Shown: positions 1 to 64,000 of the stretch, piece after piece | Numbering within the stretch: position 1 is the first letter of the stretch | Layout of the letters: every line of letters begins with the position of its first letter | DNA from: an uncultured virus (IMG/VR IMGVR_UViG_3300034284_002793) | Taxonomy: Duplodnaviria; Heunggongvirae; Uroviricota; Caudoviricetes | Direction: 5' to 3' (one strand) | DNA: 64,000 nt | IMG/VR virus record: IMGVR_UViG_3300034284_002793 | Span: 62,001 to 126,000 of that record | Program-made: the position numbers and the translations under genes | The notes under the pieces: generated by a model | What the model was told of the DNA's origin: nothing | What the model saw: only the letters and a program-made list of their open reading frames with translations | The model's database searches: none

Positions 1-101
1 TTAAGAAATCATTTCTAGTATGTTCAGCAAGTTTCTGCTTTAACTCCTCTTTATGCTTATTGTATTTTTGAATTTCTTTATTTTTACTTTTTGATCCCAT
101 A

Positions 102-1178
102 TTATTTTATACTTTCTAGTATTTGACTGGTAGTTTTTTCCCAAGTAAATTCTTCTTGGAGTTTTAGCCCATTTTCATTTACAGGATTAGATTTTACCTT
201 TTCGATTGCTGCATCACATGCGTCAATAAATTCACTTGATGAAAAATCAAAAATATTACCTTGATTAAATGGCTGACCCTCTCTAAAGAAAATATTATCA
301 TATGCTGGAATTTTACCATTTGGAGTTACGCAAACAGAATTTTCTTCGTTCATCCAATCTTTATATCCATGAGCTTTTAGCCCAACGCAATGCTTTCCAA
401 GAGCAACAGAAGTGAATTCTGGTAACCCCCATGTTTCACCACCAGACATAGCAATTATAATGTGATTTGCATTTAAAAATTTATTATAATCCGCGTTGTT
501 GGGCATCCATGGCAGAAAATTGATATTAAAATAACTTTTACCCTCTAATGCCTGAGATATCATTGCGCTTTGATCTTCTGGCTTCAAGAAATTATTAAAA
601 ATGGCACAATTTAAATAAACATCATGCCTATTTCCATATTTTTTTGCCCATGCATTTAAAATTTTGAGGTGATGCTTTCTTTTTTCTAGTTTTCCAGCCA
701 GACCAAAGCATATTCGATTGTCAGGATAGTTAATATTTTCAATTTTAAATGTATTTGAATCAAAACCAAGGGGTATGGCCTTACAATTAATATCAAAATT
801 AGAAAAAAGATTTGCGTAATGCTTTGATGGGACAAATACCATTTCTTGATTTTTCAAAATATTAAGCTCACGCGCAGTTGGGCTATCCAACTCATAAAAA
901 GTATAGAGATATTGTTTTTCTGAAACACTTTCTAGACTTCCGGTAATATGCCATAATTTTAGAACAGGATTCTTTTTAGAATGGGTTTCTTCTGATTTAA
1001 TAGAGTTTGAAACAATCCAATTCACAAAATCATTTTCTGATTCAAGCATCGAATGATCAGGTTGACCTATATGAAATATAGATGGGTTTATTTGCTTTTT
1101 AAAAATCTCTCTAGCAATATTATTTGAACATTGACCCAAGCTAGTCTGATTGAATGGAAAATTTATAGCGAATTTCAT
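102..1178 (-). CDS. Glycosyltransferase, GT-B fold (GT4-like)
   Basis: GKLEKRK and ETWGLPEFTSVALG (ExxGLP) motifs, and VFVPSKH/PLGFD segments typical of GT4. Confidence 0.85.
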   Translation of the reverse strand: MKFAINFPFNQTSLGQCSNNIAREIFKKQINPSIFHIGQPDHSMLESENDFVNWIVSNSIKSEETHSKKNPVLKLWHITGSLESVSEKQYLYTFYELDSPTARELNILKNQEMVFVPSKHYANLFSNFDINCKAIPLGFDSNTFKIENINYPDNRICFGLAGKLEKRKHHLKILNAWAKKYGNRHDVYLNCAIFNNFLKPEDQSAMISQALEGKSYFNINFLPWMPNNADYNKFLNANHIIIAMSGGETWGLPEFTSVALGKHCVGLKAHGYKDWMNEENSVCVTPNGKIPAYDNIFFREGQPFNQGNIFDFSSSEFIDACDAAIEKVKSNPVNENGLKLQEEFTWEKTTSQILESIK

Positions 1179-1220
1179 AAACGATAATATTTAAATGATT
1201 TGAAAAATCTAAAAAATAAA

Positions 1221-1241
1221 AGCCCAATTTTAGGTTGGGCT
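1221..1241 (-). terminator. Rho-independent terminator
   Basis: agcccaa/ttgggct stem followed by a T-run on the minus strand, downstream of the 1268-1558 gene. Confidence 0.7.
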
Positions 1242-1267
1242 CTTATTTGATTTATAGATAGTTAGAA

Positions 1268-1558
1268 TTAAAACGGAATATCGTCTTGATTATCTACCTC
1301 TTGAGAACTCTCTGACTGTTGTGGCTTTTTAGCCTTCGATTCAGGTTTAAGATCCTCCGATAGGTCGGAGAGTGTCAATCGGTAATCAGGCTGGTTTGGC
1401 TTTGTCTTATTATTTTTAAAAATAAAAGCAGTATATTCGCCAGAACCAATCTTTACCTTTCCCGAAAGGAATTGTTTTCCATTTTTTTCTTTTTTCCAGA
1501 AGGCACCAACATCTGTTAGATCTGATGCATTATTACTTTTTTGCTTTGTATCGCTCAT
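1268..1558 (-). CDS. DUF736-like putative ssDNA-binding protein
   Basis: GAFWKK...FLSGKV...FKN...QPDYRL pattern plus an acidic SSB-type C-terminal tail DDIPF. Confidence 0.65.
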   Translation of the reverse strand: MSDTKQKSNNASDLTDVGAFWKKEKNGKQFLSGKVKIGSGEYTAFIFKNNKTKPNQPDYRLTLSDLSEDLKPESKAKKPQQSESSQEVDNQDDIPF

Positions 1559-1563
1559 AGTTT

Positions 1564-2163
1564 TTATACTATATCTAGATTTGATGTAGATTTCAATTTA
1601 TTTTTCAAAAATGAAATAAATTTGTCATGCCAGTTTACAACTGTCTGTGTAGAAACCCCAAAATGATCAGCTATTTCTTTGAAGGTTTTTACTTTATTGC
1701 CTTCAGTAAAATATCTCATTTTTATTACTTCCTTTGCTGTTTCGTCTGATGACATGCTGATTATATTTTTAATATGTGATAGTATATCATTATCTTTTGC
1801 CTGATATGAGGCCTCTTCATTAGAGTACTGATCAGCCAAATATTTTAAAACATCGCTGTCCATTGTTGATTCTTTTTTGTACTGATTGCATGCATTGAGA
1901 CATGCATAAGTTACAATATTACCAAGCCAAGTTGAAAACTTCGCGCCAAATGATGGATCGAATGTTTTAGCTGCTTGATAAATAAGCGAATCTTTTTGCT
2001 CCTCAACGTCTTTTGCAATAGTTGAAGTGTTATTATGAAAATACTTGTTATATATTTTGTAACATATTCCAGAATGCCTATCAATAAGGATTGACAGTGC
2101 GTCCTGACTTGCTTGATTCCTTACCATGTCGGCCAGATCGTTATCTTGTAGTTTATTAATCAT
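1564..2163 (-). CDS. Phage RNA polymerase sigma-70 family factor
   Basis: Region 2 (AAKTFDPSFGAKFSTW) and region 4 HTH (KTFKEIADHFGVSTQTV); likely start MINKLQ at 2163 rather than 2211. Confidence 0.85.
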   Translation of the reverse strand: MINKLQDNDLADMVRNQASQDALSILIDRHSGICYKIYNKYFHNNTSTIAKDVEEQKDSLIYQAAKTFDPSFGAKFSTWLGNIVTYACLNACNQYKKESTMDSDVLKYLADQYSNEEASYQAKDNDILSHIKNIISMSSDETAKEVIKMRYFTEGNKVKTFKEIADHFGVSTQTVVNWHDKFISFLKNKLKSTSNLDIV

Positions 2164-2288
2164 AATGAATTTTATAAAAACGCCTAGCGTTTTTGCGGCC
2201 TTTGGCCGCATTTATTTTTTTGTTCTAACATAAATTAATATTTAACATGTTTTGTTTGAAAAAGCAATATATTTTTTTATTATCTGTC

Positions 2289-2669
2289 ATGGATATCTAC
2301 TCAATACTCCTTATTTCAATAACAATATCAATGATTCTTTACTATGTGTATGAGACGAATGTTTTGTGGGAATATTTAAATAAAATTTCTGATTTATTAA
2401 ATTTTAATGGATCTAATAAGATTTTTTGCGGCATACTTTTGGTTAAGGCATATCCTAGCAGTGAAGAGCCAAACTATTTACAGTTTATTAATAAAATATA
2501 TAATACTTTTACAACAAGACTACTATCGTGCCCAATATGTTTAGGATTTTGGATATGTCTAATCGCTGGTGTATTATCTGATATTATTTTAGTGCCAACC
2601 TTTGCTTTTATTTCTCTAACAATGTATTACTTTATAAAAATTTTGACAAAACTATCTGCAAAAATATAA
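2289..2669 (+). CDS. Membrane protein with LLSCPICLGFW motif (DUF1360-like)
   Basis: Hydrophobic segments and CPxCxGFW motif; start MDIYS at 2289 preferred. Confidence 0.55.
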   Translation: MDIYSILLISITISMILYYVYETNVLWEYLNKISDLLNFNGSNKIFCGILLVKAYPSSEEPNYLQFINKIYNTFTTRLLSCPICLGFWICLIAGVLSDIILVPTFAFISLTMYYFIKILTKLSAKI

Positions 2670-2675
2670 TCCCTT

Positions 2676-3167
2676 ATGAAAAGCATATCGTACTATAAAC
2701 CAAATAGTCAAAACAAAGGTTCTGCTGCTCAATTTCAATTTGGAGCCAAAGAAAATGACTATGGCCTTTACCTTGGCATTGTTAAGCAATTCGGGTGGAA
2801 TAGCCAATCGAAGCGCGGATCATTTTCTGAAAACTCAAAAAATCCACTAAAAAATAAAAAAATCAAGTTCAACAATACAGAGGCATCTGCAATGTGTAGG
2901 GTGATAGAATCATCTTCTGAAAAATGGTCAACGGTGCATAAAAGTGAAACTAAAACCACCTCAATATCATTCTCTCACTATATCAAGGATGGCATAAAGT
3001 TGGGGTATGGCCTTTCTATAAGCGAAAAGGATGGAGAGGCATTCATGATTGGATTCAATAATGATGAAGGTTATTTACTTAAAGAATTTTTAAAATCATA
3101 TATTTTATTTACTTTCGATAAAAATAATGTTAATGATAGTGAAAATAAAAAACAATCAAATTTTTAA
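2676..3167 (+). CDS. Hypothetical protein, possibly Whirly/PC4-like nucleic-acid binding
   Basis: Tightly packed ORF with a duplicated beta-strands-plus-helix pattern; function is a guess. Confidence 0.4.
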   Translation: MKSISYYKPNSQNKGSAAQFQFGAKENDYGLYLGIVKQFGWNSQSKRGSFSENSKNPLKNKKIKFNNTEASAMCRVIESSSEKWSTVHKSETKTTSISFSHYIKDGIKLGYGLSISEKDGEAFMIGFNNDEGYLLKEFLKSYILFTFDKNNVNDSENKKQSNF

Positions 3168-5120
3168 ATGAGAAAAAAGCGAGTACTTTTCCTTACAGAC
3201 TATGCAGGTGTAAATACTGGATTTGGTAAAAATATAAAATTACTTTTAACGTATTTATATAAAACAAAAAAATACGAATTATTTCATGCAGCTTGCGGTG
3301 TTGGTAGGGATAATCCAGAATTTCAAAAATTTCCTTGGAAAACTATAGGGGTAATACCAAATGATCAGTCTTTTATTAGCAGAATGCAACAAGATCAGCA
3401 TTTTGCCAGAATGGCCAGCTATGGAGAGCCAGAAATAGCTAAAATTGTAGAAGAAACAAAACCAGATGTTATTTTTGCTATACAAGACAGCTGGGGCGCA
3501 TTATTCGTAGCAGATAAGCCATTTTTTAAAAAAATTCCGACAGTTTGCTGGATTACATTTGATAGCCTTCCTCTTCTTCCAGACACCGTTGAAAAAGCCA
3601 GCAAGATAGCCAACTATTGGACATGGTCAGATTTTGCAGAAAATGAATTTCATAAACTTGGATTTGATCACGTAAAAACTCAATATCCATTAACTAATAC
3701 GGATAACTTTTATCCGCTTTCAGAAAATGAAGTGCTTACTATAAAGCAGCAGCATGGTATTGAGAAAGATTGTAAAATATTTGGTTTTGTATTCAGAAAT
3801 CAATTGAGAAAACTAGTTGGTACATTAATATCTGGATATTCAGAATTTTTAAAGCAAAATCCAGAGATGTCTAAAAAAACAAAGCTTTTGCTGCATACGC
3901 ATTTTGCAGAAGGGTGGGATATTATGAGATTTGCAAAGCAATATGGGGTTCCTGAAGAAAATATTTTATGCACCTATATTTGCAAAGAAACTTATAAATA
4001 CTTCATTCTCCCATACGCTGGGCAAGATATAGAAAATCCAACAACCAAAAGAAAAACATTAATAACCACAAATGTCAGTATTGGCGTAACTGATTCGCAA
4101 TTAAACGAAATATATAATATAATGGATGCCTACCTGCATCCTGCAACATCTGGCGCATGCGAAATACCAATTGTTGAGGCTGCATTAGCTGAAAAAATAG
4201 TATCTACATGCGACTATTCATTTGGCTGGAATGTTGTAAATCATAATAAGGGGTGTATTCCTATGGATTATTCACTTTACAATGAACCTCCAATGGGATC
4301 AAGTACTCAGTTTTTAAAATCTCAACCTTATCCATCATCCATATCAAAAATAATGAAAAAAATTTGCGAAATGAAGAAAGATCGCAAAAAAGAAATGGAA
4401 AGACATTCTAGAGAATGGGCATTAAAAAATTATTCAGTTTCTGTAAATGGTGAAAAAATAGAAAATTTTATAGATTCGCAAAAATTTATCGAAGATGAGC
4501 AGGCATGGGTAGACAAAGAAGTTAAAAATATCAATCCAAAAGCACAAATTCAAAATATTGATGATGACTTGCAGTGGGTATTGCAGCTTTATAGTAAAAT
4601 ATTAGACACTAATCCTGACCTCAACGATGATGGTGTTAGACATTGGATGATGCAAATTGAAAGAGGAATGCCAAGACAAAATATTGAATTATATTTTAGA
4701 GATGTTGCTAATAAAGAATTGCAAAAAGAAAATCCACAAACATTGGATGTTTTATTTGACAGTAGCGATAAGTTGAATAAATTAAAAAGACTATTAATTG
4801 TACAGCCACAAAGTGCTGGAGATATTTTTATAGTAACATCATTACTTGAATCAATCAGGTCAAAATTTACTAAAGACAAATGGAAGATATATTTTGCATG
4901 CGAGCCTAAATTTTTTGAAATCTTAGCTGGTAATGAAAACATAGATAAAATTATCCCATACAATCAAATTATGGATAATCAAATAATTATGGAAGGTCAT
5001 GGAGATCACAATGGTTATGTTGATATTTGCTTAAATCCATACTTTTCAACACAGAAGTTATTAAATTATACTCATAACAGTTATAGCATTTCTCAATTCG
5101 ATCACGAGTTTAAAAAATAA
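3168..5120 (+). CDS. Multidomain glycosyltransferase: GT4 + DUF4214-like helical domain + N-lobe of GT9
   Basis: NTGFG, RNQLRK and GACEIPIVEA (GT4); LYSKILDTNPD..G..HW (DUF4214-like); QSAGDIFIVTSLL (GT9 N-lobe). Confidence 0.85.
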   Translation: MRKKRVLFLTDYAGVNTGFGKNIKLLLTYLYKTKKYELFHAACGVGRDNPEFQKFPWKTIGVIPNDQSFISRMQQDQHFARMASYGEPEIAKIVEETKPDVIFAIQDSWGALFVADKPFFKKIPTVCWITFDSLPLLPDTVEKASKIANYWTWSDFAENEFHKLGFDHVKTQYPLTNTDNFYPLSENEVLTIKQQHGIEKDCKIFGFVFRNQLRKLVGTLISGYSEFLKQNPEMSKKTKLLLHTHFAEGWDIMRFAKQYGVPEENILCTYICKETYKYFILPYAGQDIENPTTKRKTLITTNVSIGVTDSQLNEIYNIMDAYLHPATSGACEIPIVEAALAEKIVSTCDYSFGWNVVNHNKGCIPMDYSLYNEPPMGSSTQFLKSQPYPSSISKIMKKICEMKKDRKKEMERHSREWALKNYSVSVNGEKIENFIDSQKFIEDEQAWVDKEVKNINPKAQIQNIDDDLQWVLQLYSKILDTNPDLNDDGVRHWMMQIERGMPRQNIELYFRDVANKELQKENPQTLDVLFDSSDKLNKLKRLLIVQPQSAGDIFIVTSLLESIRSKFTKDKWKIYFACEPKFFEILAGNENIDKIIPYNQIMDNQIIMEGHGDHNGYVDICLNPYFSTQKLLNYTHNSYSISQFDHEFKK

Positions 5121-5121
5121 T

Positions 5122-6345
5122 ATGTCACATCTATTAGAAACTTACAGCTTGCAAACTGGAGCAAAGGCATCAAAGCCTTTTATAATTAAAAACTTTTTCC
5201 CAGTACCAAAAAAGTACATAACCATTCACAATTCTAGCGGAATGGGCGCAAAAAATTATGATCATTTTCAAGATGTAATTGATGAGATTTTAGTGAAGTT
5301 AAAAGACAATGGTATTGAAATTGTACAAATTGGTGGAGCAGAAGATCTAGCCCTCAATGGATGCGTTCATTTACATGGCAGAACAAATTATCACCAAACC
5401 GCATATATCATTCAAAATTCACTCCTTCATATTGGAAATGACAGTTTTCCCGTCCATATCGCATCTGCGGCGGACAGGCCCATTATAGCTCTATATAGTA
5501 TAACCACGCCAAGTATTGCTGGCCCATGCTTTAATTCAAAAGAAATAAATGACTATAAAGTTTTTTGCTTTTCTCCAGACTATAAAGGCAAAAAGCCATC
5601 CTTTAATCCCAACGAAAGTCCAAAAACAATAAATACAATAAATTTTGAAAATATTATTGAAGCAATTGAAAAGATATTAAATATCGATACTGGATATAAT
5701 ATAAAAACTATATTCAAAGGGGACAAATATCTTGCAAGAGTTATAGAATTTATTCCAGATACATTGCTTAGACCAGACTTTGCTGGCGGTAGTTTGATAA
5801 ACATGAGAGTTGATCTGTGTAACGGCGATATTGATGAAAATTTAATATTTGCAAATTTAAAAAGTAGGAAGTTTAACATATTTTTAAAAAATTCTAAAAA
5901 AATTAAAAATTTGCATATATTGCCTATGTTAAAAGAAAATATTGCTAATATATTCATTGATGTTACTGATGAGGTGGTAGATATTGAATACATATCATCA
6001 TTAGTAAATTATGGAATAAAACCAACAATATTATATACTGGAGAAGATGAAGATTATTTTAACGAAATTAAAATAAATTTAATAAATTTTAATTTGAATT
6101 TTATAAAATACTCTCCACAAAAAATAAAAATAGAGGATATTGTAAAAAATAACAATATTGATAATATTATATTCAAAACAAATCGCCTCATTTTAAGTTC
6201 TGGAAAATTATACCTTTCCATAGCATCTTACTTAAATGGTCAAAGCTCAAACAGTAATTTTGAAAAATTAAACGAAATTAAAAACTACAAAGATCTTGAC
6301 AAAGAATTAGAATTCTGTTATCTTTATATCAAAGAAGATAAATAA
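5122..6345 (+). CDS. GT9 (heptosyltransferase-like) C-lobe plus unknown C-terminal domain
   Basis: IVQIGG, GRTNYHQTAYII and IGNDSFPVHIASA are GT9 donor-binding lobe signatures. Confidence 0.8.
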   Translation: MSHLLETYSLQTGAKASKPFIIKNFFPVPKKYITIHNSSGMGAKNYDHFQDVIDEILVKLKDNGIEIVQIGGAEDLALNGCVHLHGRTNYHQTAYIIQNSLLHIGNDSFPVHIASAADRPIIALYSITTPSIAGPCFNSKEINDYKVFCFSPDYKGKKPSFNPNESPKTINTINFENIIEAIEKILNIDTGYNIKTIFKGDKYLARVIEFIPDTLLRPDFAGGSLINMRVDLCNGDIDENLIFANLKSRKFNIFLKNSKKIKNLHILPMLKENIANIFIDVTDEVVDIEYISSLVNYGIKPTILYTGEDEDYFNEIKINLINFNLNFIKYSPQKIKIEDIVKNNNIDNIIFKTNRLILSSGKLYLSIASYLNGQSSNSNFEKLNEIKNYKDLDKELEFCYLYIKEDK

Positions 6346-6347
6346 TT

Positions 6348-7124
6348 ATGCCTAAAACATCTCAAAAAACAGAAACAGTCGTAGTCAATTCAGATAGCAA
6401 TCCTACTGTAGATAGTGATTCGAAAATTTTTTCTAGAAATGAAAGTGGTCTTTTAAATAATACCAAATATAAATACAGCGACGATGGAACAATTAACTGG
6501 AAATCCATGGTTAAACCAGAATTCTTAGTCCCAAACAAGGATAAATTTACAGCAACAACAGATTTTAATTCTATTGACGTAACCCAGCTCGACGACAGTC
6601 AGCTTTTAATCCTTCTTGGCGGCATTAAAGATGTTGCTTGCATAAGGGGATTCTCTTCCGTTGATTATGATGTTATTACTGCCAGACAGGACTATGTTGC
6701 AGTTAAATGTAATATATCTTGGATTGCTAATTATGAAACTGGAATGATACCTGTAAAATTTTCAGCCTTAGCTGACGCCCATTTCGAGAATACGAGTGGT
6801 TTTGGTAATAAGTTTTTAATGGCAATTGCAGAAAATAGAGCGTTTATTCGCGCAGTTCGTAATTTTCTTAGAATTAATATTGTTGGCCAAGACGAAATCG
6901 ATCCAAAAAAGAAAAATGAAATTATTGAAGAATCCCAACCAACAAATCCAGCTAGTGTTTTAAACAAAGTTATGTCTGAGGTGGGCTTGAGTTTTGAAAC
7001 AATAAAGGCAAAGCTTGTAACTGAAAATGATCAAGATGCGGCTGAATGGAATGCAATTTCAGATATTCCCAAAAAACGAATATTTGAAATTATAGAGAGA
7101 ATTAAAAGAAAAAATAAAAACTGA
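6348..7124 (+). CDS. Putative single-strand annealing protein (Rad52/Sak-like)
   Basis: VAVKCNI...ALADA...MAIAENRAFIRAVRNFL resembles the annealase core helix motif. Confidence 0.5.
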   Translation: MPKTSQKTETVVVNSDSNPTVDSDSKIFSRNESGLLNNTKYKYSDDGTINWKSMVKPEFLVPNKDKFTATTDFNSIDVTQLDDSQLLILLGGIKDVACIRGFSSVDYDVITARQDYVAVKCNISWIANYETGMIPVKFSALADAHFENTSGFGNKFLMAIAENRAFIRAVRNFLRINIVGQDEIDPKKKNEIIEESQPTNPASVLNKVMSEVGLSFETIKAKLVTENDQDAAEWNAISDIPKKRIFEIIERIKRKNKN

Positions 7125-7128
7125 CAAG

Positions 7129-7692
7129 TTATTCGCCTTCACTTGGCAAATCTGGCGGCTTCGAAAACGGTGAAGGCAAGAACATAAAGCCATCACATGA
7201 TTGAAAAAGTATTAAATCATTTGTTACGTGTCTTTGAATTTTAAATAAAGTATCATTAAATTCAAAAATAGAGCCGTCACCATCAAAGCTAGCAAGCGGA
7301 TAGATACTCAGTATAGGGATCCTTAATGCAACTTGCCCAGACAATGTTTTTGATTGTTCGTCACTATATTCTTGCATAGATGGATAATTTTCCCACCATT
7401 GATTGTTATAATTAAAATTTGCAGCAAATGGATTTCCATTATTAAAAAAAACTTCCAACCAAACCTTCCATAACGAATCGCTTGTAACTGGGATAGCAAC
7501 ATCCTTATTGGATATATTTAGAGTACTATCTGCTGACAAACCAATAAAAATATTAGAATTTGTATTGATATTGACAGTATTTAATGTTGAAGAGCATATT
7601 GGCGCAAATGGTCCAATTTCAGCCCTTTCTGGATATTTTGTGCTGATCCCTGGCGAACCAAATGGCTCATTTTTTAATATAAAGTTGCTCAT
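7129..7692 (-). CDS. Hypothetical protein, last gene of the tail operon
   Basis: ORF packed directly after the tail-tip genes. Confidence 0.6.
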   Translation of the reverse strand: MSNFILKNEPFGSPGISTKYPERAEIGPFAPICSSTLNTVNINTNSNIFIGLSADSTLNISNKDVAIPVTSDSLWKVWLEVFFNNGNPFAANFNYNNQWWENYPSMQEYSDEQSKTLSGQVALRIPILSIYPLASFDGDGSIFEFNDTLFKIQRHVTNDLILFQSCDGFMFLPSPFSKPPDLPSEGE

Positions 7693-7698
7693 AATTAA

Positions 7699-8865
7699 TT
7701 ATACAACATAGGAGTAATATTCCCTAAAAATATTTATATTAGAACCCAAGATCCCTGTTTTATAAAAATTATTACCAGAAATAGAATAGAATGCTGAACC
7801 AGTAAAGCCTATATTTTGATTTGGTTGTTCTATCTGCTTGTATACTTCGATTTTTTTATTCTGCTCAAATATATTTGGGCTAACATTCATTTTTCCACTA
7901 TACAATTCGCCTGTTAGCAAAGCATTTTGCCCATCAATTATAAGAGACCAAGATCCGGTAAATGTATCTTGATAGCCATTTTGATTAATATTATTACCTT
8001 CATATCCACTAATAAAAATATACGCTTCTGATGTTTCTTTATCAGTATTTTTGAAAGTAAGATCAAATATAAAAGATGATCTCAATAATGAATTAGCTTC
8101 TGATATGGAAGTTGACGGATTAATACTCAATAATAAATCTTGTGTTGGAGATTTTTTATACCTAGATATAAACAAATTTCTTCCTATAATTCCAGCATTT
8201 GTATGTAAAATTAATGGTATATAAGTATCAACAAATGGAAGTCTATCTTGTATTTGTTCGATATTAAAATTAAAAATTTGATTTTTATCTATTTTAATTC
8301 CAGTTTTCCAATCATTTACTCCAGATATTTGAAAATAAAGTGATTGAATATTATTATTAAAATTACTATTTCTGCCTATTTCTCCAGAATATAAAATGAA
8401 TGGGCCATTGTTATTTTTATTTCCAGATATTGTAACTTGCACATTTTCAGTGGAAAAGCCTGAATTTTCATATATAAAATCTATAATAGGTAATTCCCCA
8501 TAAAAAAAGGTTTTAGGAAAAAAATCTTTACTATCCCAACTATATCCTGTTGTCCAATTAAATGAGAACCCACTGGCTTTTCCAAAATTTCCAGTTTTTG
8601 AATAAATGTATTGATCGTTTAAAAATATATTAAAATAATTTTCAGAATAATTTCCTGAAATATTTACAATACTTTGCGGCTGAAAAGAATAAATAAAATT
8701 ATTTTCATCAAAAATTTTTCCACTAACAAAATTTATATTTAAATTTTGATTTGTATTGGTGACAATTTCAAAATTGCCACTCCAATCATTTTGTTCATTA
8801 TTCCAAAAAAAATTAAATATACAATTTTTTTGCGGATATATATAGTTTGTAAATCCAGTAATCAT
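7699..8865 (-). CDS. Putative tail-tip structural protein
   Basis: Beta-rich, Asn/SG/TG-rich; overlaps the upstream gene by 4 nt. Confidence 0.55.
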   Translation of the reverse strand: MITGFTNYIYPQKNCIFNFFWNNEQNDWSGNFEIVTNTNQNLNINFVSGKIFDENNFIYSFQPQSIVNISGNYSENYFNIFLNDQYIYSKTGNFGKASGFSFNWTTGYSWDSKDFFPKTFFYGELPIIDFIYENSGFSTENVQVTISGNKNNNGPFILYSGEIGRNSNFNNNIQSLYFQISGVNDWKTGIKIDKNQIFNFNIEQIQDRLPFVDTYIPLILHTNAGIIGRNLFISRYKKSPTQDLLLSINPSTSISEANSLLRSSFIFDLTFKNTDKETSEAYIFISGYEGNNINQNGYQDTFTGSWSLIIDGQNALLTGELYSGKMNVSPNIFEQNKKIEVYKQIEQPNQNIGFTGSAFYSISGNNFYKTGILGSNINIFREYYSYVV

Positions 8866-11135
8866 GAAAATGTATTAGATGTATTGTTTCTTTTTGAAGA
8901 AGTTATTATCCTAAAAGATTTTGGACGTATAGGTATTTCTTTATATGAGTAAGAAACTCTAAGACCCCTGCTATCTAAAGATGCGCTTAAAGACTCTAAA
9001 CCAGGGACAATTGGCAGGAAAAAACCATCACATTCCGCAGACAGAGTAGATAGCCATTTTTGACCATTTCCACCAATAGCCGCAGGAACTTCAAAAGAAG
9101 TAGATGGTTCATTTTCATTTGGCGTCACATCGGTTACGATAACACTGTGCGATAGCCCATAATCGCTATTGACTGGACCAGAAAATCCCCAAGAATTTAT
9201 AGCCTGAGCATATCCAGTTTGATTAGATGAGGAATATTCGCTTTTTATGGTTCTAATCGCTTTAAAGCTAGCAAGTGATGGCATAACTACCTTTATTGAC
9301 TTTCCATTACAATCAATAGAGTAAGATTTTCCTCTGGCATGCTCTAATCCTGGAGATAATTCTGCTGAATTTTCGGAACCATTATTAATTACAACATCAC
9401 GATTTGCATTAATTAAATTTGGAACAATATCTGCGCATTCATCAACTATATCAGGCTTGTCTTGAGGCGGAACAGGATCAAGTATTGCATTTGGGTCCTC
9501 ATAATCATAAACTTCTGTTAAGTCATTTGGATTTTCAGATTCAGATGCTGAAGTAATAGTAATATTATATCTTGGTCGCTTTACAAATATAATAACCTTT
9601 CCATCTTCTTCTATTTGCTTTCTTAATCTTTCCCCAGAAGATACGTAACCCCCAGACTCTTCATTGTTAGTAGTCGGTGCAACTAAAGTAACTGGAGTGC
9701 CTTCTTGGGGGAGGCTTTTTTGGTCATAAATTTGACATATTAAATCATGAGAAACTGTTTTAATACAATCTTCAACTGCCTGAGCAAAATCTGCCGCCTC
9801 AACATCTCCAGAAACATGCTCGCTTACACTGCGCCAATAGCCCTTTCTAACAATATTATTTTGATCTTCAAATGTGCTATTGTATGGATTTTTGCCTCTC
9901 TGTGAAGGGGGTGGATTAAAAGAAGTTTGTATTTTTTTAAAATTAAACTCGTCTCCACCAGAGCCATTAAAATCGTAAGATTCATCATAAGGATAATACA
10001 ATTCTTGAGTATATTCCTTTGATTGAATATTATTATTCAAAGGATATGCCAAATAAAAATCACCATCTCCATCAATATTTAAATATTTAAATATTGCATC
10101 TCGAAAATTAGTATTTTTTGAATCAAAATTAAAGTTTGTTGATAAAAAATTTCTCCATTTTGGATCTGTAAGATTTAAAGACATTTCAATTTTAGATAAT
10201 ACATTATAGCCTAATTTTCTATAGTCTCCATTTGTTAATGCATTATAAACTGATAATGATGGGCAAACTTTTTCTAAAACTTCATTATCGGTTGGAAAAT
10301 TTGGGTGAAGAATTGGAGAAATTGAAACATGCTTATTATCTGTAATATTTAACGCAGCTTCTTGGGTTTGTTTAGTTGGCCATCTTTCAAAAAACCAAGA
10401 TGATTGAGAAGATACCCCATCTCTAGTCGCTCCATAATCAAGAGACAAAATCCCACAACCTCCTTGAGGAACATTAATTCTTATAGAGCCATTTTTTATA
10501 GCAACTATTTCATCTTTTCTCCAGTCCCACCACCATCCAATTCCCACATCTGAATAAATACCACCTAAAACACTTCTGTATGTTCCTTCATAAGAGCACC
10601 TTAAATTTTCAGAAATTTTAGGCGCACCAATTATAGCTAATGCTTGATTTGCATTATATGTGACATTGCTAGAGTCACATGGGTTTGATGACCACTCTTC
10701 CTGCCCCAAACCTCCAGCCGAATAGCCAGCCTGTCTTTGCACAACTATATTTAAATTTTTAACTCCAAAACTAAAACTAACTCTTCCCCTATCATAGCTC
10801 GCATTTACTGCTGGAACACTTACGGTTTTTGCTATATTAATTGGCCTTCCGCCAAGCCCTCTTCTAAATAAAACTATGCATTTTTGATCAAGAGTTATAG
10901 AATTATCTATATACTCATAAGTTGTTAAAAATTTTCCTTGTTCTTTATGCGTAGAATAAGAAATTAGCTGCCCAATAAATTCTATACCACCAATGCCGCC
11001 GATATTAGATCGATTAAATCCACGATCGCCCAATGTAGTAACTGATAATTTTGCTGGAGAATCGCTAACAGAAGCGCTTAAAGATAGCGAAACTATATCT
11101 TTATTTGCTCCAATACTTCTTATTTGAATAGCCAT
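8862..11135 (-). CDS. Putative tail-tip hub / central tail protein
   Basis: 757 aa, downstream of the tape measure; GIGWWWDW segment in a hub-like position. Confidence 0.5.
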   Translation of the reverse strand: MAIQIRSIGANKDIVSLSLSASVSDSPAKLSVTTLGDRGFNRSNIGGIGGIEFIGQLISYSTHKEQGKFLTTYEYIDNSITLDQKCIVLFRRGLGGRPINIAKTVSVPAVNASYDRGRVSFSFGVKNLNIVVQRQAGYSAGGLGQEEWSSNPCDSSNVTYNANQALAIIGAPKISENLRCSYEGTYRSVLGGIYSDVGIGWWWDWRKDEIVAIKNGSIRINVPQGGCGILSLDYGATRDGVSSQSSWFFERWPTKQTQEAALNITDNKHVSISPILHPNFPTDNEVLEKVCPSLSVYNALTNGDYRKLGYNVLSKIEMSLNLTDPKWRNFLSTNFNFDSKNTNFRDAIFKYLNIDGDGDFYLAYPLNNNIQSKEYTQELYYPYDESYDFNGSGGDEFNFKKIQTSFNPPPSQRGKNPYNSTFEDQNNIVRKGYWRSVSEHVSGDVEAADFAQAVEDCIKTVSHDLICQIYDQKSLPQEGTPVTLVAPTTNNEESGGYVSSGERLRKQIEEDGKVIIFVKRPRYNITITSASESENPNDLTEVYDYEDPNAILDPVPPQDKPDIVDECADIVPNLINANRDVVINNGSENSAELSPGLEHARGKSYSIDCNGKSIKVVMPSLASFKAIRTIKSEYSSSNQTGYAQAINSWGFSGPVNSDYGLSHSVIVTDVTPNENEPSTSFEVPAAIGGNGQKWLSTLSAECDGFFLPIVPGLESLSASLDSRGLRVSYSYKEIPIRPKSFRIITSSKRNNTSNTFS

Positions 11136-11146
11136 AAATTGAAAAA

Positions 11147-12931
11147 TTACAGATTATAAATGATTACACCAGTATTGTAGGTTATTATATCAATTTCATC
11201 GCTTTTTTCTACTTCTTGATAATCAAATCCAAGATAAAGCCTTTGCCCGTTTAGCCAAATCATGGATGTTTTTTTATTAAAATTAAATGGTACTAAAAAA
11301 TAAGAACCAGAAGTGTTTTTAATATTATAAGTACCAAAGCCTAATGTATTTTTTTGAACTGTTAATACATTATAGTTTCCACTTATATTTCTTAATATCG
11401 TATTGGTACCACTGTAATCAATTCCAGAATTTAAAAGTTGACCATTTAAAAAAACAAATGAATTATTAAAATTTAAACTTGATATATTATTGCCACTATT
11501 TATCTGCCCAGTCATTAACAGTTCAGATTTTGGCCAAAAATCAATAAGTGAATTATTTTGATTTATAAAACCATAATTTGAATTACTAAATATTTTATTT
11601 CCAGAAATAAAGTAATCTTCTGATGGTAAATAGTTAATATTTCCACTTTGAATAAGCTCATCATATCCAGAAGATCTCGTTTGCAATTGCCCATTATAGT
11701 ATAATCCAGAAAAATCTTCGCCTATAATGCTATCATATCCATAAGAATTATCTGCATTAATATAATAAAGATTTGTGAAGTTTATTCCCGCATCAATTCC
11801 AGAATATCCATATATTGATAAAATATCATTAGGATCGATATTAAATGATAAAGATATAGCATTTTGATAATTATAAATATATTCTGGCCGAGATACAAAT
11901 GCGGAATTATTAGTAATTGAATATTCGATATAATAACCAGAATCATATTCAAATACATTTGTTCCAGTAAATACACTTGAGCAAAGTGAAAATAAATTTT
12001 GTCCACTAGAATATCCTAAAAAATAACCAGTAAAAACTTTTTGAGCGAATTGATTGAAAATCTCATTATTAAAATCTAAAAATGATTCGTGTGTTGCAAA
12101 ATATTCTCCACTACCAGTACTTAATACAATCTCATTCAGCACGCCACTTGATTGAGCAGAGCACTGTGTTATTTTTATAATATCGCCATTTAATATGCCA
12201 GTTTGTCCAGAGATAGCGCCAGTAATAGTATTTGAATTAATAGATGAAATAATGCCACTAACAAATTCATTTTCAAATATGGAAGAGCTTAAATAATCTG
12301 AATTGTAAATAAATATTTCAGCAACTTCAGCAGATAAAAATCTTCCAGATGGCAAGCTTTGACTTCCTCCAATATAATAATTATTTGATTTTTTAAAATT
12401 TTCATCAAGTGGAGCAAATATTTTTTGAAACGAATTAGATTCTGCATCAAATAAGCCCATTGAAATAGAATTCGATCCATTAATAGAAAAGCTTACAATT
12501 CCAGTTTTATTTGCTTTTAAGCTGTGGCATACAGTAATAGGCCCATAAATTTTATGAGCGTATTCAAAATATGGATAGCCAGCATAGTTTATTCCAAAAT
12601 TGATTCCGGAATCATAATTATAATTTGCAAAAAAAACATTGTCAGATTTTGCATTCCCTAATTTATACGCAAAAATAAAAGATAAAGAATCTCCACTAAA
12701 ATAATTTAATTTGGCATAGCTTTGGCCATCAAAACTTGCAAATCCAGATTTCGTCCAAAAATTTCCAGAATTTACCAGCTGTAATTGTTCAGCGCGACTT
12801 GTCCAGCTTTCGCTTGGAATATTAATTAGCCCAGATATTCCAGTATTAGAAAAATCAAAATAACCAACTATCTGCTCCGTAGATAGATTTTCATTTTTAT
12901 CAAAAAAATATTTCATTGAATTTGCTGGCAT
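11147..12931 (-). CDS. Tail protein with LamG/ConA-like N-terminal domain
   Basis: YFDF...FDGQSY...YIGG...AEIFIYN pattern and three (Y/F/W)xNGQ repeats; start uncertain (12931 or 12946). Confidence 0.6.
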   Translation of the reverse strand: MPANSMKYFFDKNENLSTEQIVGYFDFSNTGISGLINIPSESWTSRAEQLQLVNSGNFWTKSGFASFDGQSYAKLNYFSGDSLSFIFAYKLGNAKSDNVFFANYNYDSGINFGINYAGYPYFEYAHKIYGPITVCHSLKANKTGIVSFSINGSNSISMGLFDAESNSFQKIFAPLDENFKKSNNYYIGGSQSLPSGRFLSAEVAEIFIYNSDYLSSSIFENEFVSGIISSINSNTITGAISGQTGILNGDIIKITQCSAQSSGVLNEIVLSTGSGEYFATHESFLDFNNEIFNQFAQKVFTGYFLGYSSGQNLFSLCSSVFTGTNVFEYDSGYYIEYSITNNSAFVSRPEYIYNYQNAISLSFNIDPNDILSIYGYSGIDAGINFTNLYYINADNSYGYDSIIGEDFSGLYYNGQLQTRSSGYDELIQSGNINYLPSEDYFISGNKIFSNSNYGFINQNNSLIDFWPKSELLMTGQINSGNNISSLNFNNSFVFLNGQLLNSGIDYSGTNTILRNISGNYNVLTVQKNTLGFGTYNIKNTSGSYFLVPFNFNKKTSMIWLNGQRLYLGFDYQEVEKSDEIDIITYNTGVIIYNL

Positions 12932-14463
12932 TAGTTTTCCTCCCAAGTAATTTGAAATGATATTCTCCCATCAGAAGTTTCATTTGTGAATGTTTTAGTT
13001 TTTATAATTGTCATCGCGTATCTGTTAGCAATTGATTCTATATATGCTTTGGCTTTAGCAGAATTTCCAACCTCTACTTCCATTTGACCGTCAAACGATA
13101 CAGTGGTTTTAGATCTATGCGTGCCATAAGCTGCCCAATCACTACAAAGTGGTTGTACAAATTCATATTGCTGCAATCCATATGTTTTAGTGACTGTATA
13201 GGAAATATTTTTTATGTAACAAGGCAAAGATGCATTTATTGGATTTATATCCCAAGATATTGAATAAGATAATGACCCATCTATCTGATTTTCAGATAGC
13301 GATTCTGAGCTTTGCTTGAAATGAGTAACATTAAAATCATTATTTAACCCAGTAATATTCTTACGAAATTCTTGCATTGGATTAAAAGAATTTTGGAAAA
13401 AGTTATTTACTTGCGCAAGTCTTTCTGTTGGATTTCCAACCCTACATCTTATATTAGAATTTAAAGATGCAGAATTTTCCGAATCACCTCCATAACCAAT
13501 ATTATAAGTAGCTGTCGAATCTATATATATAATTGGACTATTATCATTATTGAATGTAACTGAAAATGAAATTTGCTTATTTGATAAATCTTCATCTACG
13601 CCAGAGTTTACATAAATACTATTTAGATCTCCAGAATTTGTACATCCGCTATAAATATCAAAAGTTAAATTCCACAAGTTCAGACTTTTATACCTATTTC
13701 TTATCAAATCCATTGATCCACTTATGCCAGCATTTAATGTTCCATTGATTGTTGCTGTGGAAAAATTAAATTTATCATACCCAATATCAACAGAATATCT
13801 TAATAATCCATTTCCCGTTTGTGACTGATCAATCGTATAATTTTCAATCCATTGACAGTTGCCATTCATTCTATCCATTGTTTCGGATATAGAATTTAAT
13901 ATTGGAAAAGATTGTTGATTTATTTTTATAAAAGCTGTGCTTGGAATATTTTTTAGTCCAGTTCTGGAGTAAACAAAATTTGTAGCATTTTTAATTGCTG
14001 GCAAGTTTGAATTAATACCAACAGCAGAAACCCTATGTGTAAGAGATAGCGTTCCGTCATTATTTTCAACAAATTCAAAAGAATCTTCCGGCTCTTTAAC
14101 AAAAAATTGCCCACTAAAAATATCAGAATCAAATGCTTCAATTTCTACTGTATAAGGCAAAATAAAAGCATAGTTTGACTCATCAAAGTTTACACCCCTA
14201 ATTAAAGCATAATCTGATTTAAAAATATCAGAACCATTTTCCTTAATCTGAAATCTTTTAAAATTTTGTGAAAAATTATTTATTAATGCATTTTGCTTTC
14301 CAACCATTCCAGAATAATCAGTCCCGCACCCAACTATTTCACCTACAAGAGAAAATGATTTGTTTGAGCCCCACCACCCATCAAATTCTTGAGAATATGA
14401 AACAAATGGCGTATATGAAACCCCACTAAAAGCATTTTTATTATTATACCAAATTTCGTTCAT
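12931..14463 (-). CDS. Tail-tip / distal-tail-like protein
   Basis: Post-TMP position; similar size and pattern to the adjacent 518-aa gene. Confidence 0.55.
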   Translation of the reverse strand: MNEIWYNNKNAFSGVSYTPFVSYSQEFDGWWGSNKSFSLVGEIVGCGTDYSGMVGKQNALINNFSQNFKRFQIKENGSDIFKSDYALIRGVNFDESNYAFILPYTVEIEAFDSDIFSGQFFVKEPEDSFEFVENNDGTLSLTHRVSAVGINSNLPAIKNATNFVYSRTGLKNIPSTAFIKINQQSFPILNSISETMDRMNGNCQWIENYTIDQSQTGNGLLRYSVDIGYDKFNFSTATINGTLNAGISGSMDLIRNRYKSLNLWNLTFDIYSGCTNSGDLNSIYVNSGVDEDLSNKQISFSVTFNNDNSPIIYIDSTATYNIGYGGDSENSASLNSNIRCRVGNPTERLAQVNNFFQNSFNPMQEFRKNITGLNNDFNVTHFKQSSESLSENQIDGSLSYSISWDINPINASLPCYIKNISYTVTKTYGLQQYEFVQPLCSDWAAYGTHRSKTTVSFDGQMEVEVGNSAKAKAYIESIANRYAMTIIKTKTFTNETSDGRISFQITWEEN

Positions 14464-14464
14464 A

Positions 14465-16021
14465 TTATGCTATAGTCGTTACATTATAAGTTGCACTTCT
14501 GTCCATCGGACTTATAGATAAAGACTCATCTTGTTTTATTGCTGATGTTGAAATCCTCATATCCTCTGGAAACGAAACCAAATTTACATTTTTTCCATAT
14601 TTTCTATTTTTATTTATAGTTACTTCATAAAATGTTTTTTGATCATGCTGCTGCCTAACAATGCTATTATTTATATAATAATCAGTATAAATATTTACAG
14701 GATATTTTTCAGAAATTGACTCCTTCTCCTCTTCTATTCCGTTTGGATTATTATTTATAGTCTTGTTTGTATAAGATACGCTATACTGAACTGTTCCATT
14801 GTACTTGCTAGAAGTAAATGTTTCATTGCTTTTATTTAATATGCCGCTAGAACTACAGCGGTTTGTATTTATTGATAAAAATCTAGAATATAAACTATTT
14901 ATTTTTGACAATAATAATGATTCTTTTTGATTGTAGCCATAAATAGCATTATTATATTTTCTATCTGTATTTGGCACGCCATCACCTTGAATAGACAGAT
15001 TAGCTGTGCAGTTAATTAGGTAAGTATCGCCAAGATCGACAGATGTTTCAATAGACCAATCATACCTATTCTCTATAAATGGATTATCCGTATAGACTGT
15101 TTCTAATTCAATTGTACCATTAAATCTATCTACGTTATATCCTTGGGTTATTGGAAAATTATTAAGAGATCCAGTCACATAATTAACATAAAAATTCTGT
15201 GATCTTTGATAACAGTTAGGCTTTAATTCTGCTAGTTTATTTTTAACGGTTGTAAATTTAGGATCTTGATTGGCCTGTATCTGAACAGATTCAGTAACTT
15301 CAGTAATTCCATTTTCATCTCTACGAAGTGAATATGAAAAATCAGCGTTTGATGAATCTCCGCTTATGTTTTTATCTAACCTTTCTGTAAAAGAAAAAAT
15401 TTTATTTATTACATCAAAGCTTTCTTCGTAATATTTTTTTCCAGATAAAAAATTAGCATTCCCACTTATAAGATTAAATGGCACTTCTTTTCCAATAATT
15501 CCAGACGCAATATTTTTTGCTAATAAATCCGCGCTACCATACGCAAGCGCATTTTCAAAACTAAAACTCACACTATGTTCATAGCTATAATTATTGCTTG
15601 AATCAAGATCTAAAGAAAAATTTTCCGAAAAATCATTCATTAAATGAAGGGATAATCCTGTAAAATTTTGGAGACCAGTAAAATAATTACCAGTCATATT
15701 ATATAAATTACCCGTAGATAAAATTAAAATATCAGCCGTATATTCACCACGCCTTACCCAGTTTCCTTCATCTACATTAATATTTCTTATATATCCAGAT
15801 CCAAAATTTATCCCATTTAAAACAATATCATCGCTAACTTTTGCCAAATTTATAAGGGCATATATTCCACTTGATACCCCACTTACACCACTTGTGTTGT
15901 AAAAATCTGCAATTGTTCCACGTACAGTAAGATTTTTTTCAATACTATAAACAAAATTATCTCCTAAAAATTTAGGAGAATGTGAGTATGATAGTAATGC
16001 TGCATTATTAAAAGTTATCAT
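14465..16021 (-). CDS. Tail-tip / distal-tail-like protein
   Basis: Immediately downstream of the TMP; beta-rich. Confidence 0.55.
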   Translation of the reverse strand: MITFNNAALLSYSHSPKFLGDNFVYSIEKNLTVRGTIADFYNTSGVSGVSSGIYALINLAKVSDDIVLNGINFGSGYIRNINVDEGNWVRRGEYTADILILSTGNLYNMTGNYFTGLQNFTGLSLHLMNDFSENFSLDLDSSNNYSYEHSVSFSFENALAYGSADLLAKNIASGIIGKEVPFNLISGNANFLSGKKYYEESFDVINKIFSFTERLDKNISGDSSNADFSYSLRRDENGITEVTESVQIQANQDPKFTTVKNKLAELKPNCYQRSQNFYVNYVTGSLNNFPITQGYNVDRFNGTIELETVYTDNPFIENRYDWSIETSVDLGDTYLINCTANLSIQGDGVPNTDRKYNNAIYGYNQKESLLLSKINSLYSRFLSINTNRCSSSGILNKSNETFTSSKYNGTVQYSVSYTNKTINNNPNGIEEEKESISEKYPVNIYTDYYINNSIVRQQHDQKTFYEVTINKNRKYGKNVNLVSFPEDMRISTSAIKQDESLSISPMDRSATYNVTTIA

Positions 16022-19000
16022 TACTTAAGATTATTTTGCGCTTTTAATTGTTGCATTTTCGCACTGAATTCATCTAATATTCTTTGTTTTTCTGCTGTTA
16101 ACTTAAGATCTAAATCCTCTCGTGTTAAACCGCCCAAAGTAAAAGATACTGGGCCAGGATTTATATTTATAGACGGGACAACTGAAGGGGAATCAGTCAA
16201 GCTTATTGGTTTTTCAAAATTAGATGGCTGCGGCTTATCTTTGCCAGACTTTTCTGCAGTAGTTGTGAAATATTCCAACATAGCTTGTACTGAACTTTCT
16301 ATTAATTTGAAATTTGCAGCAGCTTGTTCTGCTGAAGTTGTAAGATCAAAAGCCATAGCGTTAACAATTGTTTCATATGCCTTAAAAGCTTCGCTTCGAT
16401 CAGCAAATCCGCCAAGTTGCTGAAGTGCCTTTATAGCAGCCTCAACCTCTTTCGACGAACCTTCAAACTTGCCACCTTCCGGTAAAAATCTATTTTTTAA
16501 ATAATCAATACCTAATTTGCTTGTGCCAGTAGCCTCCCCAACAGCCTGTTGGTTTAACATTCTTGCCCTGTTTTGATAATCTACTGGAAGCCCAAGATCA
16601 AAAGCCCTTTGCGCTGCGTTATTACCAGCCTGCCTCCTCACATTCATTACATCTGATCCAAATCTTGTAAATATCTCTTCTGGAGTGGCGCCCAAAGACA
16701 AAGCCTCTTTTATTCTTTCTTGTGATCTTCTGGCAACAAACTCATTTTGTCCAATTTCACCACCAAAAAAATCACTCTCTAATTGGCTAATCGCAGATTT
16801 GTTTTTATTATAGCTTAATAAGCTATCTATATCTTGAGACAGTTGCTGCGCTATTTTTTTAGAAGCATCCTTTATTGCTCCAGCCGCAAGGCTTCTAGTT
16901 TTTTCTGCTTGGCCTTTGATATTTATACCAACTTCATCGAAAACTTCTCCATATAATTCTGATAAAACCTTTTTAAAACCAGAAGATTCTTCTATAGCTC
17001 TTGGGTCAATGTTTAATGTATCACTTATTAATTTTCCAAAATCTTTTTGTATTTGTTCTTTTCCGCCCAATTCTTTTAATCTAGTTTCTAAATCTGAATC
17101 TGTTAAGCCTTGAGTTATACCTGCATTTATTTGTTTTTTAAAAGCATCTCTAATATCTTTTGTCATTTCTCCAGAATATGTTTCTATTGGTGGCTGCTTG
17201 CCTACCAGCATGCCTGGGGCATTTGGGCCAGAGCCAGATCTTCCAACAAACTCAAAAGCCCTTGCTATTATAGATCTTCTTTGTGTATTCAATAACTGCT
17301 CAACTGATACATCCGCTTGATTCCTGGCTGTTTGTTCTGCTTGTTTTTGTGTAATTTGACCAGAAACTTCCGTTAATCCTTGCATTCCGCGCTCTTTAAT
17401 TGCATTTGTAAATTTTTTAGCAGTTTCAGGATCAAAACTATTTAAATAATTTATATAATTTTGCTCTGCTTTTCTAAGCTCTGACTGTGGAGCATTTTCT
17501 TCTAATAATCTAGTATATGTTTCGTAAGATGTTGCTAGCCCTTGAGTTTTTTCGTTAACCTTGGCCAATTCTTCGGTAGATTTTTCTGCTTTAGCCTGCA
17601 ATTCTGGAAGATTTGTGTTTAATTGTTTTAATATATCTGTTAATCCTATTAGCCCGCCAGTAACCGCACCAAGTGCCGCGCCGACTGCCGCTCCCTTTGG
17701 TCCAAATGCCATGCCAACCATTCCGCCAGTTCCAGCAAAAGATGCAATTTGGCCAGCGCCACTTACTGCAGATGCCCCAACCCTTCCGCCTTGTGTATTT
17801 TGCGGTATTGCGTTTGCAATTGTTTCTGCAATGATTGGCGCAGCAAATGCCGTTCCAATACCTGGTCTAAAGCCTTTTGCTGATGATATTCCCCGTTGAA
17901 GAATGCCTGCACCTGACCTTCTAGCTGCACGTTGAGCTTGCGCCCTTTGCTCAATATCAAGCATGGCAGCATTATATCCAGACGATCCTCTTTGTAGTGG
18001 GCCAGGCCCCATAGTTGACATTTTTTGAAGATTTGCTTTTTGTTGGGATATAGATTTCCTTTCAAGCTCAGCCCTTTGCTTATACGTTTCCTTTAATTCA
18101 TTTACATCTTTTTTTCCTAATTGAGAAATACTAGCAAACAATGCGATTTGCGCGGCAACTGCCCCAATAGATTTAGCAAAATCTGAAATACCGCCTTGGG
18201 CTTCACCTTCACTACCAACTGCAAAATTTGGAGTAAATCCGGTAGCATACATCCCCATACCTTTGCGCTCGCGCCCAATTGCATCTTTTAATCCATTAGG
18301 TTCGTCACGCGTGTTTGTTACTGCAACTGGATTTCCACTCTTATCAAAGTGCGCGCGAATTTGTGAAACTGGAACTCCACGATTTGTAGATGAAAAATTT
18401 GGTATAAAACCAGAAGCTTTTGATCTTGATAATTGTCCAGGTTTAATTTTTAATTTATTACTGATAAAAGCTTTTCTAGCAACATCATTTATTAAATTTT
18501 GTTGATTCCCAATTTTTGCTTCGTAGTCTCCAGGAATATTATTAAATAATTTTCTTAATTTGTCATTTGGGTTAACAAAGTCAATAATAGCACTTGATCC
18601 ACCAGACCTTCCGGCCTGTGTAACAGCAGAATCTGTAGCCTGCGTCACGGCACTTTCAAATATATTACCAGCAATACTTCTAAAAGATCCATAATTTGCA
18701 AGCTGTTGTACTGATTTTATTCTAGCATTTGGAGAATAATTGCCGAAAATGCTTATAAATCGATTTGTAAAATCAATAACTTGATCTCCTAATAATTTTT
18801 CTAACTGAGCATCTTCTGGTTTAACTTTGGCATTGTAACCACTTGATTTAAATCCTACTTTATAAGTTTTTCCATTTGGTGTTTTTTTATCTGTAATAAG
18901 GCCCTTTTGATCTGTATTGAAAAATCCTGTCTCATCTTTTATCCCAGCTTTTTCGCCATATATTAAACTTAAAGTACTAGTTTTGCCAAGATCAATAGTA

Positions 19001-21063
19001 CTAGATGAACTTTTTCCCAGAGATGGTTTTTTTGCTGTGCCTAGTCTAGAATTAACAGCTTCAGCCGTAAATCTTTGACTTAATTGTGATCTAGAATATT
19101 GATTGCTTTGTATTGCCTCTTCTAATGAAATATTTGGTGGCAATTTTGTTTTTGCAAAATTTGGAATAAAACCAGAAGATGAAATTTTACGAGCACCACT
19201 TGGCAACCCATACTTTGCTTTCATATCTTTGTTAAAGATAGCAGTTCCATCCCCACCAGCAAAATTTGGCACAACCCACTCTCCGGTATGTGCAGTTATT
19301 TTACCTTTCTTGCCTCCACCAAATGCAAAATTCGGAATAGTAACGGGCCTATCAGTTGCCGGATTTGCGCCACCAACTCTTGCATTAATATTCGCTTGCT
19401 CAATTGATTCTGGTAAATATCCAGCAGCAGCAGTTTTTGTCTTTGTAGCTACAAACTGCCTTCCTCCTATTGTTTGTACCCCAACAGATCCAGCAAGTGA
19501 TTTAGATATCGATGCAGCAACAGAATTTTGCCTTTGCAAAGCTGCTGTCTGTTGTTGTATAACTGCCAAATATTCTTTGGCCGCAGTTGAAACAGAAACC
19601 TGCCCCTTTAAAATAGAATTATACAAACCGCTATTGTTTTGTAAAAATTTTGCTATATTTTGCTGAACCACCACCTGCTCTTTTCCTGCCTGATTTGTTC
19701 CCAAAATACTTTTAAAAGCCTCTGCTCCATACTTTGTAAACTCAGCTAATAACTTAACGATTATTGCCGTTGCTAAAGCGAGCCCAGGCCCAGCAATAAA
19801 TTTACCAAGACCATCAATTACCCCTCTACCAATCTGACCACCAACGCTTTGCGAATCTGCATTTCCCACAGACTCTGTTAATAAATTTGTTAAGTTTAAA
19901 ACATTTCTAGCAGCATCTCCAAATAACCCCTCTCCAAGAGTTCCAGCAACTTTTTGAACATTTGCCAATGTTTTTGTTCCCAACGCAGATAACGTTTGAT
20001 TTAACTGTTCATTTCTTTGAATGGCCTGATCGGTACTCGATAATGATGTTTTAAGCGCACGGTCGTAAATTGAATACTCCTTACCTAAATCACCTAAAGC
20101 AGCTTTTAAGATGTTAATCTGGAAAACGCCGCCAACCTGCTCTGCTACATAATTTTTTTGAGTAGCTCCAAGCGTATCATAAACTAATGCAAGCTCTTTT
20201 AAAAGTTGAATTTGTGTTTTTACCTGACCGCTTTCATCAGTTGCGCTAATTCCAAGACCGCCCAAAACCTCTTGAACTTTTTCTCGACCAAGTCTTGTAA
20301 AAATTGTTTTCAGTGAGTTTCCTATAACCGCACCTCCACGAGCAGTAATTTGCTGCGCAGTTGTCACTAAAGCTATCAATTCGTCAAAAGAAATTCCAGC
20401 ATCGTCAGCAGAAGATCCAACACGACTCAATGCATTAGCCAAATCTGCAGAGCTAACAGCAAATGCGGCATCAACATTAGCCAGCTTATTTACAATTTCT
20501 GTCGCTTCCAATGTCGCACTCTGAAAAGAGTTCATTGTAGCAGTAAGAGCCGCAACACTTGCTGCAGCATCCAGACCACTTAAACGAGTCAAGATTAGCG
20601 CTGCCTCAGTACGTTTTAATGTTTCTTCTACCCCAAGGCCCTGACGAGACAACTCTGTTGCTGCTTCTGCAACAACATCAAATGCTTGCGCTGTATTTCC
20701 AGCAATATCAAATAATGAGCTTCCAAAAGCCGCAAGATTTTTTTCTGACAAATTTAATATAACATTTATGTCTTGTAATTTTTTCTCTGTATTTACAAAA
20801 CTCTGAAATAAAGACACTACTGCATTTTGTAATGCAAAAATACTTCCAGCAGCTGCGCCGAATGCAATAACACGAGCATTAGCAGCAGCCAAAGACTTAT
20901 CAATTTCAGTTATTTGGCCGCTTAATTTTCCTAATGGTTGAGCGGCCCCCCTACCACCAGCCTGCACATCAATAACTAGTGGCTGCTTAGCAACTTGGTT
21001 TATCTGTTGCCTAAGCTTCGCTGTATTACCGCTAACATCTACGCTAATATTTGGGTTTGCCAT
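16021..21063 (-). CDS. Tape measure protein (TP901-like core)
   Basis: 1680 aa, Ala/Gly-rich helical; ELSRQG, AFAVSSADLA and GNSLKTIFTRL core motifs; follows tube and chaperone genes. Confidence 0.92.
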   Translation of the reverse strand: MANPNISVDVSGNTAKLRQQINQVAKQPLVIDVQAGGRGAAQPLGKLSGQITEIDKSLAAANARVIAFGAAAGSIFALQNAVVSLFQSFVNTEKKLQDINVILNLSEKNLAAFGSSLFDIAGNTAQAFDVVAEAATELSRQGLGVEETLKRTEAALILTRLSGLDAAASVAALTATMNSFQSATLEATEIVNKLANVDAAFAVSSADLANALSRVGSSADDAGISFDELIALVTTAQQITARGGAVIGNSLKTIFTRLGREKVQEVLGGLGISATDESGQVKTQIQLLKELALVYDTLGATQKNYVAEQVGGVFQINILKAALGDLGKEYSIYDRALKTSLSSTDQAIQRNEQLNQTLSALGTKTLANVQKVAGTLGEGLFGDAARNVLNLTNLLTESVGNADSQSVGGQIGRGVIDGLGKFIAGPGLALATAIIVKLLAEFTKYGAEAFKSILGTNQAGKEQVVVQQNIAKFLQNNSGLYNSILKGQVSVSTAAKEYLAVIQQQTAALQRQNSVAASISKSLAGSVGVQTIGGRQFVATKTKTAAAGYLPESIEQANINARVGGANPATDRPVTIPNFAFGGGKKGKITAHTGEWVVPNFAGGDGTAIFNKDMKAKYGLPSGARKISSSGFIPNFAKTKLPPNISLEEAIQSNQYSRSQLSQRFTAEAVNSRLGTAKKPSLGKSSSSTIDLGKTSTLSLIYGEKAGIKDETGFFNTDQKGLITDKKTPNGKTYKVGFKSSGYNAKVKPEDAQLEKLLGDQVIDFTNRFISIFGNYSPNARIKSVQQLANYGSFRSIAGNIFESAVTQATDSAVTQAGRSGGSSAIIDFVNPNDKLRKLFNNIPGDYEAKIGNQQNLINDVARKAFISNKLKIKPGQLSRSKASGFIPNFSSTNRGVPVSQIRAHFDKSGNPVAVTNTRDEPNGLKDAIGRERKGMGMYATGFTPNFAVGSEGEAQGGISDFAKSIGAVAAQIALFASISQLGKKDVNELKETYKQRAELERKSISQQKANLQKMSTMGPGPLQRGSSGYNAAMLDIEQRAQAQRAARRSGAGILQRGISSAKGFRPGIGTAFAAPIIAETIANAIPQNTQGGRVGASAVSGAGQIASFAGTGGMVGMAFGPKGAAVGAALGAVTGGLIGLTDILKQLNTNLPELQAKAEKSTEELAKVNEKTQGLATSYETYTRLLEENAPQSELRKAEQNYINYLNSFDPETAKKFTNAIKERGMQGLTEVSGQITQKQAEQTARNQADVSVEQLLNTQRRSIIARAFEFVGRSGSGPNAPGMLVGKQPPIETYSGEMTKDIRDAFKKQINAGITQGLTDSDLETRLKELGGKEQIQKDFGKLISDTLNIDPRAIEESSGFKKVLSELYGEVFDEVGINIKGQAEKTRSLAAGAIKDASKKIAQQLSQDIDSLLSYNKNKSAISQLESDFFGGEIGQNEFVARRSQERIKEALSLGATPEEIFTRFGSDVMNVRRQAGNNAAQRAFDLGLPVDYQNRARMLNQQAVGEATGTSKLGIDYLKNRFLPEGGKFEGSSKEVEAAIKALQQLGGFADRSEAFKAYETIVNAMAFDLTTSAEQAAANFKLIESSVQAMLEYFTTTAEKSGKDKPQPSNFEKPISLTDSPSVVPSININPGPVSFTLGGLTREDLDLKLTAEKQRILDEFSAKMQQLKAQNNLK

Positions 21064-21138
21064 GCCTTGTAATCCTTTTTCCTTCTATAAATTACATTTT
21101 TTTAATACAAAATCGCATAAGCAAAAATGTAATAATTT

Positions 21139-22152
21139 TTATTTTTTTATTAAATCATAGATCCCCAAATCACCCCTCTGATTTGTTTCTTGTATAATTT
21201 TATCCCCAGATACCTCGCCACCACCAATGGCCTTAACTTCATCCCTATTTCCAAATAAAAATGAAGAGCTATTATCTGAGCCAGATTTATTTTTTAATTT
21301 ATTACGGGCATCTGACATTGTTTCTTTTTGCTTTTTAGACGCCTCAAACCAGTCAATTATTTTGTCTGGATCCTCATAAATGCTATCTGGAATATTGCCA
21401 TCTGAATTTTTGATAATATTTTGATAATACTTTCCAAAAATAAGCAAATCAGACTGATGTTTTGTCAAATCTATAGCACATTTTCCAAACACATCTTTTG
21501 GGTTTGATCCTGAAATATAAATAATATTTTGAAAAAGTGACGAGATAGCCAGCTGTTTAATTTTCTTTTCTGCGAAATCTGTTAAAAATTTATAGTAATA
21601 AATAGTTAATTCATCAACAAGCAAATCGTCAGATAATTCAAAATCATCTATCTGTTCAAAAAACCTTTTATTAAAATATTGATCTTTAAATACAAAATTT
21701 TGCAAAAAATAATCTACGGTTTTCTTGCTAGACCAATCTTCAGCAGTCATTACAATATAAGCACTTCTTTCATCTTTTAACTTCTTAAGACGATTTTCTT
21801 GCTCTTTAATCTGTTCTGATATTCTAGACTTATCAGATTCGTAAATTAGCTTTGATTGAGTTTTTTTTAACCTATCTATGGAAATTTTAGTAGATTCAAG
21901 CGCACCCTCTTTTTCTTTTGTCCACCACCCATTATCATAAGCAGTTTGAATTTGCTCTTTTTCTGGAAAAATTCCATGATGTCTCGCCAGCTTTAAATTA
22001 CCAGCATAATCATTTCTTATTCCAAGAAGTTCAAAATGATTTAAGTGCTTAAAATACGCTGGCTGTTTTTCACTAGAAATCAGCACATATTTGCTATAGC
22101 CATTAGATATATCTTCTAATACGGCCAATAATATATCAATTTGGCCATCCAT
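21139..22152 (-). CDS. Putative tail assembly chaperone
   Basis: Charged helical protein directly upstream of the TMP. Confidence 0.5.
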   Translation of the reverse strand: MDGQIDILLAVLEDISNGYSKYVLISSEKQPAYFKHLNHFELLGIRNDYAGNLKLARHHGIFPEKEQIQTAYDNGWWTKEKEGALESTKISIDRLKKTQSKLIYESDKSRISEQIKEQENRLKKLKDERSAYIVMTAEDWSSKKTVDYFLQNFVFKDQYFNKRFFEQIDDFELSDDLLVDELTIYYYKFLTDFAEKKIKQLAISSLFQNIIYISGSNPKDVFGKCAIDLTKHQSDLLIFGKYYQNIIKNSDGNIPDSIYEDPDKIIDWFEASKKQKETMSDARNKLKNKSGSDNSSSFLFGNRDEVKAIGGGEVSGDKIIQETNQRGDLGIYDLIKK

Positions 22153-22165
22153 GGATTATTATATT

Positions 22166-22897
22166 TTAACTAGATTCTTTTTGTGATGCAGAGTCAACCA
22201 AAACAAAATCTTGCCATTGATTAATTTTATTTAAAAACCATAAAGTTATTAAATAGTTAAATCTTTGACCAATTTTTACCAAATAGACATCATTTTCATC
22301 ATCTAAATTTAAACCATCATACCAGTCTAATTTTTGATCAAAACTTGTGCCTTCAAAAAATTTTTCGTTTTCATTTTTATATGCCAGCTCTGTCAACCAC
22401 CATTGAATCGACATATTTCTAGCTTTTGCCTCTGCTGTGTTTTCAAAAATATAAATCTGTTCAAGTTCAAATGTTTGTATATCTTTTTTAACTTGATCAA
22501 TTTCCTCTTGCAGCCGTGCTTGTTTTACCGTCTGCTCTTCGTTTAATTCTGAAATTTGTTCAAGTTTATTTAATTCTATACTGTATTCAAAAAATTTTTT
22601 CCTGGCATCGGTATATTGCTGAGCCTCTGATTCTGAAATTGTTCCACCCAAATTTTCTAAAATAGTATTCCATGCAGCTTTTGGTAAAAGCCCAGACTTC
22701 ACAAAGCTTGCAAGTTGCTTTGCATATTCTATTTCGCCCATTTGCCTTAAAGAGCGCGAAGGTTTTAGGATATAAAATGTATTTTCTTCACCTTTTGGAT
22801 TTTTAGCCTCAAAAGCATAAAGCCATTTTTTAGTATCAAAATCTGCTTTTATTTCGTTCTGATTTTGGTCGTTTTGGTTATCAATATTTTCACTCAT
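22166..22897 (-). CDS. Putative tail assembly chaperone
   Basis: Acidic coiled-coil protein between tail tube and TMP. Confidence 0.5.
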   Translation of the reverse strand: MSENIDNQNDQNQNEIKADFDTKKWLYAFEAKNPKGEENTFYILKPSRSLRQMGEIEYAKQLASFVKSGLLPKAAWNTILENLGGTISESEAQQYTDARKKFFEYSIELNKLEQISELNEEQTVKQARLQEEIDQVKKDIQTFELEQIYIFENTAEAKARNMSIQWWLTELAYKNENEKFFEGTSFDQKLDWYDGLNLDDENDVYLVKIGQRFNYLITLWFLNKINQWQDFVLVDSASQKESS

Positions 22898-22899
22898 AT

Positions 22900-23136
22900 T
22901 TACTTATTATTATCCTTATTAATTAAAACAAAATCAAAATTTTCTATCTCTTGTAGAATTTCTCTTATGCAGTTATTTCCATTATCAAGAATTCTTTTTC
23001 TTATTTTTTGAAATTCTTCCTCAGACATTCGACCGTCAGCAACAATGTCTTCTAGACAGTATATAAAGAATAAAAAGAGACGAGTAACAGATTTTTTAAT
23101 AAAACCTTTAATAAATTCTTTAATATCAAATTTCAC
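22900..23136 (-). CDS. Hypothetical protein
   Basis: 78 aa, GTG start, RKRILDNGN motif, preceded by a TGTAAT motif. Confidence 0.6.
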   Translation of the reverse strand: MKFDIKEFIKGFIKKSVTRLFLFFIYCLEDIVADGRMSEEEFQKIRKRILDNGNNCIREILQEIENFDFVLINKDNNK

Positions 23137-23181
23137 CTTTATAAACCTTTTTCCTTAATAGGTATTACACTTAAAAAACAA

Positions 23182-23207
23182 AAAGGGCAGGATTTCTCCT
23201 GCCCTTT
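23182..23207 (-). terminator. Rho-independent terminator after tail tube gene
   Basis: aaagggcagga/tcctgcccttt stem, GAAA loop on the minus strand, T-tail. Confidence 0.85.
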
Positions 23208-23226
23208 ATTTGTTAAGTTTTATTGA

Positions 23227-24339
23227 TTAGCTTAATGCTGCCACTGGATAACTTCCAGATAAGAAAATACCGCGAACAGTATCTTCTGGTCCGCCAATTG
23301 GAACTTCGAAATCGGCACTTAATGTTGCATTTCCACCAATTGTTGTAGCAAGGGCTTGGCTTACCAATTTGGCGCCCTTTAGCGTAGCGCTCATAGCTAC
23401 ATCTCCTTGCCCAGAACAGTTGATTTTTTTCAATTTCAATGTTAAATCGTATGTTCCAGTTTGGCACAATAAATCAGAAACGCTACCATTAGTTAAATCT
23501 CCAATTTCTGTTTCAACAGAAAGAGTTGCTGTAACAGGGAAATCAATTTCTCTTGCAAAAGAGAATCTACTGCCCAATTTATTGATTGGCGTACGTGTTA
23601 AGTCAAAGCTCATAGAAGCGCTTTGAATTTTTAAGTCGCTTGCGGCAAAACCAACAACGCCAGTTAAATCAAGAGTTGCATCGCCTGGAAGTAGTGCCGT
23701 TGGTTGTGCTCCGTATGCATTTGTTTTATGTTGTGGCAAAACAAAGTACTGACCCGCAATAGACAATCCATTTTCAGGATTTACTGCAGGAACATCATTT
23801 GTTCCAGTAACATTTCCATAAATTTTTGTATTTAATGCCTCTAAGGCAACTGTTGCTGTAGGTATATCTCCAACGGCAACATCAAGCGTATAAGAAGTGA
23901 TGAATGTATTTCCAATACCAACAACGCCGCTAACACTTCCAGCAAAACTAGAAGCATCACTTCCTTCAGATGTTACTAAAAGATATAAATTTTTTTCATC
24001 TGTATTCTTTTGAAGAATATCTTTAATGCAAGATACTCCAGCTTGGTTACCAGTTGTTACCGTTAGCCCCAAAAATTTTTCATTAAGGCCATCTGTAACA
24101 TAATAAGAAACGTTAGAAGTAACGGTTGGTGCTTCTGCATCAAGACGATCAATGAACGCCAAGTTACCAAATTGGTTGATGTCTGTTAAATTGCGTGTAA
24201 AATCTGAGTCAAAAGACTGTACACGGGTTAACTGTTTGATGTCGCTAGCGCCAGTTTGCATGATTCTAGCACCATTTGAGCCAGTTGTTTGGCTGGCAAA
24301 AACTCCTAGTGATTGATAAATAATTCGATTTCTGCTCAT
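23227..24339 (-). CDS. Major tail tube protein
   Basis: MSRNRIIYQS start, internally duplicated beta-rich halves, own promoter motif and terminator, gene order. Confidence 0.75.
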   Translation of the reverse strand: MSRNRIIYQSLGVFASQTTGSNGARIMQTGASDIKQLTRVQSFDSDFTRNLTDINQFGNLAFIDRLDAEAPTVTSNVSYYVTDGLNEKFLGLTVTTGNQAGVSCIKDILQKNTDEKNLYLLVTSEGSDASSFAGSVSGVVGIGNTFITSYTLDVAVGDIPTATVALEALNTKIYGNVTGTNDVPAVNPENGLSIAGQYFVLPQHKTNAYGAQPTALLPGDATLDLTGVVGFAASDLKIQSASMSFDLTRTPINKLGSRFSFAREIDFPVTATLSVETEIGDLTNGSVSDLLCQTGTYDLTLKLKKINCSGQGDVAMSATLKGAKLVSQALATTIGGNATLSADFEVPIGGPEDTVRGIFLSGSYPVAALS

Positions 24340-24416
24340 ATTTTTATATTAATTTAAATTAAAGTATTACTCTTATATAATTACATTTAAAAAGCATGAA
24401 AGGCACATTTTTTTTG

Positions 24417-25292
24417 TTATAATCTTGGCTGCCTCACATACTTCACTGTAAAATCAGCAAATCCACCATAGGCGTTATTTCCTAAAAGTTTATTAACAGA
24501 AGGTGCAAATCTGGATATTTTAACAGATTCAACTAGCGCCATTAGAGAGCCAGTCTGGCAATATTGTGAGTATAAATTATTAAAATTATAATTTAATCCA
24601 TTTTTATAATCACCATAAATATTAAAAGGCATATCTTTAGGATGTAGTACTGGAAAATATTTTCTTGCCATATCTGTGGCTATAGAAACGCCAGCATCTA
24701 GCAAATATGGCGAATCAGCCAAAAATATACATCTAATATCCAAAACAGTTTCATCTAATCCGCCAAATGCGAATGGTAAATTTTCTGTATATTGACTTTT
24801 TACAAAAATAGCTGGATATGTAACTTGGTCATGTTGAAGTGGCGTATTCGCAATATTTCCATAATTGTCCGTTGGCCTTACTGGATATTTTGCCTCAAAT
24901 ATAAGCTCTTCGTCTTGAGATTCGTTATAATAAACATTATATTCTTTATAAGCATATGATAGTTTTAAGTTATTAAGATTTGAGGGGGCAGATCCATTAA
25001 ATATTGTCCTGCCCATATCATAATCAATATAAAGCCCACTCGAACCTTTATTTATAATAACATTGCCAGCACTTACTCCAGATGGAATATTTGCCCCTAT
25101 AACTGAGCTATCTGCAACAAATTGTCTATATGGACTAGAATAAATTTTTTTATCTGGAAAATTTGGATCTTCAGTTTGATACAATTGCCCGCTATTAACA
25201 TTTACAAACCCATTACCTTTATAAAGCATTTCATGATCTATAAAGAGCGTGAAGCTTGGTGCTATTCGATTTAAAAACTGTGGAGACATCAT
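24417..25292 (-). CDS. Tail terminator / completion protein
   Basis: TYPAIFV...PFAFGG motif; directly upstream of the tube gene. Confidence 0.55.
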   Translation of the reverse strand: MMSPQFLNRIAPSFTLFIDHEMLYKGNGFVNVNSGQLYQTEDPNFPDKKIYSSPYRQFVADSSVIGANIPSGVSAGNVIINKGSSGLYIDYDMGRTIFNGSAPSNLNNLKLSYAYKEYNVYYNESQDEELIFEAKYPVRPTDNYGNIANTPLQHDQVTYPAIFVKSQYTENLPFAFGGLDETVLDIRCIFLADSPYLLDAGVSIATDMARKYFPVLHPKDMPFNIYGDYKNGLNYNFNNLYSQYCQTGSLMALVESVKISRFAPSVNKLLGNNAYGGFADFTVKYVRQPRL

Positions 25293-25296
25293 GCGA

Positions 25297-25887
25297 TTAT
25301 AATTCCTTTAAATTTTTAATAAATTTTGTCCAAATTGGAGACCAGTATTTTGTTGTTCTATATATTGATCCTCTTACAGGACTTTTTGCTTGTATACCGC
25401 CGCCAGAACGTCCAAGCTTTTTAGATATAAAGTTTGAAAATCCAGAAATTCCGCGCTCAATAGATATTATCCATGACTTTCCAGACTCCCATGGCATTCC
25501 AGCATTAGAGACATATTCATTATTTTTAATTTGATCTACTTGAAACTCAAGCACAAAACCATTATTGCCATTTTGACGCTCGCCACTTTTGCGTAAAATT
25601 CTTATCTTTTGCTCTATAAAATTTACCCACTGATCTACCGGATTATCACCATTATCAAAACCTATAAAAGAAAATAGATTTCCATATCCACCCAAAGTAC
25701 CAGACGAATTTGAAGACGATGAACCTCCTGCAATTTCTGCAGAAACTGGATGCGCTTTAAAATCATTTATAAGTTCAATTTTTGCGTTCGCTAGTTTTGT
25801 TTCCGCAACTGCACGCATTTGTTTTTGAACATTTGACGTTTTTAAAACTGCTAAATTTAAAAGTTTTGGATCGACAAGTTTTGGCAT
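25297..25887 (-). CDS. Neck / tail completion protein
   Basis: Basic protein with W..SIERGISG and GRSGGG; gene order. Confidence 0.5.
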   Translation of the reverse strand: MPKLVDPKLLNLAVLKTSNVQKQMRAVAETKLANAKIELINDFKAHPVSAEIAGGSSSSNSSGTLGGYGNLFSFIGFDNGDNPVDQWVNFIEQKIRILRKSGERQNGNNGFVLEFQVDQIKNNEYVSNAGMPWESGKSWIISIERGISGFSNFISKKLGRSGGGIQAKSPVRGSIYRTTKYWSPIWTKFIKNLKEL

Positions 25888-26330
25888 TATTGCATATCCC
25901 TTCTTTTTGCGTATATTGTATAAAAATTAATATCAAATAAACCATGTGGCTTTGGAACTCCAACTATTTCACATGGCAAATCATCAACATAAAAAGATTG
26001 ATATCCACTTAAAAAATCATATGCATCTTTTTTCATTTTTAGCCTACATAATTGCCCAGGTAGTGGATTTTCAATTGGTAAATTTTCTTCTTTACGAGGG
26101 TCTAGCCACTGTATTCTCATTAAAAATGTTCCTGATACTGGTGTCGTATCATACTGCAAATTGGCACCCTGCTTATAGCCCCTATACGCTGAAATATAAT
26201 CATCATTACTTATAATATCAATACGCTCTGGCATTTTATATATAATAACATTTCTTCCAAATGTATCATGCAAATTATTAAATTGCGAAGACATTTCTGC
26301 TTTTTCTGCAGCTGATAAAAAAGATGGCAT
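25887..26330 (-). CDS. Head closure (stopper) protein
   Basis: HDTFGR start; size and position after the adaptor. Confidence 0.5.
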   Translation of the reverse strand: MPSFLSAAEKAEMSSQFNNLHDTFGRNVIIYKMPERIDIISNDDYISAYRGYKQGANLQYDTTPVSGTFLMRIQWLDPRKEENLPIENPLPGQLCRLKMKKDAYDFLSGYQSFYVDDLPCEIVGVPKPHGLFDINFYTIYAKRRDMQ

Positions 26331-26333
26331 AAA

Positions 26334-26882
26334 TTATAAACCAGGTTCGCTTCTTGGATAATACACGCTACGATTTGCTTCCGCCCAATAACCGCCATCG
26401 ACAACATCAGTTCCATCAACCGATTGTGGTTTGGATTTTGATTTCAAGTATTGTTTTACCAAGTTATTGGCATTATCTTGAGCATCCTTACGAAAACCTT
26501 GGTAAGTTCTGGCAAGCTCTGATCTATTAACTCTTGTTATTGTGGAATCGCCCTCTTTTAATGTAGTCCATGCGCCAATATTATATGCACCAGAAAGGGC
26601 CATTTTAGCCTCTCTACCATAAAAAAATGTATCAAAATTAGCCTTATAAATTGATTGCTCTTGATTTCCCAATTGAGGCTCTATGCCAATACCAGTAACC
26701 TTTCCGGCATTAGAAAAATAAGGCGTTACTTGATAACATCCATCAATTTGATTATTCAAATAGCCAAGATTTGCAGGGTCTAAAAACCAACCAACCAAAT
26801 ATGTGCTAGAATAATCGTCTCTGTCGCCCAAATCAGAAGAGACATTATTTACAAAATCATTTAACCATTTAGGGTATTGCAT
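26334..26882 (-). CDS. Head-tail adaptor
   Basis: LKEGDSTITR motif; position after the capsid genes; start MQYPKW at 26882. Confidence 0.5.
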   Translation of the reverse strand: MQYPKWLNDFVNNVSSDLGDRDDYSSTYLVGWFLDPANLGYLNNQIDGCYQVTPYFSNAGKVTGIGIEPQLGNQEQSIYKANFDTFFYGREAKMALSGAYNIGAWTTLKEGDSTITRVNRSELARTYQGFRKDAQDNANNLVKQYLKSKSKPQSVDGTDVVDGGYWAEANRSVYYPRSEPGL

Positions 26883-26924
26883 GTTATTAATTACACGCAA
26901 TCAGTGCTTAATTAATCTACAAAA

Positions 26925-27290
26925 TTAAGCGCCCTCTCTGAGTATTTTATGAACGTTTTTTGGTACCGATGATGGTACAGAGGCTGTATTTACCTGTCCG
27001 GATTTGAACGATGCCACATGTCTCAAAAATTCATTTACCAATCTTTCTTTTAAGATATGTGATTCAACGTCTGGTCTAAGCCCAACATCTCTAGCATGAT
27101 TTTGAAGATCAACTGGCAACATGTCATTTAATTTTGCAGTATATACCTCTAAATCCATAGTTCCATATTTTGACAAACCATCAGATCCCCAAATTTGCTC
27201 TAGAGCAGTTGGCTTATTAGCAGCAATTTTTCCATCAATTTCAATATTTTGATTTAATGCTTCTTTAGATGTGTGTTTCTTTCTTGGCAT
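26925..27290 (-). CDS. Hypothetical protein
   Basis: ORF after the MCP; DLQNHARDVGL resembles a Rho-N/HeH-like motif. Confidence 0.6.
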   Translation of the reverse strand: MPRKKHTSKEALNQNIEIDGKIAANKPTALEQIWGSDGLSKYGTMDLEVYTAKLNDMLPVDLQNHARDVGLRPDVESHILKERLVNEFLRHVASFKSGQVNTASVPSSVPKNVHKILREGA

Positions 27291-27365
27291 AATATTATTT
27301 ATTTAATTTATTATAATAATAGCCTAGGCACAATTCTAAATTAATATTTAATATAAAAAAAGAAA

Positions 27366-27387
27366 AAGCCCTGATTTCTCAGGGCTT
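27366..27387 (-). terminator. Rho-independent terminator after MCP
   Basis: aagccctga/tcagggctt stem, GAAA loop, long T-tail on the minus strand. Confidence 0.85.
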
Positions 27388-27415
27388 AATCTTTGATTAA
27401 CTTCTTGAACTTTGA

Positions 27416-28531
27416 TTAGACAATCAAGCCAACTACTGCGCGGCTGTCGAGACATACGCGACCTTCGCGTAGTTTCATGTACCAGCCCATCTTGTTTGCG
27501 CGAGCTTGGAACTGATCATCAACAAGCGTTTGAACTTGACCACCGTTGTCGTCGTATGTTTCAACTGGACGTAGGAAAGCTCCACGAGCCATGTCGAAAC
27601 CGACTAGGAGTTCGTCTGTTGCGTTTGCGAATTGTGCTCCACTTGTTCCGTCAGCTTTTGTGAATGATTTGCTTCCAGCGAAGAAGTCGAAGAGTTCATT
27701 GTATCTCTTACCTTCACCAAGTTCTAGCAATTCGTGAATTGTTACTCCGAAGATTTCAGATGTTCCAGCACTACGATAGATTTGGCTACGAACTTCATCA
27801 GGAAGAGCAACGTTACCAGCAGTTGTTCCAGCACCGCTACGGGTGTTAACTGGATTGTAAGCAAAGGCGCGAATTTGTCCTTTGATTTCTGGGCTTACAT
27901 ATAGATCTGTAAGTCCAGCTGCTGATGCTGTTGATGTACCACCAAGATAGTCAGCATTGAAGCGGCTAATTAGTGTCCAGAGAGCGCTAAGATCATCAGG
28001 AATGAATGTTCCAGCTGTTGATGCGCGGAAAGCATGATTTCTTCCACTTGTTGATGCGTCTGCAAGAACTTTCATGATAACAGCCCATGCGTTGCGCTCT
28101 TGTTTTACTAAGAGTTGGTTAGCTGCGAATTCGATGTAGCGAGCTACAACGTTTAGGCGTGCTCTGCGAGCATAACGCTTGTCAAAGCTGATTGCGCTGT
28201 CGAGATCATATGTACGAAGTTTGATTTCGCTTGCTCCAGCAACTTCATTGGTTGGAAGACCGCCACCAACAGTTTGTGACCAGATGGAAATGTCGCCATA
28301 TCCTTGACCAAAAAGCGTGTCGATTGGGAATGAAGGAGAATCATCTTCGTTGTATGCTTCATCACGATAAATTTGAGCAGCTGATCCAGCATGCATCAAA
28401 ACTTCTTCAACAACTGGGCTTAAGAAGGCTGCGAAAGCTTCTTGAGCTTCAGCGGCTTCGACTTTATTGTTGGATGCCATAGCCTTGATTAGGGCTACTT
28501 GCTCTGGTGTATTTTTGAATTCGATTTTCAT
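27416..28531 (-). CDS. Major capsid protein
   Basis: 371 aa after scaffold and decoration genes; biased codon use; LYVSPE motif; strong terminator. Confidence 0.85.
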   Translation of the reverse strand: MKIEFKNTPEQVALIKAMASNNKVEAAEAQEAFAAFLSPVVEEVLMHAGSAAQIYRDEAYNEDDSPSFPIDTLFGQGYGDISIWSQTVGGGLPTNEVAGASEIKLRTYDLDSAISFDKRYARRARLNVVARYIEFAANQLLVKQERNAWAVIMKVLADASTSGRNHAFRASTAGTFIPDDLSALWTLISRFNADYLGGTSTASAAGLTDLYVSPEIKGQIRAFAYNPVNTRSGAGTTAGNVALPDEVRSQIYRSAGTSEIFGVTIHELLELGEGKRYNELFDFFAGSKSFTKADGTSGAQFANATDELLVGFDMARGAFLRPVETYDDNGGQVQTLVDDQFQARANKMGWYMKLREGRVCLDSRAVVGLIV

Positions 28532-28559
28532 ATTTTTAATTATTTATTCTCCTTTTAAA

Positions 28560-29099
28560 TTAGTTAAGATTGAACTCTAGAGGAGCATATCCTTGGTCAT
28601 TTACTGGTCCTAGGAAGCGTCCGATTGCGTTTGCGGCCGTTGCTGCAACAACCTTAAGTGATCCGTCGCCAGCATCAGCGATTGCTGCGCCAGAGCCAAA
28701 TGCTGGTGTTCCAACAATACCACTATAAAGAACAAAGCCCTTTGTTGCAACTGGAGCGGCTTGTCCGCTTACTGTTACATCCATTTCGGCTGCCTTACGT
28801 GGATCATAAATTAATGGGTACCCATTTTCGTCAACTGTGCGAACATCTTTGAGAAGCATTCCGAGAACGCTTGCTTTTGCTGTGCCAGATGGGGCTGCGG
28901 TTACGAGCCAAGGAACATTGAATGTTGCTGAAAGTGTACCATCAACAGATGATAGATTTTCAAGCGTTAGCTCGTCTTTTAGGTTTAGACCAGAACCAAC
29001 AGCGGTAACAAATGTACCTTTGTTGGCTGTTGCTCCGTTATATGAGAAGAACGGAACAATGTCGTATTGATTGATTGCACGTAGAGGTTTGATATTCAT
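28560..29099 (-). CDS. Capsid decoration / cement protein
   Basis: Ala/Gly-rich, LGMLL...GQAAPVATKG; lies between scaffold and MCP. Confidence 0.65.
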   Translation of the reverse strand: MNIKPLRAINQYDIVPFFSYNGATANKGTFVTAVGSGLNLKDELTLENLSSVDGTLSATFNVPWLVTAAPSGTAKASVLGMLLKDVRTVDENGYPLIYDPRKAAEMDVTVSGQAAPVATKGFVLYSGIVGTPAFGSGAAIADAGDGSLKVVAATAANAIGRFLGPVNDQGYAPLEFNLN

Positions 29100-29156
29100 A
29101 GTGTTTTATTTTTTCTTAGTATATATTACAGTTAAATTTTATTTTTTTCCTAAATT

Positions 29157-30749
29157 TTATCTATTTAATTTAATTTTGATGTTATCTCCGCTAAATGCAG
29201 CAGCCATACGATCTTTTAAAGACTCTACTGCACCCGCAGCATTGGCTACATCATTTTTTACAGAAGCTTCGGAAACAGCCTCGGCAACAACTTCTTCTGC
29301 CTTAGCTTCTTCTTTTACTTCTTCGGTTACAACAGTTGTTTCTTCAGCGACAGTTTCTTCGCTTGCTTTGGCCATTTTCATTTTTTCTTCTTCGTTTTTC
29401 ATCATCTTTTCGGCCATTTGTTTTTTATAAGCTTTGCTCTTAGCAGAAGCTAATGTGGAAAATTTCTTGAACCATTTTTGAAAATCTTCTTCGCTAGCAA
29501 TAGCTTTTAGATCTTCAGCAATAATTTCACGATCTTCATCTGCAAGATCATATTCTGAATCGATTGTTGCCATGCGAGCTTGAAATACTTCTTCAGCTTC
29601 TTTAGCGGCGATTTGATTTTTAAGTTCATTTAGAGCTGTTTCTGAATCTTCTTTTGATTTCTTAAGCTCATCTAGTTGTGCTTGCAATTGGGCAATTTGT
29701 TCGCCAAGATTTGTTGCAAGAACTTGCTTTTCATCGGCTTCTTTTTTCCATACTTCAGAATTTTCTGCAATTTTTTCAGCGATAAAGTCAGTTATTGCTG
29801 AAGCTGAAAGTTCTTTCATAGAATCTTCATTAATGTCTTTGATGTCTGTTATTTTCATAATTAAATTAATTGATGCTTCCTGAGTTATTACATTTTCTAA
29901 TTGAATTTTATCACATTTTTTTTCATCCTCTTCAGATCCAACCTTTACAAGTTTTAAATCTACAGAGTCTTCTCCAGAATTGTCTGTTGTAATAATGCCT
30001 TTAACTTCTGCTGCTGGAGTTTCAGTCAATCCAATGCCAAGGCTTAAAATAGTATCGCCTTGCAAGTTTAAATATACTGGATTGCCTTCTTCGTCAGCAC
30101 CATTACCGCCAAATGTTTTCAATCTGGCTTTTAATTCATTAACGGCTTCGCCATCTACAATTTCACACTCTTTAAGATATTTAGATCCTTTAGCAATATT
30201 AAATTCTTTAAATGCAACTTCCCACGAGGCAGAAATTGAACCAAATTTATCTGAAGTAGCATCTCCAGATTCTGATACAACATCGGCAAAGTCAGGATTG
30301 ACTGCCCTCCAAACAATCCCAGACAAAACAACATTAAATACCTTACCTTCTGAAGCAAGTTCGCGCGCAGTTGCTTCAGCTATTGGCTGATCATCAGGAA
30401 AAGAAGAAAATCCATAATCAGTAATACATCCAACTACATTTTTTCTTTCATGCTCGATATTTATATACTTTCCTTTGAAACTTTTAGCAATTGCAATGCC
30501 TTTCTCGCCAGAAATCATATGTCCATTTTTATTGCCAAGATTTGGGGTATAGGCATTAAAAGCTACCCCAAGAATATCGTAACTAGATTCAAAATCAAAA
30601 TCTTTTGGAAGAAGATTTTTTAACTTATCCGCACTTGCTTTGGCAATATATTGTAAATCTTCCTTATCCATAGATACTGCTTTGATTTGAATGCTATCAA
30701 AGCGAATATGGAATGGATACTCTTCTAATTTTTTACTTTTTTTTGCCAT
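29157..30749 (-). CDS. Prohead protease-scaffold fusion
   Basis: NKNG, NIEHER and SASWEV protease-like motifs plus an acidic coiled-coil C-terminal half; start MAKKSK at 30749. Confidence 0.75.
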   Translation of the reverse strand: MAKKSKKLEEYPFHIRFDSIQIKAVSMDKEDLQYIAKASADKLKNLLPKDFDFESSYDILGVAFNAYTPNLGNKNGHMISGEKGIAIAKSFKGKYINIEHERKNVVGCITDYGFSSFPDDQPIAEATARELASEGKVFNVVLSGIVWRAVNPDFADVVSESGDATSDKFGSISASWEVAFKEFNIAKGSKYLKECEIVDGEAVNELKARLKTFGGNGADEEGNPVYLNLQGDTILSLGIGLTETPAAEVKGIITTDNSGEDSVDLKLVKVGSEEDEKKCDKIQLENVITQEASINLIMKITDIKDINEDSMKELSASAITDFIAEKIAENSEVWKKEADEKQVLATNLGEQIAQLQAQLDELKKSKEDSETALNELKNQIAAKEAEEVFQARMATIDSEYDLADEDREIIAEDLKAIASEEDFQKWFKKFSTLASAKSKAYKKQMAEKMMKNEEEKMKMAKASEETVAEETTVVTEEVKEEAKAEEVVAEAVSEASVKNDVANAAGAVESLKDRMAAAFSGDNIKIKLNR

Positions 30750-30750
30750 A

Positions 30751-31053
30751 TTAATTTTGTTGTGTAATTGCACACCAGTATCGACTGCTTCCGCTAGATA
30801 TTGCACGGACCTCTCCCATTGGAGACGTAGAAAAAACTGGAGCGGCATAGCCAGATCCACTCAATACAATATCGTAAAATGGAACGCCTTGATCGATAAA
30901 AAATGGGCTCCTATATTGTAATCTGATAGTTCCAGAAGCATTTCCAAAAGCGCTAAATAAGTTTTCACGACTCCGACCAATTTCTGCCCATTGACCAGTA
31001 AATGGAGCCTGCTGTCCTGTTAAAAGATGTATTGTGTTTAAGAAATCGCTCAT
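30751..31053 (-). CDS. Small virion-associated hypothetical protein
   Basis: Packed ORF with an upstream TGTAAT motif. Confidence 0.55.
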   Translation of the reverse strand: MSDFLNTIHLLTGQQAPFTGQWAEIGRSRENLFSAFGNASGTIRLQYRSPFFIDQGVPFYDIVLSGSGYAAPVFSTSPMGEVRAISSGSSRYWCAITQQN

Positions 31054-31124
31054 AATATTATTTATTTATTACACATTTTAAAAAGAAATTCCAAATTTGG
31101 ACTAAATAAAAATTTTTATAATTA

Positions 31125-31778
31125 TTACCATGTAATCCAATGCGACCAAATTCCACTTCTATTATTGTATGATGCGACTGCAGTTCCAGTTCCCCAAATT
31201 AAATCATTTAGACTACTACCACAATTAGTTCCATCAAATCCAGCACCAATAGACCCACTAGAATTCGACCAAGCGCATGCAAGCTGAGAGGTATTATAAA
31301 TACCATGTCCACCAGGGCTACCAAGCATCACCCTTCTTGGGGAATATCCAGATGTAGCAGTGTCAATCGGGCCAGTAGGGTTATAAAGTATGGGGGTAGT
31401 CCAATACACAGCAGCTCTTATATCAAGAGCGTCTCTTTGAACTAAAAGCCCGCCCATTGGAATATTCAAACCAAGCATATTTGTTGTTGCGATAGATCTA
31501 TATACAGATCTAAAAACACAAACCCAGCCTCTAGATTCATAATAATCTGGCTCAAATTCTAAAAGCACAGCAGAAGACATACTTCCAGATCTAAAAAAGT
31601 ATCTACCACTTCTATATCTTAACTGCATAGCCTCAGATGGGCTAGAAAGAGGCTTGCCGGGCGTGATCCCCTTATTGAATTTATCCATTATTATAAATGG
31701 CTTCATAGAGCCACCTAATGCACCATTATGCAATCCATTATTTAACGAGCCGCTTAGCTTTGCCAATAGACTGCTCAT
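31125..31778 (-). CDS. Hypothetical virion protein
   Basis: Gly/Ser-rich ORF in the head module. Confidence 0.55.
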   Translation of the reverse strand: MSSLLAKLSGSLNNGLHNGALGGSMKPFIIMDKFNKGITPGKPLSSPSEAMQLRYRSGRYFFRSGSMSSAVLLEFEPDYYESRGWVCVFRSVYRSIATTNMLGLNIPMGGLLVQRDALDIRAAVYWTTPILYNPTGPIDTATSGYSPRRVMLGSPGGHGIYNTSQLACAWSNSSGSIGAGFDGTNCGSSLNDLIWGTGTAVASYNNRSGIWSHWITW

Positions 31779-31783
31779 ATAGT

Positions 31784-32239
31784 TTAATAATTTTCAGCAA
31801 TAACAGTAACTGTAATCTGGCCATTAAGACCCAAATTATTCATATATCTTGCAACTAACTGGGCTCCTGATTCAACAGGATAATATCTTTTGCCAGCACT
31901 GTCTATTGGATATGCCGGAGATCCACTAGCAGAAAGAACATCTATTGGCGGTGTTGCTCCAGAGCCTGCCATTGGCGGAATACTAAGGGTTGTAAATGGA
32001 TGTATTGCTGTTGGCTCATTTCTATTTGCGCCAGAAATAGCAAACTGCATCGGTATTGTCAATGCAGCAGGAGCGACGGCACCAGTTACTGTAGCGATAA
32101 CGTTTATTGATTTAACCAAACTGTCATCATTACCAGCTGTAAAAATAGTTTTATAAATTCCACTTTCTCCAAAAGCAGTAAATGTCTGTCCAGCGTTTAT
32201 TATTTCTTTAGTTAAAAAAAGTGATGTTTGTTTTGCCAT
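31784..32239 (-). CDS. Hypothetical virion protein
   Basis: Beta-sandwich-like ORF ending ..VIAENY. Confidence 0.55.
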   Translation of the reverse strand: MAKQTSLFLTKEIINAGQTFTAFGESGIYKTIFTAGNDDSLVKSINVIATVTGAVAPAALTIPMQFAISGANRNEPTAIHPFTTLSIPPMAGSGATPPIDVLSASGSPAYPIDSAGKRYYPVESGAQLVARYMNNLGLNGQITVTVIAENY

Positions 32240-32256
32240 ATTATATAATCCTTACA

Positions 32257-33696
32257 TTAAATATATCTTAAAATAACTAAATTTCTAATAGTTTCATTTT
32301 CTGCTTGTTGCGCTGCTTCTTGCTCTGGGGTTATTGTAACTAATCTACCACTATTAATATTCAATGTTTTTGTATTATTGCTGTAATATAATCTACCCTC
32401 TTGGTACGGAATATTCGTGTCAGAGTTCGGAATAAAATCAATTGTATTAAAATTTCCACTCGTATATTTGACTGTTATGGTTTGTGATGGGTAACCATCT
32501 TTGCTAATCTCTATTCCGCTTACGCCATCTATATTCACTGCACCATATGAATTATTTAAACTTGTAATTCCAGAATTTCCTGCCTCAATAAGTCCTGTCA
32601 AAAATCCAGAAAGATTATCTAAATATCCTGATATAATTTGAATACCAGTATTCAATGTAGAAGTTGCTTGTCCAGAAAAAATATCAAAAATATCTTTTGT
32701 TACTACATTTTTAACATAATTTGCTGAAGCAATTGCGCGACCCCCAAGAACAATATGTAAATTTGTAAGATTATTTAGCCCCCTATAGATATCTATTCCA
32801 ACAATTTGTCTTGGTAAAATATATTTATCTTGACCTATTAAATTAAAAGACGCAAATGTGCCAGTCGGCATTGTAAAATTTGTTATTGTTGTTCGCGTAT
32901 TAGATTTTGGATCACGATAATAAAATCTACCACTAAGCGGCTGCTGAATTGTTAATGGATCGCCATTTCCAATCGTACTAGATCCAGTTGATGCCGAATA
33001 AACACCCCATCTTGTAGCTATAAATTCATTTGGCAAATAATATTCCAGAACGGTTTCTCCAGTTATAGATCCATATTCCAAGAAAAAAGAAATGGCAGAA
33101 TCTCCACTACTCATTATTACGCCATCGCTTACATTGGCTTCATTTATATCGTTATATCTCCCTCTTAAAGAAACTATTAAGTCTTCTGCCCCAGACAATC
33201 CAGAATATATATTCCATCCAATAATCGTATCACCGCTAATTGTAGTTTCTGGAATTACTCCAAAATTAAAAAACTCACCAGAATTTATCCAAAACGAAGT
33301 AACTGTTGTTTTGCTATTTGGATCGGTCAAACTTCTAGTATAAAAATCTCCAGTAAGTGGGCCAAATAATAGTTGACTTGGATTTGACGGATTTACATGC
33401 GTTGGTCCAAGACCACTTCTTCCTAAAGAAACGCTCCATCCAGTAACAATATATGATGATGCTGTATATTCCTCATATAATGACATTCCAGTATATGGAA
33501 AAGATGCAAAATAACTTGGGGGCTGTAGGCCTATTTCGTATGGCAATACAATAAATGGATTTGCTCCAGGCACAGCCAATGGCCTTCCATCAATAAGTAA
33601 AGTTTCTTTCCAATCATCAACTGTCACATGGCTGCCGCTCATAAAAATAGAGGCAACATTCAGATGTGAACTAGATGTTTTAATTCTATTTTTCAT
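32257..33696 (-). CDS. Fibre-like virion protein
   Basis: Two tandem ~140-aa repeats also seen in the 48447 gene; ITSLNNSYGAV fibre repeat; YQEGRLYY. Confidence 0.55.
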   Translation of the reverse strand: MKNRIKTSSSHLNVASIFMSGSHVTVDDWKETLLIDGRPLAVPGANPFIVLPYEIGLQPPSYFASFPYTGMSLYEEYTASSYIVTGWSVSLGRSGLGPTHVNPSNPSQLLFGPLTGDFYTRSLTDPNSKTTVTSFWINSGEFFNFGVIPETTISGDTIIGWNIYSGLSGAEDLIVSLRGRYNDINEANVSDGVIMSSGDSAISFFLEYGSITGETVLEYYLPNEFIATRWGVYSASTGSSTIGNGDPLTIQQPLSGRFYYRDPKSNTRTTITNFTMPTGTFASFNLIGQDKYILPRQIVGIDIYRGLNNLTNLHIVLGGRAIASANYVKNVVTKDIFDIFSGQATSTLNTGIQIISGYLDNLSGFLTGLIEAGNSGITSLNNSYGAVNIDGVSGIEISKDGYPSQTITVKYTSGNFNTIDFIPNSDTNIPYQEGRLYYSNNTKTLNINSGRLVTITPEQEAAQQAENETIRNLVILRYI

Positions 33697-35132
33697 TATT
33701 CAATATATGGAGAAACGCTAAAATTTGTGAAATTTAAGTTTGCAGTGAAAATAACATCATGAACGCCATCCAGACCATCCCCAGGATCATTTCCAGAATA
33801 TCCACTTGCCCATACATACAATCTTTCATCGTTTCCTCCGCTCAAAAAAATGTTATATTTATTTGTGCCACCAAAAAGATCTGATTCGTCTTTTATATCA
33901 ATTTGTAAATTTGTTGCACGTTGAGCCATGAAATATTTTTTACCATATATTCCAAAATTTTTTGCATCAAAACTTGCATCAAAATCTGTAATATCATACC
34001 TAACGGCCATATAATTTATCTCGCCAAATAAAATTGTTCCCGTTTGAAGAAAAATTCCAGAATATGAAGTTTTTGGAACTTTCAAGGTTTTCATAATTTC
34101 CTTTCCAGATAAGAAAGCTTTCATATGCATATTTGTAGTAAATGTATTATCTACAGACCCACCAAAAGCAACAGCATATGGGTGTTTAAATGTTTGATTG
34201 TTAAAAATTCCATTTATTAATGAAGACCCTGTTACATTAACAAAATTACTTCCAGTATTATTTACAAAAGTCGAAAAACTATTTTGTAAATATCTAGAAT
34301 CAACTGAATTAAAAGTATTTATGCCAGTATTTCCCTGCAACCTATTGCGATCTCCATCAATTAAACATGATGTATTTTGATTAATTATATTCTCGTTGCC
34401 AATATAATTAATATTTAAATTATTACCTGCAAAAAACTGATTAACGCCCCAGCCTCTACCCGTATATCCAACAAAAATACTGTTTAATCCAGTAACGGTG
34501 TTTAGATTAATATCTGAAGTTCCAATCAAAGAAACTGGATTTCCTTGAAGTCCATTTATTGAATTTACCCCAGAAAATGCTGCTTGACCTGCATCAATAA
34601 AAATTGATTGGCCTGTAACAGTAACTTGAGCGCCATTTCTGCCAATTAAAGATATGTTACCAGTGGCATTGTTTAATTTTCCTATACCAGAATTACGAAT
34701 TGTTAATAAAGTTTTATTAGAATTATATACTGTTTCTATACTATTTGCCCCAGTAATAGAAATCCCACTAATGGCCAATGTGGATAAATTAATTGGCCAA
34801 ACATCAACATTTCCATATCCAGAAATATTCTGAAAGCTAAATCCTCCTCCAGCACCGCCAGAAGATCCAATATAAATTGTGTTTCCGCTTACTCTCGTAT
34901 AAATTCCGCTTACTCCAGTGACAGAAACATTTCCAGCCAATCCGCCCAAAGATTGAACAAAATTTCCATTTTCGCCATTTAGTGCGAAAAATAACGTATT
35001 TCCAATAGGAACAGATTTTAATCCAGAAACTCCACTTAAATTGCTATAATTTGGATATAAAGGATCTCCGTATGTTTTAACTAAGCCAGAAATATCTGGG
35101 TGAAGTTGTGAAGCGCGAATTAATGTTCTCAT
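33696..35132 (-). CDS. Fibre-like virion protein
   Basis: Repeats [22 protein letters not shown] and [11 protein letters not shown]. Confidence 0.6.
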
Positions 35133-37024
35133 TTTTTAGCGTGATAAAGAATTGCAGCTTCGTCTTGTCCAATTTCGTGATGTGCAGCAATATCAAAAAT
35201 TTCTTTTGAAATATTATTTTTTGTCACATCTTGAACTGGATTTTCAATATATTGATTGGCTTTATTTTTCCATTCAGATTTTTCTTCTGAAGAAATAATT
35301 ATATTAGCTATATCAGAAGATATTTTTTTCTGTGATTGGTTTAATTTTTTAATTTTATATTTCTTCTTTAGCGTTTCAGAAATTAAATTTTCTAATTCAT
35401 CTTTTTCTTTTAATACAGAGGCGATAAGAGTAGTACTAAATTTGTAAGACGCAACAGATCTCTGACCAGCTGGAGTAATTTTTTGCGTTGTTTGTTTTGT
35501 CGATATACCCGATGGCCTTCCAGATTGTTCTACGCCCTGCTTTGGATTTAATAATGGTGCATAAAATCCTTGCTCTTTTTCTGAAATCATTTCCTTTTGA
35601 GACTCTTCAAGCTCGTAAGGCTCTGGCAATACATTAGTATTAATTGCAGATATTGCATCTTTTGGGGAAATTGCTCCAAGCTCAAGAAGTCTAGTATATA
35701 CCCTAGAAAGCACAGCCGAATCATTTCTAAAATTATGTGTTTTCCATTTTGGAACAGGAACAGACTTAAAATTCATAGTTTTTGCTATATCACGAATTTG
35801 TGGCTCTAAAAATTTATTCATGAATTCGTGTCTTGCAAATTCAAGTCTTTTAAAGAAAGCATCCATTTTGGCGCTAGCATTTGCATATTTATCATCGCCA
35901 AAAATAATATTATTTAAGCCAAGTCGAATATCTCTATCTACAATTTCGTATTTTTTTGGATCAAGAATATCGCCAATTTGTGGAATTACGAATTGTGCTT
36001 TTGTTGTATAATCCGCTATTAAAACTCTTCCAACGCTACCATTTTCAAAAATTTTACGAAGCACTTCCTGGCTTTTTTGGCTTGGTGGCCCAAGCTGTTC
36101 ATCGCCTTGAGTAATTAATAATACAGCTTGTTGAATTGTTCTAGAAATAGCCATATCAACCTTTTTAAGCTCAAGCTTCCAGTTTATATCCTCTAATACA
36201 GGGAATCCCATCGGAACAGCCAATGGCTCATAATCCTGCTTTTTATAAAAAATACTAACAAGACGCTCAGAGTCCAAAGAAATTTCCAAAGACTGATTTC
36301 CATTTTTTATATTTCTAAGCTCTGGTATTGTAGATGCTATTTTCTTATCTTCTTCATTGCTTGGTCTTAATAGGGCACCAATCTCAAAAGAATTTAGTCT
36401 TTTTCTATATATTGGCGCAGTAAAGCTAGAAGAAGCTAATACTTGTATATCATATGGATTTAATATAATATATTTAAGTGGCACCTTCAATGCAGCTTCC
36501 GCAATATTCATTTGTTGAAGTTTTCGCAAACTTTCTCTTGGAAATTCTCCAAATAGTTTATATACAAAAACATTTCCACTACGAAAATATTCTCGAAAAA
36601 ACATATCGGTTAACTGCCACAAATTAATTTTTTCAGCCCAAATATTAAAAAAGTTTCTTGACTCTTTGTTTCCGCCAGAAAATGTAATTTCTGAGATTGC
36701 AAATTCTGTCATTAAGTCAATTGTGTTTCTAAAAATTGGCACATTCCAATATGCCTTTTGACACAATAAAATAGTATCTTGCAATGAGATATTTGTAGCA
36801 TATCTACTGCTATTTTTTTCATATAAAAATGGAGCAACGCCAGCTTCAAGATTAGCAAATCTTTGAATTCTGGTTATGCTACCAGCAGAATTTGACCTTG
36901 AGCCTCTCTCTGGAGTCGTATCGCAAGAGCCAATTAGCTTATCATAATCATCCAAGCTAGCTGTTAATGGCTCCGAAATCTCCCTTTTGCTCTTTTTAGA
37001 CCTTGTACCTTTTTTAGATATCAT
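35129..37024 (-). CDS. Portal protein
   Basis: 631 aa directly after Ter[19 protein letters not shown] and YFRSGNVF. Confidence 0.8.
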
Positions 37025-37080
37025 ATGCAGTTATTTATTACAGTAATGTATTCTGAAATTCATTTTATTTAAAAATTAAA

Positions 37081-38985
37081 TTAAATTAGAGTTGGTATAA
37101 ACTGTTCTCTTTTAATTTGAACATGGGTTTTGATTAATTCAAAATAACACTTTACGCCCCAGTTTCCTAATAATAGGGTGCTATAGTTATCTTTTCTAGG
37201 TTTATTATTTGCCGTTGAAGTTCTGGCCGATCTTGGAAGGTCAAAGCTTTGATGACCTCTGGAGGTTGATGTTACCTCAATATTTGCACACTGTTCTTTT
37301 GTTGAAATAATAATATCATCCTGAAGTTCAATAAATTCTCTTATTGATAATTTTCTATTATCTTCTTTAGAGTCGCCCTCTATAACGCCAGATCCATGAG
37401 GAAATACTAATTTTAATGGAATTCTTAAATTAAACATATAAGACATATATTCTGGATGATTGCTCGCGCGAGAAGCAAACCATATTTTTTTATGATCAAT
37501 GCATGACTGCAAATAAGAATTAGATCTCATAATCCAATCCGTGCTTGGCGTTTGTCTAATGCACATGCATCCCATGTCTGGACTATATTGTTTTTTTGCT
37601 TTAATAAGCATATCCACTTGATCCTGACCATCTTTAGTAGAATCCCATTCTGTTATATATGTTATTTTCTTATTTGCACCTTTAAACAATTCGCTTTCAT
37701 TGCATGCATCAATTATTGTATCTATGTTTGAAGAGTCTGCTATAATTAAAACCGTATTAAAATGCGTTAATACATAATAGATATATTTTATGTGGTCCTG
37801 TAAATCTGCGCCAATTCTTTGATAGCCATGTACCAAAACCCCTTCTTCTTTTTCTTCATCAATCTCTATAACCGACATTGCAAAAAAGTCTGATGATGCA
37901 CTTTTTGAATAATTTGGGTCAATTGATAATATATATTTTTTTAAAGGATCACCAGTAACTTTAGAATGTGGATATTCACCATCTGGAATGGTACATTCAT
38001 TCATTTTACGCATGGAAAAATATCCATCGCCACCATCACGAAATTGTGCGCCATATTCGCGTTGAAATGAATCTTCTGATATACTTGCTCTTTGTGACTG
38101 AATAAACTCTCGGTTTAATATGGTTGCTGGTATAGCTTCCCATCCCATTTGTGATATAAAATAAGTTGGCCTTTCCTCTTCCTTATTATTCATCGTCAAA
38201 ATATCTGGACGTTCTACAAAATCATTCCAGTCAGAGTACATTTTATATAAATGCTGAAATTGATAAGATGCAGATGACAAGCAAATCATTTGCGCGGCAT
38301 TTTCAAAAATCATTTTATTATTAGGATGTAATGTGCCAGCTTTAATTAGCTCGTCCTCTAATTTTCTAACTTTAATTCTAAACGCAGCATCTCTTGGTGA
38401 AGACAGGAATGGTGCTAATACATCATTAATCATCTGTGGAGATAATAGCAAAACCTCATCAAGGATAAGAACGTCACAGCGCATACCTCGCGTATCTTCA
38501 GAAAGTGGAATGGCGCATATATATCCACCATTAACGTCCCATTGAAATTTATCGTTTCTTAAATATGGTTTTTTGTCAAAGCATGATCTTGCAAGCTGAG
38601 CTTCTTCTGTGTTTAATAGCCTTACAATTTCTTCAAAAATTCTACGGCTTGTTCTAAAATTCGCTGAAGCAATAACAATTCTAGTACCAGGCTCAAATAT
38701 GCATTTTAATATACAATACCAACCAGCTAAAGTAGATTTCCCACCACCACGACTAAAAATAAGCATGCAATTATTCTTTTCAAACATTGCATTTATATGC
38801 ATAACCTGCATAGGCTCCATATTAATACCAAGAATTAATTGTGATGTAAATCCAATATTATGGCGCAAAAATTTTGCTAAAGTTATTTTAGCCGTTCTAT
38901 CATCAAGCTCTCCATGAAGATTTAGCAGTTCTTTATTTACATCTGCTATATCTTTTACTGGTTGATTTCCTGCCCAAATTGCCAT
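37081..38985 (-). CDS. terL: Terminase large subunit
   Basis: Walker A SRGGGKS, RGMRCDVLILDE (Walker B), LSSA, FQREYGAQF and RNase H-like SIDPN...KDNYS. Confidence 0.93.
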   Translation of the reverse strand: MAIWAGNQPVKDIADVNKELLNLHGELDDRTAKITLAKFLRHNIGFTSQLILGINMEPMQVMHINAMFEKNNCMLIFSRGGGKSTLAGWYCILKCIFEPGTRIVIASANFRTSRRIFEEIVRLLNTEEAQLARSCFDKKPYLRNDKFQWDVNGGYICAIPLSEDTRGMRCDVLILDEVLLLSPQMINDVLAPFLSSPRDAAFRIKVRKLEDELIKAGTLHPNNKMIFENAAQMICLSSASYQFQHLYKMYSDWNDFVERPDILTMNNKEEERPTYFISQMGWEAIPATILNREFIQSQRASISEDSFQREYGAQFRDGGDGYFSMRKMNECTIPDGEYPHSKVTGDPLKKYILSIDPNYSKSASSDFFAMSVIEIDEEKEEGVLVHGYQRIGADLQDHIKYIYYVLTHFNTVLIIADSSNIDTIIDACNESELFKGANKKITYITEWDSTKDGQDQVDMLIKAKKQYSPDMGCMCIRQTPSTDWIMRSNSYLQSCIDHKKIWFASRASNHPEYMSYMFNLRIPLKLVFPHGSGVIEGDSKEDNRKLSIREFIELQDDIIISTKEQCANIEVTSTSRGHQSFDLPRSARTSTANNKPRKDNYSTLLLGNWGVKCYFELIKTHVQIKREQFIPTLI

Positions 38986-38986
38986 A

Positions 38987-39907
38987 CTATATTATTTCTT
39001 TTTCAATGCAATATTGCAAATCTATTTTTTTAACTTCATCACCAAGGCCTAAAATTTTTAAAATTAAATCAGTCATATGCTTTCTGCCATCACAATATAC
39101 AATTTGAAAACATTCATATTTTTTATATAAATCTCTAACCCGATGAAATATATACTCTGGGCTTGTTGCAAACCACCGTTTTTTATTATAGGCCAAAGAG
39201 CTATATGATGCTTCGACCATTATAATAATATATCCATTATTATTTTGCGCTCTTAACAGTTCCCTTTCAAACCTTTCAAGGTTGGCACCAAAAGTTCCAA
39301 AAAAATCACTGAAACTTTTACGCTCAATAACAATTCTTGAAGCTGGAGATAATGCATAGTCGCCATAATCAAGCGCAACATTTACTTTTCTCAAATCTTT
39401 TGCAAATTTTAAAGGTCTTTTTTCGCGGGTGTCAATTACTATTTGCTTTGCAGGTTTTGAATTAGTAGCTCGTATATCTAAATTATAATAATCATATTTA
39501 GACTCTTTATTGCTTTTGATACATATTTCATTATAGTTAGCCGAGCATAATTTTTCTATAAACCTAATTGATGGTAAACAGCTTACTGTTTGTACAAAAA
39601 ATTCTGGTGGTGCATTTTTTAAATTTTTAATATCACAGTATTTTTTAATTTTTCCAGATATATAATCTAAAGCTTTTTCTTTACCAACTTTAGCAAGCCA
39701 AGATTTCATAGAAATTTTATCTTCAAAATCTGAAAGAAAATACTGCTCTACTGATTTGAAATGTATTTTTTTCTTGTTTGATAGGTCATGTCTGGGATAA
39801 AATTGTTCGAAATATCTTTTTTGAGATATCTTGTGTTGCTTTAAATGTTTTGAAAGCTCTATCACGCCACTAAATTTTTTAGTGCAAAATTCACATTTAA
39901 GTTCCAT
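38987..39907 (-). CDS. C2H2 zinc finger + ERCC4/XPF-type nuclease
   Basis: CEFC...HLKQH; IDTRE, GDY and IERKS ERCC4 motifs. Confidence 0.85.
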   Translation of the reverse strand: MELKCEFCTKKFSGVIELSKHLKQHKISQKRYFEQFYPRHDLSNKKKIHFKSVEQYFLSDFEDKISMKSWLAKVGKEKALDYISGKIKKYCDIKNLKNAPPEFFVQTVSCLPSIRFIEKLCSANYNEICIKSNKESKYDYYNLDIRATNSKPAKQIVIDTREKRPLKFAKDLRKVNVALDYGDYALSPASRIVIERKSFSDFFGTFGANLERFERELLRAQNNNGYIIIMVEASYSSLAYNKKRWFATSPEYIFHRVRDLYKKYECFQIVYCDGRKHMTDLILKILGLGDEVKKIDLQYCIEKEII

Positions 39908-39908
39908 A

Positions 39909-41021
39909 TTAACCCACCAATTCTTCTATTGTTGCTCCGCGAAGAAGAGCTTTTATTTCACTCATTGAATTAATACGACCAGCCTCCTCTTTTATTTTCA
40001 TTTTTTCTAGATCAGCTAGGTGTATTGTTTTTTTTCTAAACTCTTCATCTTTCCAAGCTTGTACTAAATTTATAAGCTTTTCAAATCCATCGCTTTTTTC
40101 TTCTAAGCGTTTATTTCTTTTTGTTGTTAAATCGTTATATAATTTTGTTTTAATATTTTCGCATGAATTAAGCTCAGTCTGCAGTACATTTATAGCCTCG
40201 TTCATTTTCATAGAAATTTCTCCTGCGGCCATGGTTGCGCGCAGAGATTCTATTCGCCTTTGAATTTCAGCCGCTCTTACAATTTGATTGCACAAAGTAA
40301 TAAATTGATCCAAATCTTCCTGTGTTAAATCTGGCTTATCATGAGTATATCGAATAAAAGCATCTTCAAAAAGATCTCGATCTCCTTGAATTTTATAAGT
40401 ATTAATTTGATATATGAAGCGAAATATATTTAAATATTTTTTAAGCTGCTGCATTTCAAAAAGCTGTTGTTTTTTTAATACCTCTTCGTTATATCCATAA
40501 TTTAAATATTTATTTACGCGTTCAATTGTTTGTTTTAAAGTTTTTGGTGGTTTATATTCAGAATCTATTAACTCTTCTGGATTATAATTAATATTAACAA
40601 TTTCTAGTTCGTCTTTTGGCTGCGGTATATTATCTCTTTTAATAGTATCTTTAATTTCTTCAATTTTTGCATTAATTGTTCTATACTCTTGACTTAAATT
40701 GGTAAGAGCATCATTATTAAAAAGTTCTTTTGCTATCTCTAGCGCGCTTTTAACTCTAAAATTATTTTGTATATAAATAACCTGCTCTTCTGTTAAATCA
40801 ATAAATCCTTTTAAAATAACCGTTCTTGTTTTAAATTTCAGCCCACTCTCTTTGCAGAAGGCTTTAATTGCCCTAGCTTCTTTTGTTTTTCCATCCAGAG
40901 CATCATTTTCAAAAACACTCTTGACAATGTTTGAAAGTTCAGGCTCCAAATCTACAGAAAAAAAATCAAGCACTTTCTTTTTGTGCTCTTCAGAAAGTTC
41001 AAAATTTACTGAATCAGACAT
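39909..41021 (-). CDS. Hypothetical coiled-coil protein (candidate terminase small subunit)
   Basis: HTH-like middle segment plus coiled coil; two genes upstream of TerL. Confidence 0.4.
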   Translation of the reverse strand: MSDSVNFELSEEHKKKVLDFFSVDLEPELSNIVKSVFENDALDGKTKEARAIKAFCKESGLKFKTRTVILKGFIDLTEEQVIYIQNNFRVKSALEIAKELFNNDALTNLSQEYRTINAKIEEIKDTIKRDNIPQPKDELEIVNINYNPEELIDSEYKPPKTLKQTIERVNKYLNYGYNEEVLKKQQLFEMQQLKKYLNIFRFIYQINTYKIQGDRDLFEDAFIRYTHDKPDLTQEDLDQFITLCNQIVRAAEIQRRIESLRATMAAGEISMKMNEAINVLQTELNSCENIKTKLYNDLTTKRNKRLEEKSDGFEKLINLVQAWKDEEFRKKTIHLADLEKMKIKEEAGRINSMSEIKALLRGATIEELVG

Positions 41022-41022
41022 A

Positions 41023-41706
41023 TTACATTATCATTTCTTTGACAATTTTCTTTGCTTTTATTACAATCTGCGCTCTTATTTTTTTAACAAATTTATATCC
41101 AGTTTTTGTAGATCCATTTTTATAACCAAGCATTGTTATAACTTCTGTTTCTGGATATCCATCTACAAATAAATATGTATAAACCTTTTGCTGAACTGGC
41201 GTTAAAGATTTTAACATTTCGCTATGAACTTTTGGAACAAACGATTCAAAATCAAAACCGCTGGAATCTGATGCGCGAGCATCAAACTCATTGCCCTCAC
41301 CAAAAATTCTTTCATCATTTACGCTAACTGGCAACTTAACATCATAAGCATGTTTCTTTGTTTTCTCCCATTTTGCATAATCAGCACATTTAGAAGATTG
41401 AACATTATATAATTTACAATTATTTCCGCCAGCATTATGTGGACAATTTAAGCATGGTCGGGCATAGTTAGAGTAATTATTTCTAACAAGATTTATAATC
41501 TGATTTGTAATAACAGTATTTAGCCACGGAAGTAGCGCCATCTCTGGATTCCACTTTTCCCATTTTTTAAAAATATGCAGTCTTAACTTTTGCTCTACAT
41601 CATTAAAATCCATCCATGCAATGGATGTTAATTTCCACTGAGAACGTCTTTTAGCTATCTCTTGATTTATTATATCCAAGCAGGACTCGAAAGATGGGCG
41701 TTCCAT
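41023..41706 (-). CDS. Second phage sigma factor (ECF-like) with Cys-rich insert
   Basis: DFNDVEQ..HIFKKW..WLNTVITNQIINLVR (region 2); LTPVQQKVY...EVITMLG (region 4). Confidence 0.7.
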   Translation of the reverse strand: MERPSFESCLDIINQEIAKRRSQWKLTSIAWMDFNDVEQKLRLHIFKKWEKWNPEMALLPWLNTVITNQIINLVRNNYSNYARPCLNCPHNAGGNNCKLYNVQSSKCADYAKWEKTKKHAYDVKLPVSVNDERIFGEGNEFDARASDSSGFDFESFVPKVHSEMLKSLTPVQQKVYTYLFVDGYPETEVITMLGYKNGSTKTGYKFVKKIRAQIVIKAKKIVKEMIM

Positions 41707-41708
41707 AC

Positions 41709-42182
41709 TTATTCTTCGTTATCTATCATATCAATATTATTTTGATAATTTCGACCTGACATCTTAGCTTCAGAAACAAAACTTTCAGGTAGTGTTTTTG
41801 CTATTTTTTTTCTTCCACGCTTTTGCTTCGCTGATTGCTTTATAGATGTAGATTGTTTTTTCTGGCTTGGCTCATCTGATACTAAATCGCCAAGCCTAAT
41901 TCCGTTGCTTTGATTATTTTTTTCTATATTTACATCAAGGCCACGCATTGAACTATAATCACCAATAATTTCAGGATCAAATACTTCATCCACATGATCA
42001 ACGCTATCCTTTTTATTTACAGCGATTGGATTTGTTATATTAACTTGAAATTGATTTGATTTAATAATACTTGTTTGCGGTGCCACAATAGAAAATGAAG
42101 ACCCACAATGAGAACAAAATTTTGGTTTTTGAAATTGGTAAAGGTTTTTACCGCCACACTTTGGACAAAAATAACTTAACAT
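41709..42182 (-). CDS. Zinc-ribbon protein
   Basis: FCPKCG...KPKFCSHCG. Confidence 0.7.
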   Translation of the reverse strand: MLSYFCPKCGGKNLYQFQKPKFCSHCGSSFSIVAPQTSIIKSNQFQVNITNPIAVNKKDSVDHVDEVFDPEIIGDYSSMRGLDVNIEKNNQSNGIRLGDLVSDEPSQKKQSTSIKQSAKQKRGRKKIAKTLPESFVSEAKMSGRNYQNNIDMIDNEE

Positions 42183-42249
42183 AATTAAAATAAATTTATT
42201 ATGTATTATTCTACAAAATAATAGAATAAAAATCTAATTTTAATTTATT

Positions 42250-43101
42250 TTATAATTTTTGGCTTGGGCACCAGCTATCTTGATAAACTTGAGAAATGTT
42301 TGTGCTATGAGCTTTAGTTTTCTTTTCTTTTTCTTTTTCAGCTAATTTGATTGCATCTTCTTTTTTGCGCTCTGTTATTTTTTTAACCACAAATTTGCAA
42401 AGCTCAGATCTTAAAATATCATCCTCTGTAAATTGAAAATGATGGATTCCCATCCTTTTTGATTCTTCGCATGAGAATAATTCAACAATTTTATCAAAAG
42501 CACCCTGTTTATTAAATGGAAGATCTGACTGCGATGAATCTGCACATATAATCATTTTTGTAAATTTTCCAATTCTTGTAAGTAATGTGGCAAACTCTGA
42601 TAATGTGGCGTTTTGCATTTCGTCCATAAGCACTACCCTTGCTGCAAAACTCAGTCCACGACAAAAGTTAATAGGCTGATTTGTAATTCTATTATCTGTT
42701 TTTAATCTTTTTATCTGATCAATTGGCAAAAGTTCTTCTAGCTTGTCAGCAAATGGCATCATATAGACATCATATTTAGATTGCAGATCGCCAGGCAAAT
42801 ATCCAAGCTTTGAATCGGCACTTTCTACAGCCGCTCTAACACATATAATATCAGAGACCTTTTTATCATTTAACATTTGAAGTGCGGCCCTAACAGCAAT
42901 TAATGTTTTGGATGAGCCAGCTGGTCCACTTACAAAAACAATTCTGGCTTCTTTATTATTAATTAAATTAAAAAATTCTTTTTGCTTGCTAGTCCACTCC
43001 AACTCTCTTACTTTTAATTCAAAATCAATTTTGTCTCTTTGATATATTTTTGGACTTTTATCCTCAATACGTACCTTTTTACTTCTTTTTTGATGTGACA
43101 T
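42250..43101 (-). CDS. phoH: PhoH-family ATPase
   Basis: GPAGSSKT, LGYLPG, RGLSF, DEMQN, LTRIG, QSDL and DILRS motifs. Confidence 0.93.
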   Translation of the reverse strand: MSHQKRSKKVRIEDKSPKIYQRDKIDFELKVRELEWTSKQKEFFNLINNKEARIVFVSGPAGSSKTLIAVRAALQMLNDKKVSDIICVRAAVESADSKLGYLPGDLQSKYDVYMMPFADKLEELLPIDQIKRLKTDNRITNQPINFCRGLSFAARVVLMDEMQNATLSEFATLLTRIGKFTKMIICADSSQSDLPFNKQGAFDKIVELFSCEESKRMGIHHFQFTEDDILRSELCKFVVKKITERKKEDAIKLAEKEKEKKTKAHSTNISQVYQDSWCPSQKL

Positions 43102-43222
43102 ACGCTTAATAGCAATTACATTGTTTTAATTACAAATAATATCATTTTTCATTTAATTGAATAATTAATATTTAAATTTATAATATAGGTGTATCGCGCT
43201 ATAAGATCTGTAATATTTACCA

Positions 43223-44419
43223 ATGCCAACAAATTTTCAACAGTCAAAAGATGTTCTTCACCCATTAGCGTTTGAATTTATAAATAAATGTAAAAATTTA
43301 AATGCCCAGCTCGATGCATCCGAAATAAATGCAATTGATTTTTTAACAAGGCAACTTTTACAAAACAATCTTTGGGATAAATTCAAAGCAATATACCCAT
43401 TTGTTGGAAAAAGCTCACAAACACATTCTTTAAATTTAAAAAATTTACAGAGGCATACTATAGTGTGGTATAATCAAAATGATTTAAAACACGATAAATT
43501 TGGAGTTACAAATAGCAATATTGGATATGGCAACACTATGGTTGCCCCAAGCTGGTTTAGTGATAATGATATACATATATCAGTATATAACTCGACGTAT
43601 TGGCAAAACACAAATGATACCGCTCCAATAATAGGATCTTCACCCGCAAGTGACCCGACTAAGGGATGGATGCATACAATTTACTTAAGGTCATTAGCTC
43701 CTATTTTAAATTCACAAATAAATACATTATGGGACAGGGCACCAATCTTCACCTATTCCTGTGGTTATTCATCCAATTCATCAGTGAGATTTGCAGGAAC
43801 AGATGGTTCAGAGTTTCAACATGTAGAAACGTATGGTTTTATTGTTGGTGTAAATGGCATAAAATGCTATGTGAATGGAAATTTATATGGAAGACAGGGG
43901 GTAATTAACGATGTCTCAACGCAACCAATAAATCAAGTATCAACCAGAACTGTAAATGGAAATACCGCTCAAATACCAAACATATCTCAATTTCCATTCT
44001 TGTTATTCACAAATGGCAGATTCACGTCTACTAATGGACAAGCAAGGGCAAATATAAGATTTGCAAGTATTGGATATGAATTAACAGATCAAGAGAATAA
44101 AGTTTTATATAATATTATTCAAGAGTTCCAAAAAATACTTGGAAGAAGTGTTGAGCCAATAATATTAAAAACATTCCAGCAAAATCTTATAGACCAATAT
44201 TTAACATTAAATATTAAAATAAATAAAATTTTTATACAACCAACAAAGCCATATCGTGAATATTTAAATATTGAAATGCCACCAAAACAACAAAAGAAAA
44301 TAAATGCGCTTTCAGCAAGCGTAGATATTTCAAGAATCGAAGTTTTCGGCCCAGTGCGGGTATTTTGCGCAGATACTTCAAAAACAACCGTATCAATACA
44401 GTCTTTAGTAGAATTATAA
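43223..44419 (+). CDS. Virion protein (LWDKFKAIYPFVG family, LamG-like)
   Basis: Paralogous to the 47572 gene and to domains of the 50964 gene. Confidence 0.6.
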   Translation: MPTNFQQSKDVLHPLAFEFINKCKNLNAQLDASEINAIDFLTRQLLQNNLWDKFKAIYPFVGKSSQTHSLNLKNLQRHTIVWYNQNDLKHDKFGVTNSNIGYGNTMVAPSWFSDNDIHISVYNSTYWQNTNDTAPIIGSSPASDPTKGWMHTIYLRSLAPILNSQINTLWDRAPIFTYSCGYSSNSSVRFAGTDGSEFQHVETYGFIVGVNGIKCYVNGNLYGRQGVINDVSTQPINQVSTRTVNGNTAQIPNISQFPFLLFTNGRFTSTNGQARANIRFASIGYELTDQENKVLYNIIQEFQKILGRSVEPIILKTFQQNLIDQYLTLNIKINKIFIQPTKPYREYLNIEMPPKQQKKINALSASVDISRIEVFGPVRVFCADTSKTTVSIQSLVEL

Positions 44420-45538
44420 ATGAATATTTTAGTCAAACAATTTCAAGAATTTTATAAAGAACCACAAACCAAAGTGTGTGGAAAATGGAATATTTCTATT
44501 TTAGATAGAAACGGTAACGAATCTTTTCCATTTGGAAAAGAAATGAAAAAAAATCTGATATTAAATCAAGGCTTAGATCTGTTAATTGCTGGCAAATATT
44601 ATGGCGAATATTCAATTTTTAACTGGAATACAATACCATCATTTTTAATTGGTGGCGCTGTATATGGAAACGGATTGCTGCCAGCAAATGAATCTGACAT
44701 ATCATTAACAAATGAAATTGCAGAAACTTCTATAATTAATGATGATTCTTGTAGCATTACAGATAATTATACGAACGGAACGCGCACGTACAGAAAGGTA
44801 TATGACTTTCCAACAATAGAGATTGGAGATCCGAATACTCAAATTAGTGAAGTTGGCCTATTTTCAAACTGGCGAAATAATAAAACTCTTTTTTCAAAAT
44901 TTCTTTTACCAAGAGTTTTGCGGCTAGATTATGGGCAATGGATTAGATTATTTTATGATTTTACAATTGGTTCGGATATGATTGTAACCCCAAATAATAT
45001 TAATTTATCGTCAGGCAGTTTTAACGCGTCTGGTTTAATGAAATTATGCGGAAGATTTGATGATATATTTGGCAGTTTTGATGCGAATGGGAACCCTGTA
45101 ATTGTTTTCGGAGATTCTCCTCGTGCTTCTTTTATACCATTTTATGAAAATTTTTGCGCCGAGATATCCACATGTCAAACAGAATGTTTTGGAACCGCAT
45201 ATTTGTTAGCGCCAGGGATAAGCAACTTTAACGATACAAACACAAAAATCATATCCGAATGGATTGGCAATAGATTAGAAAAAAATTTAAATACAATAAA
45301 TCCATCAGAATATATAGATGGAAATTTTTATAGAGATATTGAATATATATTTGATTATAATAATCCAATTTATAATGAATTAACTGAAGGAATATTATTT
45401 ACAGTCCTTCGTGGTTCTGATACTAGCCCAAGACAAAACACAATTGATGGGTGGTTGTGGAAATTTAATAATGGTCAAATTAAACAATCATCAAAAAAAA
45501 TTGTAATAGGATTAAGACAATCTATAAATAGAATATAA
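44420..45538 (+). CDS. Virion protein, paralog family A
   Basis: Shares GKW..KNLI..G, YDF, LRLxYD, GxxKL and WKF blocks with the 45539 and 54817 genes. Confidence 0.6.
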   Translation: MNILVKQFQEFYKEPQTKVCGKWNISILDRNGNESFPFGKEMKKNLILNQGLDLLIAGKYYGEYSIFNWNTIPSFLIGGAVYGNGLLPANESDISLTNEIAETSIINDDSCSITDNYTNGTRTYRKVYDFPTIEIGDPNTQISEVGLFSNWRNNKTLFSKFLLPRVLRLDYGQWIRLFYDFTIGSDMIVTPNNINLSSGSFNASGLMKLCGRFDDIFGSFDANGNPVIVFGDSPRASFIPFYENFCAEISTCQTECFGTAYLLAPGISNFNDTNTKIISEWIGNRLEKNLNTINPSEYIDGNFYRDIEYIFDYNNPIYNELTEGILFTVLRGSDTSPRQNTIDGWLWKFNNGQIKQSSKKIVIGLRQSINRI

Positions 45539-47575
45539 ATGAATACCGCGAATATAAATACATATTTTGGTGCAAAGTGGAATATCGAAGTATGTAAGTC
45601 TGGTGAAAATGGTATAGAATCTTATTTTCCATTAGGTGAAAAACTTAAAAATAATATGATTCTAGATCATTGGCTAGAATCACTTATTTATTTATATTCT
45701 CCTTCTGGTGGGGCAGTAAAGGCATATTGCGATAATGGGCTATCATTGGCAGGAATAACAAGAGGAGCAATGCATATAGGTGCAGGTTCCATCCCGCCAA
45801 ACTATCAACAAACTGGATTACAAATTCCATTAAAATCAACTTCATATATAAGGCCATTTTTTAATCAATGCACGGGCATTTATTATCCAGAATCAGGCAT
45901 GGCCGTTATTAGTAAAAATTACGACTTTGGTATTGAAAATAATATAGTAACTTATTCAGAAGCTGGATTTCGGCCTGGCATTGCTGATGCGTTACCTACC
46001 GGAAAAAGAAATTGGCTATGGTCAAGATTTGTATTTACTAAAGAGACTGGAGTTTCTGGATATATATATGCAAACAGCGGAAGTATGGGAATTACTGGAA
46101 TGGATCTTAGCGGTGTATTTGTAGATAATAATCAGTATGATTTAAGAAAACCAACGGATCCACTTTATAATGGACTTAGTGGATTGCCATCATTTGAATT
46201 GGGATGGAGATATAACTGGCCAGAAAATTCTGGTATGTTTTTAATTGATCAAAGCGGCAGCACTACAGGTTTTGTTTATAACCCTAAAAATATTACAGAG
46301 CTAGTAACTGGATTTATAAGTGGATATTTAAGTGGCGGAAATTTTTATCCATTTACATTATCATCTTATCCAGCAGAATCAAGTGGACTTAGTGGAATTT
46401 ATTTGCAAGATGGGATAACAAATACTTTATATTTTTCATCTGGTGGATTTAATGAATTTTCTGGATTCACTGGAAAATATTTTAATACGAGTAGTGGATT
46501 TCAATACACTGGATTCGATCAAGGCTATTCTTTATACGGTAGTGGTTTTTATCCAACTAGCGGGATATTAACTGGTAGCATGACAGGAATTATTGGCTCA
46601 AGAAACGTACTAAAACTTGACGGGTATATTACAGGAACTATTGGATTTAAAAATATTACAAACCCAATAACTTTAAGCACAGGAGAATTTTTAAAATTAA
46701 GATATGATGTTTATATGCAGATACCTGCAATAGTTAACCCAATTTTAGTTACCGGCGACGATATAACTCATGGAGAATTTAACGGAAGCGGTCAATTAAA
46801 ACTAATAGGCAAACAAACAAGCATGTTTGGCACAATCGATGGGGATGGAAAAGTTACCCCAGGTATTGGAATTTGGTGGCCACTTCATAGAACAAACTAT
46901 TCAAAATATAGCCGAAGCCAATGGGATAATCTGGCGGAACCAAATGCTCACTTATCTGCATTAATGGTAGCAAGTGGAGTTAGCGGTGGTGGGGTAAATT
47001 TTAATGACTCTTTTCCAGAAACAAACACAACCTCTCCAATTGTTAGCGCGCAGCTTGATGATGAAATACGTTTTTGTGATACTCTTGAGCCAAAAATTGG
47101 AGACTGTGGAACCGGACTAAATAAACGATCTTATTTTGAAAAACGATACTATTCAAGCAAAGGATTAATGCAAAGCCCTTCATGGCCACTATACTCACAT
47201 TCTGGTGTGCGCGTGTACAATTATATAGCGCATAACCGTCCATCTGCAATATGGCCAAAAAGCATAGATATTCAAATGATTTTTCCTGGACCTTATCCAA
47301 ATCAAGATACTGGAATTAATGGTTTTTCTATATGTGGCGCATCAGAAGGAACGGTTTGCGGTGGAAGAACCATTGCGGATGGTCAAGGAAACGCATATAG
47401 ACCCGAGCAATACATTAAGCCTACTTTATACGAAAATACAGGGGCGTATCTTGATTGCGGATTAACACTTCCATACTCTGCGTGGTATTATAAATTCAAC
47501 AATCCACAAATGAAATATGAAGATCAAATAATTAATTTATATTTAACATTTTCTTTGGATAGAATAACTGTATGA
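45539..47575 (+). CDS. Virion protein, paralog family A with nested SG-rich insert
   Basis: Family A blocks interrupted by a ~200-aa Gly/Ser/Phe-rich segment. Confidence 0.6.
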   Translation: MNTANINTYFGAKWNIEVCKSGENGIESYFPLGEKLKNNMILDHWLESLIYLYSPSGGAVKAYCDNGLSLAGITRGAMHIGAGSIPPNYQQTGLQIPLKSTSYIRPFFNQCTGIYYPESGMAVISKNYDFGIENNIVTYSEAGFRPGIADALPTGKRNWLWSRFVFTKETGVSGYIYANSGSMGITGMDLSGVFVDNNQYDLRKPTDPLYNGLSGLPSFELGWRYNWPENSGMFLIDQSGSTTGFVYNPKNITELVTGFISGYLSGGNFYPFTLSSYPAESSGLSGIYLQDGITNTLYFSSGGFNEFSGFTGKYFNTSSGFQYTGFDQGYSLYGSGFYPTSGILTGSMTGIIGSRNVLKLDGYITGTIGFKNITNPITLSTGEFLKLRYDVYMQIPAIVNPILVTGDDITHGEFNGSGQLKLIGKQTSMFGTIDGDGKVTPGIGIWWPLHRTNYSKYSRSQWDNLAEPNAHLSALMVASGVSGGGVNFNDSFPETNTTSPIVSAQLDDEIRFCDTLEPKIGDCGTGLNKRSYFEKRYYSSKGLMQSPSWPLYSHSGVRVYNYIAHNRPSAIWPKSIDIQMIFPGPYPNQDTGINGFSICGASEGTVCGGRTIADGQGNAYRPEQYIKPTLYENTGAYLDCGLTLPYSAWYYKFNNPQMKYEDQIINLYLTFSLDRITV

Positions 47576-48438
47576 TTATAGCCAATCAAAGATCTTCTGA
47601 AAAGCATAAATTCATACTTGTAGCCAATCAGTATTTTTCGCTAATTAATAAGCCACGAAACCTTCCAACTTACCAAATAGGGGCAATAACAGAATTGATA
47701 AACGCACTGTACGAATCAAATTTATGGGAAAAATTTGTTGCAGTATATCCATTCGTTGGCGATGGTAGTTCTGAAAAAAACAGTTTAAATTTAATAGATC
47801 CATATAAATATAAAATTAGCTGGAGCGGATCTATTATATTTAATAAATTTGGTATTAATGGAAATGGTGGGATAGGATTGACAGGAATTAAATTGGTTGA
47901 TTTAAGCGATTTTACAAACGTTCATTTAAGCGCGTATACGCGCACAGCAATAACCAATACTATTGGGCGAGGAAGACTTATTGGGGCAAATACACAAAAT
48001 AGACTTGTTGCCATAAGAGACGTTGGCGCGCTAGAAATAAATTATAATAAAGAAAATGGTATAGTTGGATTTGTTTATAATGTGCTAAACAATAGCGGTG
48101 GATTTGGTATGATTTATGAAAATATGTTAAATAATTCAATTTCTGGAAATGGCTTTTTAATAGCAAATAACAACAATAAAGAAAAAAAATACGCAAAATG
48201 TTATCTCAATGGTTCTATTTTTGGAGAGCAATTTCCATTACTTCCAACAGAAATACACACAGCAAACCAGAGAACGTTAACAATATTTGGAGATGGGTAT
48301 GAAAACCTAAACACATCACCACTACGAGCCAATATTGCATTTGCCAGTATTGGATACGGTCTTTCAGATAATGATATATTTAATTTTAATAAAATAGTAC
48401 AATCTTTTCAGGTGGCAATGGATAGATCAGTAATGTAA
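47572..48438 (+). CDS. Virion protein, paralog of 43223
   Basis: LWEKFVAVYPFVG and RANIAFASIGYGL. Confidence 0.6.
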   Translation: MIIANQRSSEKHKFILVANQYFSLINKPRNLPTYQIGAITELINALYESNLWEKFVAVYPFVGDGSSEKNSLNLIDPYKYKISWSGSIIFNKFGINGNGGIGLTGIKLVDLSDFTNVHLSAYTRTAITNTIGRGRLIGANTQNRLVAIRDVGALEINYNKENGIVGFVYNVLNNSGGFGMIYENMLNNSISGNGFLIANNNNKEKKYAKCYLNGSIFGEQFPLLPTEIHTANQRTLTIFGDGYENLNTSPLRANIAFASIGYGLSDNDIFNFNKIVQSFQVAMDRSVM

Positions 48439-48446
48439 TAAAAATA

Positions 48447-50957
48447 ATGGCAAGCGTTTTTTCAATTGAGAGTATCAACCTAAATGGCGATATATTAACC
48501 GCAAATAATGGCAGTTTATATATTAACAATAATTTAGTAAAAAATACATCTGGAATACAACTTTCAGATAGATTTTTTATAAAAGGCTATGCTCCGATAT
48601 CATTTTACTCCAAATGGCCACAGCAAGGAGATTATTTAAATGAAACGTATTTGAATGATTTTTTTATGGCTACTGGAATGCTTGTAACATGCAGCCAGCC
48701 AAGTACCGGAAATCAAATATTTTGGGGTGGATTTTATCAACGCCCAGCATCATCATCAATAGATACAACTGTATTTGCAAACTTTGAATTACAACCAAAG
48801 CAAATCATACAGCATAACCCTATAAATTATAAAATTGAACGTGACAGAATTATAGGGCTAAATATATATAATGCACCCGAAGATATGCGCTCTATCTCAA
48901 TTCATTTGTTGGGATATTTTCCAGCAGCAGCTCATTTTGATAGGATGCCTAAGCAAATTAATTTTTATGCAAAAAATGCTCCTATCTATGGAGACAGTAT
49001 TCATGAAGAATATTCTCAATGGGATTCGCTATATACTGGTGTTGGAATATACTGCTCAACGACTGGAATTGACAAATTAACATACACCCAACTAATAACT
49101 GGATATATTAGTGGCGTAGCTCAAAATGAACCATTATATGTATTATCTAAAAGTTTAGCAAAACAAAAATGCGACCCATGCGATCCAGATATGGATTTTT
49201 CATCATGGAGTGGTTATTATTTAAATGAAAATAAAATAAATTTTCCAACAGGAAATAATTTTTCTGGACTATCTGGGCAAAATGGATTTTCCAACACTTC
49301 TGGCTTTTCATATACAGGATTTCAAATATTAAACAATCAAACAATATTAAATGGAATATATAGCGGCTACGGAGATTCACTATTTGGATCTGGGGAAATG
49401 TTGCAAAGTATAGGATGGAGAAGTGGGGCTTTTATAGAGCCAATATCTGGATTTGTAAGCGGCTATACTGATCAATACGGCACATTCAAACGCCTTTCCA
49501 TTATTACCACTGGAGTTTCCGGCTCTGGGATAGATACTGGAATATTTAGGCTAGACTTAACTGGGTTTGTAATTGGATCAAGTGGTTACTTTATTAATGG
49601 TAAAAAATATTTTTTTCCATCAGATAGGCCAATTTCTTATAATATAGTTGGTTTCATGAGTGGCTATATGGATTCTATCGGTCGATTTTCAGGTTTTCAA
49701 AATCTAAATATCATATCAGGATCAAGTGGATATTTTATAAATACACCATCCGATTATGTGCAAGTATTTTTTCCTACTGGAAACTCTTTCAATAACTTTA
49801 TTGGTATGTATGGAATTTATACTGGTAGCGGATACTCATCATATCATACTGGATTTTCATTTCCTCTTGGAAGTGGATTTTCTGGAATTGACGGGCTGAC
49901 ATCGAATACTTATGGCATTATGACTGGCATAATTGGAGCAGCAAACATTTTCATTCCATTTTCTGGATTTTCTGGACGACCAAATGTTGATATTGGTTTG
50001 GGCTTTGATTATAGCGGATTGCGAGGAGATTTATACAAGACTTCATTTTCTGGACAAAGCTATGATGGTTTTGGATATACTGGTCAATTAATTTCTATAT
50101 TTGGAAAAAGAAATGTTTCTGGGAGGCAAGACATAACTGGCTTTGTTAGAACTGATGCAAAAATAAATTTTATACCCACAGCATCTTCACCAACAGTTTC
50201 TGGCATAAGTGGATACTATTTGGACAATAATATATATAGATTTCCAATAGGCCCATTCTATCCGCCATATTATGAATTTCCAAAATTTGATGATAACCCT
50301 GCATTTACAAAGTACGGAAATAGTTATAGTGGATTCTATCCATTTGAAAGCGGGTTCAGCGGTTTTGGAGTTACTGGAATTAGAAAAGAATATATAATTG
50401 GGTTTATAAGTGGATACAAGGATGTATTTGAACAATTTTTCCAATTTACAGGACCAAGTGGCAGTAGCGGATTTATAACTGGAAGTCAAAAATTTTTCTT
50501 TCCATCCGGTTCGCAATTTTCTGGATTTTCTGGATTTTCTGGATTTGATAATAATTTAGGATTTTTATATTCAGGCTTTAGCTCAAATCCTTATAGAAAT
50601 GAAAATTTTATTGGAGATATTTATTCCACATCTGGATCTGGAATAATCACTGGAATTGTTGGTTGGAGAAATGTTGAGTTTGTTACAAAAGAATATGGTA
50701 CTGGAATAATGACAGGCTTTATTGGTAGTAGAAATGCCCCATACTCTGGCATATTGACTGGAAATTTTTACCATAAAGATAAATTTAGCAATAAAATAAT
50801 TGGACCAAAATTTGGTTTAAATACTGGACAATTATATAATGAATCATTTGGTATTGGATTTAAAGTTCCTTATGGAAATAGGGTAGGAATTGATTTGTAC
50901 AATCCACTATCTGGAATATCAGACATAAATATAACTATGTTTGGTTACTATGAATAA
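48447..50957 (+). CDS. Large Gly/Ser-rich virion protein
   Basis: Two repeats like those of the 32257 gene, the second split by a ~550-aa SG-rich repeat region. Confidence 0.6.
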   Translation: MASVFSIESINLNGDILTANNGSLYINNNLVKNTSGIQLSDRFFIKGYAPISFYSKWPQQGDYLNETYLNDFFMATGMLVTCSQPSTGNQIFWGGFYQRPASSSIDTTVFANFELQPKQIIQHNPINYKIERDRIIGLNIYNAPEDMRSISIHLLGYFPAAAHFDRMPKQINFYAKNAPIYGDSIHEEYSQWDSLYTGVGIYCSTTGIDKLTYTQLITGYISGVAQNEPLYVLSKSLAKQKCDPCDPDMDFSSWSGYYLNENKINFPTGNNFSGLSGQNGFSNTSGFSYTGFQILNNQTILNGIYSGYGDSLFGSGEMLQSIGWRSGAFIEPISGFVSGYTDQYGTFKRLSIITTGVSGSGIDTGIFRLDLTGFVIGSSGYFINGKKYFFPSDRPISYNIVGFMSGYMDSIGRFSGFQNLNIISGSSGYFINTPSDYVQVFFPTGNSFNNFIGMYGIYTGSGYSSYHTGFSFPLGSGFSGIDGLTSNTYGIMTGIIGAANIFIPFSGFSGRPNVDIGLGFDYSGLRGDLYKTSFSGQSYDGFGYTGQLISIFGKRNVSGRQDITGFVRTDAKINFIPTASSPTVSGISGYYLDNNIYRFPIGPFYPPYYEFPKFDDNPAFTKYGNSYSGFYPFESGFSGFGVTGIRKEYIIGFISGYKDVFEQFFQFTGPSGSSGFITGSQKFFFPSGSQFSGFSGFSGFDNNLGFLYSGFSSNPYRNENFIGDIYSTSGSGIITGIVGWRNVEFVTKEYGTGIMTGFIGSRNAPYSGILTGNFYHKDKFSNKIIGPKFGLNTGQLYNESFGIGFKVPYGNRVGIDLYNPLSGISDINITMFGYYE

Positions 50958-50963
50958 TATGTT

Positions 50964-53900
50964 ATGCTATTTGAAGACATAAAGCATCCACTTGTTAGCG
51001 ATTTTTTAACTAGAATCAGTGGGTCTGGCTATACATATTTAAATACTGAGTCTTCTAGTAGAATAAATGATTTTGTTAAATATTTGGGATCCATCACTGC
51101 AGATAATGGTGACGATTTTGCTTTTTATCCCCTAAGGCAAGCGCAAAATATAGGAATAGGAAATCAGATATTTGGCATTGGATATATGGCATCTGGCACA
51201 AATATTGTTTTTCCCCAAAATATAAACTGGACAGAGTCTGGCATTTTACTAAATAGCATTAAAAATTGTGGTATTTTAAATTTTTCTGGCAAATTAAAAG
51301 ATTCAAAATTTCAATTTAGAAAAAATGAAACTTCTATCTTTTATTTTTTAAAACATAATAGGCCTAAATATGAAACATCGTTATATAGGGATGGACAAGT
51401 ATGTCCATATTTTTGGTTCGATGATTCCTTAGATAATTTTGGCGTAATTGCTCCAGAATTTTCTACCAGCGATTTTAGAACAACCGGGACAACATACCTT
51501 TATGACGAAATATATGGTGGAGATAAAAAGGGCTACCAGATTGATTTTTCATCAGATGATCCAACAAAATATAATGTGTTTAATTCTAATACTGGAAGGG
51601 CGATAGGCACTGGTATAGCTCCATATGTACCACCAGCAGTTTCATTTTATGAAATGGACAATAATGAAAATAAATTTGTATGTATTAACGCAGTAATACG
51701 AGAAAGCCAATATTCTATTAGATCATTTTTTGGCCGCGATTATAGAAGTTTAACTGGAAATTTTCCAAATCCATATCAATCTATTGAAGTTACTGATCCA
51801 AAAACTCAAGAAGTTTATATTGATAATTTTTTTCCAAGAAGAATGGTAATTGGCGCTGGCGTAAGAAACAAAAGCGCAGCTGGCTATGATTTGGATGGCA
51901 CAGATCATATATGTGCTGGAATTTTAATATTAAGAGGCGACTATAGCAATAAATCAAAAGATATTGCCGAAAATATGGCTGAGGCTATTGGTATAAAAAT
52001 TCGCCCTCCTAAAAATTTGGATACAACATTTGCTTTTGGAAATATATTAAATGATAGATTTGCCTGTAGCGGATATATAGCATCAATCAATTATTATGAT
52101 TATACAAGTCCAGTTTTATACAAAACATATAGCGACTATTATGATATTGTAAACTTTACAGCTTCAATATACAGCGGATCATACATTGACTATGGCCAAT
52201 GGACATATAATGTGGTCAATAGCGTTACTGGAGAATTAAGATCGCCACAAATCGGTGATACAATTAATAATGATAGCAATATAACTGGAATAGTAAATTT
52301 AATTGGCTTCCAAAATGGCATAACAGCTCCGTTTGGTGCATTTTATAATCAAGGAGTAATAGGTTTTGTTAGTGGATATGCTACAAAAATAAATAACGAA
52401 TTTATCTTTAACAGATTCACAGAGCAGACAGAAAGTGGAGCGAGCGGTTTTTATAGATCAAATATCAGCGGTATAGCAACGGGGCAAATTTTCTTTCCAC
52501 CAATAAGAAAAATATTTCAAGAATTAATTACTGGATATGTTAGTGGCATTAAAGACTCAGATAGTTTATTTACTCCCTTTGATTCTAGCTCCAACCTATA
52601 TTCTAGTGGATATTATTATGGTGATCAAGTATATGCATACCCACAAATTGGCATTATACCGCAAAAAATAACTGGCTATATTAGCGGATTTTTATCTGAA
52701 AACGGAATATTCTCAGAATTTGATAAAAATTATTTGGATAGTTCTAGTGGATATTTTTATAGCGAAAATTCATACGAATTCTTGCCTAAAAAAACTATTA
52801 CTAATTCTCCCGTAACAGGATTTTTAGTTGGAATGAAAAGCGGAGATTATTTTTCCGGATACTATCAAAATACACCAACTGACGGCTTGTACAGTGGATT
52901 TTTTATAGATAATGATTTTTCTAACCCAGCAGAAATAGAACCAGTTATTGAAATATATTTTCCAACAGGCTCTGGGTTGTTTTCTGGATTTAGCGGCATG
53001 TCCGGAATAGATGAGCGTCTTGGCTTTAATTTTACAGGATTTTTTCAGAACATATTTGATATAAATGGTGATCCGATTTTGGATGAGAGCGGAAATGCAA
53101 TCATACTGTCATTTGATGGAAGTAGTGGATTTATTGATATTGGTGCTGGGCCATTTCCAAACACAAGAACAGCTTCATGCACCGGAATTATAGGGTCAAA
53201 GAATGTTTTAAATTTTTCTGGAAGTTTTGATGGCTTTAATAATATAGAAGTACCAGATATAAATTATGGATCTTCATATAGTGGATTTTTCATTGAATCT
53301 AGTGGGTTTGTCGGTACAGGAAATTTTGGAAGTGGAATGTTTACAGGATTTATTGGATCTATAAATATACTTGAATACATCAACTTAACAGGATTTCAAG
53401 ATAACTTAGATTTTCTTGCCGGAGGATTATTTACAGGATTTTCGTTTCCGCTTGGGTCTGGTTTTAGTGGATTATATGATAATCTTTCTGGAACTGGAAT
53501 ACAAACAGGATTTATTGGATCAAGATATTATCTTATGGAATCTGGATCTTTTTCTGGATTTTCTGGCTTTTCAGGATTTTCTGATGCATTTTTAAATGAA
53601 ATAAATATTGATTTTTCTTTTCAAAATGGAAGTGGATTTTCTGGACTATATTTTCAAGATTCTGGCTACGGTGTTATCTCTGGATTAATTACTACCGGAA
53701 AATCTCCATTGCTATTTGGGGATCCATTATATTTCGTTCCTTCTATATTGGCAATATCATATGGTGGCAATTTTACGCAATTCATAACTGGTGACTTTAT
53801 TTTTACTGGCGTTATTCCAGATATTACTGGTATTAGATATTTATCTGGTGCTGTATTTACCTATGCAATTAATACAGGATCATTAATAACTGGAGACATT

Positions 53901-54749
53901 TTTGTAACAGGAACGCACCCAGAAATAACCTCATTAAACTACTTTGCTACTACAGGCGAAGATATTATATTGTCTGGCTTTGATGGCAATGCACTTTCAT
54001 ATATATTTAGATTGGAAGCATATGAGGGGCAAAAGCTTGAAAGTGGAGTAAGGGTAGAAATTAATAAATTTATATCAGGATTAAAAACTGATGGTATATG
54101 GGATAGTATTACAGATTGCTGTTTGATGGCTGGACCAAGAACATTTTCTGGAGCTTTTGTTCCATTAAAAGGAAATAGCGGTATTGGTTATAACTTTATT
54201 AGTAGTGATTATAATCGCGCTAGCGGTTTAATTGGTGATGCATCATCAAAATATGTTGATTCTAATCGAAGCTTAAACATAGAACCTTCAGGAAACCAAC
54301 ACTTGGCAGTTTATATAACTAAAACTGGATCGCCATCATTTAATCAGTACTATATCGGCGCTGGTGTTCAAAACGTAACTGGATCAAGCGCTATTTATGC
54401 TAGCGGTGCAGGTGCGCTTTTCCAAAAATCTAGAGCAAGTGGAATAGCTAATTATCAAAATTTTGGACCATCCACGGGCTTCATGGCGGTCTCAAGATTT
54501 AGCACGGGTATTTGGGCTGCAAGAAATACATATATATCAGAAACAGCCTTTGTTTATGTAGAAAGTGGGGCGCAACCAGCGAATGTGTATGTTTTTGCCA
54601 ATAATAATACTGGCATTGGGGCTGGTATGCCAGAGGGTTATAGCGATGCAAGAATTGCCATTTATTCTATCGGCACGAATATTAATATATTATCAAATTA
54701 TGAAAATAGAGTTATTTCATACCTTAGTGGTATTAAGAAATATGTTTAA
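50964..54749 (+). CDS. Large Gly/Ser-rich virion/fibre protein
   Basis: 1261 aa; nested SG modules; C-terminal LKTDGIWDSI..LMAG domain. Confidence 0.6.
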   Translation: MLFEDIKHPLVSDFLTRISGSGYTYLNTESSSRINDFVKYLGSITADNGDDFAFYPLRQAQNIGIGNQIFGIGYMASGTNIVFPQNINWTESGILLNSIKNCGILNFSGKLKDSKFQFRKNETSIFYFLKHNRPKYETSLYRDGQVCPYFWFDDSLDNFGVIAPEFSTSDFRTTGTTYLYDEIYGGDKKGYQIDFSSDDPTKYNVFNSNTGRAIGTGIAPYVPPAVSFYEMDNNENKFVCINAVIRESQYSIRSFFGRDYRSLTGNFPNPYQSIEVTDPKTQEVYIDNFFPRRMVIGAGVRNKSAAGYDLDGTDHICAGILILRGDYSNKSKDIAENMAEAIGIKIRPPKNLDTTFAFGNILNDRFACSGYIASINYYDYTSPVLYKTYSDYYDIVNFTASIYSGSYIDYGQWTYNVVNSVTGELRSPQIGDTINNDSNITGIVNLIGFQNGITAPFGAFYNQGVIGFVSGYATKINNEFIFNRFTEQTESGASGFYRSNISGIATGQIFFPPIRKIFQELITGYVSGIKDSDSLFTPFDSSSNLYSSGYYYGDQVYAYPQIGIIPQKITGYISGFLSENGIFSEFDKNYLDSSSGYFYSENSYEFLPKKTITNSPVTGFLVGMKSGDYFSGYYQNTPTDGLYSGFFIDNDFSNPAEIEPVIEIYFPTGSGLFSGFSGMSGIDERLGFNFTGFFQNIFDINGDPILDESGNAIILSFDGSSGFIDIGAGPFPNTRTASCTGIIGSKNVLNFSGSFDGFNNIEVPDINYGSSYSGFFIESSGFVGTGNFGSGMFTGFIGSINILEYINLTGFQDNLDFLAGGLFTGFSFPLGSGFSGLYDNLSGTGIQTGFIGSRYYLMESGSFSGFSGFSGFSDAFLNEINIDFSFQNGSGFSGLYFQDSGYGVISGLITTGKSPLLFGDPLYFVPSILAISYGGNFTQFITGDFIFTGVIPDITGIRYLSGAVFTYAINTGSLITGDIFVTGTHPEITSLNYFATTGEDIILSGFDGNALSYIFRLEAYEGQKLESGVRVEINKFISGLKTDGIWDSITDCCLMAGPRTFSGAFVPLKGNSGIGYNFISSDYNRASGLIGDASSKYVDSNRSLNIEPSGNQHLAVYITKTGSPSFNQYYIGAGVQNVTGSSAIYASGAGALFQKSRASGIANYQNFGPSTGFMAVSRFSTGIWAARNTYISETAFVYVESGAQPANVYVFANNNTGIGAGMPEGYSDARIAIYSIGTNINILSNYENRVISYLSGIKKYV

Positions 54750-54816
54750 TTATTAATTAATAAAAAATTAAATTTTACAATATTAGAAATGTATATATAA
54801 TAAGGGAAATAAAGTT

Positions 54817-56112
54817 ATGCCTCTAAATATTTTAAAAAAACGCCATATCGAAACAGAAATTGAGAATAACACTCATGTAGATGGTGAATGGAAAGTTGAG
54901 ATTGTATGCCAAAATGGTGAAATTAAAAAGCCTCTTGGAGATAAATGGCGAAAAAACTTAATTCAAGATAGAGGATTGAATATATTCAATGGCACGTATG
55001 GAAGTTTTAGCAGCAATGCTAATGCGAATACTAATTCAATATCAGCCTTTATAAGTTCGGCATATTTTGGAAATAGCAGTGCTGATCCGTTTGCTACAGA
55101 TAAAACATTTTTAACTAGCACAAACAATAATATATACTATACAAGAAGAAACACTCTAAACGTACCAGAAAATACAAATCCAAACAGCGATGATTTAGTA
55201 ACGGGGTCACGAACTTTTACAAAAGTATGGGATTTTGCATCTCTGGCTGCTGGCGAAACGCGCGATGTTAGAGAAATAGTGATTGCGGCCAATACTTATG
55301 ATGGTTTTAATAATTCTACCGATCAAAGCAAGGGGACCCAAGGAACATTTACAACAAACATACCAGTAATTTCGCGCTTTATTCTTCCATCAACAGTAAC
55401 TCTAACTGAATTTCAATTTTTAAGACTTTACTATTCAATAAAAGTAACAGTTCCAGCAATAGTTACGCCAGTTCCGATTACATTGTCAAATAACGGTTTT
55501 GATGGAACTGGTCAATTAAAATTAATAGGCCTATGGTCTAGTATATTTTCTGGAAATGGCCACTTATGGCAGCGCAGAAACTTTGGCACTTTGATTAACG
55601 TAGTTTCAACTCCACATACGCCATGGTCGCTAATCGGAAGAGATGGAATGGCAGCTTTACCGCTTAAAGGCAATTCAAATCCAAATTTAAATTTTAATTT
55701 TCCAGCAGTTGGTGCTGATTTTTCAATATCGTATGCAAATGCGTTATATGATGCAACACAAACTGTACTCCATACTTCACCAGGCTGCTCTGTTAGTCCA
55801 TCGTCAGCAGTTCAACAAACGGTTGTAAACCAGTCTGTGTCAAGAGAGGCTACTATGCTGTTTCAAGCAAATAACCCAAGCGTGAATAGCCCACTTGCTG
55901 GATTTGTTTTCCTTCCTCGCGGTGAAGGCAATAATTTTACGGGAGGATCGACTCCAACTTTTACCGAAGCTCTTACTACAGATACTGCTCTTGGAAGATA
56001 CATGTGGTACTGGAGGTTCACAGACCCAACATTTACAAATCCAAGATCTGTAATTAAAGATGTCAACTATGGCCTTGTGGTTAATTTGCGGCAAACAATT
56101 GCAAGAGGCTAA
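54817..56112 (+). CDS. Virion protein, paralog family A
   Basis: GEWKVEI..PLG..KNLIQDRGL, LRLYY, PAIVTP and GTGQLKLIG. Confidence 0.6.
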   Translation: MPLNILKKRHIETEIENNTHVDGEWKVEIVCQNGEIKKPLGDKWRKNLIQDRGLNIFNGTYGSFSSNANANTNSISAFISSAYFGNSSADPFATDKTFLTSTNNNIYYTRRNTLNVPENTNPNSDDLVTGSRTFTKVWDFASLAAGETRDVREIVIAANTYDGFNNSTDQSKGTQGTFTTNIPVISRFILPSTVTLTEFQFLRLYYSIKVTVPAIVTPVPITLSNNGFDGTGQLKLIGLWSSIFSGNGHLWQRRNFGTLINVVSTPHTPWSLIGRDGMAALPLKGNSNPNLNFNFPAVGADFSISYANALYDATQTVLHTSPGCSVSPSSAVQQTVVNQSVSREATMLFQANNPSVNSPLAGFVFLPRGEGNNFTGGSTPTFTEALTTDTALGRYMWYWRFTDPTFTNPRSVIKDVNYGLVVNLRQTIARG

Positions 56113-56778
56113 TTATTTATCTAAAAATTTTAGTTTGATTTTGCCATTACTGTCTATTAATGCATAGCTAACTGGTAGGTCGCATTGGGAGCCCAAGTTA
56201 ACGCATTCAACCCAATCCACAGTTTTGTGTTCGGGCATATGGGTGTGGCCAAACACCACAGTACTGCATCCTAGATCGCGGCCATGATGTGCAACCCGGC
56301 GCAACACTCTTTCAGCCGAAGAACGCCACGTTTTTATTTTTCGCTTGAGCTTGCGGGTGAATTTTTGCCCCTTGTCAATTTTTTGCAAGAAATAATATAT
56401 TCCAGATGCTATTTCAGTGAGTACTGGCCGCATTTTAATAATATAATCCCAACGATCACCGTGGACAAAATAGAAACGCTTTCCATTAATAACCTCAATG
56501 TGTTCGTGTTTAAAATCAAAACCTAATAGCGCACTAACAGTATCCAGATCGCGGTCATGATTACCCTTAATAAAAATGCATTTTTTATTTTTTGATAGTT
56601 TGCGCAATAATGATAATACTTTCCACTGACGTTTGCATAAACGATGAATATTGTACGAATCCAGCAAATCTCCACATATTATTAAACTATCATACGTTTC
56701 CTCTTCAAGTATTTTTAAAACTAAATCTGCTTGGCATACAGGGCTGCCAAGATGTATGTCTGAAAGGCACAGTATCAT
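56113..56778 (-). CDS. Calcineurin-like metallophosphoesterase (LpxH-like)
   Basis: SDIHLG, GDLLD, GNHD, HGD and GHTH motifs. Confidence 0.85.
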   Translation of the reverse strand: MILCLSDIHLGSPVCQADLVLKILEEETYDSLIICGDLLDSYNIHRLCKRQWKVLSLLRKLSKNKKCIFIKGNHDRDLDTVSALLGFDFKHEHIEVINGKRFYFVHGDRWDYIIKMRPVLTEIASGIYYFLQKIDKGQKFTRKLKRKIKTWRSSAERVLRRVAHHGRDLGCSTVVFGHTHMPEHKTVDWVECVNLGSQCDLPVSYALIDSNGKIKLKFLDK

Positions 56779-56880
56779 AATGTTTTATATTATTTTTTTT
56801 ATTTATTACTTTTTTACCTCACTTGATTACACTCTTCAATCATTTATAGCATATTACAATATAGAAACAAACAGTCCATG

Positions 56881-56986
56881 TATTTTTAATTCTTTTTTAT
56901 TATAATATATGCTGATATTTACAAAGATCGATATATACCAGTCTATTAATAAAGCCATCCTTTATTTTTAATTCTTTTTTATTATA
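56881..56986. repeat. 24-bp direct repeat, 2 copies
   Basis: tatttttaattcttttttattata at 56881-56904 and 56963-56986. Confidence 0.85.
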
Positions 56987-57175
56987 TATGGGTTGATTTT
57001 ATTGGCGTTAGGATACCCTAACCACCCTGATAAGTAAAAGAAGGATAGATTTAAAAGTTGTAGAGTTTTAAAAATAGGCCCTAGCGACCAAAAGCTCAAA
57101 CGCTTGTATGAATTTTTTTCAAAAATAGGGGGTACTTGTCAACAAAAAAAAGTTTTAAAAAAGATAAAAAATCCC

Positions 57176-57203
57176 TTGCTTTCTCGGTGATCTGTGGTAG
57201 AGT
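57176..57203 (+). promoter_or_regulatory. sigma70 promoter (leaderless)
   Basis: TTGCTT-16-(TGG)TAGAGT, ATG 6 nt later; upstream A-tracts. Confidence 0.75.
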
Positions 57204-57209
57204 GTAGAC

Positions 57210-57395
57210 ATGAAGAAGAAATACTACACCAGCACAGAGATCCTTGAGTATGCGAATAAGAACAACGCAGCTTGCATCTCTGCATCTGTGAGCCTGCGAG
57301 TGTTCCGCTACTGGACTAGCAAAGGTCAATACGAAGTGAAGTTCTACAGGGTAGAGCCTTGCGTGTGGGAGAAAAAAATCGTAAAAAAACCCTAA
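57210..57395 (+). CDS. Early hypothetical protein
   Basis: 61 aa; own promoter. Confidence 0.65.
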   Translation: MKKKYYTSTEILEYANKNNAACISASVSLRVFRYWTSKGQYEVKFYRVEPCVWEKKIVKKP

Positions 57396-57402
57396 AGATC
57401 CC

Positions 57403-57430
57403 TTGACTTTAATGACAGCTCTGATAGATT
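57403..57430 (+). promoter_or_regulatory. sigma70 promoter (leaderless)
   Basis: TTGACT-16-TAGATT, ATG 6 nt later. Confidence 0.75.
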
Positions 57431-57436
57431 AAATAC

Positions 57437-57667
57437 ATGAATACATTCGAAGACTACATCAAACACAACGGCAAAGAATACTACCTCTGCACAGAGTATG
57501 CGTTCGATCACACTGATCAGTTGCAACTCTCTGGCTTTGTCTTGACTGATGAAGACGGCGAAGACATCTCGCAAGATGACTTCGAAGCGAACAAGGATCT
57601 TTACGATCATGTCTGCATGGTTCTTGCTAACGAAGATGCTACCTGCTACGGCGGCGCACCTTGCTAA
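57437..57667 (+). CDS. Acidic early hypothetical protein
   Basis: 76 aa, Asp/Glu-rich. Confidence 0.7.
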   Translation: MNTFEDYIKHNGKEYYLCTEYAFDHTDQLQLSGFVLTDEDGEDISQDDFEANKDLYDHVCMVLANEDATCYGGAPC

Positions 57668-57671
57668 CACT

Positions 57672-57758
57672 ATGACACACATCATTATGACATACATTGC
57701 AGAGGCGCTTGCCGTGGTGCTTATCCTCCTGCTTGGCGTTGCGATTCTCTCGATCTAA
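57672..57758 (+). CDS. Small membrane peptide (28 aa)
   Basis: MTHIIMTYIAEALAVVLILLLGVAILSI; its stop codon lies inside repeat 1. Confidence 0.5.
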   Translation: MTHIIMTYIAEALAVVLILLLGVAILSI

Positions 57759-57832
57759 GTTGTTCTAAATCAACGACTTACAACGGGCCACCCTGCGCGC
57801 GCGCGTAAGTCCTTGATAATGAGGCACTTACG
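57754..57832. repeat. 79-bp double-palindrome element, copy 1
   Basis: Boxes 57754-57782 and 57804-57832. Confidence 0.9.
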
Positions 57833-57884
57833 AATGTCAAGTAAAAAAGATAAAAAAAATTTCACACAATCGCAAAAAAATCCC

Positions 57885-57912
57885 TTGCTTTTTCGGTGGC
57901 CTGTGATACATT
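57885..57912 (+). promoter_or_regulatory. sigma70 promoter (leaderless)
   Basis: TTGCTT-16-TACATT, ATG 6 nt later. Confidence 0.75.
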
Positions 57913-57918
57913 GTATGT

Positions 57919-58266
57919 ATGAAAGATAAAGAAAACACCACGTTCAACGTCAACGGAACCCTTTGCACGCTCGTCGTCTCGGAAGATCGGGAGGATGATT
58001 GCACGAAGCTTTGGCATGACCTCGTCAGCGTTGACACTGGCAAGGTCGTCGCAACCCTCGACTGGTCGCCCTACTCTTGCCCCTCTAATGAGGAAGTGCA
58101 GCAGATCATCGACCTCGGCCTGCCTAATGGCTTGCGTTGGGCTAACTCTCACCCTTCTTCTCGCTTCAACTTCGATAGCCTCATGCTGGCGAAATACCTC
58201 TCTGGCTACGAGCATCCCGATGGCGGCAAGATCGAACTGGTCTTCCGCGTTCGCTTGGCCGCATAA
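57919..58266 (+). CDS. Early hypothetical protein
   Basis: 115 aa; EDREDDCTKLWH and LDWSPY; own promoter. Confidence 0.75.
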   Translation: MKDKENTTFNVNGTLCTLVVSEDREDDCTKLWHDLVSVDTGKVVATLDWSPYSCPSNEEVQQIIDLGLPNGLRWANSHPSSRFNFDSLMLAKYLSGYEHPDGGKIELVFRVRLAA

Positions 58267-58309
58267 AAAAACTCTTGCGCTTCCACTCAACATCCCATAC
58301 TCTAACAAT

Positions 58310-58519
58310 ATGAACAGCATCCACGACGACTACAACACGCAACCGCAATCCGACGAATACGCGACCGAGCACGAGGAAGTGCGCGGCACGTTCGCCGCCG
58401 AGCCTGCCGTTGAGCAGGAGCCGCAACCCTATGATGGGTTTGAGGGGCAGTGGGCTGGGGATGGGTCGGGCTTCGACGACCTCGCAGACTGGGGCGAGCA
58501 GGAGGGCTGGGACACGTAA
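58310..58519 (+). CDS. Highly acidic early protein (69 aa)
   Basis: Start MNSIHDD follows TTGCGC-17-TACTCT by 6 nt; GDGSGFDDLAD motif. Confidence 0.75.
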   Translation: MNSIHDDYNTQPQSDEYATEHEEVRGTFAAEPAVEQEPQPYDGFEGQWAGDGSGFDDLADWGEQEGWDT

Positions 58520-58590
58520 GAGTGTCATAAACTTTCTCCGAACGTTTCGATGCGTGTCTCCATGACGCGGGAATAAACGATGAGGAGACG

Positions 58591-58616
58591 AAGCGCCCGT
58601 TTAAACGGGCGTTTCA
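58591..58616 (+). terminator. Palindrome / possible terminator
   Basis: Perfect palindrome cgcccgtttaaacgggcg followed by ttt. Confidence 0.5.
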
Positions 58617-58637
58617 ATTTGCTAAAATTCAATGTTG

Positions 58638-58716
58638 CGTAAACCCTTGATATTCAACAACTTACGCTGGCGCGCGGGGCGCGCGGCCGTAAGTCCTTGA
58701 TAATTAACGACTTACG
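58638..58716. repeat. 79-bp double-palindrome element, copy 2
   Basis: Boxes 58638-58666 and 58688-58716. Confidence 0.9.
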
Positions 58717-58853
58717 TAACGTCATCAAGAGTGTCATAAAGAATGTCATAGCGCAAAATTCAAACGCTCGTTTGCCAAAACGTCAACAAAAATAGTTTCG
58801 CTAATCGCAAAAAAATATCTCGCTTTTCGCGCGTCCTGTGCTATTCTGTATAC

Positions 58854-59036
58854 ATGAGAAACAACAACAGAAGCTGGCGCGACGAAGAACGCGAAGCAAC
58901 CCTCGACTACCCGCTAGGTGTGGATCGTGAAGATCCCGCCTACCAGCAAAGCCCAGACGCTTACGAGCGTGAAATCGAGCGCCTTAATCGGCACGAAGGC
59001 TGGGAGCGTAATCGCGGTGGTTACTACCGCCGATGA
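58854..59036 (+). CDS. Early hypothetical protein
   Basis: 60 aa; TCGCTT-16-TATTCT, ATG 6 nt later. Confidence 0.7.
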   Translation: MRNNNRSWRDEEREATLDYPLGVDREDPAYQQSPDAYEREIERLNRHEGWERNRGGYYRR

Positions 59037-59079
59037 AAAATCGCTTGACTTTCAGCCCCATTTCACCGATACTTTCAAC

Positions 59080-59244
59080 ATGACAGAAAACACCACAACT
59101 GGCTGGCCCGAAGTCTGGAACTTCGACGAACCCAAAGACGACAACCTCACGCCCGAACAAGCGTTCGACATCCTTTTCGGCTACGCCGAGGAGCGTCATC
59201 GCAACGACCCGTGCGCTCGTCCCGCCCCTAAACCCAAACACTAA
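59080..59244 (+). CDS. Early hypothetical protein (54 aa)
   Basis: Start MTENTT follows TTGACT-17-GATACT by 6 nt. Confidence 0.65.
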   Translation: MTENTTTGWPEVWNFDEPKDDNLTPEQAFDILFGYAEERHRNDPCARPAPKPKH

Positions 59245-59248
59245 CACT

Positions 59249-59458
59249 ATGACAAACACAGACGGCATCATCAAGTCGCTTGAAACTCTCATCAAGCATG
59301 AGAAAGCAATTCAGCGTCAAGAAAAAGAAATTGAAAAATTAAAAGACATCATTGATGGCTCTTTGCAGACGATGCAGGGCCTTCTTGTGTTGAGCGCTGT
59401 TCTCTCAAAAGAGATTGAAAGCTTGCACAATAATAAGCCTTCTTTTGGACTAAACTAA
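59249..59458 (+). CDS. Small coiled-coil early protein
   Basis: 69 aa; coupled to the upstream gene. Confidence 0.65.
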   Translation: MTNTDGIIKSLETLIKHEKAIQRQEKEIEKLKDIIDGSLQTMQGLLVLSAVLSKEIESLHNNKPSFGLN

Positions 59459-59459
59459 C

Positions 59460-59615
59460 ATGAGCAAAATCATTATGACAATCGACACGCGACCGCTTGC
59501 GCGTGTCATAGAGCGCAGCGTCCGCAAGGCATCTTGCCGCCCATCCTTCGCCATGCGTGTCAAGAAAAAATTCGCGCGCAAGGCAAAGTTTTTTCGCGGT
59601 TGGTCTGATCAGTAA
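59460..59615 (+). CDS. Small basic protein (51 aa)
   Basis: MSKIIMTIDTRPLARVIERSVRKASCRPSFAMRVKKKFARKAKFFRGWSDQ; its stop codon lies inside repeat 3. Confidence 0.55.
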   Translation: MSKIIMTIDTRPLARVIERSVRKASCRPSFAMRVKKKFARKAKFFRGWSDQ

Positions 59616-59689
59616 AGCTTTGAATATCAACGACTTGCGGCGGCGCGCCCCGCCGCGCGGCATAACCCATTGCAAATCAACGACTTGCA
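59611..59689. repeat. 79-bp double-palindrome element, copy 3
   Basis: Boxes 59611-59639 and 59661-59689. Confidence 0.9.
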
Positions 59690-59699
59690 ATATATAGTA

Positions 59700-59716
59700 T
59701 TCAGGTAGCGTGCCAA
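59700..59716 (-). promoter_or_regulatory. sigma54-like -24/-12 motif
   Basis: TTGGCACG-CTAC-CTGAA on the minus strand. Confidence 0.45.
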
Positions 59717-59791
59717 TATTGGCGAATCTATAAAAATAAAAAAATAAAAAAACCTATTGACGAAAACATCAAACCGAGTTAGCATAAATGT

Positions 59792-60256
59792 ATGAAAAAT
59801 AAAATTATAACAATCATAGTCACTGCATTGGTAACCGCAGCAGTTACTTTCGTTACTCTATCACTTACAGATAGCGAACCGCTGACCGACTGGGTAAAAA
59901 TGGCGAAGTTAAGAATTAAAGGATGCTCTGATCCCGAGGCGCACCTGAGCAACGCCAAGCGGATAAAGGGTTGGCTTACCGCAGTTGGAGAGCATGAGCC
60001 TGTTAGTGTGAGAATCAGAGAAGGTGTAGGCTTGCCGCCAGACCAGAGTTTGGCTCCTAAAGGGGTTAAACTCACTCCAACAGCTACAGAAATGTTCATT
60101 TTAGTTCGTTCTTCTGATTTTGAGAACAATATCCGTGAGATATACGAATTTGATCTCATGAAAATTATGGTGGATAAGGATGCAAGAAAACAATTAAGAG
60201 AACTTATTACCAAAACTAAAGCACAGAGCAATGAGTTTGGTTTCGGTAGTAACTAA
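59792..60256 (+). CDS. Membrane-anchored early protein
   Basis: N-terminal TM/signal segment; TTGACG-17-TAGCAT promoter, ATG 6 nt later. Confidence 0.7.
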   Translation: MKNKIITIIVTALVTAAVTFVTLSLTDSEPLTDWVKMAKLRIKGCSDPEAHLSNAKRIKGWLTAVGEHEPVSVRIREGVGLPPDQSLAPKGVKLTPTATEMFILVRSSDFENNIREIYEFDLMKIMVDKDARKQLRELITKTKAQSNEFGFGSN

Positions 60257-60326
60257 CTGAAATTCAACAACTTGCAGAGCCAGATCGGGCCGCGCGGCGT
60301 AACTCCTTGATATTCAAAGACTTACG
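60248..60326. repeat. 79-bp double-palindrome element, copy 4
   Basis: Boxes 60248-60276 and 60298-60326. Confidence 0.88.
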
Positions 60327-60336
60327 CAAAACGCTA

Positions 60337-60353
60337 CGCAATAGCCATGCCAA
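60337..60353 (-). promoter_or_regulatory. sigma54-like -24/-12 motif
   Basis: TTGGCATG-GCTA-TTGCG, near-consensus. Confidence 0.55.
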
Positions 60354-60427
60354 GTTGCAGAAAAAAAATTTCACACAATCGCAAAAAAATCCCTTGCATT
60401 TTTGCGCGTCCGCGCTATATTGAAATC

Positions 60428-60943
60428 ATGAAAGAGAGAAAATCACTAAACGAAAAGCCTCTGACTTGCCTGTTCGTCGGCGTTACCCTCGCTTTGGTAT
60501 CAGCAGGAGTTGCCATTTATGGGTTGCGGTTTGGGTTTGCGTCTATTGCCTTTTTGCTTGTTGCTGCTGCAATCTTAAATATCGCAGCGTGGTTTTTTGC
60601 CACCCCTGTCGTCTCTTTCGTTGGCGATTTTGTAGGAAAATTTTTTACTGGAAGTCAAAACTTTAGCAAGCCCCAGCCTGCTTACAGCCTGCCAGATGGT
60701 CTTGCCGCTACCGGACAAAACGCTTGCGCTATCCTTGCCTACAATGAACTTGCAAAAAATCATCCCGAAGAAATCTTGCCTCATCTTCGCGTGATGAGAA
60801 TATGGATTGAAAAAATGAATGACGTTGACGCTGCGGTTATGGCTTACAATCTCGCCTTGAAAAAAATTCGCGGACAAAAAAATCGCAACGAGTTTACAAA
60901 AATGGCAAAAAATAATTTCAGCAAATTCATCAGCTTTGAATGA
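60428..60943 (+). CDS. Two-TM membrane protein with TPR-like C-terminus
   Basis: Start MKERKS follows TTGCAT-16-TATATT by 6 nt. Confidence 0.7.
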   Translation: MKERKSLNEKPLTCLFVGVTLALVSAGVAIYGLRFGFASIAFLLVAAAILNIAAWFFATPVVSFVGDFVGKFFTGSQNFSKPQPAYSLPDGLAATGQNACAILAYNELAKNHPEEILPHLRVMRIWIEKMNDVDAAVMAYNLALKKIRGQKNRNEFTKMAKNNFSKFISFE

Positions 60944-61008
60944 GTGTCATAGCAATGTCATAAACGCTCGGTCAAACGGGCGTTTTACTTTGCGCGAAAC
61001 CAATTCTA

Positions 61009-61087
61009 TATAAACCCTTGAAAATCAACGACTTACGGCGGCGCGCCCCGCCGCGCGGCGTAACCCATTGCAAATCAACAACTTACA
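61009..61087. repeat. 79-bp double-palindrome element, copy 5
   Basis: Boxes 61009-61037 and 61059-61087. Confidence 0.9.
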
Positions 61088-61097
61088 ACATACATCA

Positions 61098-61114
61098 TTC
61101 AGATAGCGTGCCAA
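61098..61114 (-). promoter_or_regulatory. sigma54-like -24/-12 motif
   Basis: TTGGCACG-CTAT-CTGAA. Confidence 0.45.
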
Positions 61115-61196
61115 CTTTGCAGAGGGGCAAAAAATAAAAAAAATAAAAAACGAAAAAATCCCTTGCGTTTTTGCAGTCCTGTGCTATTCTTTAAGC

Positions 61197-61349
61197 ATGG
61201 AAAAGAAAATGACTCAATATGCGGACAAGCTCAACGCCTTCCGCGCTGGCGAAATCACCGAGGACGAATGGAAAGCGTTCTGTTTTGAGGCTCTCTCCGA
61301 GATTCTCGAAGACACGAAAGATGTCCTCATCAGGCTGAAAAATGCTTGA
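61197..61349 (+). CDS. Early hypothetical protein (50 aa)
   Basis: MEKKMTQYADKLNAFRAGEITEDEWKAFC...; TTGCGT-16-TATTCT, ATG 6 nt later; not in the ORF track. Confidence 0.7.
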   Translation: MEKKMTQYADKLNAFRAGEITEDEWKAFCFEALSEILEDTKDVLIRLKNA

Positions 61350-61380
61350 CCCAATCGCAACAATCAAACATACTACGACC

Positions 61381-61557
61381 ATGAAACAAACACCACAAAA
61401 AGCCCAACTCTGGGCAGTCGGAAACAAAGTCTATCGCGTCATCCGCAACGAAGGCGACAAGACTCACGTTCATCATCACGGGCAAATGGCCCTGTTCTAT
61501 ACGCGCCATCTGAAAATGGCGACACCTTCACAAGTTGCAGAATACTTGGGAAAATAG
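61381..61557 (+). CDS. Early hypothetical protein (58 aa)
   Basis: Start MKQTPQ follows TTGACC-17-CATACT by 6 nt. Confidence 0.65.
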   Translation: MKQTPQKAQLWAVGNKVYRVIRNEGDKTHVHHHGQMALFYTRHLKMATPSQVAEYLGK

Positions 61558-61593
61558 TTTGACAATCACCACAAAACCTAACAGAATAACAAC

Positions 61594-61809
61594 ATGACAA
61601 AAAAACAATTCACCGCAATCGCTAACATCTTGGGAAAACGCTTGGCCGAAAAAGTCAAAGCACCCATCGGAGAATACGAAGTTGTCGAAGTCCTCGCGTT
61701 GGACTTGGCGAAATACTTCTCGACAGAAAACCCTCGTTTCGACGAAGATCGCTTTCTGGAAGCTGTTTTTACTCACACCCCTAACATCCCTGTGGGATCA
61801 TATAAATAA
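61594..61809 (+). CDS. Early hypothetical protein with NPRFDxxRF motif
   Basis: TTGACA-17-CAGAAT promoter; ENPRFDEDRFLEA. Confidence 0.75.
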   Translation: MTKKQFTAIANILGKRLAEKVKAPIGEYEVVEVLALDLAKYFSTENPRFDEDRFLEAVFTHTPNIPVGSYK

Positions 61810-61813
61810 TCAC

Positions 61814-61993
61814 ATGAAAAAATACATCACATTCGACCGCATTGCCTACGCAATGTCCCTCTCCACCTTCATCTTCATCGCCGTGACGCTTTGCGCTGCT
61901 TGCGTTGAATTGCAAAACAGAACCAGCAAGAACCAAAAGCAAATGCAGGAAGAAGTCCGCGCAATGTTTGCCCACATCGAGGCACCTCTATGA
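61814..61993 (+). CDS. Small membrane protein
   Basis: MKKYITFDRIAY..., one TM segment. Confidence 0.55.
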   Translation: MKKYITFDRIAYAMSLSTFIFIAVTLCAACVELQNRTSKNQKQMQEEVRAMFAHIEAPL

Positions 61994-62190
61994 TTACCCC
62001 CAATATCCAAAAAGCTCTTGAGTCAAACGGAGTTCGTTTCTTTGCAAAAGACTTTCTCATGGAAGGTATGCGGAAAGACTGCGTTGACGCCGTGCATGAT
62101 GCAAAACTCGTTTACGAATTGCTAAAAGAACGCATGGAAAAAATGCTTGCAATCGAACCCGAAGACGAATACATTAAAGCCAATGAGTAA
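61990..62190 (+). CDS. Early hypothetical protein
   Basis: ATGA overlap with upstream gene; KDCVDAVHDA motif. Confidence 0.7.
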   Translation: MITPNIQKALESNGVRFFAKDFLMEGMRKDCVDAVHDAKLVYELLKERMEKMLAIEPEDEYIKANE

Positions 62191-62371
62191 AGACCAAGTC
62201 AAAGCCGTGTGCGATTACTCGCATGATGTCATAATGAAAATCAAAGCCGTGTTCGGATTCAAAAAGAAAAGTCCTTCGCTTCTTTGTCATAGTCTCGCGC
62301 ACCTCAACACCGCGACATGGCTTGAGCGCGCGGTCTGCAACGGCACAATCATGGACTACAAGCCGCGATAA
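62183..62371 (+). CDS. Early hypothetical protein
   Basis: Start MSKDQV follows TTGCAA-17-TACATT by 7 nt; stop codon abuts repeat 6. Confidence 0.55.
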   Translation: MSKDQVKAVCDYSHDVIMKIKAVFGFKKKSPSLLCHSLAHLNTATWLERAVCNGTIMDYKPR

Positions 62372-62450
62372 CGTAAAGCGCTAATAATCAAGCACTTACG
62401 GCGGCGCGCCCCGCCGCGCAGCGTAAGTCGTTGAAAATCAATCACTTAGG
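62372..62450. repeat. 79-bp double-palindrome element, copy 6
   Basis: Boxes 62372-62400 and 62422-62450. Confidence 0.9.
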
Positions 62451-62460
62451 CAAAAGCACT

Positions 62461-62477
62461 TTCATACAGTGTGCCAA
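62461..62477 (-). promoter_or_regulatory. sigma54-like -24/-12 motif
   Basis: TTGGCACA-CTGT-ATGAA. Confidence 0.4.
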
Positions 62478-62560
62478 GTCCGCTGTCAAGTAGAAAAAAA
62501 ATATTTTTTTAATCGTAAAAAATTCCTTGCGTTTTTGGCATATTGTGGTATTCTTTAATT

Positions 62561-62800
62561 ATGAAAATCACCAAGCCCGACCTCTACGAAGCCCTCATCC
62601 AAGCGCGTGTCGCCTTATCGAAAGACATCCGCGAAACTTTGCGCGGTCGCCACCTCTCCTACGTTCAAGACCTCTCGCGGAAATCCATCCGCGAAAAAAT
62701 CGCGGCCTATCGGTTGCTCTCCAACCTCTCCACGATCAACGCGGAAAGCTACTCGGACAACCGCTCTCTGCGTCACGTTAAAAAAGCTCTTGCCAAGTAA
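62561..62800 (+). CDS. Basic early hypothetical protein
   Basis: Start MKITKP follows TTGCGT-16-TATTCT by 6 nt. Confidence 0.7.
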   Translation: MKITKPDLYEALIQARVALSKDIRETLRGRHLSYVQDLSRKSIREKIAAYRLLSNLSTINAESYSDNRSLRHVKKALAK

Positions 62801-62825
62801 CGCAATCTCTGACAAAATCACCACC

Positions 62826-63509
62826 ATGAAACTACTAAGCACCAACAATACCAAAATCAAAAAAGGCGAAAAGCTCGGCTGGCGCACTTACGGCCTTTCA
62901 CTTTCACCCGCTGGCAAAAGTGGAAAACAATTCTGTCCGCATCGCTCGGCTGGCTGTGAGTTTGCTTGTCTCGACACTTCGGGCATGGGCATCTTCTCAA
63001 ACGTCCAAGACGCACGCCTTGCAAAGTCGCGTTTCTTCATCGACAACCGCAACGAGTTTCTCGCTCAGTTGCATAAAGAATTGCACAATGCCGAAAAGTG
63101 GAGCGCAAAAAATAATACGCCTGTGGCCGTGCGTCCGAACGTGCTTTCTGATCTGCCTTTCCATAAGCTGATCGACATGGCGCGCTTTCCGTCAATTCAG
63201 TTTTACGATTACACGCCGAACCTTCAACGCATGATGCAGTTTCTAAACGGCGAGTTGCCTAAAAATTATCACCTGACCTTCTCGCGCAAAGAGGACAATC
63301 AGCATCGTGTCCACGCTGTTGTTGCCGCTGGCGGTAACGTGGCCGCTGTCTTTAGTGAGTTGCCCGAAACCTACCTCGGAAAGCCTGTCATAAACGGCGA
63401 CGAAAGCGACTTGCGTTTTCTCGACGCGCAGGGCGTGATCGTTGGACTCAAAGCAAAAGGCAAAGCTCTCAAAGATCAATCTGGCTTTGTGGTGCAAGTT
63501 GGCGTATAA
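62826..63509 (+). CDS. GP88-like radical-SAM-related protein
   Basis: CPHRSAGCEFAC cysteine cluster, RPNVLSD, QFYDYT, YHLTFS, GDESDLRFLD and GLKAKG; start MKLLST at 62826. Confidence 0.75.
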   Translation: MKLLSTNNTKIKKGEKLGWRTYGLSLSPAGKSGKQFCPHRSAGCEFACLDTSGMGIFSNVQDARLAKSRFFIDNRNEFLAQLHKELHNAEKWSAKNNTPVAVRPNVLSDLPFHKLIDMARFPSIQFYDYTPNLQRMMQFLNGELPKNYHLTFSRKEDNQHRVHAVVAAGGNVAAVFSELPETYLGKPVINGDESDLRFLDAQGVIVGLKAKGKALKDQSGFVVQVGV

Positions 63510-63518
63510 TGAAAACCT

Positions 63519-63584
63519 ATGGAAATCATAATCCTTCTTGCTGGCATTATCGGTGGCGCATTACTAATAAATAAAAAATTATGA
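63519..63584 (+). CDS. Small hydrophobic peptide (21 aa)
   Basis: MEIIILLAGIIGGALLINKKL; ATGA overlap with the next ORF. Confidence 0.4.
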   Translation: MEIIILLAGIIGGALLINKKL

Positions 63585-63739
63585 CACTAAACCTAATCGC
63601 ACGAAAAAACTTGTTTCGCTTGTCTGAATACTTTTTCAGCCTTGCGGTATGGTGGGAACGCGCTGGCGTTATGACACTCCAAAAACTTTTCTTTATGGGG
63701 TGGCAAAAATGCCTTGACACACGAGACAAATTACGGTGA
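63581..63739 (+). CDS. Early hypothetical protein (52 aa)
   Basis: MTLNLIARKNLFRLSEYFF...; stop codon abuts repeat 7. Confidence 0.5.
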   Translation: MTLNLIARKNLFRLSEYFFSLAVWWERAGVMTLQKLFFMGWQKCLDTRDKLR

Positions 63740-63818
63740 CATAACCTACTGAAAATCAACGACTTACGGCGGCGCGCCCCGCCGCGCGGCGTAAGTGCTT
63801 GAAAATCAACGACTTATA
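63740..63818. repeat. 79-bp double-palindrome element, copy 7
   Basis: Boxes 63740-63768 and 63790-63818. Confidence 0.9.
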
Positions 63819-63828
63819 CAAAATGCCA

Positions 63829-63845
63829 TTCAAGAAGCATGCCAA
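63829..63845 (-). promoter_or_regulatory. sigma54-like -24/-12 motif
   Basis: TTGGCATG-CTTC-TTGAA. Confidence 0.45.
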
Positions 63846-63946
63846 CTCACAGAAAAAACGCTCGTTTGAATTTTCGTCAACAAAAATACTTTTCAGAATC
63901 GCAAAAAATCCATTGCATCGTGCCGTGCCTGTGCTACTCTTTACCT

Positions 63947-64000
63947 ATGCAAGCGAACACCATCACCGACGACTTCAACACGCAAACCCAAAGCGACGAG
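63947..64000 (+). CDS. Truncated ORF, paralog of 58310
   Basis: MQANTITDDFNTQTQSDE; TTGCAT-16-TACTCT, ATG 6 nt later. Confidence 0.65.
   Translation, partial: MQANTITDDFNTQTQSDE

Follow-up and report, generated by a model that had tools for sequence, protein, structure and literature searches.

According to PMC3898210, the DysF domain has two long antiparallel strands at its termini (residues 946 to 958 and 1036 to 1049) with a 77-residue loop between them, and in ferlins (dysferlin and myoferlin) one DysF domain is nested inside another. In Si3 of the cyanobacterial RNA polymerase β' subunit, segments that lie far apart in the chain make up SBHM-2 to -5 (PMC10895346), and a survey describes six-level recursive insertion of the form A1-B1-C-B2-A2 and branching hosts (PMC13114784). 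Recursive self-insertion is documented in very few systems, and the citable cases are the six-level Si3 arm and the two-level ferlin DysF. In phages, the T4 gp37 needle and receptor-binding domains inserted into distal tail proteins form out-and-back tips or loop-borne binding domains; to our knowledge, these are single-level, with no recursive self-insertion of one module. Literature searches for insertions of a nested or recursive kind in tail fibres turned up no paper on the subject. The original prediction for the present locus had described an architecture unfamiliar from phage fibres; its closest parallels, ferlin DysF and RNA polymerase Si3, lie outside them. We consider it likely that the proteins described here carry a self-insertable β module with two insertion loops, which gives rise to bracket-like out-and-back arms with an adhesin-like role.

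Module genes and detection of the two halves

The window analyzed in this study is a 64,000-nucleotide stretch of DNA from an uncultured virus, and the gene cluster and the features given with coordinates below are on its plus strand. The gene of the 836-residue protein P0001 (48447..50957) encodes a conserved N-terminal domain (residues 1 to 214), a module region (residues 215 to 763), and a short C-terminal part. It is followed by the open reading frame of the 1,261-residue protein P0002 (50964..54749), which ends in a C-terminal domain (residues 1006 to 1257; 53979..54734) that matches phrog_17104. A third module gene (45539..47575) encodes a 678-residue protein with one clear AB module (A254-291 and B300-357; 46298..46609) and a weak B ahead of AB, and the gene of a 372-residue neighbour protein is located at 44420..45538.

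Hidden Markov models trained solely on the P0002 copies (four of A and four of B) were run on P0001, with 400 composition-preserving shuffles as a control (maxima of 8.1 bits for A and 7.7 bits for B). Scores above those of the shuffles were obtained for A at residues 215 (9.7 bits), 399 (19.1 bits), and 561 (9.2 bits) and for B at residues 447 (23.1 bits), 610 (11.7 bits), 687 (25.0 bits), and 749 (12.5 bits); A331 (6.4 bits), A649 (7.7 bits), B271 (-6.8 bits), and B504 (0.6 bits) did not exceed them. Iterating the profiles three times on 57 family proteins recovered all of the copies named in the original prediction, at 27 to 58 bits in P0001 and 29 to 54 bits in P0002, with shuffle maxima of 6.8 bits (A) and 12.3 bits (B) (n = 285 shuffles); these P0001 and P0002 scores are not independent, because the profiles were trained partly on those two proteins. 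The half A profile has 43 positions and the half B profile has 57, giving a module of about 100 residues. Both of the predicted motifs are present in the consensus (TGFISG...SGY...FFP for A and FSGFSG...YSGF...TGIIGxRN for B), and Gly, Ser, Phe, and Pro occupy the columns of the module alignments that are invariant or nearly so.

Module 1 of P0001 (49089..49421) is a simple AB unit (A215-268 and B268-325). The profiles and the relatives together define the outer half A331-391 of module 2 (49437..49619), the putative insertion host, and the outer half B505-557 that closes it (49959..50117), and between these two halves lies inner module 3 (A399-444 and B444-501; 49641..49949). Module 4 (50127..50387) consists of A561-600 and a B body (about residues 610 to 647, within the profile match B610-657) without its last strand. 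Inner module 5 (A648-686 and B687-743; 50388..50675) stands ahead of that last strand, the lone closing strand b748-763 (50688..50735; B profile positions 41 to 56, 17 bits), which completes module 4. The order (AB)(A(AB)B)(A b(AB) b) proposed for P0001 residues 216 to 764 is reproduced by these profile matches. In P0002, the outward run A1 to A4 (residues 463 to 668; 52350..52967) comprises A463-513, A520-560, A567-609, and A616-668, and the return run B1 to B4 (residues 670 to 914; 52971..53705) comprises B670-748, B749-802, B806-856, and B857-911, with an extra stretch of about 23 residues in B1 at the predicted tip. The AAAABBBB order originally assigned to residues 465 to 912 of this protein is obtained from the same profiles, and both orders stand far above the shuffles.

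The module is a β-rich domain of about 100 residues that belongs to a family not described before. It occurs in 20 of 1.84 billion representative proteins, and a metagenome scan with the P0001 family alignment gave two loci, both of which are duplicates of known family loci. No family was matched in a Pfam scan of P0001 and P0002 (E ≤ 0.01) or in an NCBIfam scan of seven proteins, and a PDB sequence search with P0002, the P0001 family profile, and the 372-residue neighbour gave no match at E ≤ 1. In the PHROG search, P0001 had no match and P0002 matched only phrog_17104, which is of unknown function; P0001 has no model in the ESM Atlas, whose feature matches for it (score, 0.80) were at the chance level. 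Foldseek searches of the PDB with the array and module models described below and of BFVD with the module model gave no match at E ≤ 0.001, and the best VIA-align Z-scores against 48,161 chains were 3.0 for the module and 3.7 for the array.

Bracket order and whole-unit differences among relatives

The order of the halves was parsed with each A as an opening bracket and any last strand of B as a closing bracket. With the aid of a rule, written after seeing the data, that counts a B as having no last strand of its own if the next A overlaps it, 44 of the 57 proteins and 11 of the 20 distinct architectures are perfectly balanced, compared with a mean of 2.0 and a maximum of 7 of 20 architectures in 2,000 shuffles of the strings. 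The remaining 13 proteins parse as unbalanced, most of them short of one to three closing strands, possibly as a result of divergent copies or of proteins cut at contig ends. The simple relatives carry adjacent AB units, e.g., ABABAB in P0053 and P0054. Compared across related phages and neighbouring paralogues, the former as had been proposed, the nesting depth ranges from one (ABABAB) to four or five, the latter in the deepest balanced relative, and copies of one domain family are split by others of their kind, following the form A1-B1-C-B2-A2. Bracket order is a trait of the family, and the halves balance like parentheses, as originally predicted.

The predicted insertion of the module into its own loops is supported by relatives that differ by whole AB units, located exactly where A ends in FFP and B begins with FSGF. 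Over 553 aligned residues, P0001 and P0044 share 61% identity, and residues 393 to 504 of P0001, which form a complete AB unit, are missing from P0044. This unit is flanked by FFPS at the end of the outer A and FSGFSG at the start of the outer B; the junction reads ...YYFPS-GNL-FSGFSG... in P0044 and ...YFFPS-[112 residues, A399 to B501]-FSGFSG... in P0001. Inner module 3 is absent from P0044, P0045, P0046, and P0047, and P0047, which is without this unit, has an extra A and B at the position of the A648|B687 junction of P0001. P0033 and P0045 likewise differ by an AB unit at an A|B junction.

The halves on either side of the additional unit correspond to neighbours in the relatives. A331 of P0001 is orthologous to A160-219 of P0044, which directly adjoins its B; A331 and B505 are 114 residues apart in P0001, and their best matches are the adjacent A160|B220 in P0044, A327|B390 in P0045, A309|B372 in P0046, and A312|B369 in P0047. 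Among 15 representative proteins, the best-match A and the best-match B belonged together as bracket partners in 74 of 98 clear cases (chance, 23.2), a count that covers only cases with the module split in at least one protein and that is inflated by related proteins and by a few very canonical modules that attract both halves of many queries.

The history of the four-deep nest of P0002 is less readily traced. Mapping of its halves by best match onto distant architectures gave no clear orthology, and the mirrored and same-order correlations between the A1-A4 and B1-B4 similarities were 0.62 and 0.64, -0.70 and 0.69, and 0.05 and 0.12, respectively. Mirrored and same-order histories fit equally, and this nest may therefore have arisen by insertion or, equally well, by separate duplication of A and B. 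Repeats at the DNA level are limited to short motif repeats, such as TTTTCTGGA, and thus give no sign of recent duplication. At its left and right edges, the inserted unit has just a few bases in common (TTCCAT), which encode the same Phe-Pro motif; we do not regard this match as an insertion mechanism.

Predicted structure and proposed arm

A single module (inner module 3, P0001 residues 392 to 506) was folded alone as a monomer in AlphaFold2 with a 25-row alignment, giving a mean pLDDT of 75.9 and a pTM of 0.67. Predicted strands 5 to 17 and 97 to 110, which are separated by 79 residues, lie in the most confident 10-residue blocks (means of 81 to 90), and the A|B junction is in coil 52 to 74, the least confident interior part. 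The AlphaFold2 monomer model of the P0002 array (residues 400 to 1010) has a mean pLDDT of 57.8 and a pTM of 0.35, with strands of 17 to 18 residues at each A/A and B/B boundary. Layers 2 to 4 reach a pLDDT of 66 to 80, and layer 1 (A1 and B4) is at about 50. Independent folding or disorder of A and B, the outcome named beforehand as contradicting nesting, was not seen for layers 2 to 4.

The VIA-align rows for the array model were used as a probe of which segments lie together and not for fold assignment; they are weak (all Z ≤ 3.7). All 34 + 1 rows begin and end on mirrored partners and fall into four nested range classes, i.e., A4B1 (model positions 210-216..334-352, 10 rows), A3..B2 (161-168..401-407, 7 + 1 rows), A2..B3 (115-121..452-463, 15 rows), and A1..B4 (64-66..513-519, 2 rows). 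Because the aligned lengths are just 42 to 93 residues, each alignment must skip the inner layers. None of the 35 rows joins A to A or B to B. The nested pairing of the halves in this model of moderate confidence is read from the first and last aligned residues of these weak matches. The mirrored ends thus agree indirectly with the pairing A1-B4, A2-B3, and so on that had been predicted, and its outermost pair, layer 1, is poorly predicted in the model.

In the architecture that we propose, the first strand of the module (the start of A, TGFISG) and the last strand (the end of B, TGIIGxRN) are long, with short strands and loops making up the rest. The terminal strands probably pair in an antiparallel manner, which would bring the two termini together, and a complete module with adjacent termini could enter a surface loop of another module without breaking the host. 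One insertion loop would be the A|B junction, with FFP(S/T)G on one side and FSGF on the other, and the second the loop just ahead of the last strand of B; repeated use of these loops would produce the bracket-like orders. An AⁿBⁿ array would then be an out-and-back arm in which the A halves carry the chain outward, the innermost module turns it around, and the B halves bring it back, such that layer i consists of A(i) and B(n+1-i), and two insertions in one host would create a branch. Since such an arm starts and ends at the same point, the N- and C-terminal domains of each protein would stay adjacent, and the module region would therefore form a side arm of adjustable length and shape, whose reach and geometry may be altered by the gain or loss of whole modules.

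The same bracket order could also arise if the halves paired between chains, with the A of one chain against the B of its neighbour in a trimer, to give an intertwined shaft without autonomous domains. Phage fibres are commonly intertwined trimers, the models presented here are monomers with no view of packing between chains, and the low pTM of the whole array fits such an arrangement. We nevertheless regard it as rather unlikely, as the single module reaches its pTM of 0.67 as a monomer, the mirrored halves are already paired in the monomer model, and AB units come and go between relatives with no other change, as is expected of self-contained domains.

Very unlikely, in our estimate, is an origin in two unrelated tandem arrays, in which the A and B repeats each form their own stretch of shaft and the bracket order reflects coincidence or shared ancestry. 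Such arrays would likewise give AAAABBBB, and no preference for a mirrored history emerges from the similarity matrices; furthermore, the 17 P0002 relatives of this order (P0003-P0018) all keep 4 + 4 and thus count as one event. On the other hand, simple relatives have adjacent AB units (P0053 and P0054), the balanced architectures number 11 of 20 where 2.0 are expected, the insertions and deletions are whole AB units at the junction, and A-A or B-B structural alignments number 0 of 35. That a low-complexity region rich in Gly, Ser, Phe, and Tyr merely mimics ordered halves is scarcely credible: Gly, Ser, Phe, Ile, and Tyr do make up 52% of P0001 and 48% of P0002, and recurrence in the DNA is limited to short motifs such as TTTTCTGGA, but the profile scores of 27 to 58 bits exceed the shuffle maxima of 6.8 and 12.3 bits, the boundaries are kept in relatives down to about 30% identity, and AlphaFold2 predicts the module fold with confidence.

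Relation to described systems and to phage appendages

Chains of DysF, a domain of ferlins, TECPR1, and Pex30, were the top matches of the module model, namely 4cah_B (Z-score = 3.0, number of aligned residues = 90, RMSD = 4.8), 9h6x_D (Z-score = 2.8), and 8p5p_A (Z-score = 2.2), and in the array model DysF chains fall on layer A2..B3. The predicted terminal strands of the module and the 79 residues between them resemble the arrangement given for DysF in PMC3898210. However, a Z-score of 3 is far below the level of a shared fold, and neither P0001 nor P0002 has a Pfam match. The DysF fold is held by conserved stacks of Arg and Trp, whereas the module conserves Gly, Ser, Phe, and Tyr with no conserved Arg/Trp pattern, and nesting is two deep in the ferlins compared with four in the phage module and five in its deepest balanced relative. 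The settings also differ, i.e., a eukaryotic membrane-repair protein for DysF and a fibre-like phage protein for the module.

The likeness to Si3, with its recursively inserted SBHM/HABAS domains, is that of a small β domain within copies of itself that forms an elongated arm. The domain families are probably different; the one Si3 chain among the matches listed is 8emb_D, at a Foldseek E-value of 0.18 and a TM-score of 0.08, and no Si3 chain is among the VIA-align rows of the module or the array. Si3 belongs to an essential enzyme and is fixed there, whereas the nested units of the phage proteins vary in number and position between related phages and between three neighbouring genes. The T4 gp37 needle and the distal tail protein insertions resemble the present proteins in having a chain that runs out and back or a structural host with a binding domain in one of its loops.

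The N terminus of the 372-residue neighbour matches phrog_4176, annotated as "tail fiber protein" (E = 1.4e-09); no other annotation in this gene cluster points directly to tails. The C-terminal domain of P0002 (phrog_17104) is a free-standing protein in Synechococcus phages, and in Synechococcus phage S-CBS4 it is encoded a few genes downstream of the tail-fibre genes. Related viral contigs carry the three module genes in synteny, and the cluster lies on the strand opposite to the terminase-portal-tape measure block. The terminase has at most 24% identity to those of the phage records among the matches listed. The combination of a conserved N-terminal anchor with variable distal parts, typical of fibres, was observed. 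Residues 1 to 214 of P0001 are conserved among relatives with differing module regions, and the 678-residue protein and the 1,235-residue P0024 have N- and C-terminal domains in common but one and seven A copies, respectively. From this context, the proteins are probably tail-fibre or adhesin-like virion proteins, and they may act in host binding.

What is new here is a module family in probable phage adhesins with clean presence or absence of single units at a defined loop. Together with depths of one to four or five, this makes the evolutionary steps directly readable, unlike those of the fixed Si3 arm. If the proposed reading holds, protein engineering would find a natural scaffold in the module, which offers adjacent termini and two loops that tolerate insertions. 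Should the arms reach or bind the host surface, inserting modules would be a means of host-range change distinct from the swapping of tip domains. More speculatively, and on balance doubtfully, recursive self-insertion could be a general and not-yet-published way for uncultured phages to lengthen or branch their host-binding appendages, still active in this lineage, where whole modules would be inserted, deleted, or relocated at two fixed loops in three neighbouring genes and their relatives, perhaps with the help of short conserved DNA motifs flanking every module. If this were true, host range would be tunable through the length and branching of the arms.

Gene cluster and genome setting

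The window corresponds to positions 62001 to 126000 of a linear, 132,627-base virus record (estimated completeness, 88%) and is AT-rich, with a G+C content of about 31% up to 56 kb. PHROG matches on the minus strand mark the large terminase (37081 to 38985), the portal (35129 to 37024), and a tape measure protein of 1680 amino acids (16021 to 21063). Among the matches listed, the identity of the terminase to those of phage records does not exceed 24%, which places the virus in an uncultured lineage. A seven-gene cluster on the plus strand (43223 to 56112) begins beside a PhoH-like gene and holds the genes of P0001 (836 amino acids; 48447 to 50957, plus strand) and P0002 (1261 amino acids; 50964 to 54749, plus strand), together with a third plus-strand module gene (678 amino acids; 45539 to 47575), in which the profiles find one clear AB unit. 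Upstream of P0001, two genes away, a 372-residue protein is encoded whose N terminus matches a PHROG annotated as "tail fiber protein", and a gene for a calcineurin-like metallophosphoesterase lies at 56113 to 56778 on the minus strand. P0001 and P0002 gave no matches in Pfam, NCBIfam, or the PDB sequences.

Other parts of the window contain a weak sigma-70 region 2/4-like ORF (1564 to 2211, minus strand), which falls under the Pfam cutoffs, and a glycosyltransferase-like ORF (3168 to 5120, plus strand; phrog_2170). Between 58001 and 64000, the G+C content jumps from the range of about 0.31 to 0.38 seen before to one of 0.44 to 0.50, and the ORFs are short and overlapping, except for one of 300 amino acids (62607 to 63509) that matches Pfam GP88 (PF17338, E = 4.5e-40). 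No tRNAs were found in this segment, and an Rfam scan of 56000 to 64000 gave no matches at E ≤ 0.01. An IMG/VR contig whose fibre gene is identical was computed to end near position 58585, close to the shift in G+C content. The segment could be foreign or noncoding.

Order and balance of the module halves

The module of approximately 100 residues comprises half A (TGFISG...SGY...FFP) and half B (FSGF...TGIIGxRN). First-stage profiles, built solely from the P0002 copies (four of A and four of B) and run on P0001 against 400 shuffles, scored three of the five A copies and four pieces of B higher than any shuffle and missed two copies of each half. The final profiles (43 positions for A and 57 for B), obtained by iterating three times over 57 proteins of the family, found all copies named in the original prediction at 27 to 58 bits and the lone closing strand at 17 bits, compared with shuffle maxima of 6.8 and 12.3 bits. 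All 11 matches to the module in the whole virus record fall in the three module genes.

The final profiles give the order AAAABBBB over residues 463 to 911 of P0002 and the order A B / A (A B) B / A B-body (A B) closing strand over residues 215 to 763 of P0001. Both agree with the original prediction, including the split B half of P0001, in which B610-657 runs into the beginning of the A that follows and its last-strand positions (profile positions 41 to 56) recur alone at residues 748 to 763. Overlapping hits and some ambiguous parses arise because the last strand of B (TGIIG) and the first strand of A (TGFISG) have similar motifs. The observed halves and their orders are confirmed as real. 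The sole noteworthy DNA-level repeats across the three genes are motif-length runs of the 9-base unit TTTTCTGGA (50508 to 50564 and 53541 to 53588), which encodes the (FSG)n that starts some B halves.

A4 (52890 to 52967) and B1 (53040 to 53120) of P0002 have extra stretches that are absent from the other copies, of approximately 10 and 23 residues, respectively; these two halves make up the module deepest in the nest, where the tip of the arm is predicted to lie. As judged from the alignment consensus and profile coordinates, the extra stretches are kept in the closer orthologues of P0002, and by profile coordinates B1 spans 68 to 81 residues in the relatives P0003 to P0014 versus 53 to 56 in P0015 to P0018, a group at 36 to 41% identity.

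The halves had been proposed to balance like parentheses, and this holds for most of the family. An A half that carries its first strand was taken as opening, and a B half that retains its last strand, or such a strand occurring alone, as closing. By this rule, perfect balance holds in 44 of the 57 proteins and in 11 of the 20 distinct bracket strings; when the strings were shuffled individually, a mean of 2.0 and a maximum of 7 of 20 were balanced (2000 shuffles), a comparison that is indicative only because the rule is post hoc and the proteins are related. Nesting depth varies among the balanced relatives, from the flat ABABAB (P0053 and P0054) through ((())()) up to a depth of 4 to 5. Most of the 13 unbalanced proteins lack one to three closing strands.

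Gain and loss of whole units

The strongest evidence for self-insertion, which comes from sequence comparison, is the presence or absence of whole modules between relatives. P0001 and its relative P0044 are 61% identical over 553 aligned residues, and apart from the missing N terminus of P0044, they differ by residues 393 to 504 of P0001, i.e., the inner unit A399-B501. At the junction, P0044 reads YYFPS-GNL-FSGFSG, whereas P0001 reads YFFPS-(unit)-FSGFSG. The outer A and outer B also adjoin in P0045, P0046, and P0047, and P0033 has an inserted unit at the same junction as P0001. P0047 has an additional A (residues 552 to 599) and B at the junction equivalent to A648/B687 of P0001. The closest counterparts of the inserted unit of P0001 are located elsewhere in other family members (A670/B716 in P0045, A652/B698 in P0046, and A559/B600 in P0047). 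These whole-unit differences at a fixed junction support the main point of the self-insertion reading.

In 15 representatives picked from the 44 balanced proteins, the A and B halves returned as best hits belonged together as bracket partners in 183 of 233 clear cases (58.4 expected by chance) and in 74 of 98 cases where at least one protein has the module split (23.2 expected by chance), although these counts are inflated because the proteins are related and a few canonical modules attract many queries. The comparisons of split with adjacent modules in orthologue pairs are the reliable part. At the syntenic position of the 678-residue gene, related contigs have genes of the P0024/P0027 type, with about 1200 amino acids and seven A copies (architecture AAAABABBBABABb; L005, 1416 to 5144; L007, 1549 to 5151); the short and long proteins share the same N- and C-terminal domains at 30 to 32% identity.

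Predicted structure, known likenesses, and distribution

The AlphaFold2 model of a single module (residues 392 to 506 of P0001; a 25-row alignment of modules drawn from the window plus four viral loci) has a mean pLDDT of 75.9 and a pTM of 0.67. Its long strands (5 to 17 and 97 to 110) lie within the most confident 10-residue blocks, the A/B junction is a coil (52 to 74) with the lowest interior confidence, and the second insertion site is the loop preceding the last strand. The array model (residues 400 to 1010 of P0002; 17-row alignment) has a mean pLDDT of 57.8 and a pTM of 0.35, with blocks at 70 to 88 over residues 519 to 859. It is all-β, with strands of 17 to 18 residues at every A/A boundary (514 to 530, 561 to 577, and 609 to 626) and B/B boundary (735 to 752, 789 to 806, and 843 to 860).

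Nested pairing was probed through the start and end residues of VIA-align structural matches to the array model. All 34 wide-search rows and the one second-look row start and end on mirrored halves (10 in A4B1, 7 + 1 from A3 to B2, 15 from A2 to B3, and 2 from A1 to B4), and none joins A-A, B-B, or nonmirrored pairs. Aligned lengths are 42 to 93 residues, against ranges of 235 to 455 for the outer three classes; because all Z-scores are 3.7 or less, the rows tell which segments of the model are close to one another and not what the fold is. The predicted nested contacts find an indirect counterpart in all 35 weak matches to the model. The outermost layer is modeled at low confidence: the mean pLDDT is about 53/48 for A1/B4, 78/66 for A2/B3, 80/74 for A3/B2, and 75/73 for A4/B1.

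Residues 916 to 1005 of P0002 (53709 to 53978), which separate B4 from the C-terminal domain, form a short Thr/Gly-rich repeat (ITGD..TG...) that is unlike A and B and has a pLDDT below 35 in the array model. Residues 1006 to 1257 match phrog_17104 (function unknown), which occurs as a protein in its own right in Synechococcus phages S-CBS4 and KBS-S-2A, encoded in S-CBS4 a few genes downstream of three annotated tail fiber genes. The domain (53979 to 54734; 7953 to 8840 in the related locus L011) is 35 to 47% identical to proteins of S-CBS4, KBS-S-2A, S-CBWM1, and S-SRP02, whose genome records span 40 to 139 kb. These sequence matches hint that the domain may be exchangeable and that the host may be a cyanobacterium.

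For the single module, the best VIA-align rows belong to DysF domains (inner DysF of dysferlin, Z = 3.0; myoferlin, 2.8; TECPR1, 2.2). A DysF domain has been described as a pair of long antiparallel strands at the termini with a 77-residue joining loop, and in ferlins one DysF is nested inside another (PMC3898210). The predicted layout of the module looks similar, but the scores are far too low for a claim of kinship. The module has neither a Pfam match nor the Arg/Trp pattern. Recursive self-insertion has a further precedent in cyanobacterial RNA polymerase: in its Si3 arm, SBHM domains are described as made from distant chain segments (PMC10895346), and a 2026 survey presents them as a six-level recursive insertion (PMC13114784). 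In our literature searches, no publication described nesting of this kind in phage fibres.

When 1,835,955,588 representative proteins were searched with a profile of 28 modules, 20 reached E ≤ 0.001, all within this fibre-like family. The P0001 family is present on eight viral contigs, and the three module genes keep the same order wherever the contig extends far enough; the locus L002 stops before the third gene. The module is new; recursive self-insertion itself is already known. The module proteins are probably phage adhesins, and this nested family shows visible, ongoing variation between relatives.

Follow-up and report, generated by a model that had tools for sequence, protein, structure and literature searches.

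Phage transcription programmes run on host sigma-70, on phage sigma factors or on phage polymerases. Hardly any role in phage genomes has been documented for sigma-54, the one bacterial sigma factor that stays silent until it is triggered by an ATPase; phage YuA was the sole case found in a literature search. The early region of Streptomyces phage phiC31 carries the repeat families D1/D3 and D2/D4/D5 (promoter-like box; inverted-repeat operator), which we take to be its 'early promoter' and 'CIR operator'. The PeSL (promoter-early stem-loop) cassettes of T4-type phages, as described by Arbiol et al. (2010, PMC2839356), consist of a terminator stem-loop and a strong sigma-70-like promoter, with no sigma-54-type box. 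Pseudomonas phage YuA has one sense sigma-54-like promoter, confirmed by promoter trap (according to the statement in bioRxiv 10.1101/2023.10.13.562163 that cites Ceyssens et al. 2008).

The stretch of DNA studied here (the window, 64,000 nt) comes from an uncultured lake phage, of a kind present in the lake metagenomes of 21 studies, and the repeats described below lie in the block of its early genes. As in phiC31, the early intergenic regions of this phage hold many copies of a dyad operator-like element and of a second conserved, asymmetric box, but the phiC31 box (9 copies, 23-28-mer) is not -24/-12-like and points with the genes. Like the PeSL cassettes, the repeats are small units with strong sigma-70-like promoters between early genes, non-essential ones in the PeSL case, where copy-to-copy recombination shuffles the cassettes; unlike the PeSL stem-loop as described, they form a twin dyad around a GC core, and folding of element plus box as RNA on either strand was not better than that of shuffles (z = -1.8 to +0.5). 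The likeness to YuA would be that of a phage genome with a host sigma-54-type promoter, a single sense promoter there as against a multi-copy antisense box locked to a repeat here.

Twelve twin-palindrome elements, each with a 76-nt core made of a palindrome, a GC-rich core and another palindrome, were found in the whole record. The unit at each boundary begins with the stop codon of the preceding gene and continues through the 76-bp element, a 12-nt variable linker and a 17-nt minus-strand bipartite box into A/T-rich modules, a sigma-70-type promoter and a leaderless ATG (Table 1); by pattern, a sigma-70-like promoter follows six of the seven elements in the window. The box is a conserved part of this unit between the early-gene cassettes, but an optional one. 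Conservation of the element halves is dyad-symmetric (GTAA..TTGA...TCAA..TTAC), as would suit the operator of a dimer. In copy 3, the first TAA doubles as the stop codon of the ORF at 59460-59615, and an intrinsic-terminator-like hairpin (inverted repeat) lies upstream of copy 5, at about 60962-60990.

Table 1. Elements, sigma-54-type boxes and sigma-70-type promoters in the window. For each box, the start of TGCCAA (plus strand), the first G of the minus-strand GG and the end of repeat family D2 are given.
Feature	Position	Strand	Details
Element copy 1, without box	57756..57831	+	A-rich tract then promoter directly after; alignment, nhmmer
Element copy 2, without box	58639..58714	+	alignment, nhmmer
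Element copy 3	59612..59687	+	nhmmer profile E 1.8e-20; alignment
Sigma-54-type box, copy 3	59701..59716	-	TTGGCACG-CTAC-CTGA; TGCCAA 59711, G 59714, D2 end 59689; predicted +1 near 59689
Sigma-70-type early promoter after copy 3	59757..59794	+	TTGACG, 17-nt spacer, TAGCAT, 6 nt; leaderless ATG 59792
Element copy 4	60249..60324	+	nhmmer E 4.3e-17
Sigma-54-type box, copy 4	60338..60353	-	TTGGCATG-GCTA-TTGC; TGCCAA 60348, G 60351, D2 end 60326; predicted +1 near 60326
Sigma-70-type promoter after copy 4	60394..60430	+	TTGCAT, 16-nt spacer, TATATT, 6 nt; leaderless ATG 60428
Element copy 5	61010..61085	+	nhmmer E 1.5e-20
Sigma-54-type box, copy 5	61099..61114	-	TTGGCACG-CTAT-CTGA; TGCCAA 61109, G 61112, D2 end 61087; predicted +1 near 61087
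Sigma-70-type promoter after copy 5	61163..61199	+	TTGCGT, 16-nt spacer, TATTCT, 6 nt; leaderless ATG 61197
Element copy 6	62373..62448	+	nhmmer E 1.4e-21
Sigma-54-type box, copy 6	62462..62477	-	TTGGCACA-CTGT-ATGA; TGCCAA 62472, G 62475, D2 end 62450; predicted +1 near 62450
Sigma-70-type promoter after copy 6	62527..62563	+	TTGCGT, 16-nt spacer, TATTCT, 6 nt; leaderless ATG 62561
Element copy 7	63741..63816	+	nhmmer E 7.9e-23
Sigma-54-type box, copy 7	63830..63845	-	TTGGCATG-CTTC-TTGA; TGCCAA 63840, G 63843, D2 end 63818; predicted +1 near 63818
Sigma-70-type promoter after copy 7	63913..63949	+	TTGCAT, 16-nt spacer, TACTCT, 6 nt; leaderless ATG 63947

Element copies 3 to 7 are each accompanied by one minus-strand 16-mer of the pattern TTGGCAYR-N4-HTGM, the GG of which lies 25-26 nt from the edge of the 76-bp element. 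The original prediction had placed such a motif on the minus strand at an invariant distance from five elements, and all five coordinates hold: the plus-strand starts of TGCCAA fix the first G of each GG, always 25 nt from the end of repeat family D2 (Table 1). In the 64-kb window, TTGGCAYRNNNNHTGM has six matches against 0.41 expected (100 shuffles, none of which reaches six); five of them are the element-linked boxes and the sixth, unrelated, is at 10037-10052. Another element-linked box (c10) is found at record base 130150, about 4.3 kb beyond the window, with an identical offset. Over the six element-linked copies of this genome, the 17-nt box has a mean pairwise identity of 0.73 (8/17 columns invariant), compared with 0.41 for the 12-nt linker between element and box (0/12) and 0.35 for the 20 nt past the box (0/20). 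Because the identity of the box exceeds that of both the linker and the following 20 nt, its retention reflects more than shared descent.

This layout recurs in 16 of 17 related phage contigs. Together with this genome, these contigs hold 113 elements, 60 of which carry the box, in every case antisense to the early genes, never facing a gene (no conserved minus-strand ORF was seen) and at a rigid offset (TGCCAA at index 23 in 60/60). None of the 53 elements without the box has a decayed copy of it. In five relatives (three complete, 166-178 kb), TTGGCAYGNNNNNTGM has 21 matches, which within any one genome share a strand and of which 20 fall in the early block; a reversed-pattern control gave no match in the same five genomes, in none of which a box was found on the gene-sense strand. 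When the 44 distinct copies from the 17 contigs are aligned without gaps, T-27, T-26, G-25, G-24, C-23, A-22, T-14 and G-13 are each invariant (44/44), -21 is C in 36 and T in 8, and -20 is G in 41 and A in 3. Information content is 0.6-1.0 bit per column in the spacer and mostly 0.1-0.4 bit in the flanks as far as -43. The proposed conservation of the GG-to-GC spacing is borne out in part: the register from the GG to the G of the -12 block is constant throughout, but the C at -12 is present in only 19 of the 44 copies, the other 25 having A. Within the window, the consensus GC at -12 is confined to copy 4 (TTGC, the others being CTGA, CTGA, ATGA and TTGA), as originally noted.

Judged by sequence, spacing and pattern of invariance, the box looks like a -24/-12 site of RNA polymerase-sigma-54 (RpoN). 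The likeness noted originally extends to both blocks, which match together, the TG falling in the correct 10-bp register. We compared it with 135 bound ChIP-seq sigma-54 sites of E. coli, for which the -12 bases were counted from the tables of PMC4591121. TTGGCAYG is the -24 half of the bound pspA and zraP sites (Table 1 of PMC4591121), and positions 3, 4, 14 and 15 of the E. coli 17-mer, called important in that paper, are exactly those that are invariant in the 44 phage copies. The two sets of sites further share the invariant GG, the TG one helical turn on and the C or T at -21, and in E. coli, too, antisense or silent sites are numerous. They differ at -12, where the E. coli sites have C in 125 cases, A in 6 and T in 4: A is found in four of the five window copies and in 25/44 family copies (57%) as against 6/135 (4%; Fisher p = 2e-13). 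Since these six bound sites do carry A, among them the experimentally confirmed hydN promoter (PMC4591121), A at -12 is tolerated but rare, and on this comparison it is compatible with sigma-54 binding and function. A further difference is that the phage box is repeated in a boundary module and never faces a gene. Conservation of T-27, of G-20 and of the pyrimidine-rich spacer also goes beyond what E. coli sigma-54 sites require, which fits a protein that reads the whole 17 nt.

Our best explanation, held tentatively, is that host sigma-54 polymerase docks at the box as a poised antisense promoter. The holoenzyme would bind in a closed complex that points back towards the element, and we infer that transcription would start at the right palindrome's outer edge; the +1 originally predicted at the element edge agrees with the rule given for E. 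coli, by which the start lies 19 nt past the centre of the motif. Sigma-54 opens DNA only with an AAA+ activator. The sigma-54 DNA-binding domain (Sigma54_DBD) is absent from the six family genomes searched (G000-G005, three complete), and no true enhancer-binding ATPase was found in these six: PF00158 had no match in this genome (G000) and weak matches in four of the five relatives, where both proteins scanned are RuvB-like AAA+ proteins. With no such activator encoded by the phage, either a host activator would control firing or the complex would remain silent. Once fired, the polymerase would cross the element and run head-on into the preceding early cassette. None of the sequencing runs listed with the phage is recorded as RNA, and the contigs of two possible RNA runs are probably DNA of a relative. 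The 53 of 113 elements that lack the box count against a sigma-54 promoter.

By position, the twin palindromes just downstream of the putative start are candidates for an operator or a downstream enhancer. Sigma-54 enhancers downstream of the start are described for Vibrio cholerae FlrC (review PMC6504787), and the phage dyads would likewise be downstream, spanning roughly +3 to +27 and +53 to +77. Because palindromes occur without the box in 53/113 cases, an enhancer cannot be their sole role. The suggested link to IHF is not specific. No HU/IHF gene was found in this genome or in four relatives (G001-G004). The asymmetric IHF consensus is WATCAANNNNTTR; among 93 distinct elements it is matched on the forward strand by 58 left and 30 right halves and on the reverse strand by 23 left and 7 right halves. 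The dyad-symmetric conservation would suit a dimeric operator protein too.

The main alternative, somewhat less probable than a sigma-54 promoter, is that a different sequence-specific protein, encoded early by the phage or supplied by the host, recognises the box and that its likeness to sigma-54 sites is coincidental. Such a protein could partner the palindrome binder, for instance in regulating the downstream sigma-70 promoter or in early shut-off, and the host might then lack rpoN. Several observations speak for this: 1) the constraint goes beyond what sigma-54 needs (T-27 in 44/44, G-20 in 41/44, spacer S-Y-W-Y-H); 2) A prevails at -12, contrary to the E. coli tables; 3) in genomes of 166-178 kb the box is confined to sites beside an operator-like dyad element, to which it is firmly tied; 4) box and -35 hexamer are separated by one of six classes of distance (25-27, 45-46, 54-55, 61-63, 73-76 and 84-85), and five of these are spaced at multiples of roughly 10, as expected of a factor that acts on the promoter from one helix face; and 5) about 30 small early-region ORFs without assigned function could encode the binder. 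The distance classes, however, represent a few module types shared by descent, so that only some six independent cases underlie the phasing. Moreover, the box is neither a palindrome nor a direct repeat; it is an asymmetric site of two blocks one helical turn apart, the hallmark of sigma-54, and an 8/8 match to the -24 block plus a TG in register is unlikely to arise by accident.

If sigma-54 does bind, a more elaborate role can be imagined, one that we consider quite improbable, in which, throughout a widespread family of large lake phages, it serves as a zero-leak antisense switch at each early-cassette boundary, with enhancer, state-sensing and -12 tuning. The twin palindrome would then be the downstream enhancer for a stress- or nutrient-sensing AAA+ activator of the host, cell physiology would determine at each cassette whether early transcription may proceed or is met head-on, and C or A at -12 would tune the tightness of each lock. 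More doubtful still is a decoy, whereby the holoenzyme binds and never fires, the boxes soaking up the small host pool as phage DNA replicates and so blunting stress responses. Stable sigma-54 binding without transcription is documented in E. coli, where most of the 135 sites are inactive and a decoy role is discussed (PMC4591121); the -24 half of the phage box is the strongest possible consensus, and each genome has six boxes and no activator of its own. A decoy, however, has no need of the fixed offset and single orientation that hold in 60/60 copies, every second boundary unit on average does without the box, and the weak -12 block is not expected of a pure high-affinity sink. A roadblock, also raised originally, is weakened by the statement in PMC4591121 that RNAP-sigma54 bound within E. 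coli genes had no roadblock effect.

It is very improbable that the box is a functionless passenger, part of a longer version of the repeat spread by recombination between boundary elements. The elements and adjoining modules are indeed mosaic, cassette order varies among relatives, the elements are where contigs of one related phage are joined (e.g. 59651 to 63789), and a few versions of the box's left part replace one another; against this stand at least 8 invariant columns over 44 copies, with none in the linker and downstream 20 nt even within one genome, and the lack of decayed copies. Equally improbable is a signal at the RNA level, where the plus-strand transcript of the upstream cassette would be processed or bound by a protein in its 3' untranslated tail: the box does belong to the tail that read-through transcription would produce, and five of the seven window elements abut or overlap the end of the upstream ORF (its stop lies within the element or no more than 2 nt ahead of it) with no classical terminator before these, but no pairing partner or covariation was seen and, as noted, the folds are no better than those of shuffles.

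If the box is another protein's site, it would be a new promoter-proximal regulator site with an operator-like partner. If it is indeed bound by sigma-54, it would represent a new use of this form of polymerase, as an antisense switch, insulator or decoy, and would provide a sequence handle on the phage's host, which must then carry rpoN.

The box, a 16/17-nt sigma-54-like motif on the minus strand (TTGGCAYR-N4-HTGM) to the right of copies 3 to 7 of the 76-nt twin-palindrome element, is a real, selected feature of this genome. The original prediction had placed five such boxes in the window, and all five of its coordinates are correct. The 16-mer pattern has six matches in the window where 0.41 would be expected, and none of 100 shuffles gives as many; five of these matches are the named boxes and the remaining one, at 10037, is unrelated. 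A sixth box-bearing element, with an identical offset, lies beyond the window at record base 130150. Mean pairwise identity within this genome is 0.73 for the box (17 nt) and 0.75 for the element, as against 0.41 for the 12-nt linker and 0.35 for the next 20 nt, and invariant columns are found in the box (8 of 17) but in neither the linker (0 of 12) nor the following 20 nt (0 of 20). A generic sigma-54 consensus (at most one mismatch) is weakly enriched over the whole window, with 13 matches vs. 6.9 expected, a count reached by 3 of 100 shuffles, and element copies account for only two of the 13.

The same arrangement is found in related viruses. Searching with a 19-nt pattern taken from the element's GC core retrieved 47 loci on 22 viral contigs. 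Five of these contigs, GC-rich (59-64%) chance matches that lack the element, were excluded, and 17 related ones remained. Together with the present genome they gave 119 places matching a profile of the element, of which 113 are followed by 40 nt or more of sequence. TGCCAA, the plus-strand reading of the start of the box, lies within 60 nt of the element in 60 of the 113, always at index 23; a decayed box was sought in the other 53 and found in none, and those elements carry different modules. At least one box is present in 16 of the 17 contigs. Five relatives searched whole (three of them complete, at 166-178 kb) gave 21 matches to the box pattern, all antisense to early genes and 20 of them within the early block, with no match to the reversed pattern used as a control. 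As matches are almost confined to the early block, the box is not a general promoter class and belongs instead to the unit found at cassette boundaries. The PeSL cassettes of T4-type phages (PMC2839356) are similar to these units in role, though not in their parts.

The record (132,627 bp, estimated to be 88% complete, with the window at bases 62001-126000) is that of a tailed phage carrying genes for a tape measure protein, large terminase, portal and PhoH, along with a DnaE-type polymerase, DnaB, ClpP and a sugar-nucleotide cluster. GC content in the window is 30-39% up to 56,000, 38.5% in the bin 56,001-58,000 and 44-50% from 58,001, and reaches 43-48% in the last 13 kb of the record, with a sharp step from about 32% to about 47% where the early block begins (window 56000-64000, record 119000-132627). 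Encoded in this GC-rich block are four tRNAs (Asp, Lys-UUU, Cys and Met) and about 30 small ORFs, almost none of which matches a known family. Ahead of most of its genes stand TTGNNN, a 16-17-nt spacer and TAnnnT, with exactly 6 nt left before the ATG (57200-64000 and, in stretch L001 of the record, 1-14627), so that the mRNAs would be leaderless and each gene would be transcribed from a sigma-70-type promoter of its own. Two AT-rich ORFs, L001:8862-9131 and 11878-12048, depart from this layout and carry a strong GGAGG ribosome site. Past the right end of the window, just upstream of tRNA-Cys, roughly 750 nt (L001:9925-10677) lack a convincing ORF and match nothing in Rfam at E up to 0.1; they could be an undescribed structured RNA. 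Both sigma-70-family genes of the phage are retained in the four relatives searched for them (4/4), and their presumed targets are middle or late genes in the AT-rich part. Genes for making and transferring sugar nucleotides form a large cluster (record 40000-63200, stretches L051 and L052, plus window 102-7124), which includes GDP-mannose 4,6-dehydratase, RmlD-like and Polysacc_synt_2 enzymes, a C-methyltransferase and several glycosyltransferases, and may decorate the virion or the host surface.

Positions of features in the window
Feature	Position	Strand	Remark
Sigma-70-family gene	41023-41706	-	region 2
Sigma-70-family gene	1564-2211	-	regions 2 plus 4
Stop-abutting elements	57756, 59612, 60249, 62373, 63741		start 0-2 nt from stop, or leading TAA is the stop
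Intrinsic-terminator-like hairpin before copy 2	58591-58614		replaces stop-abutting layout
Intrinsic-terminator-like hairpin before copy 5	60962-60985		replaces stop-abutting layout
Predicted transcription starts from the boxes	59689, 60326, 61087, 62450, 63818		2 nt outside right palindrome

Twelve copies of the element, seven of them in the window, divide the early block. The consensus of 93 distinct copies consists of two dyad-symmetric halves, GTAA-N4-TTGA-N3-TCAA-N4-TTAC, centred 50 bp apart on either side of a conserved asymmetric GC core. Since RNA from either strand folds no more stably than shuffled controls (z -1.8 to +0.5), we read the element as a candidate double-stranded protein-binding unit and not as a hairpin. 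The upstream ORF ends, in five of the seven window copies, with a stop codon inside the first bases of the element or 1-2 nt before it. A relative 85-90% identical to this phage, found in contigs of the wastewater sequencing runs X23 and X24, carries the same cassettes as 57000-64000 in a different order, and its cassette joints fall inside elements (e.g. 59651 joined to 63789), as expected if elements act as recombination seams. Those two runs, labelled 'RNA?', were discarded as expression evidence: they contain 5-6% of the words and are probably DNA, from that relative. None of the sequencing runs listed as containing 57000-64000 is recorded as RNA.

Over 44 distinct copies of the box, TTGGCA, T-14 and G-13 are invariant (numbering relative to the predicted sigma-54 start), -21 is C in 36 and T in eight, -20 is G in 41, and -12 is A in 25 and C in 19, with neither G nor T in any copy. 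Information content is 0.6-1.0 bit in the five spacer columns and mostly 0.1-0.4 bit in the flanks as far as -43. The box shares with sigma-54 sites a design of two blocks one helical turn apart. GG and TGC are the positions that seldom vary in the E. coli sigma-54 ChIP-seq study (PMC4591121); four of these five are invariant in the phage box, the C at -12 being its main departure. The printed tables of that study give 135 sites with C (125), A (6) or T (4) at -12 (PMC4591121), so that A occurs in 25/44 boxes vs. 6/135 E. coli sites (p = 2e-13). An A at -12 is nonetheless compatible with function, as the confirmed E. coli hydN promoter has one. The original prediction rightly singled out copy 4 as the only one in the window with a consensus -12 box; CTGC and TTGC versions are common in relatives. 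Of the spacing whose conservation in relatives had been proposed as a check, GG and TG stand in 44/44 copies, but the C at -12 in only 19/44.

Taken together, we tentatively favour, at somewhat short of an even chance, the reading of the box as a putative antisense promoter, poised and gated by an activator. Starts were placed 19 nt downstream of the motif centre, the rule for E. coli sites in PMC4591121. On one side a closed sigma-54 complex would then abut the right palindrome; on the other it would stand back to back with the sigma-70 promoter, at 46-73 nt from the -35 hexamer in the window copies. FlrC is known to use enhancers located downstream of the start (PMC6504787), and by analogy the twin palindrome is a possible enhancer or operator of the box; as 53 of 113 elements have no box, the palindromes must in addition serve some purpose independent of it. 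The original prediction had also suggested that the parked complex might act as a roadblock. We rank this low, because repression of this kind was tested in E. coli and not seen (PMC4591121).

Further conserved modules lie between box and promoter at 63846-63912 and related loci: a 16-bp perfect palindrome (TCAAACG-N2-CGTTTGA) and the strings CGTCAACAAAAATACTTT and AATCGCAAAAAAATCCCTTGC, joined in a few set arrangements. The distance from box to -35 hexamer at related loci falls into classes of 25-27, 45-46, 54-55, 61-63, 73-76 and 84-85 nt. Steps between five of these six classes are multiples of about 10 nt, perhaps through helical phasing or simply because the region is built from modules.

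That the box is the site of some other protein is less likely than the antisense promoter, though several observations speak against sigma-54. No sigma-54 DNA-binding domain is encoded in the phage or the five relatives, and the sigma-54 interaction domain has no match in the present genome; weak matches occur in four of the five relatives, where both proteins scanned are RuvB-like. T-27, G-20 and the spacer are under stricter constraint than E. coli sites need, and all copies point away from genes. Decoy, passenger and RNA-level readings divide among themselves the probability left by these two, an RNA hairpin being rejected on the folding results. A sigma-70 promoter was likewise rejected as a reading of the box: with TTGGCA as a minus-strand -35, only two of six copies have a plausible -10 by eye, and on the plus strand no -10 is conserved beyond TGCCAA.

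Several searches were aimed at finding a host. The early region had no megablast match among cultured phages. In tblastn, the large terminase reached 21-24% identity to Bacillus and other phages, a GP88-like protein at most 47% (Pelagibacter, Xanthomonas and Mycobacterium phages) and DnaE about 27%, with no match for the phage sigma factor. Compared with one genome per species, the GDP-mannose dehydratase matched 11 loci that are 29-46% identical and spread over scattered phyla, and the 14.6-kb early block gave, among the matches listed for 401 genomes of one order, tRNA-level ones only (76-86%). Neither ribosomal S21 nor WhiB genes were found in the phage, and none of these searches indicated a host.

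YuA is the only phage for which our literature searches found a sigma-54-type promoter, and searches on sigma-54 or on phiC31 early promoters turned up no phage described as having sigma-54 boxes repeated in antisense. A likeness of the phiC31 early promoters to -24/-12 sites was considered as a parallel, and the phiC31 repeat families do not bear it out.
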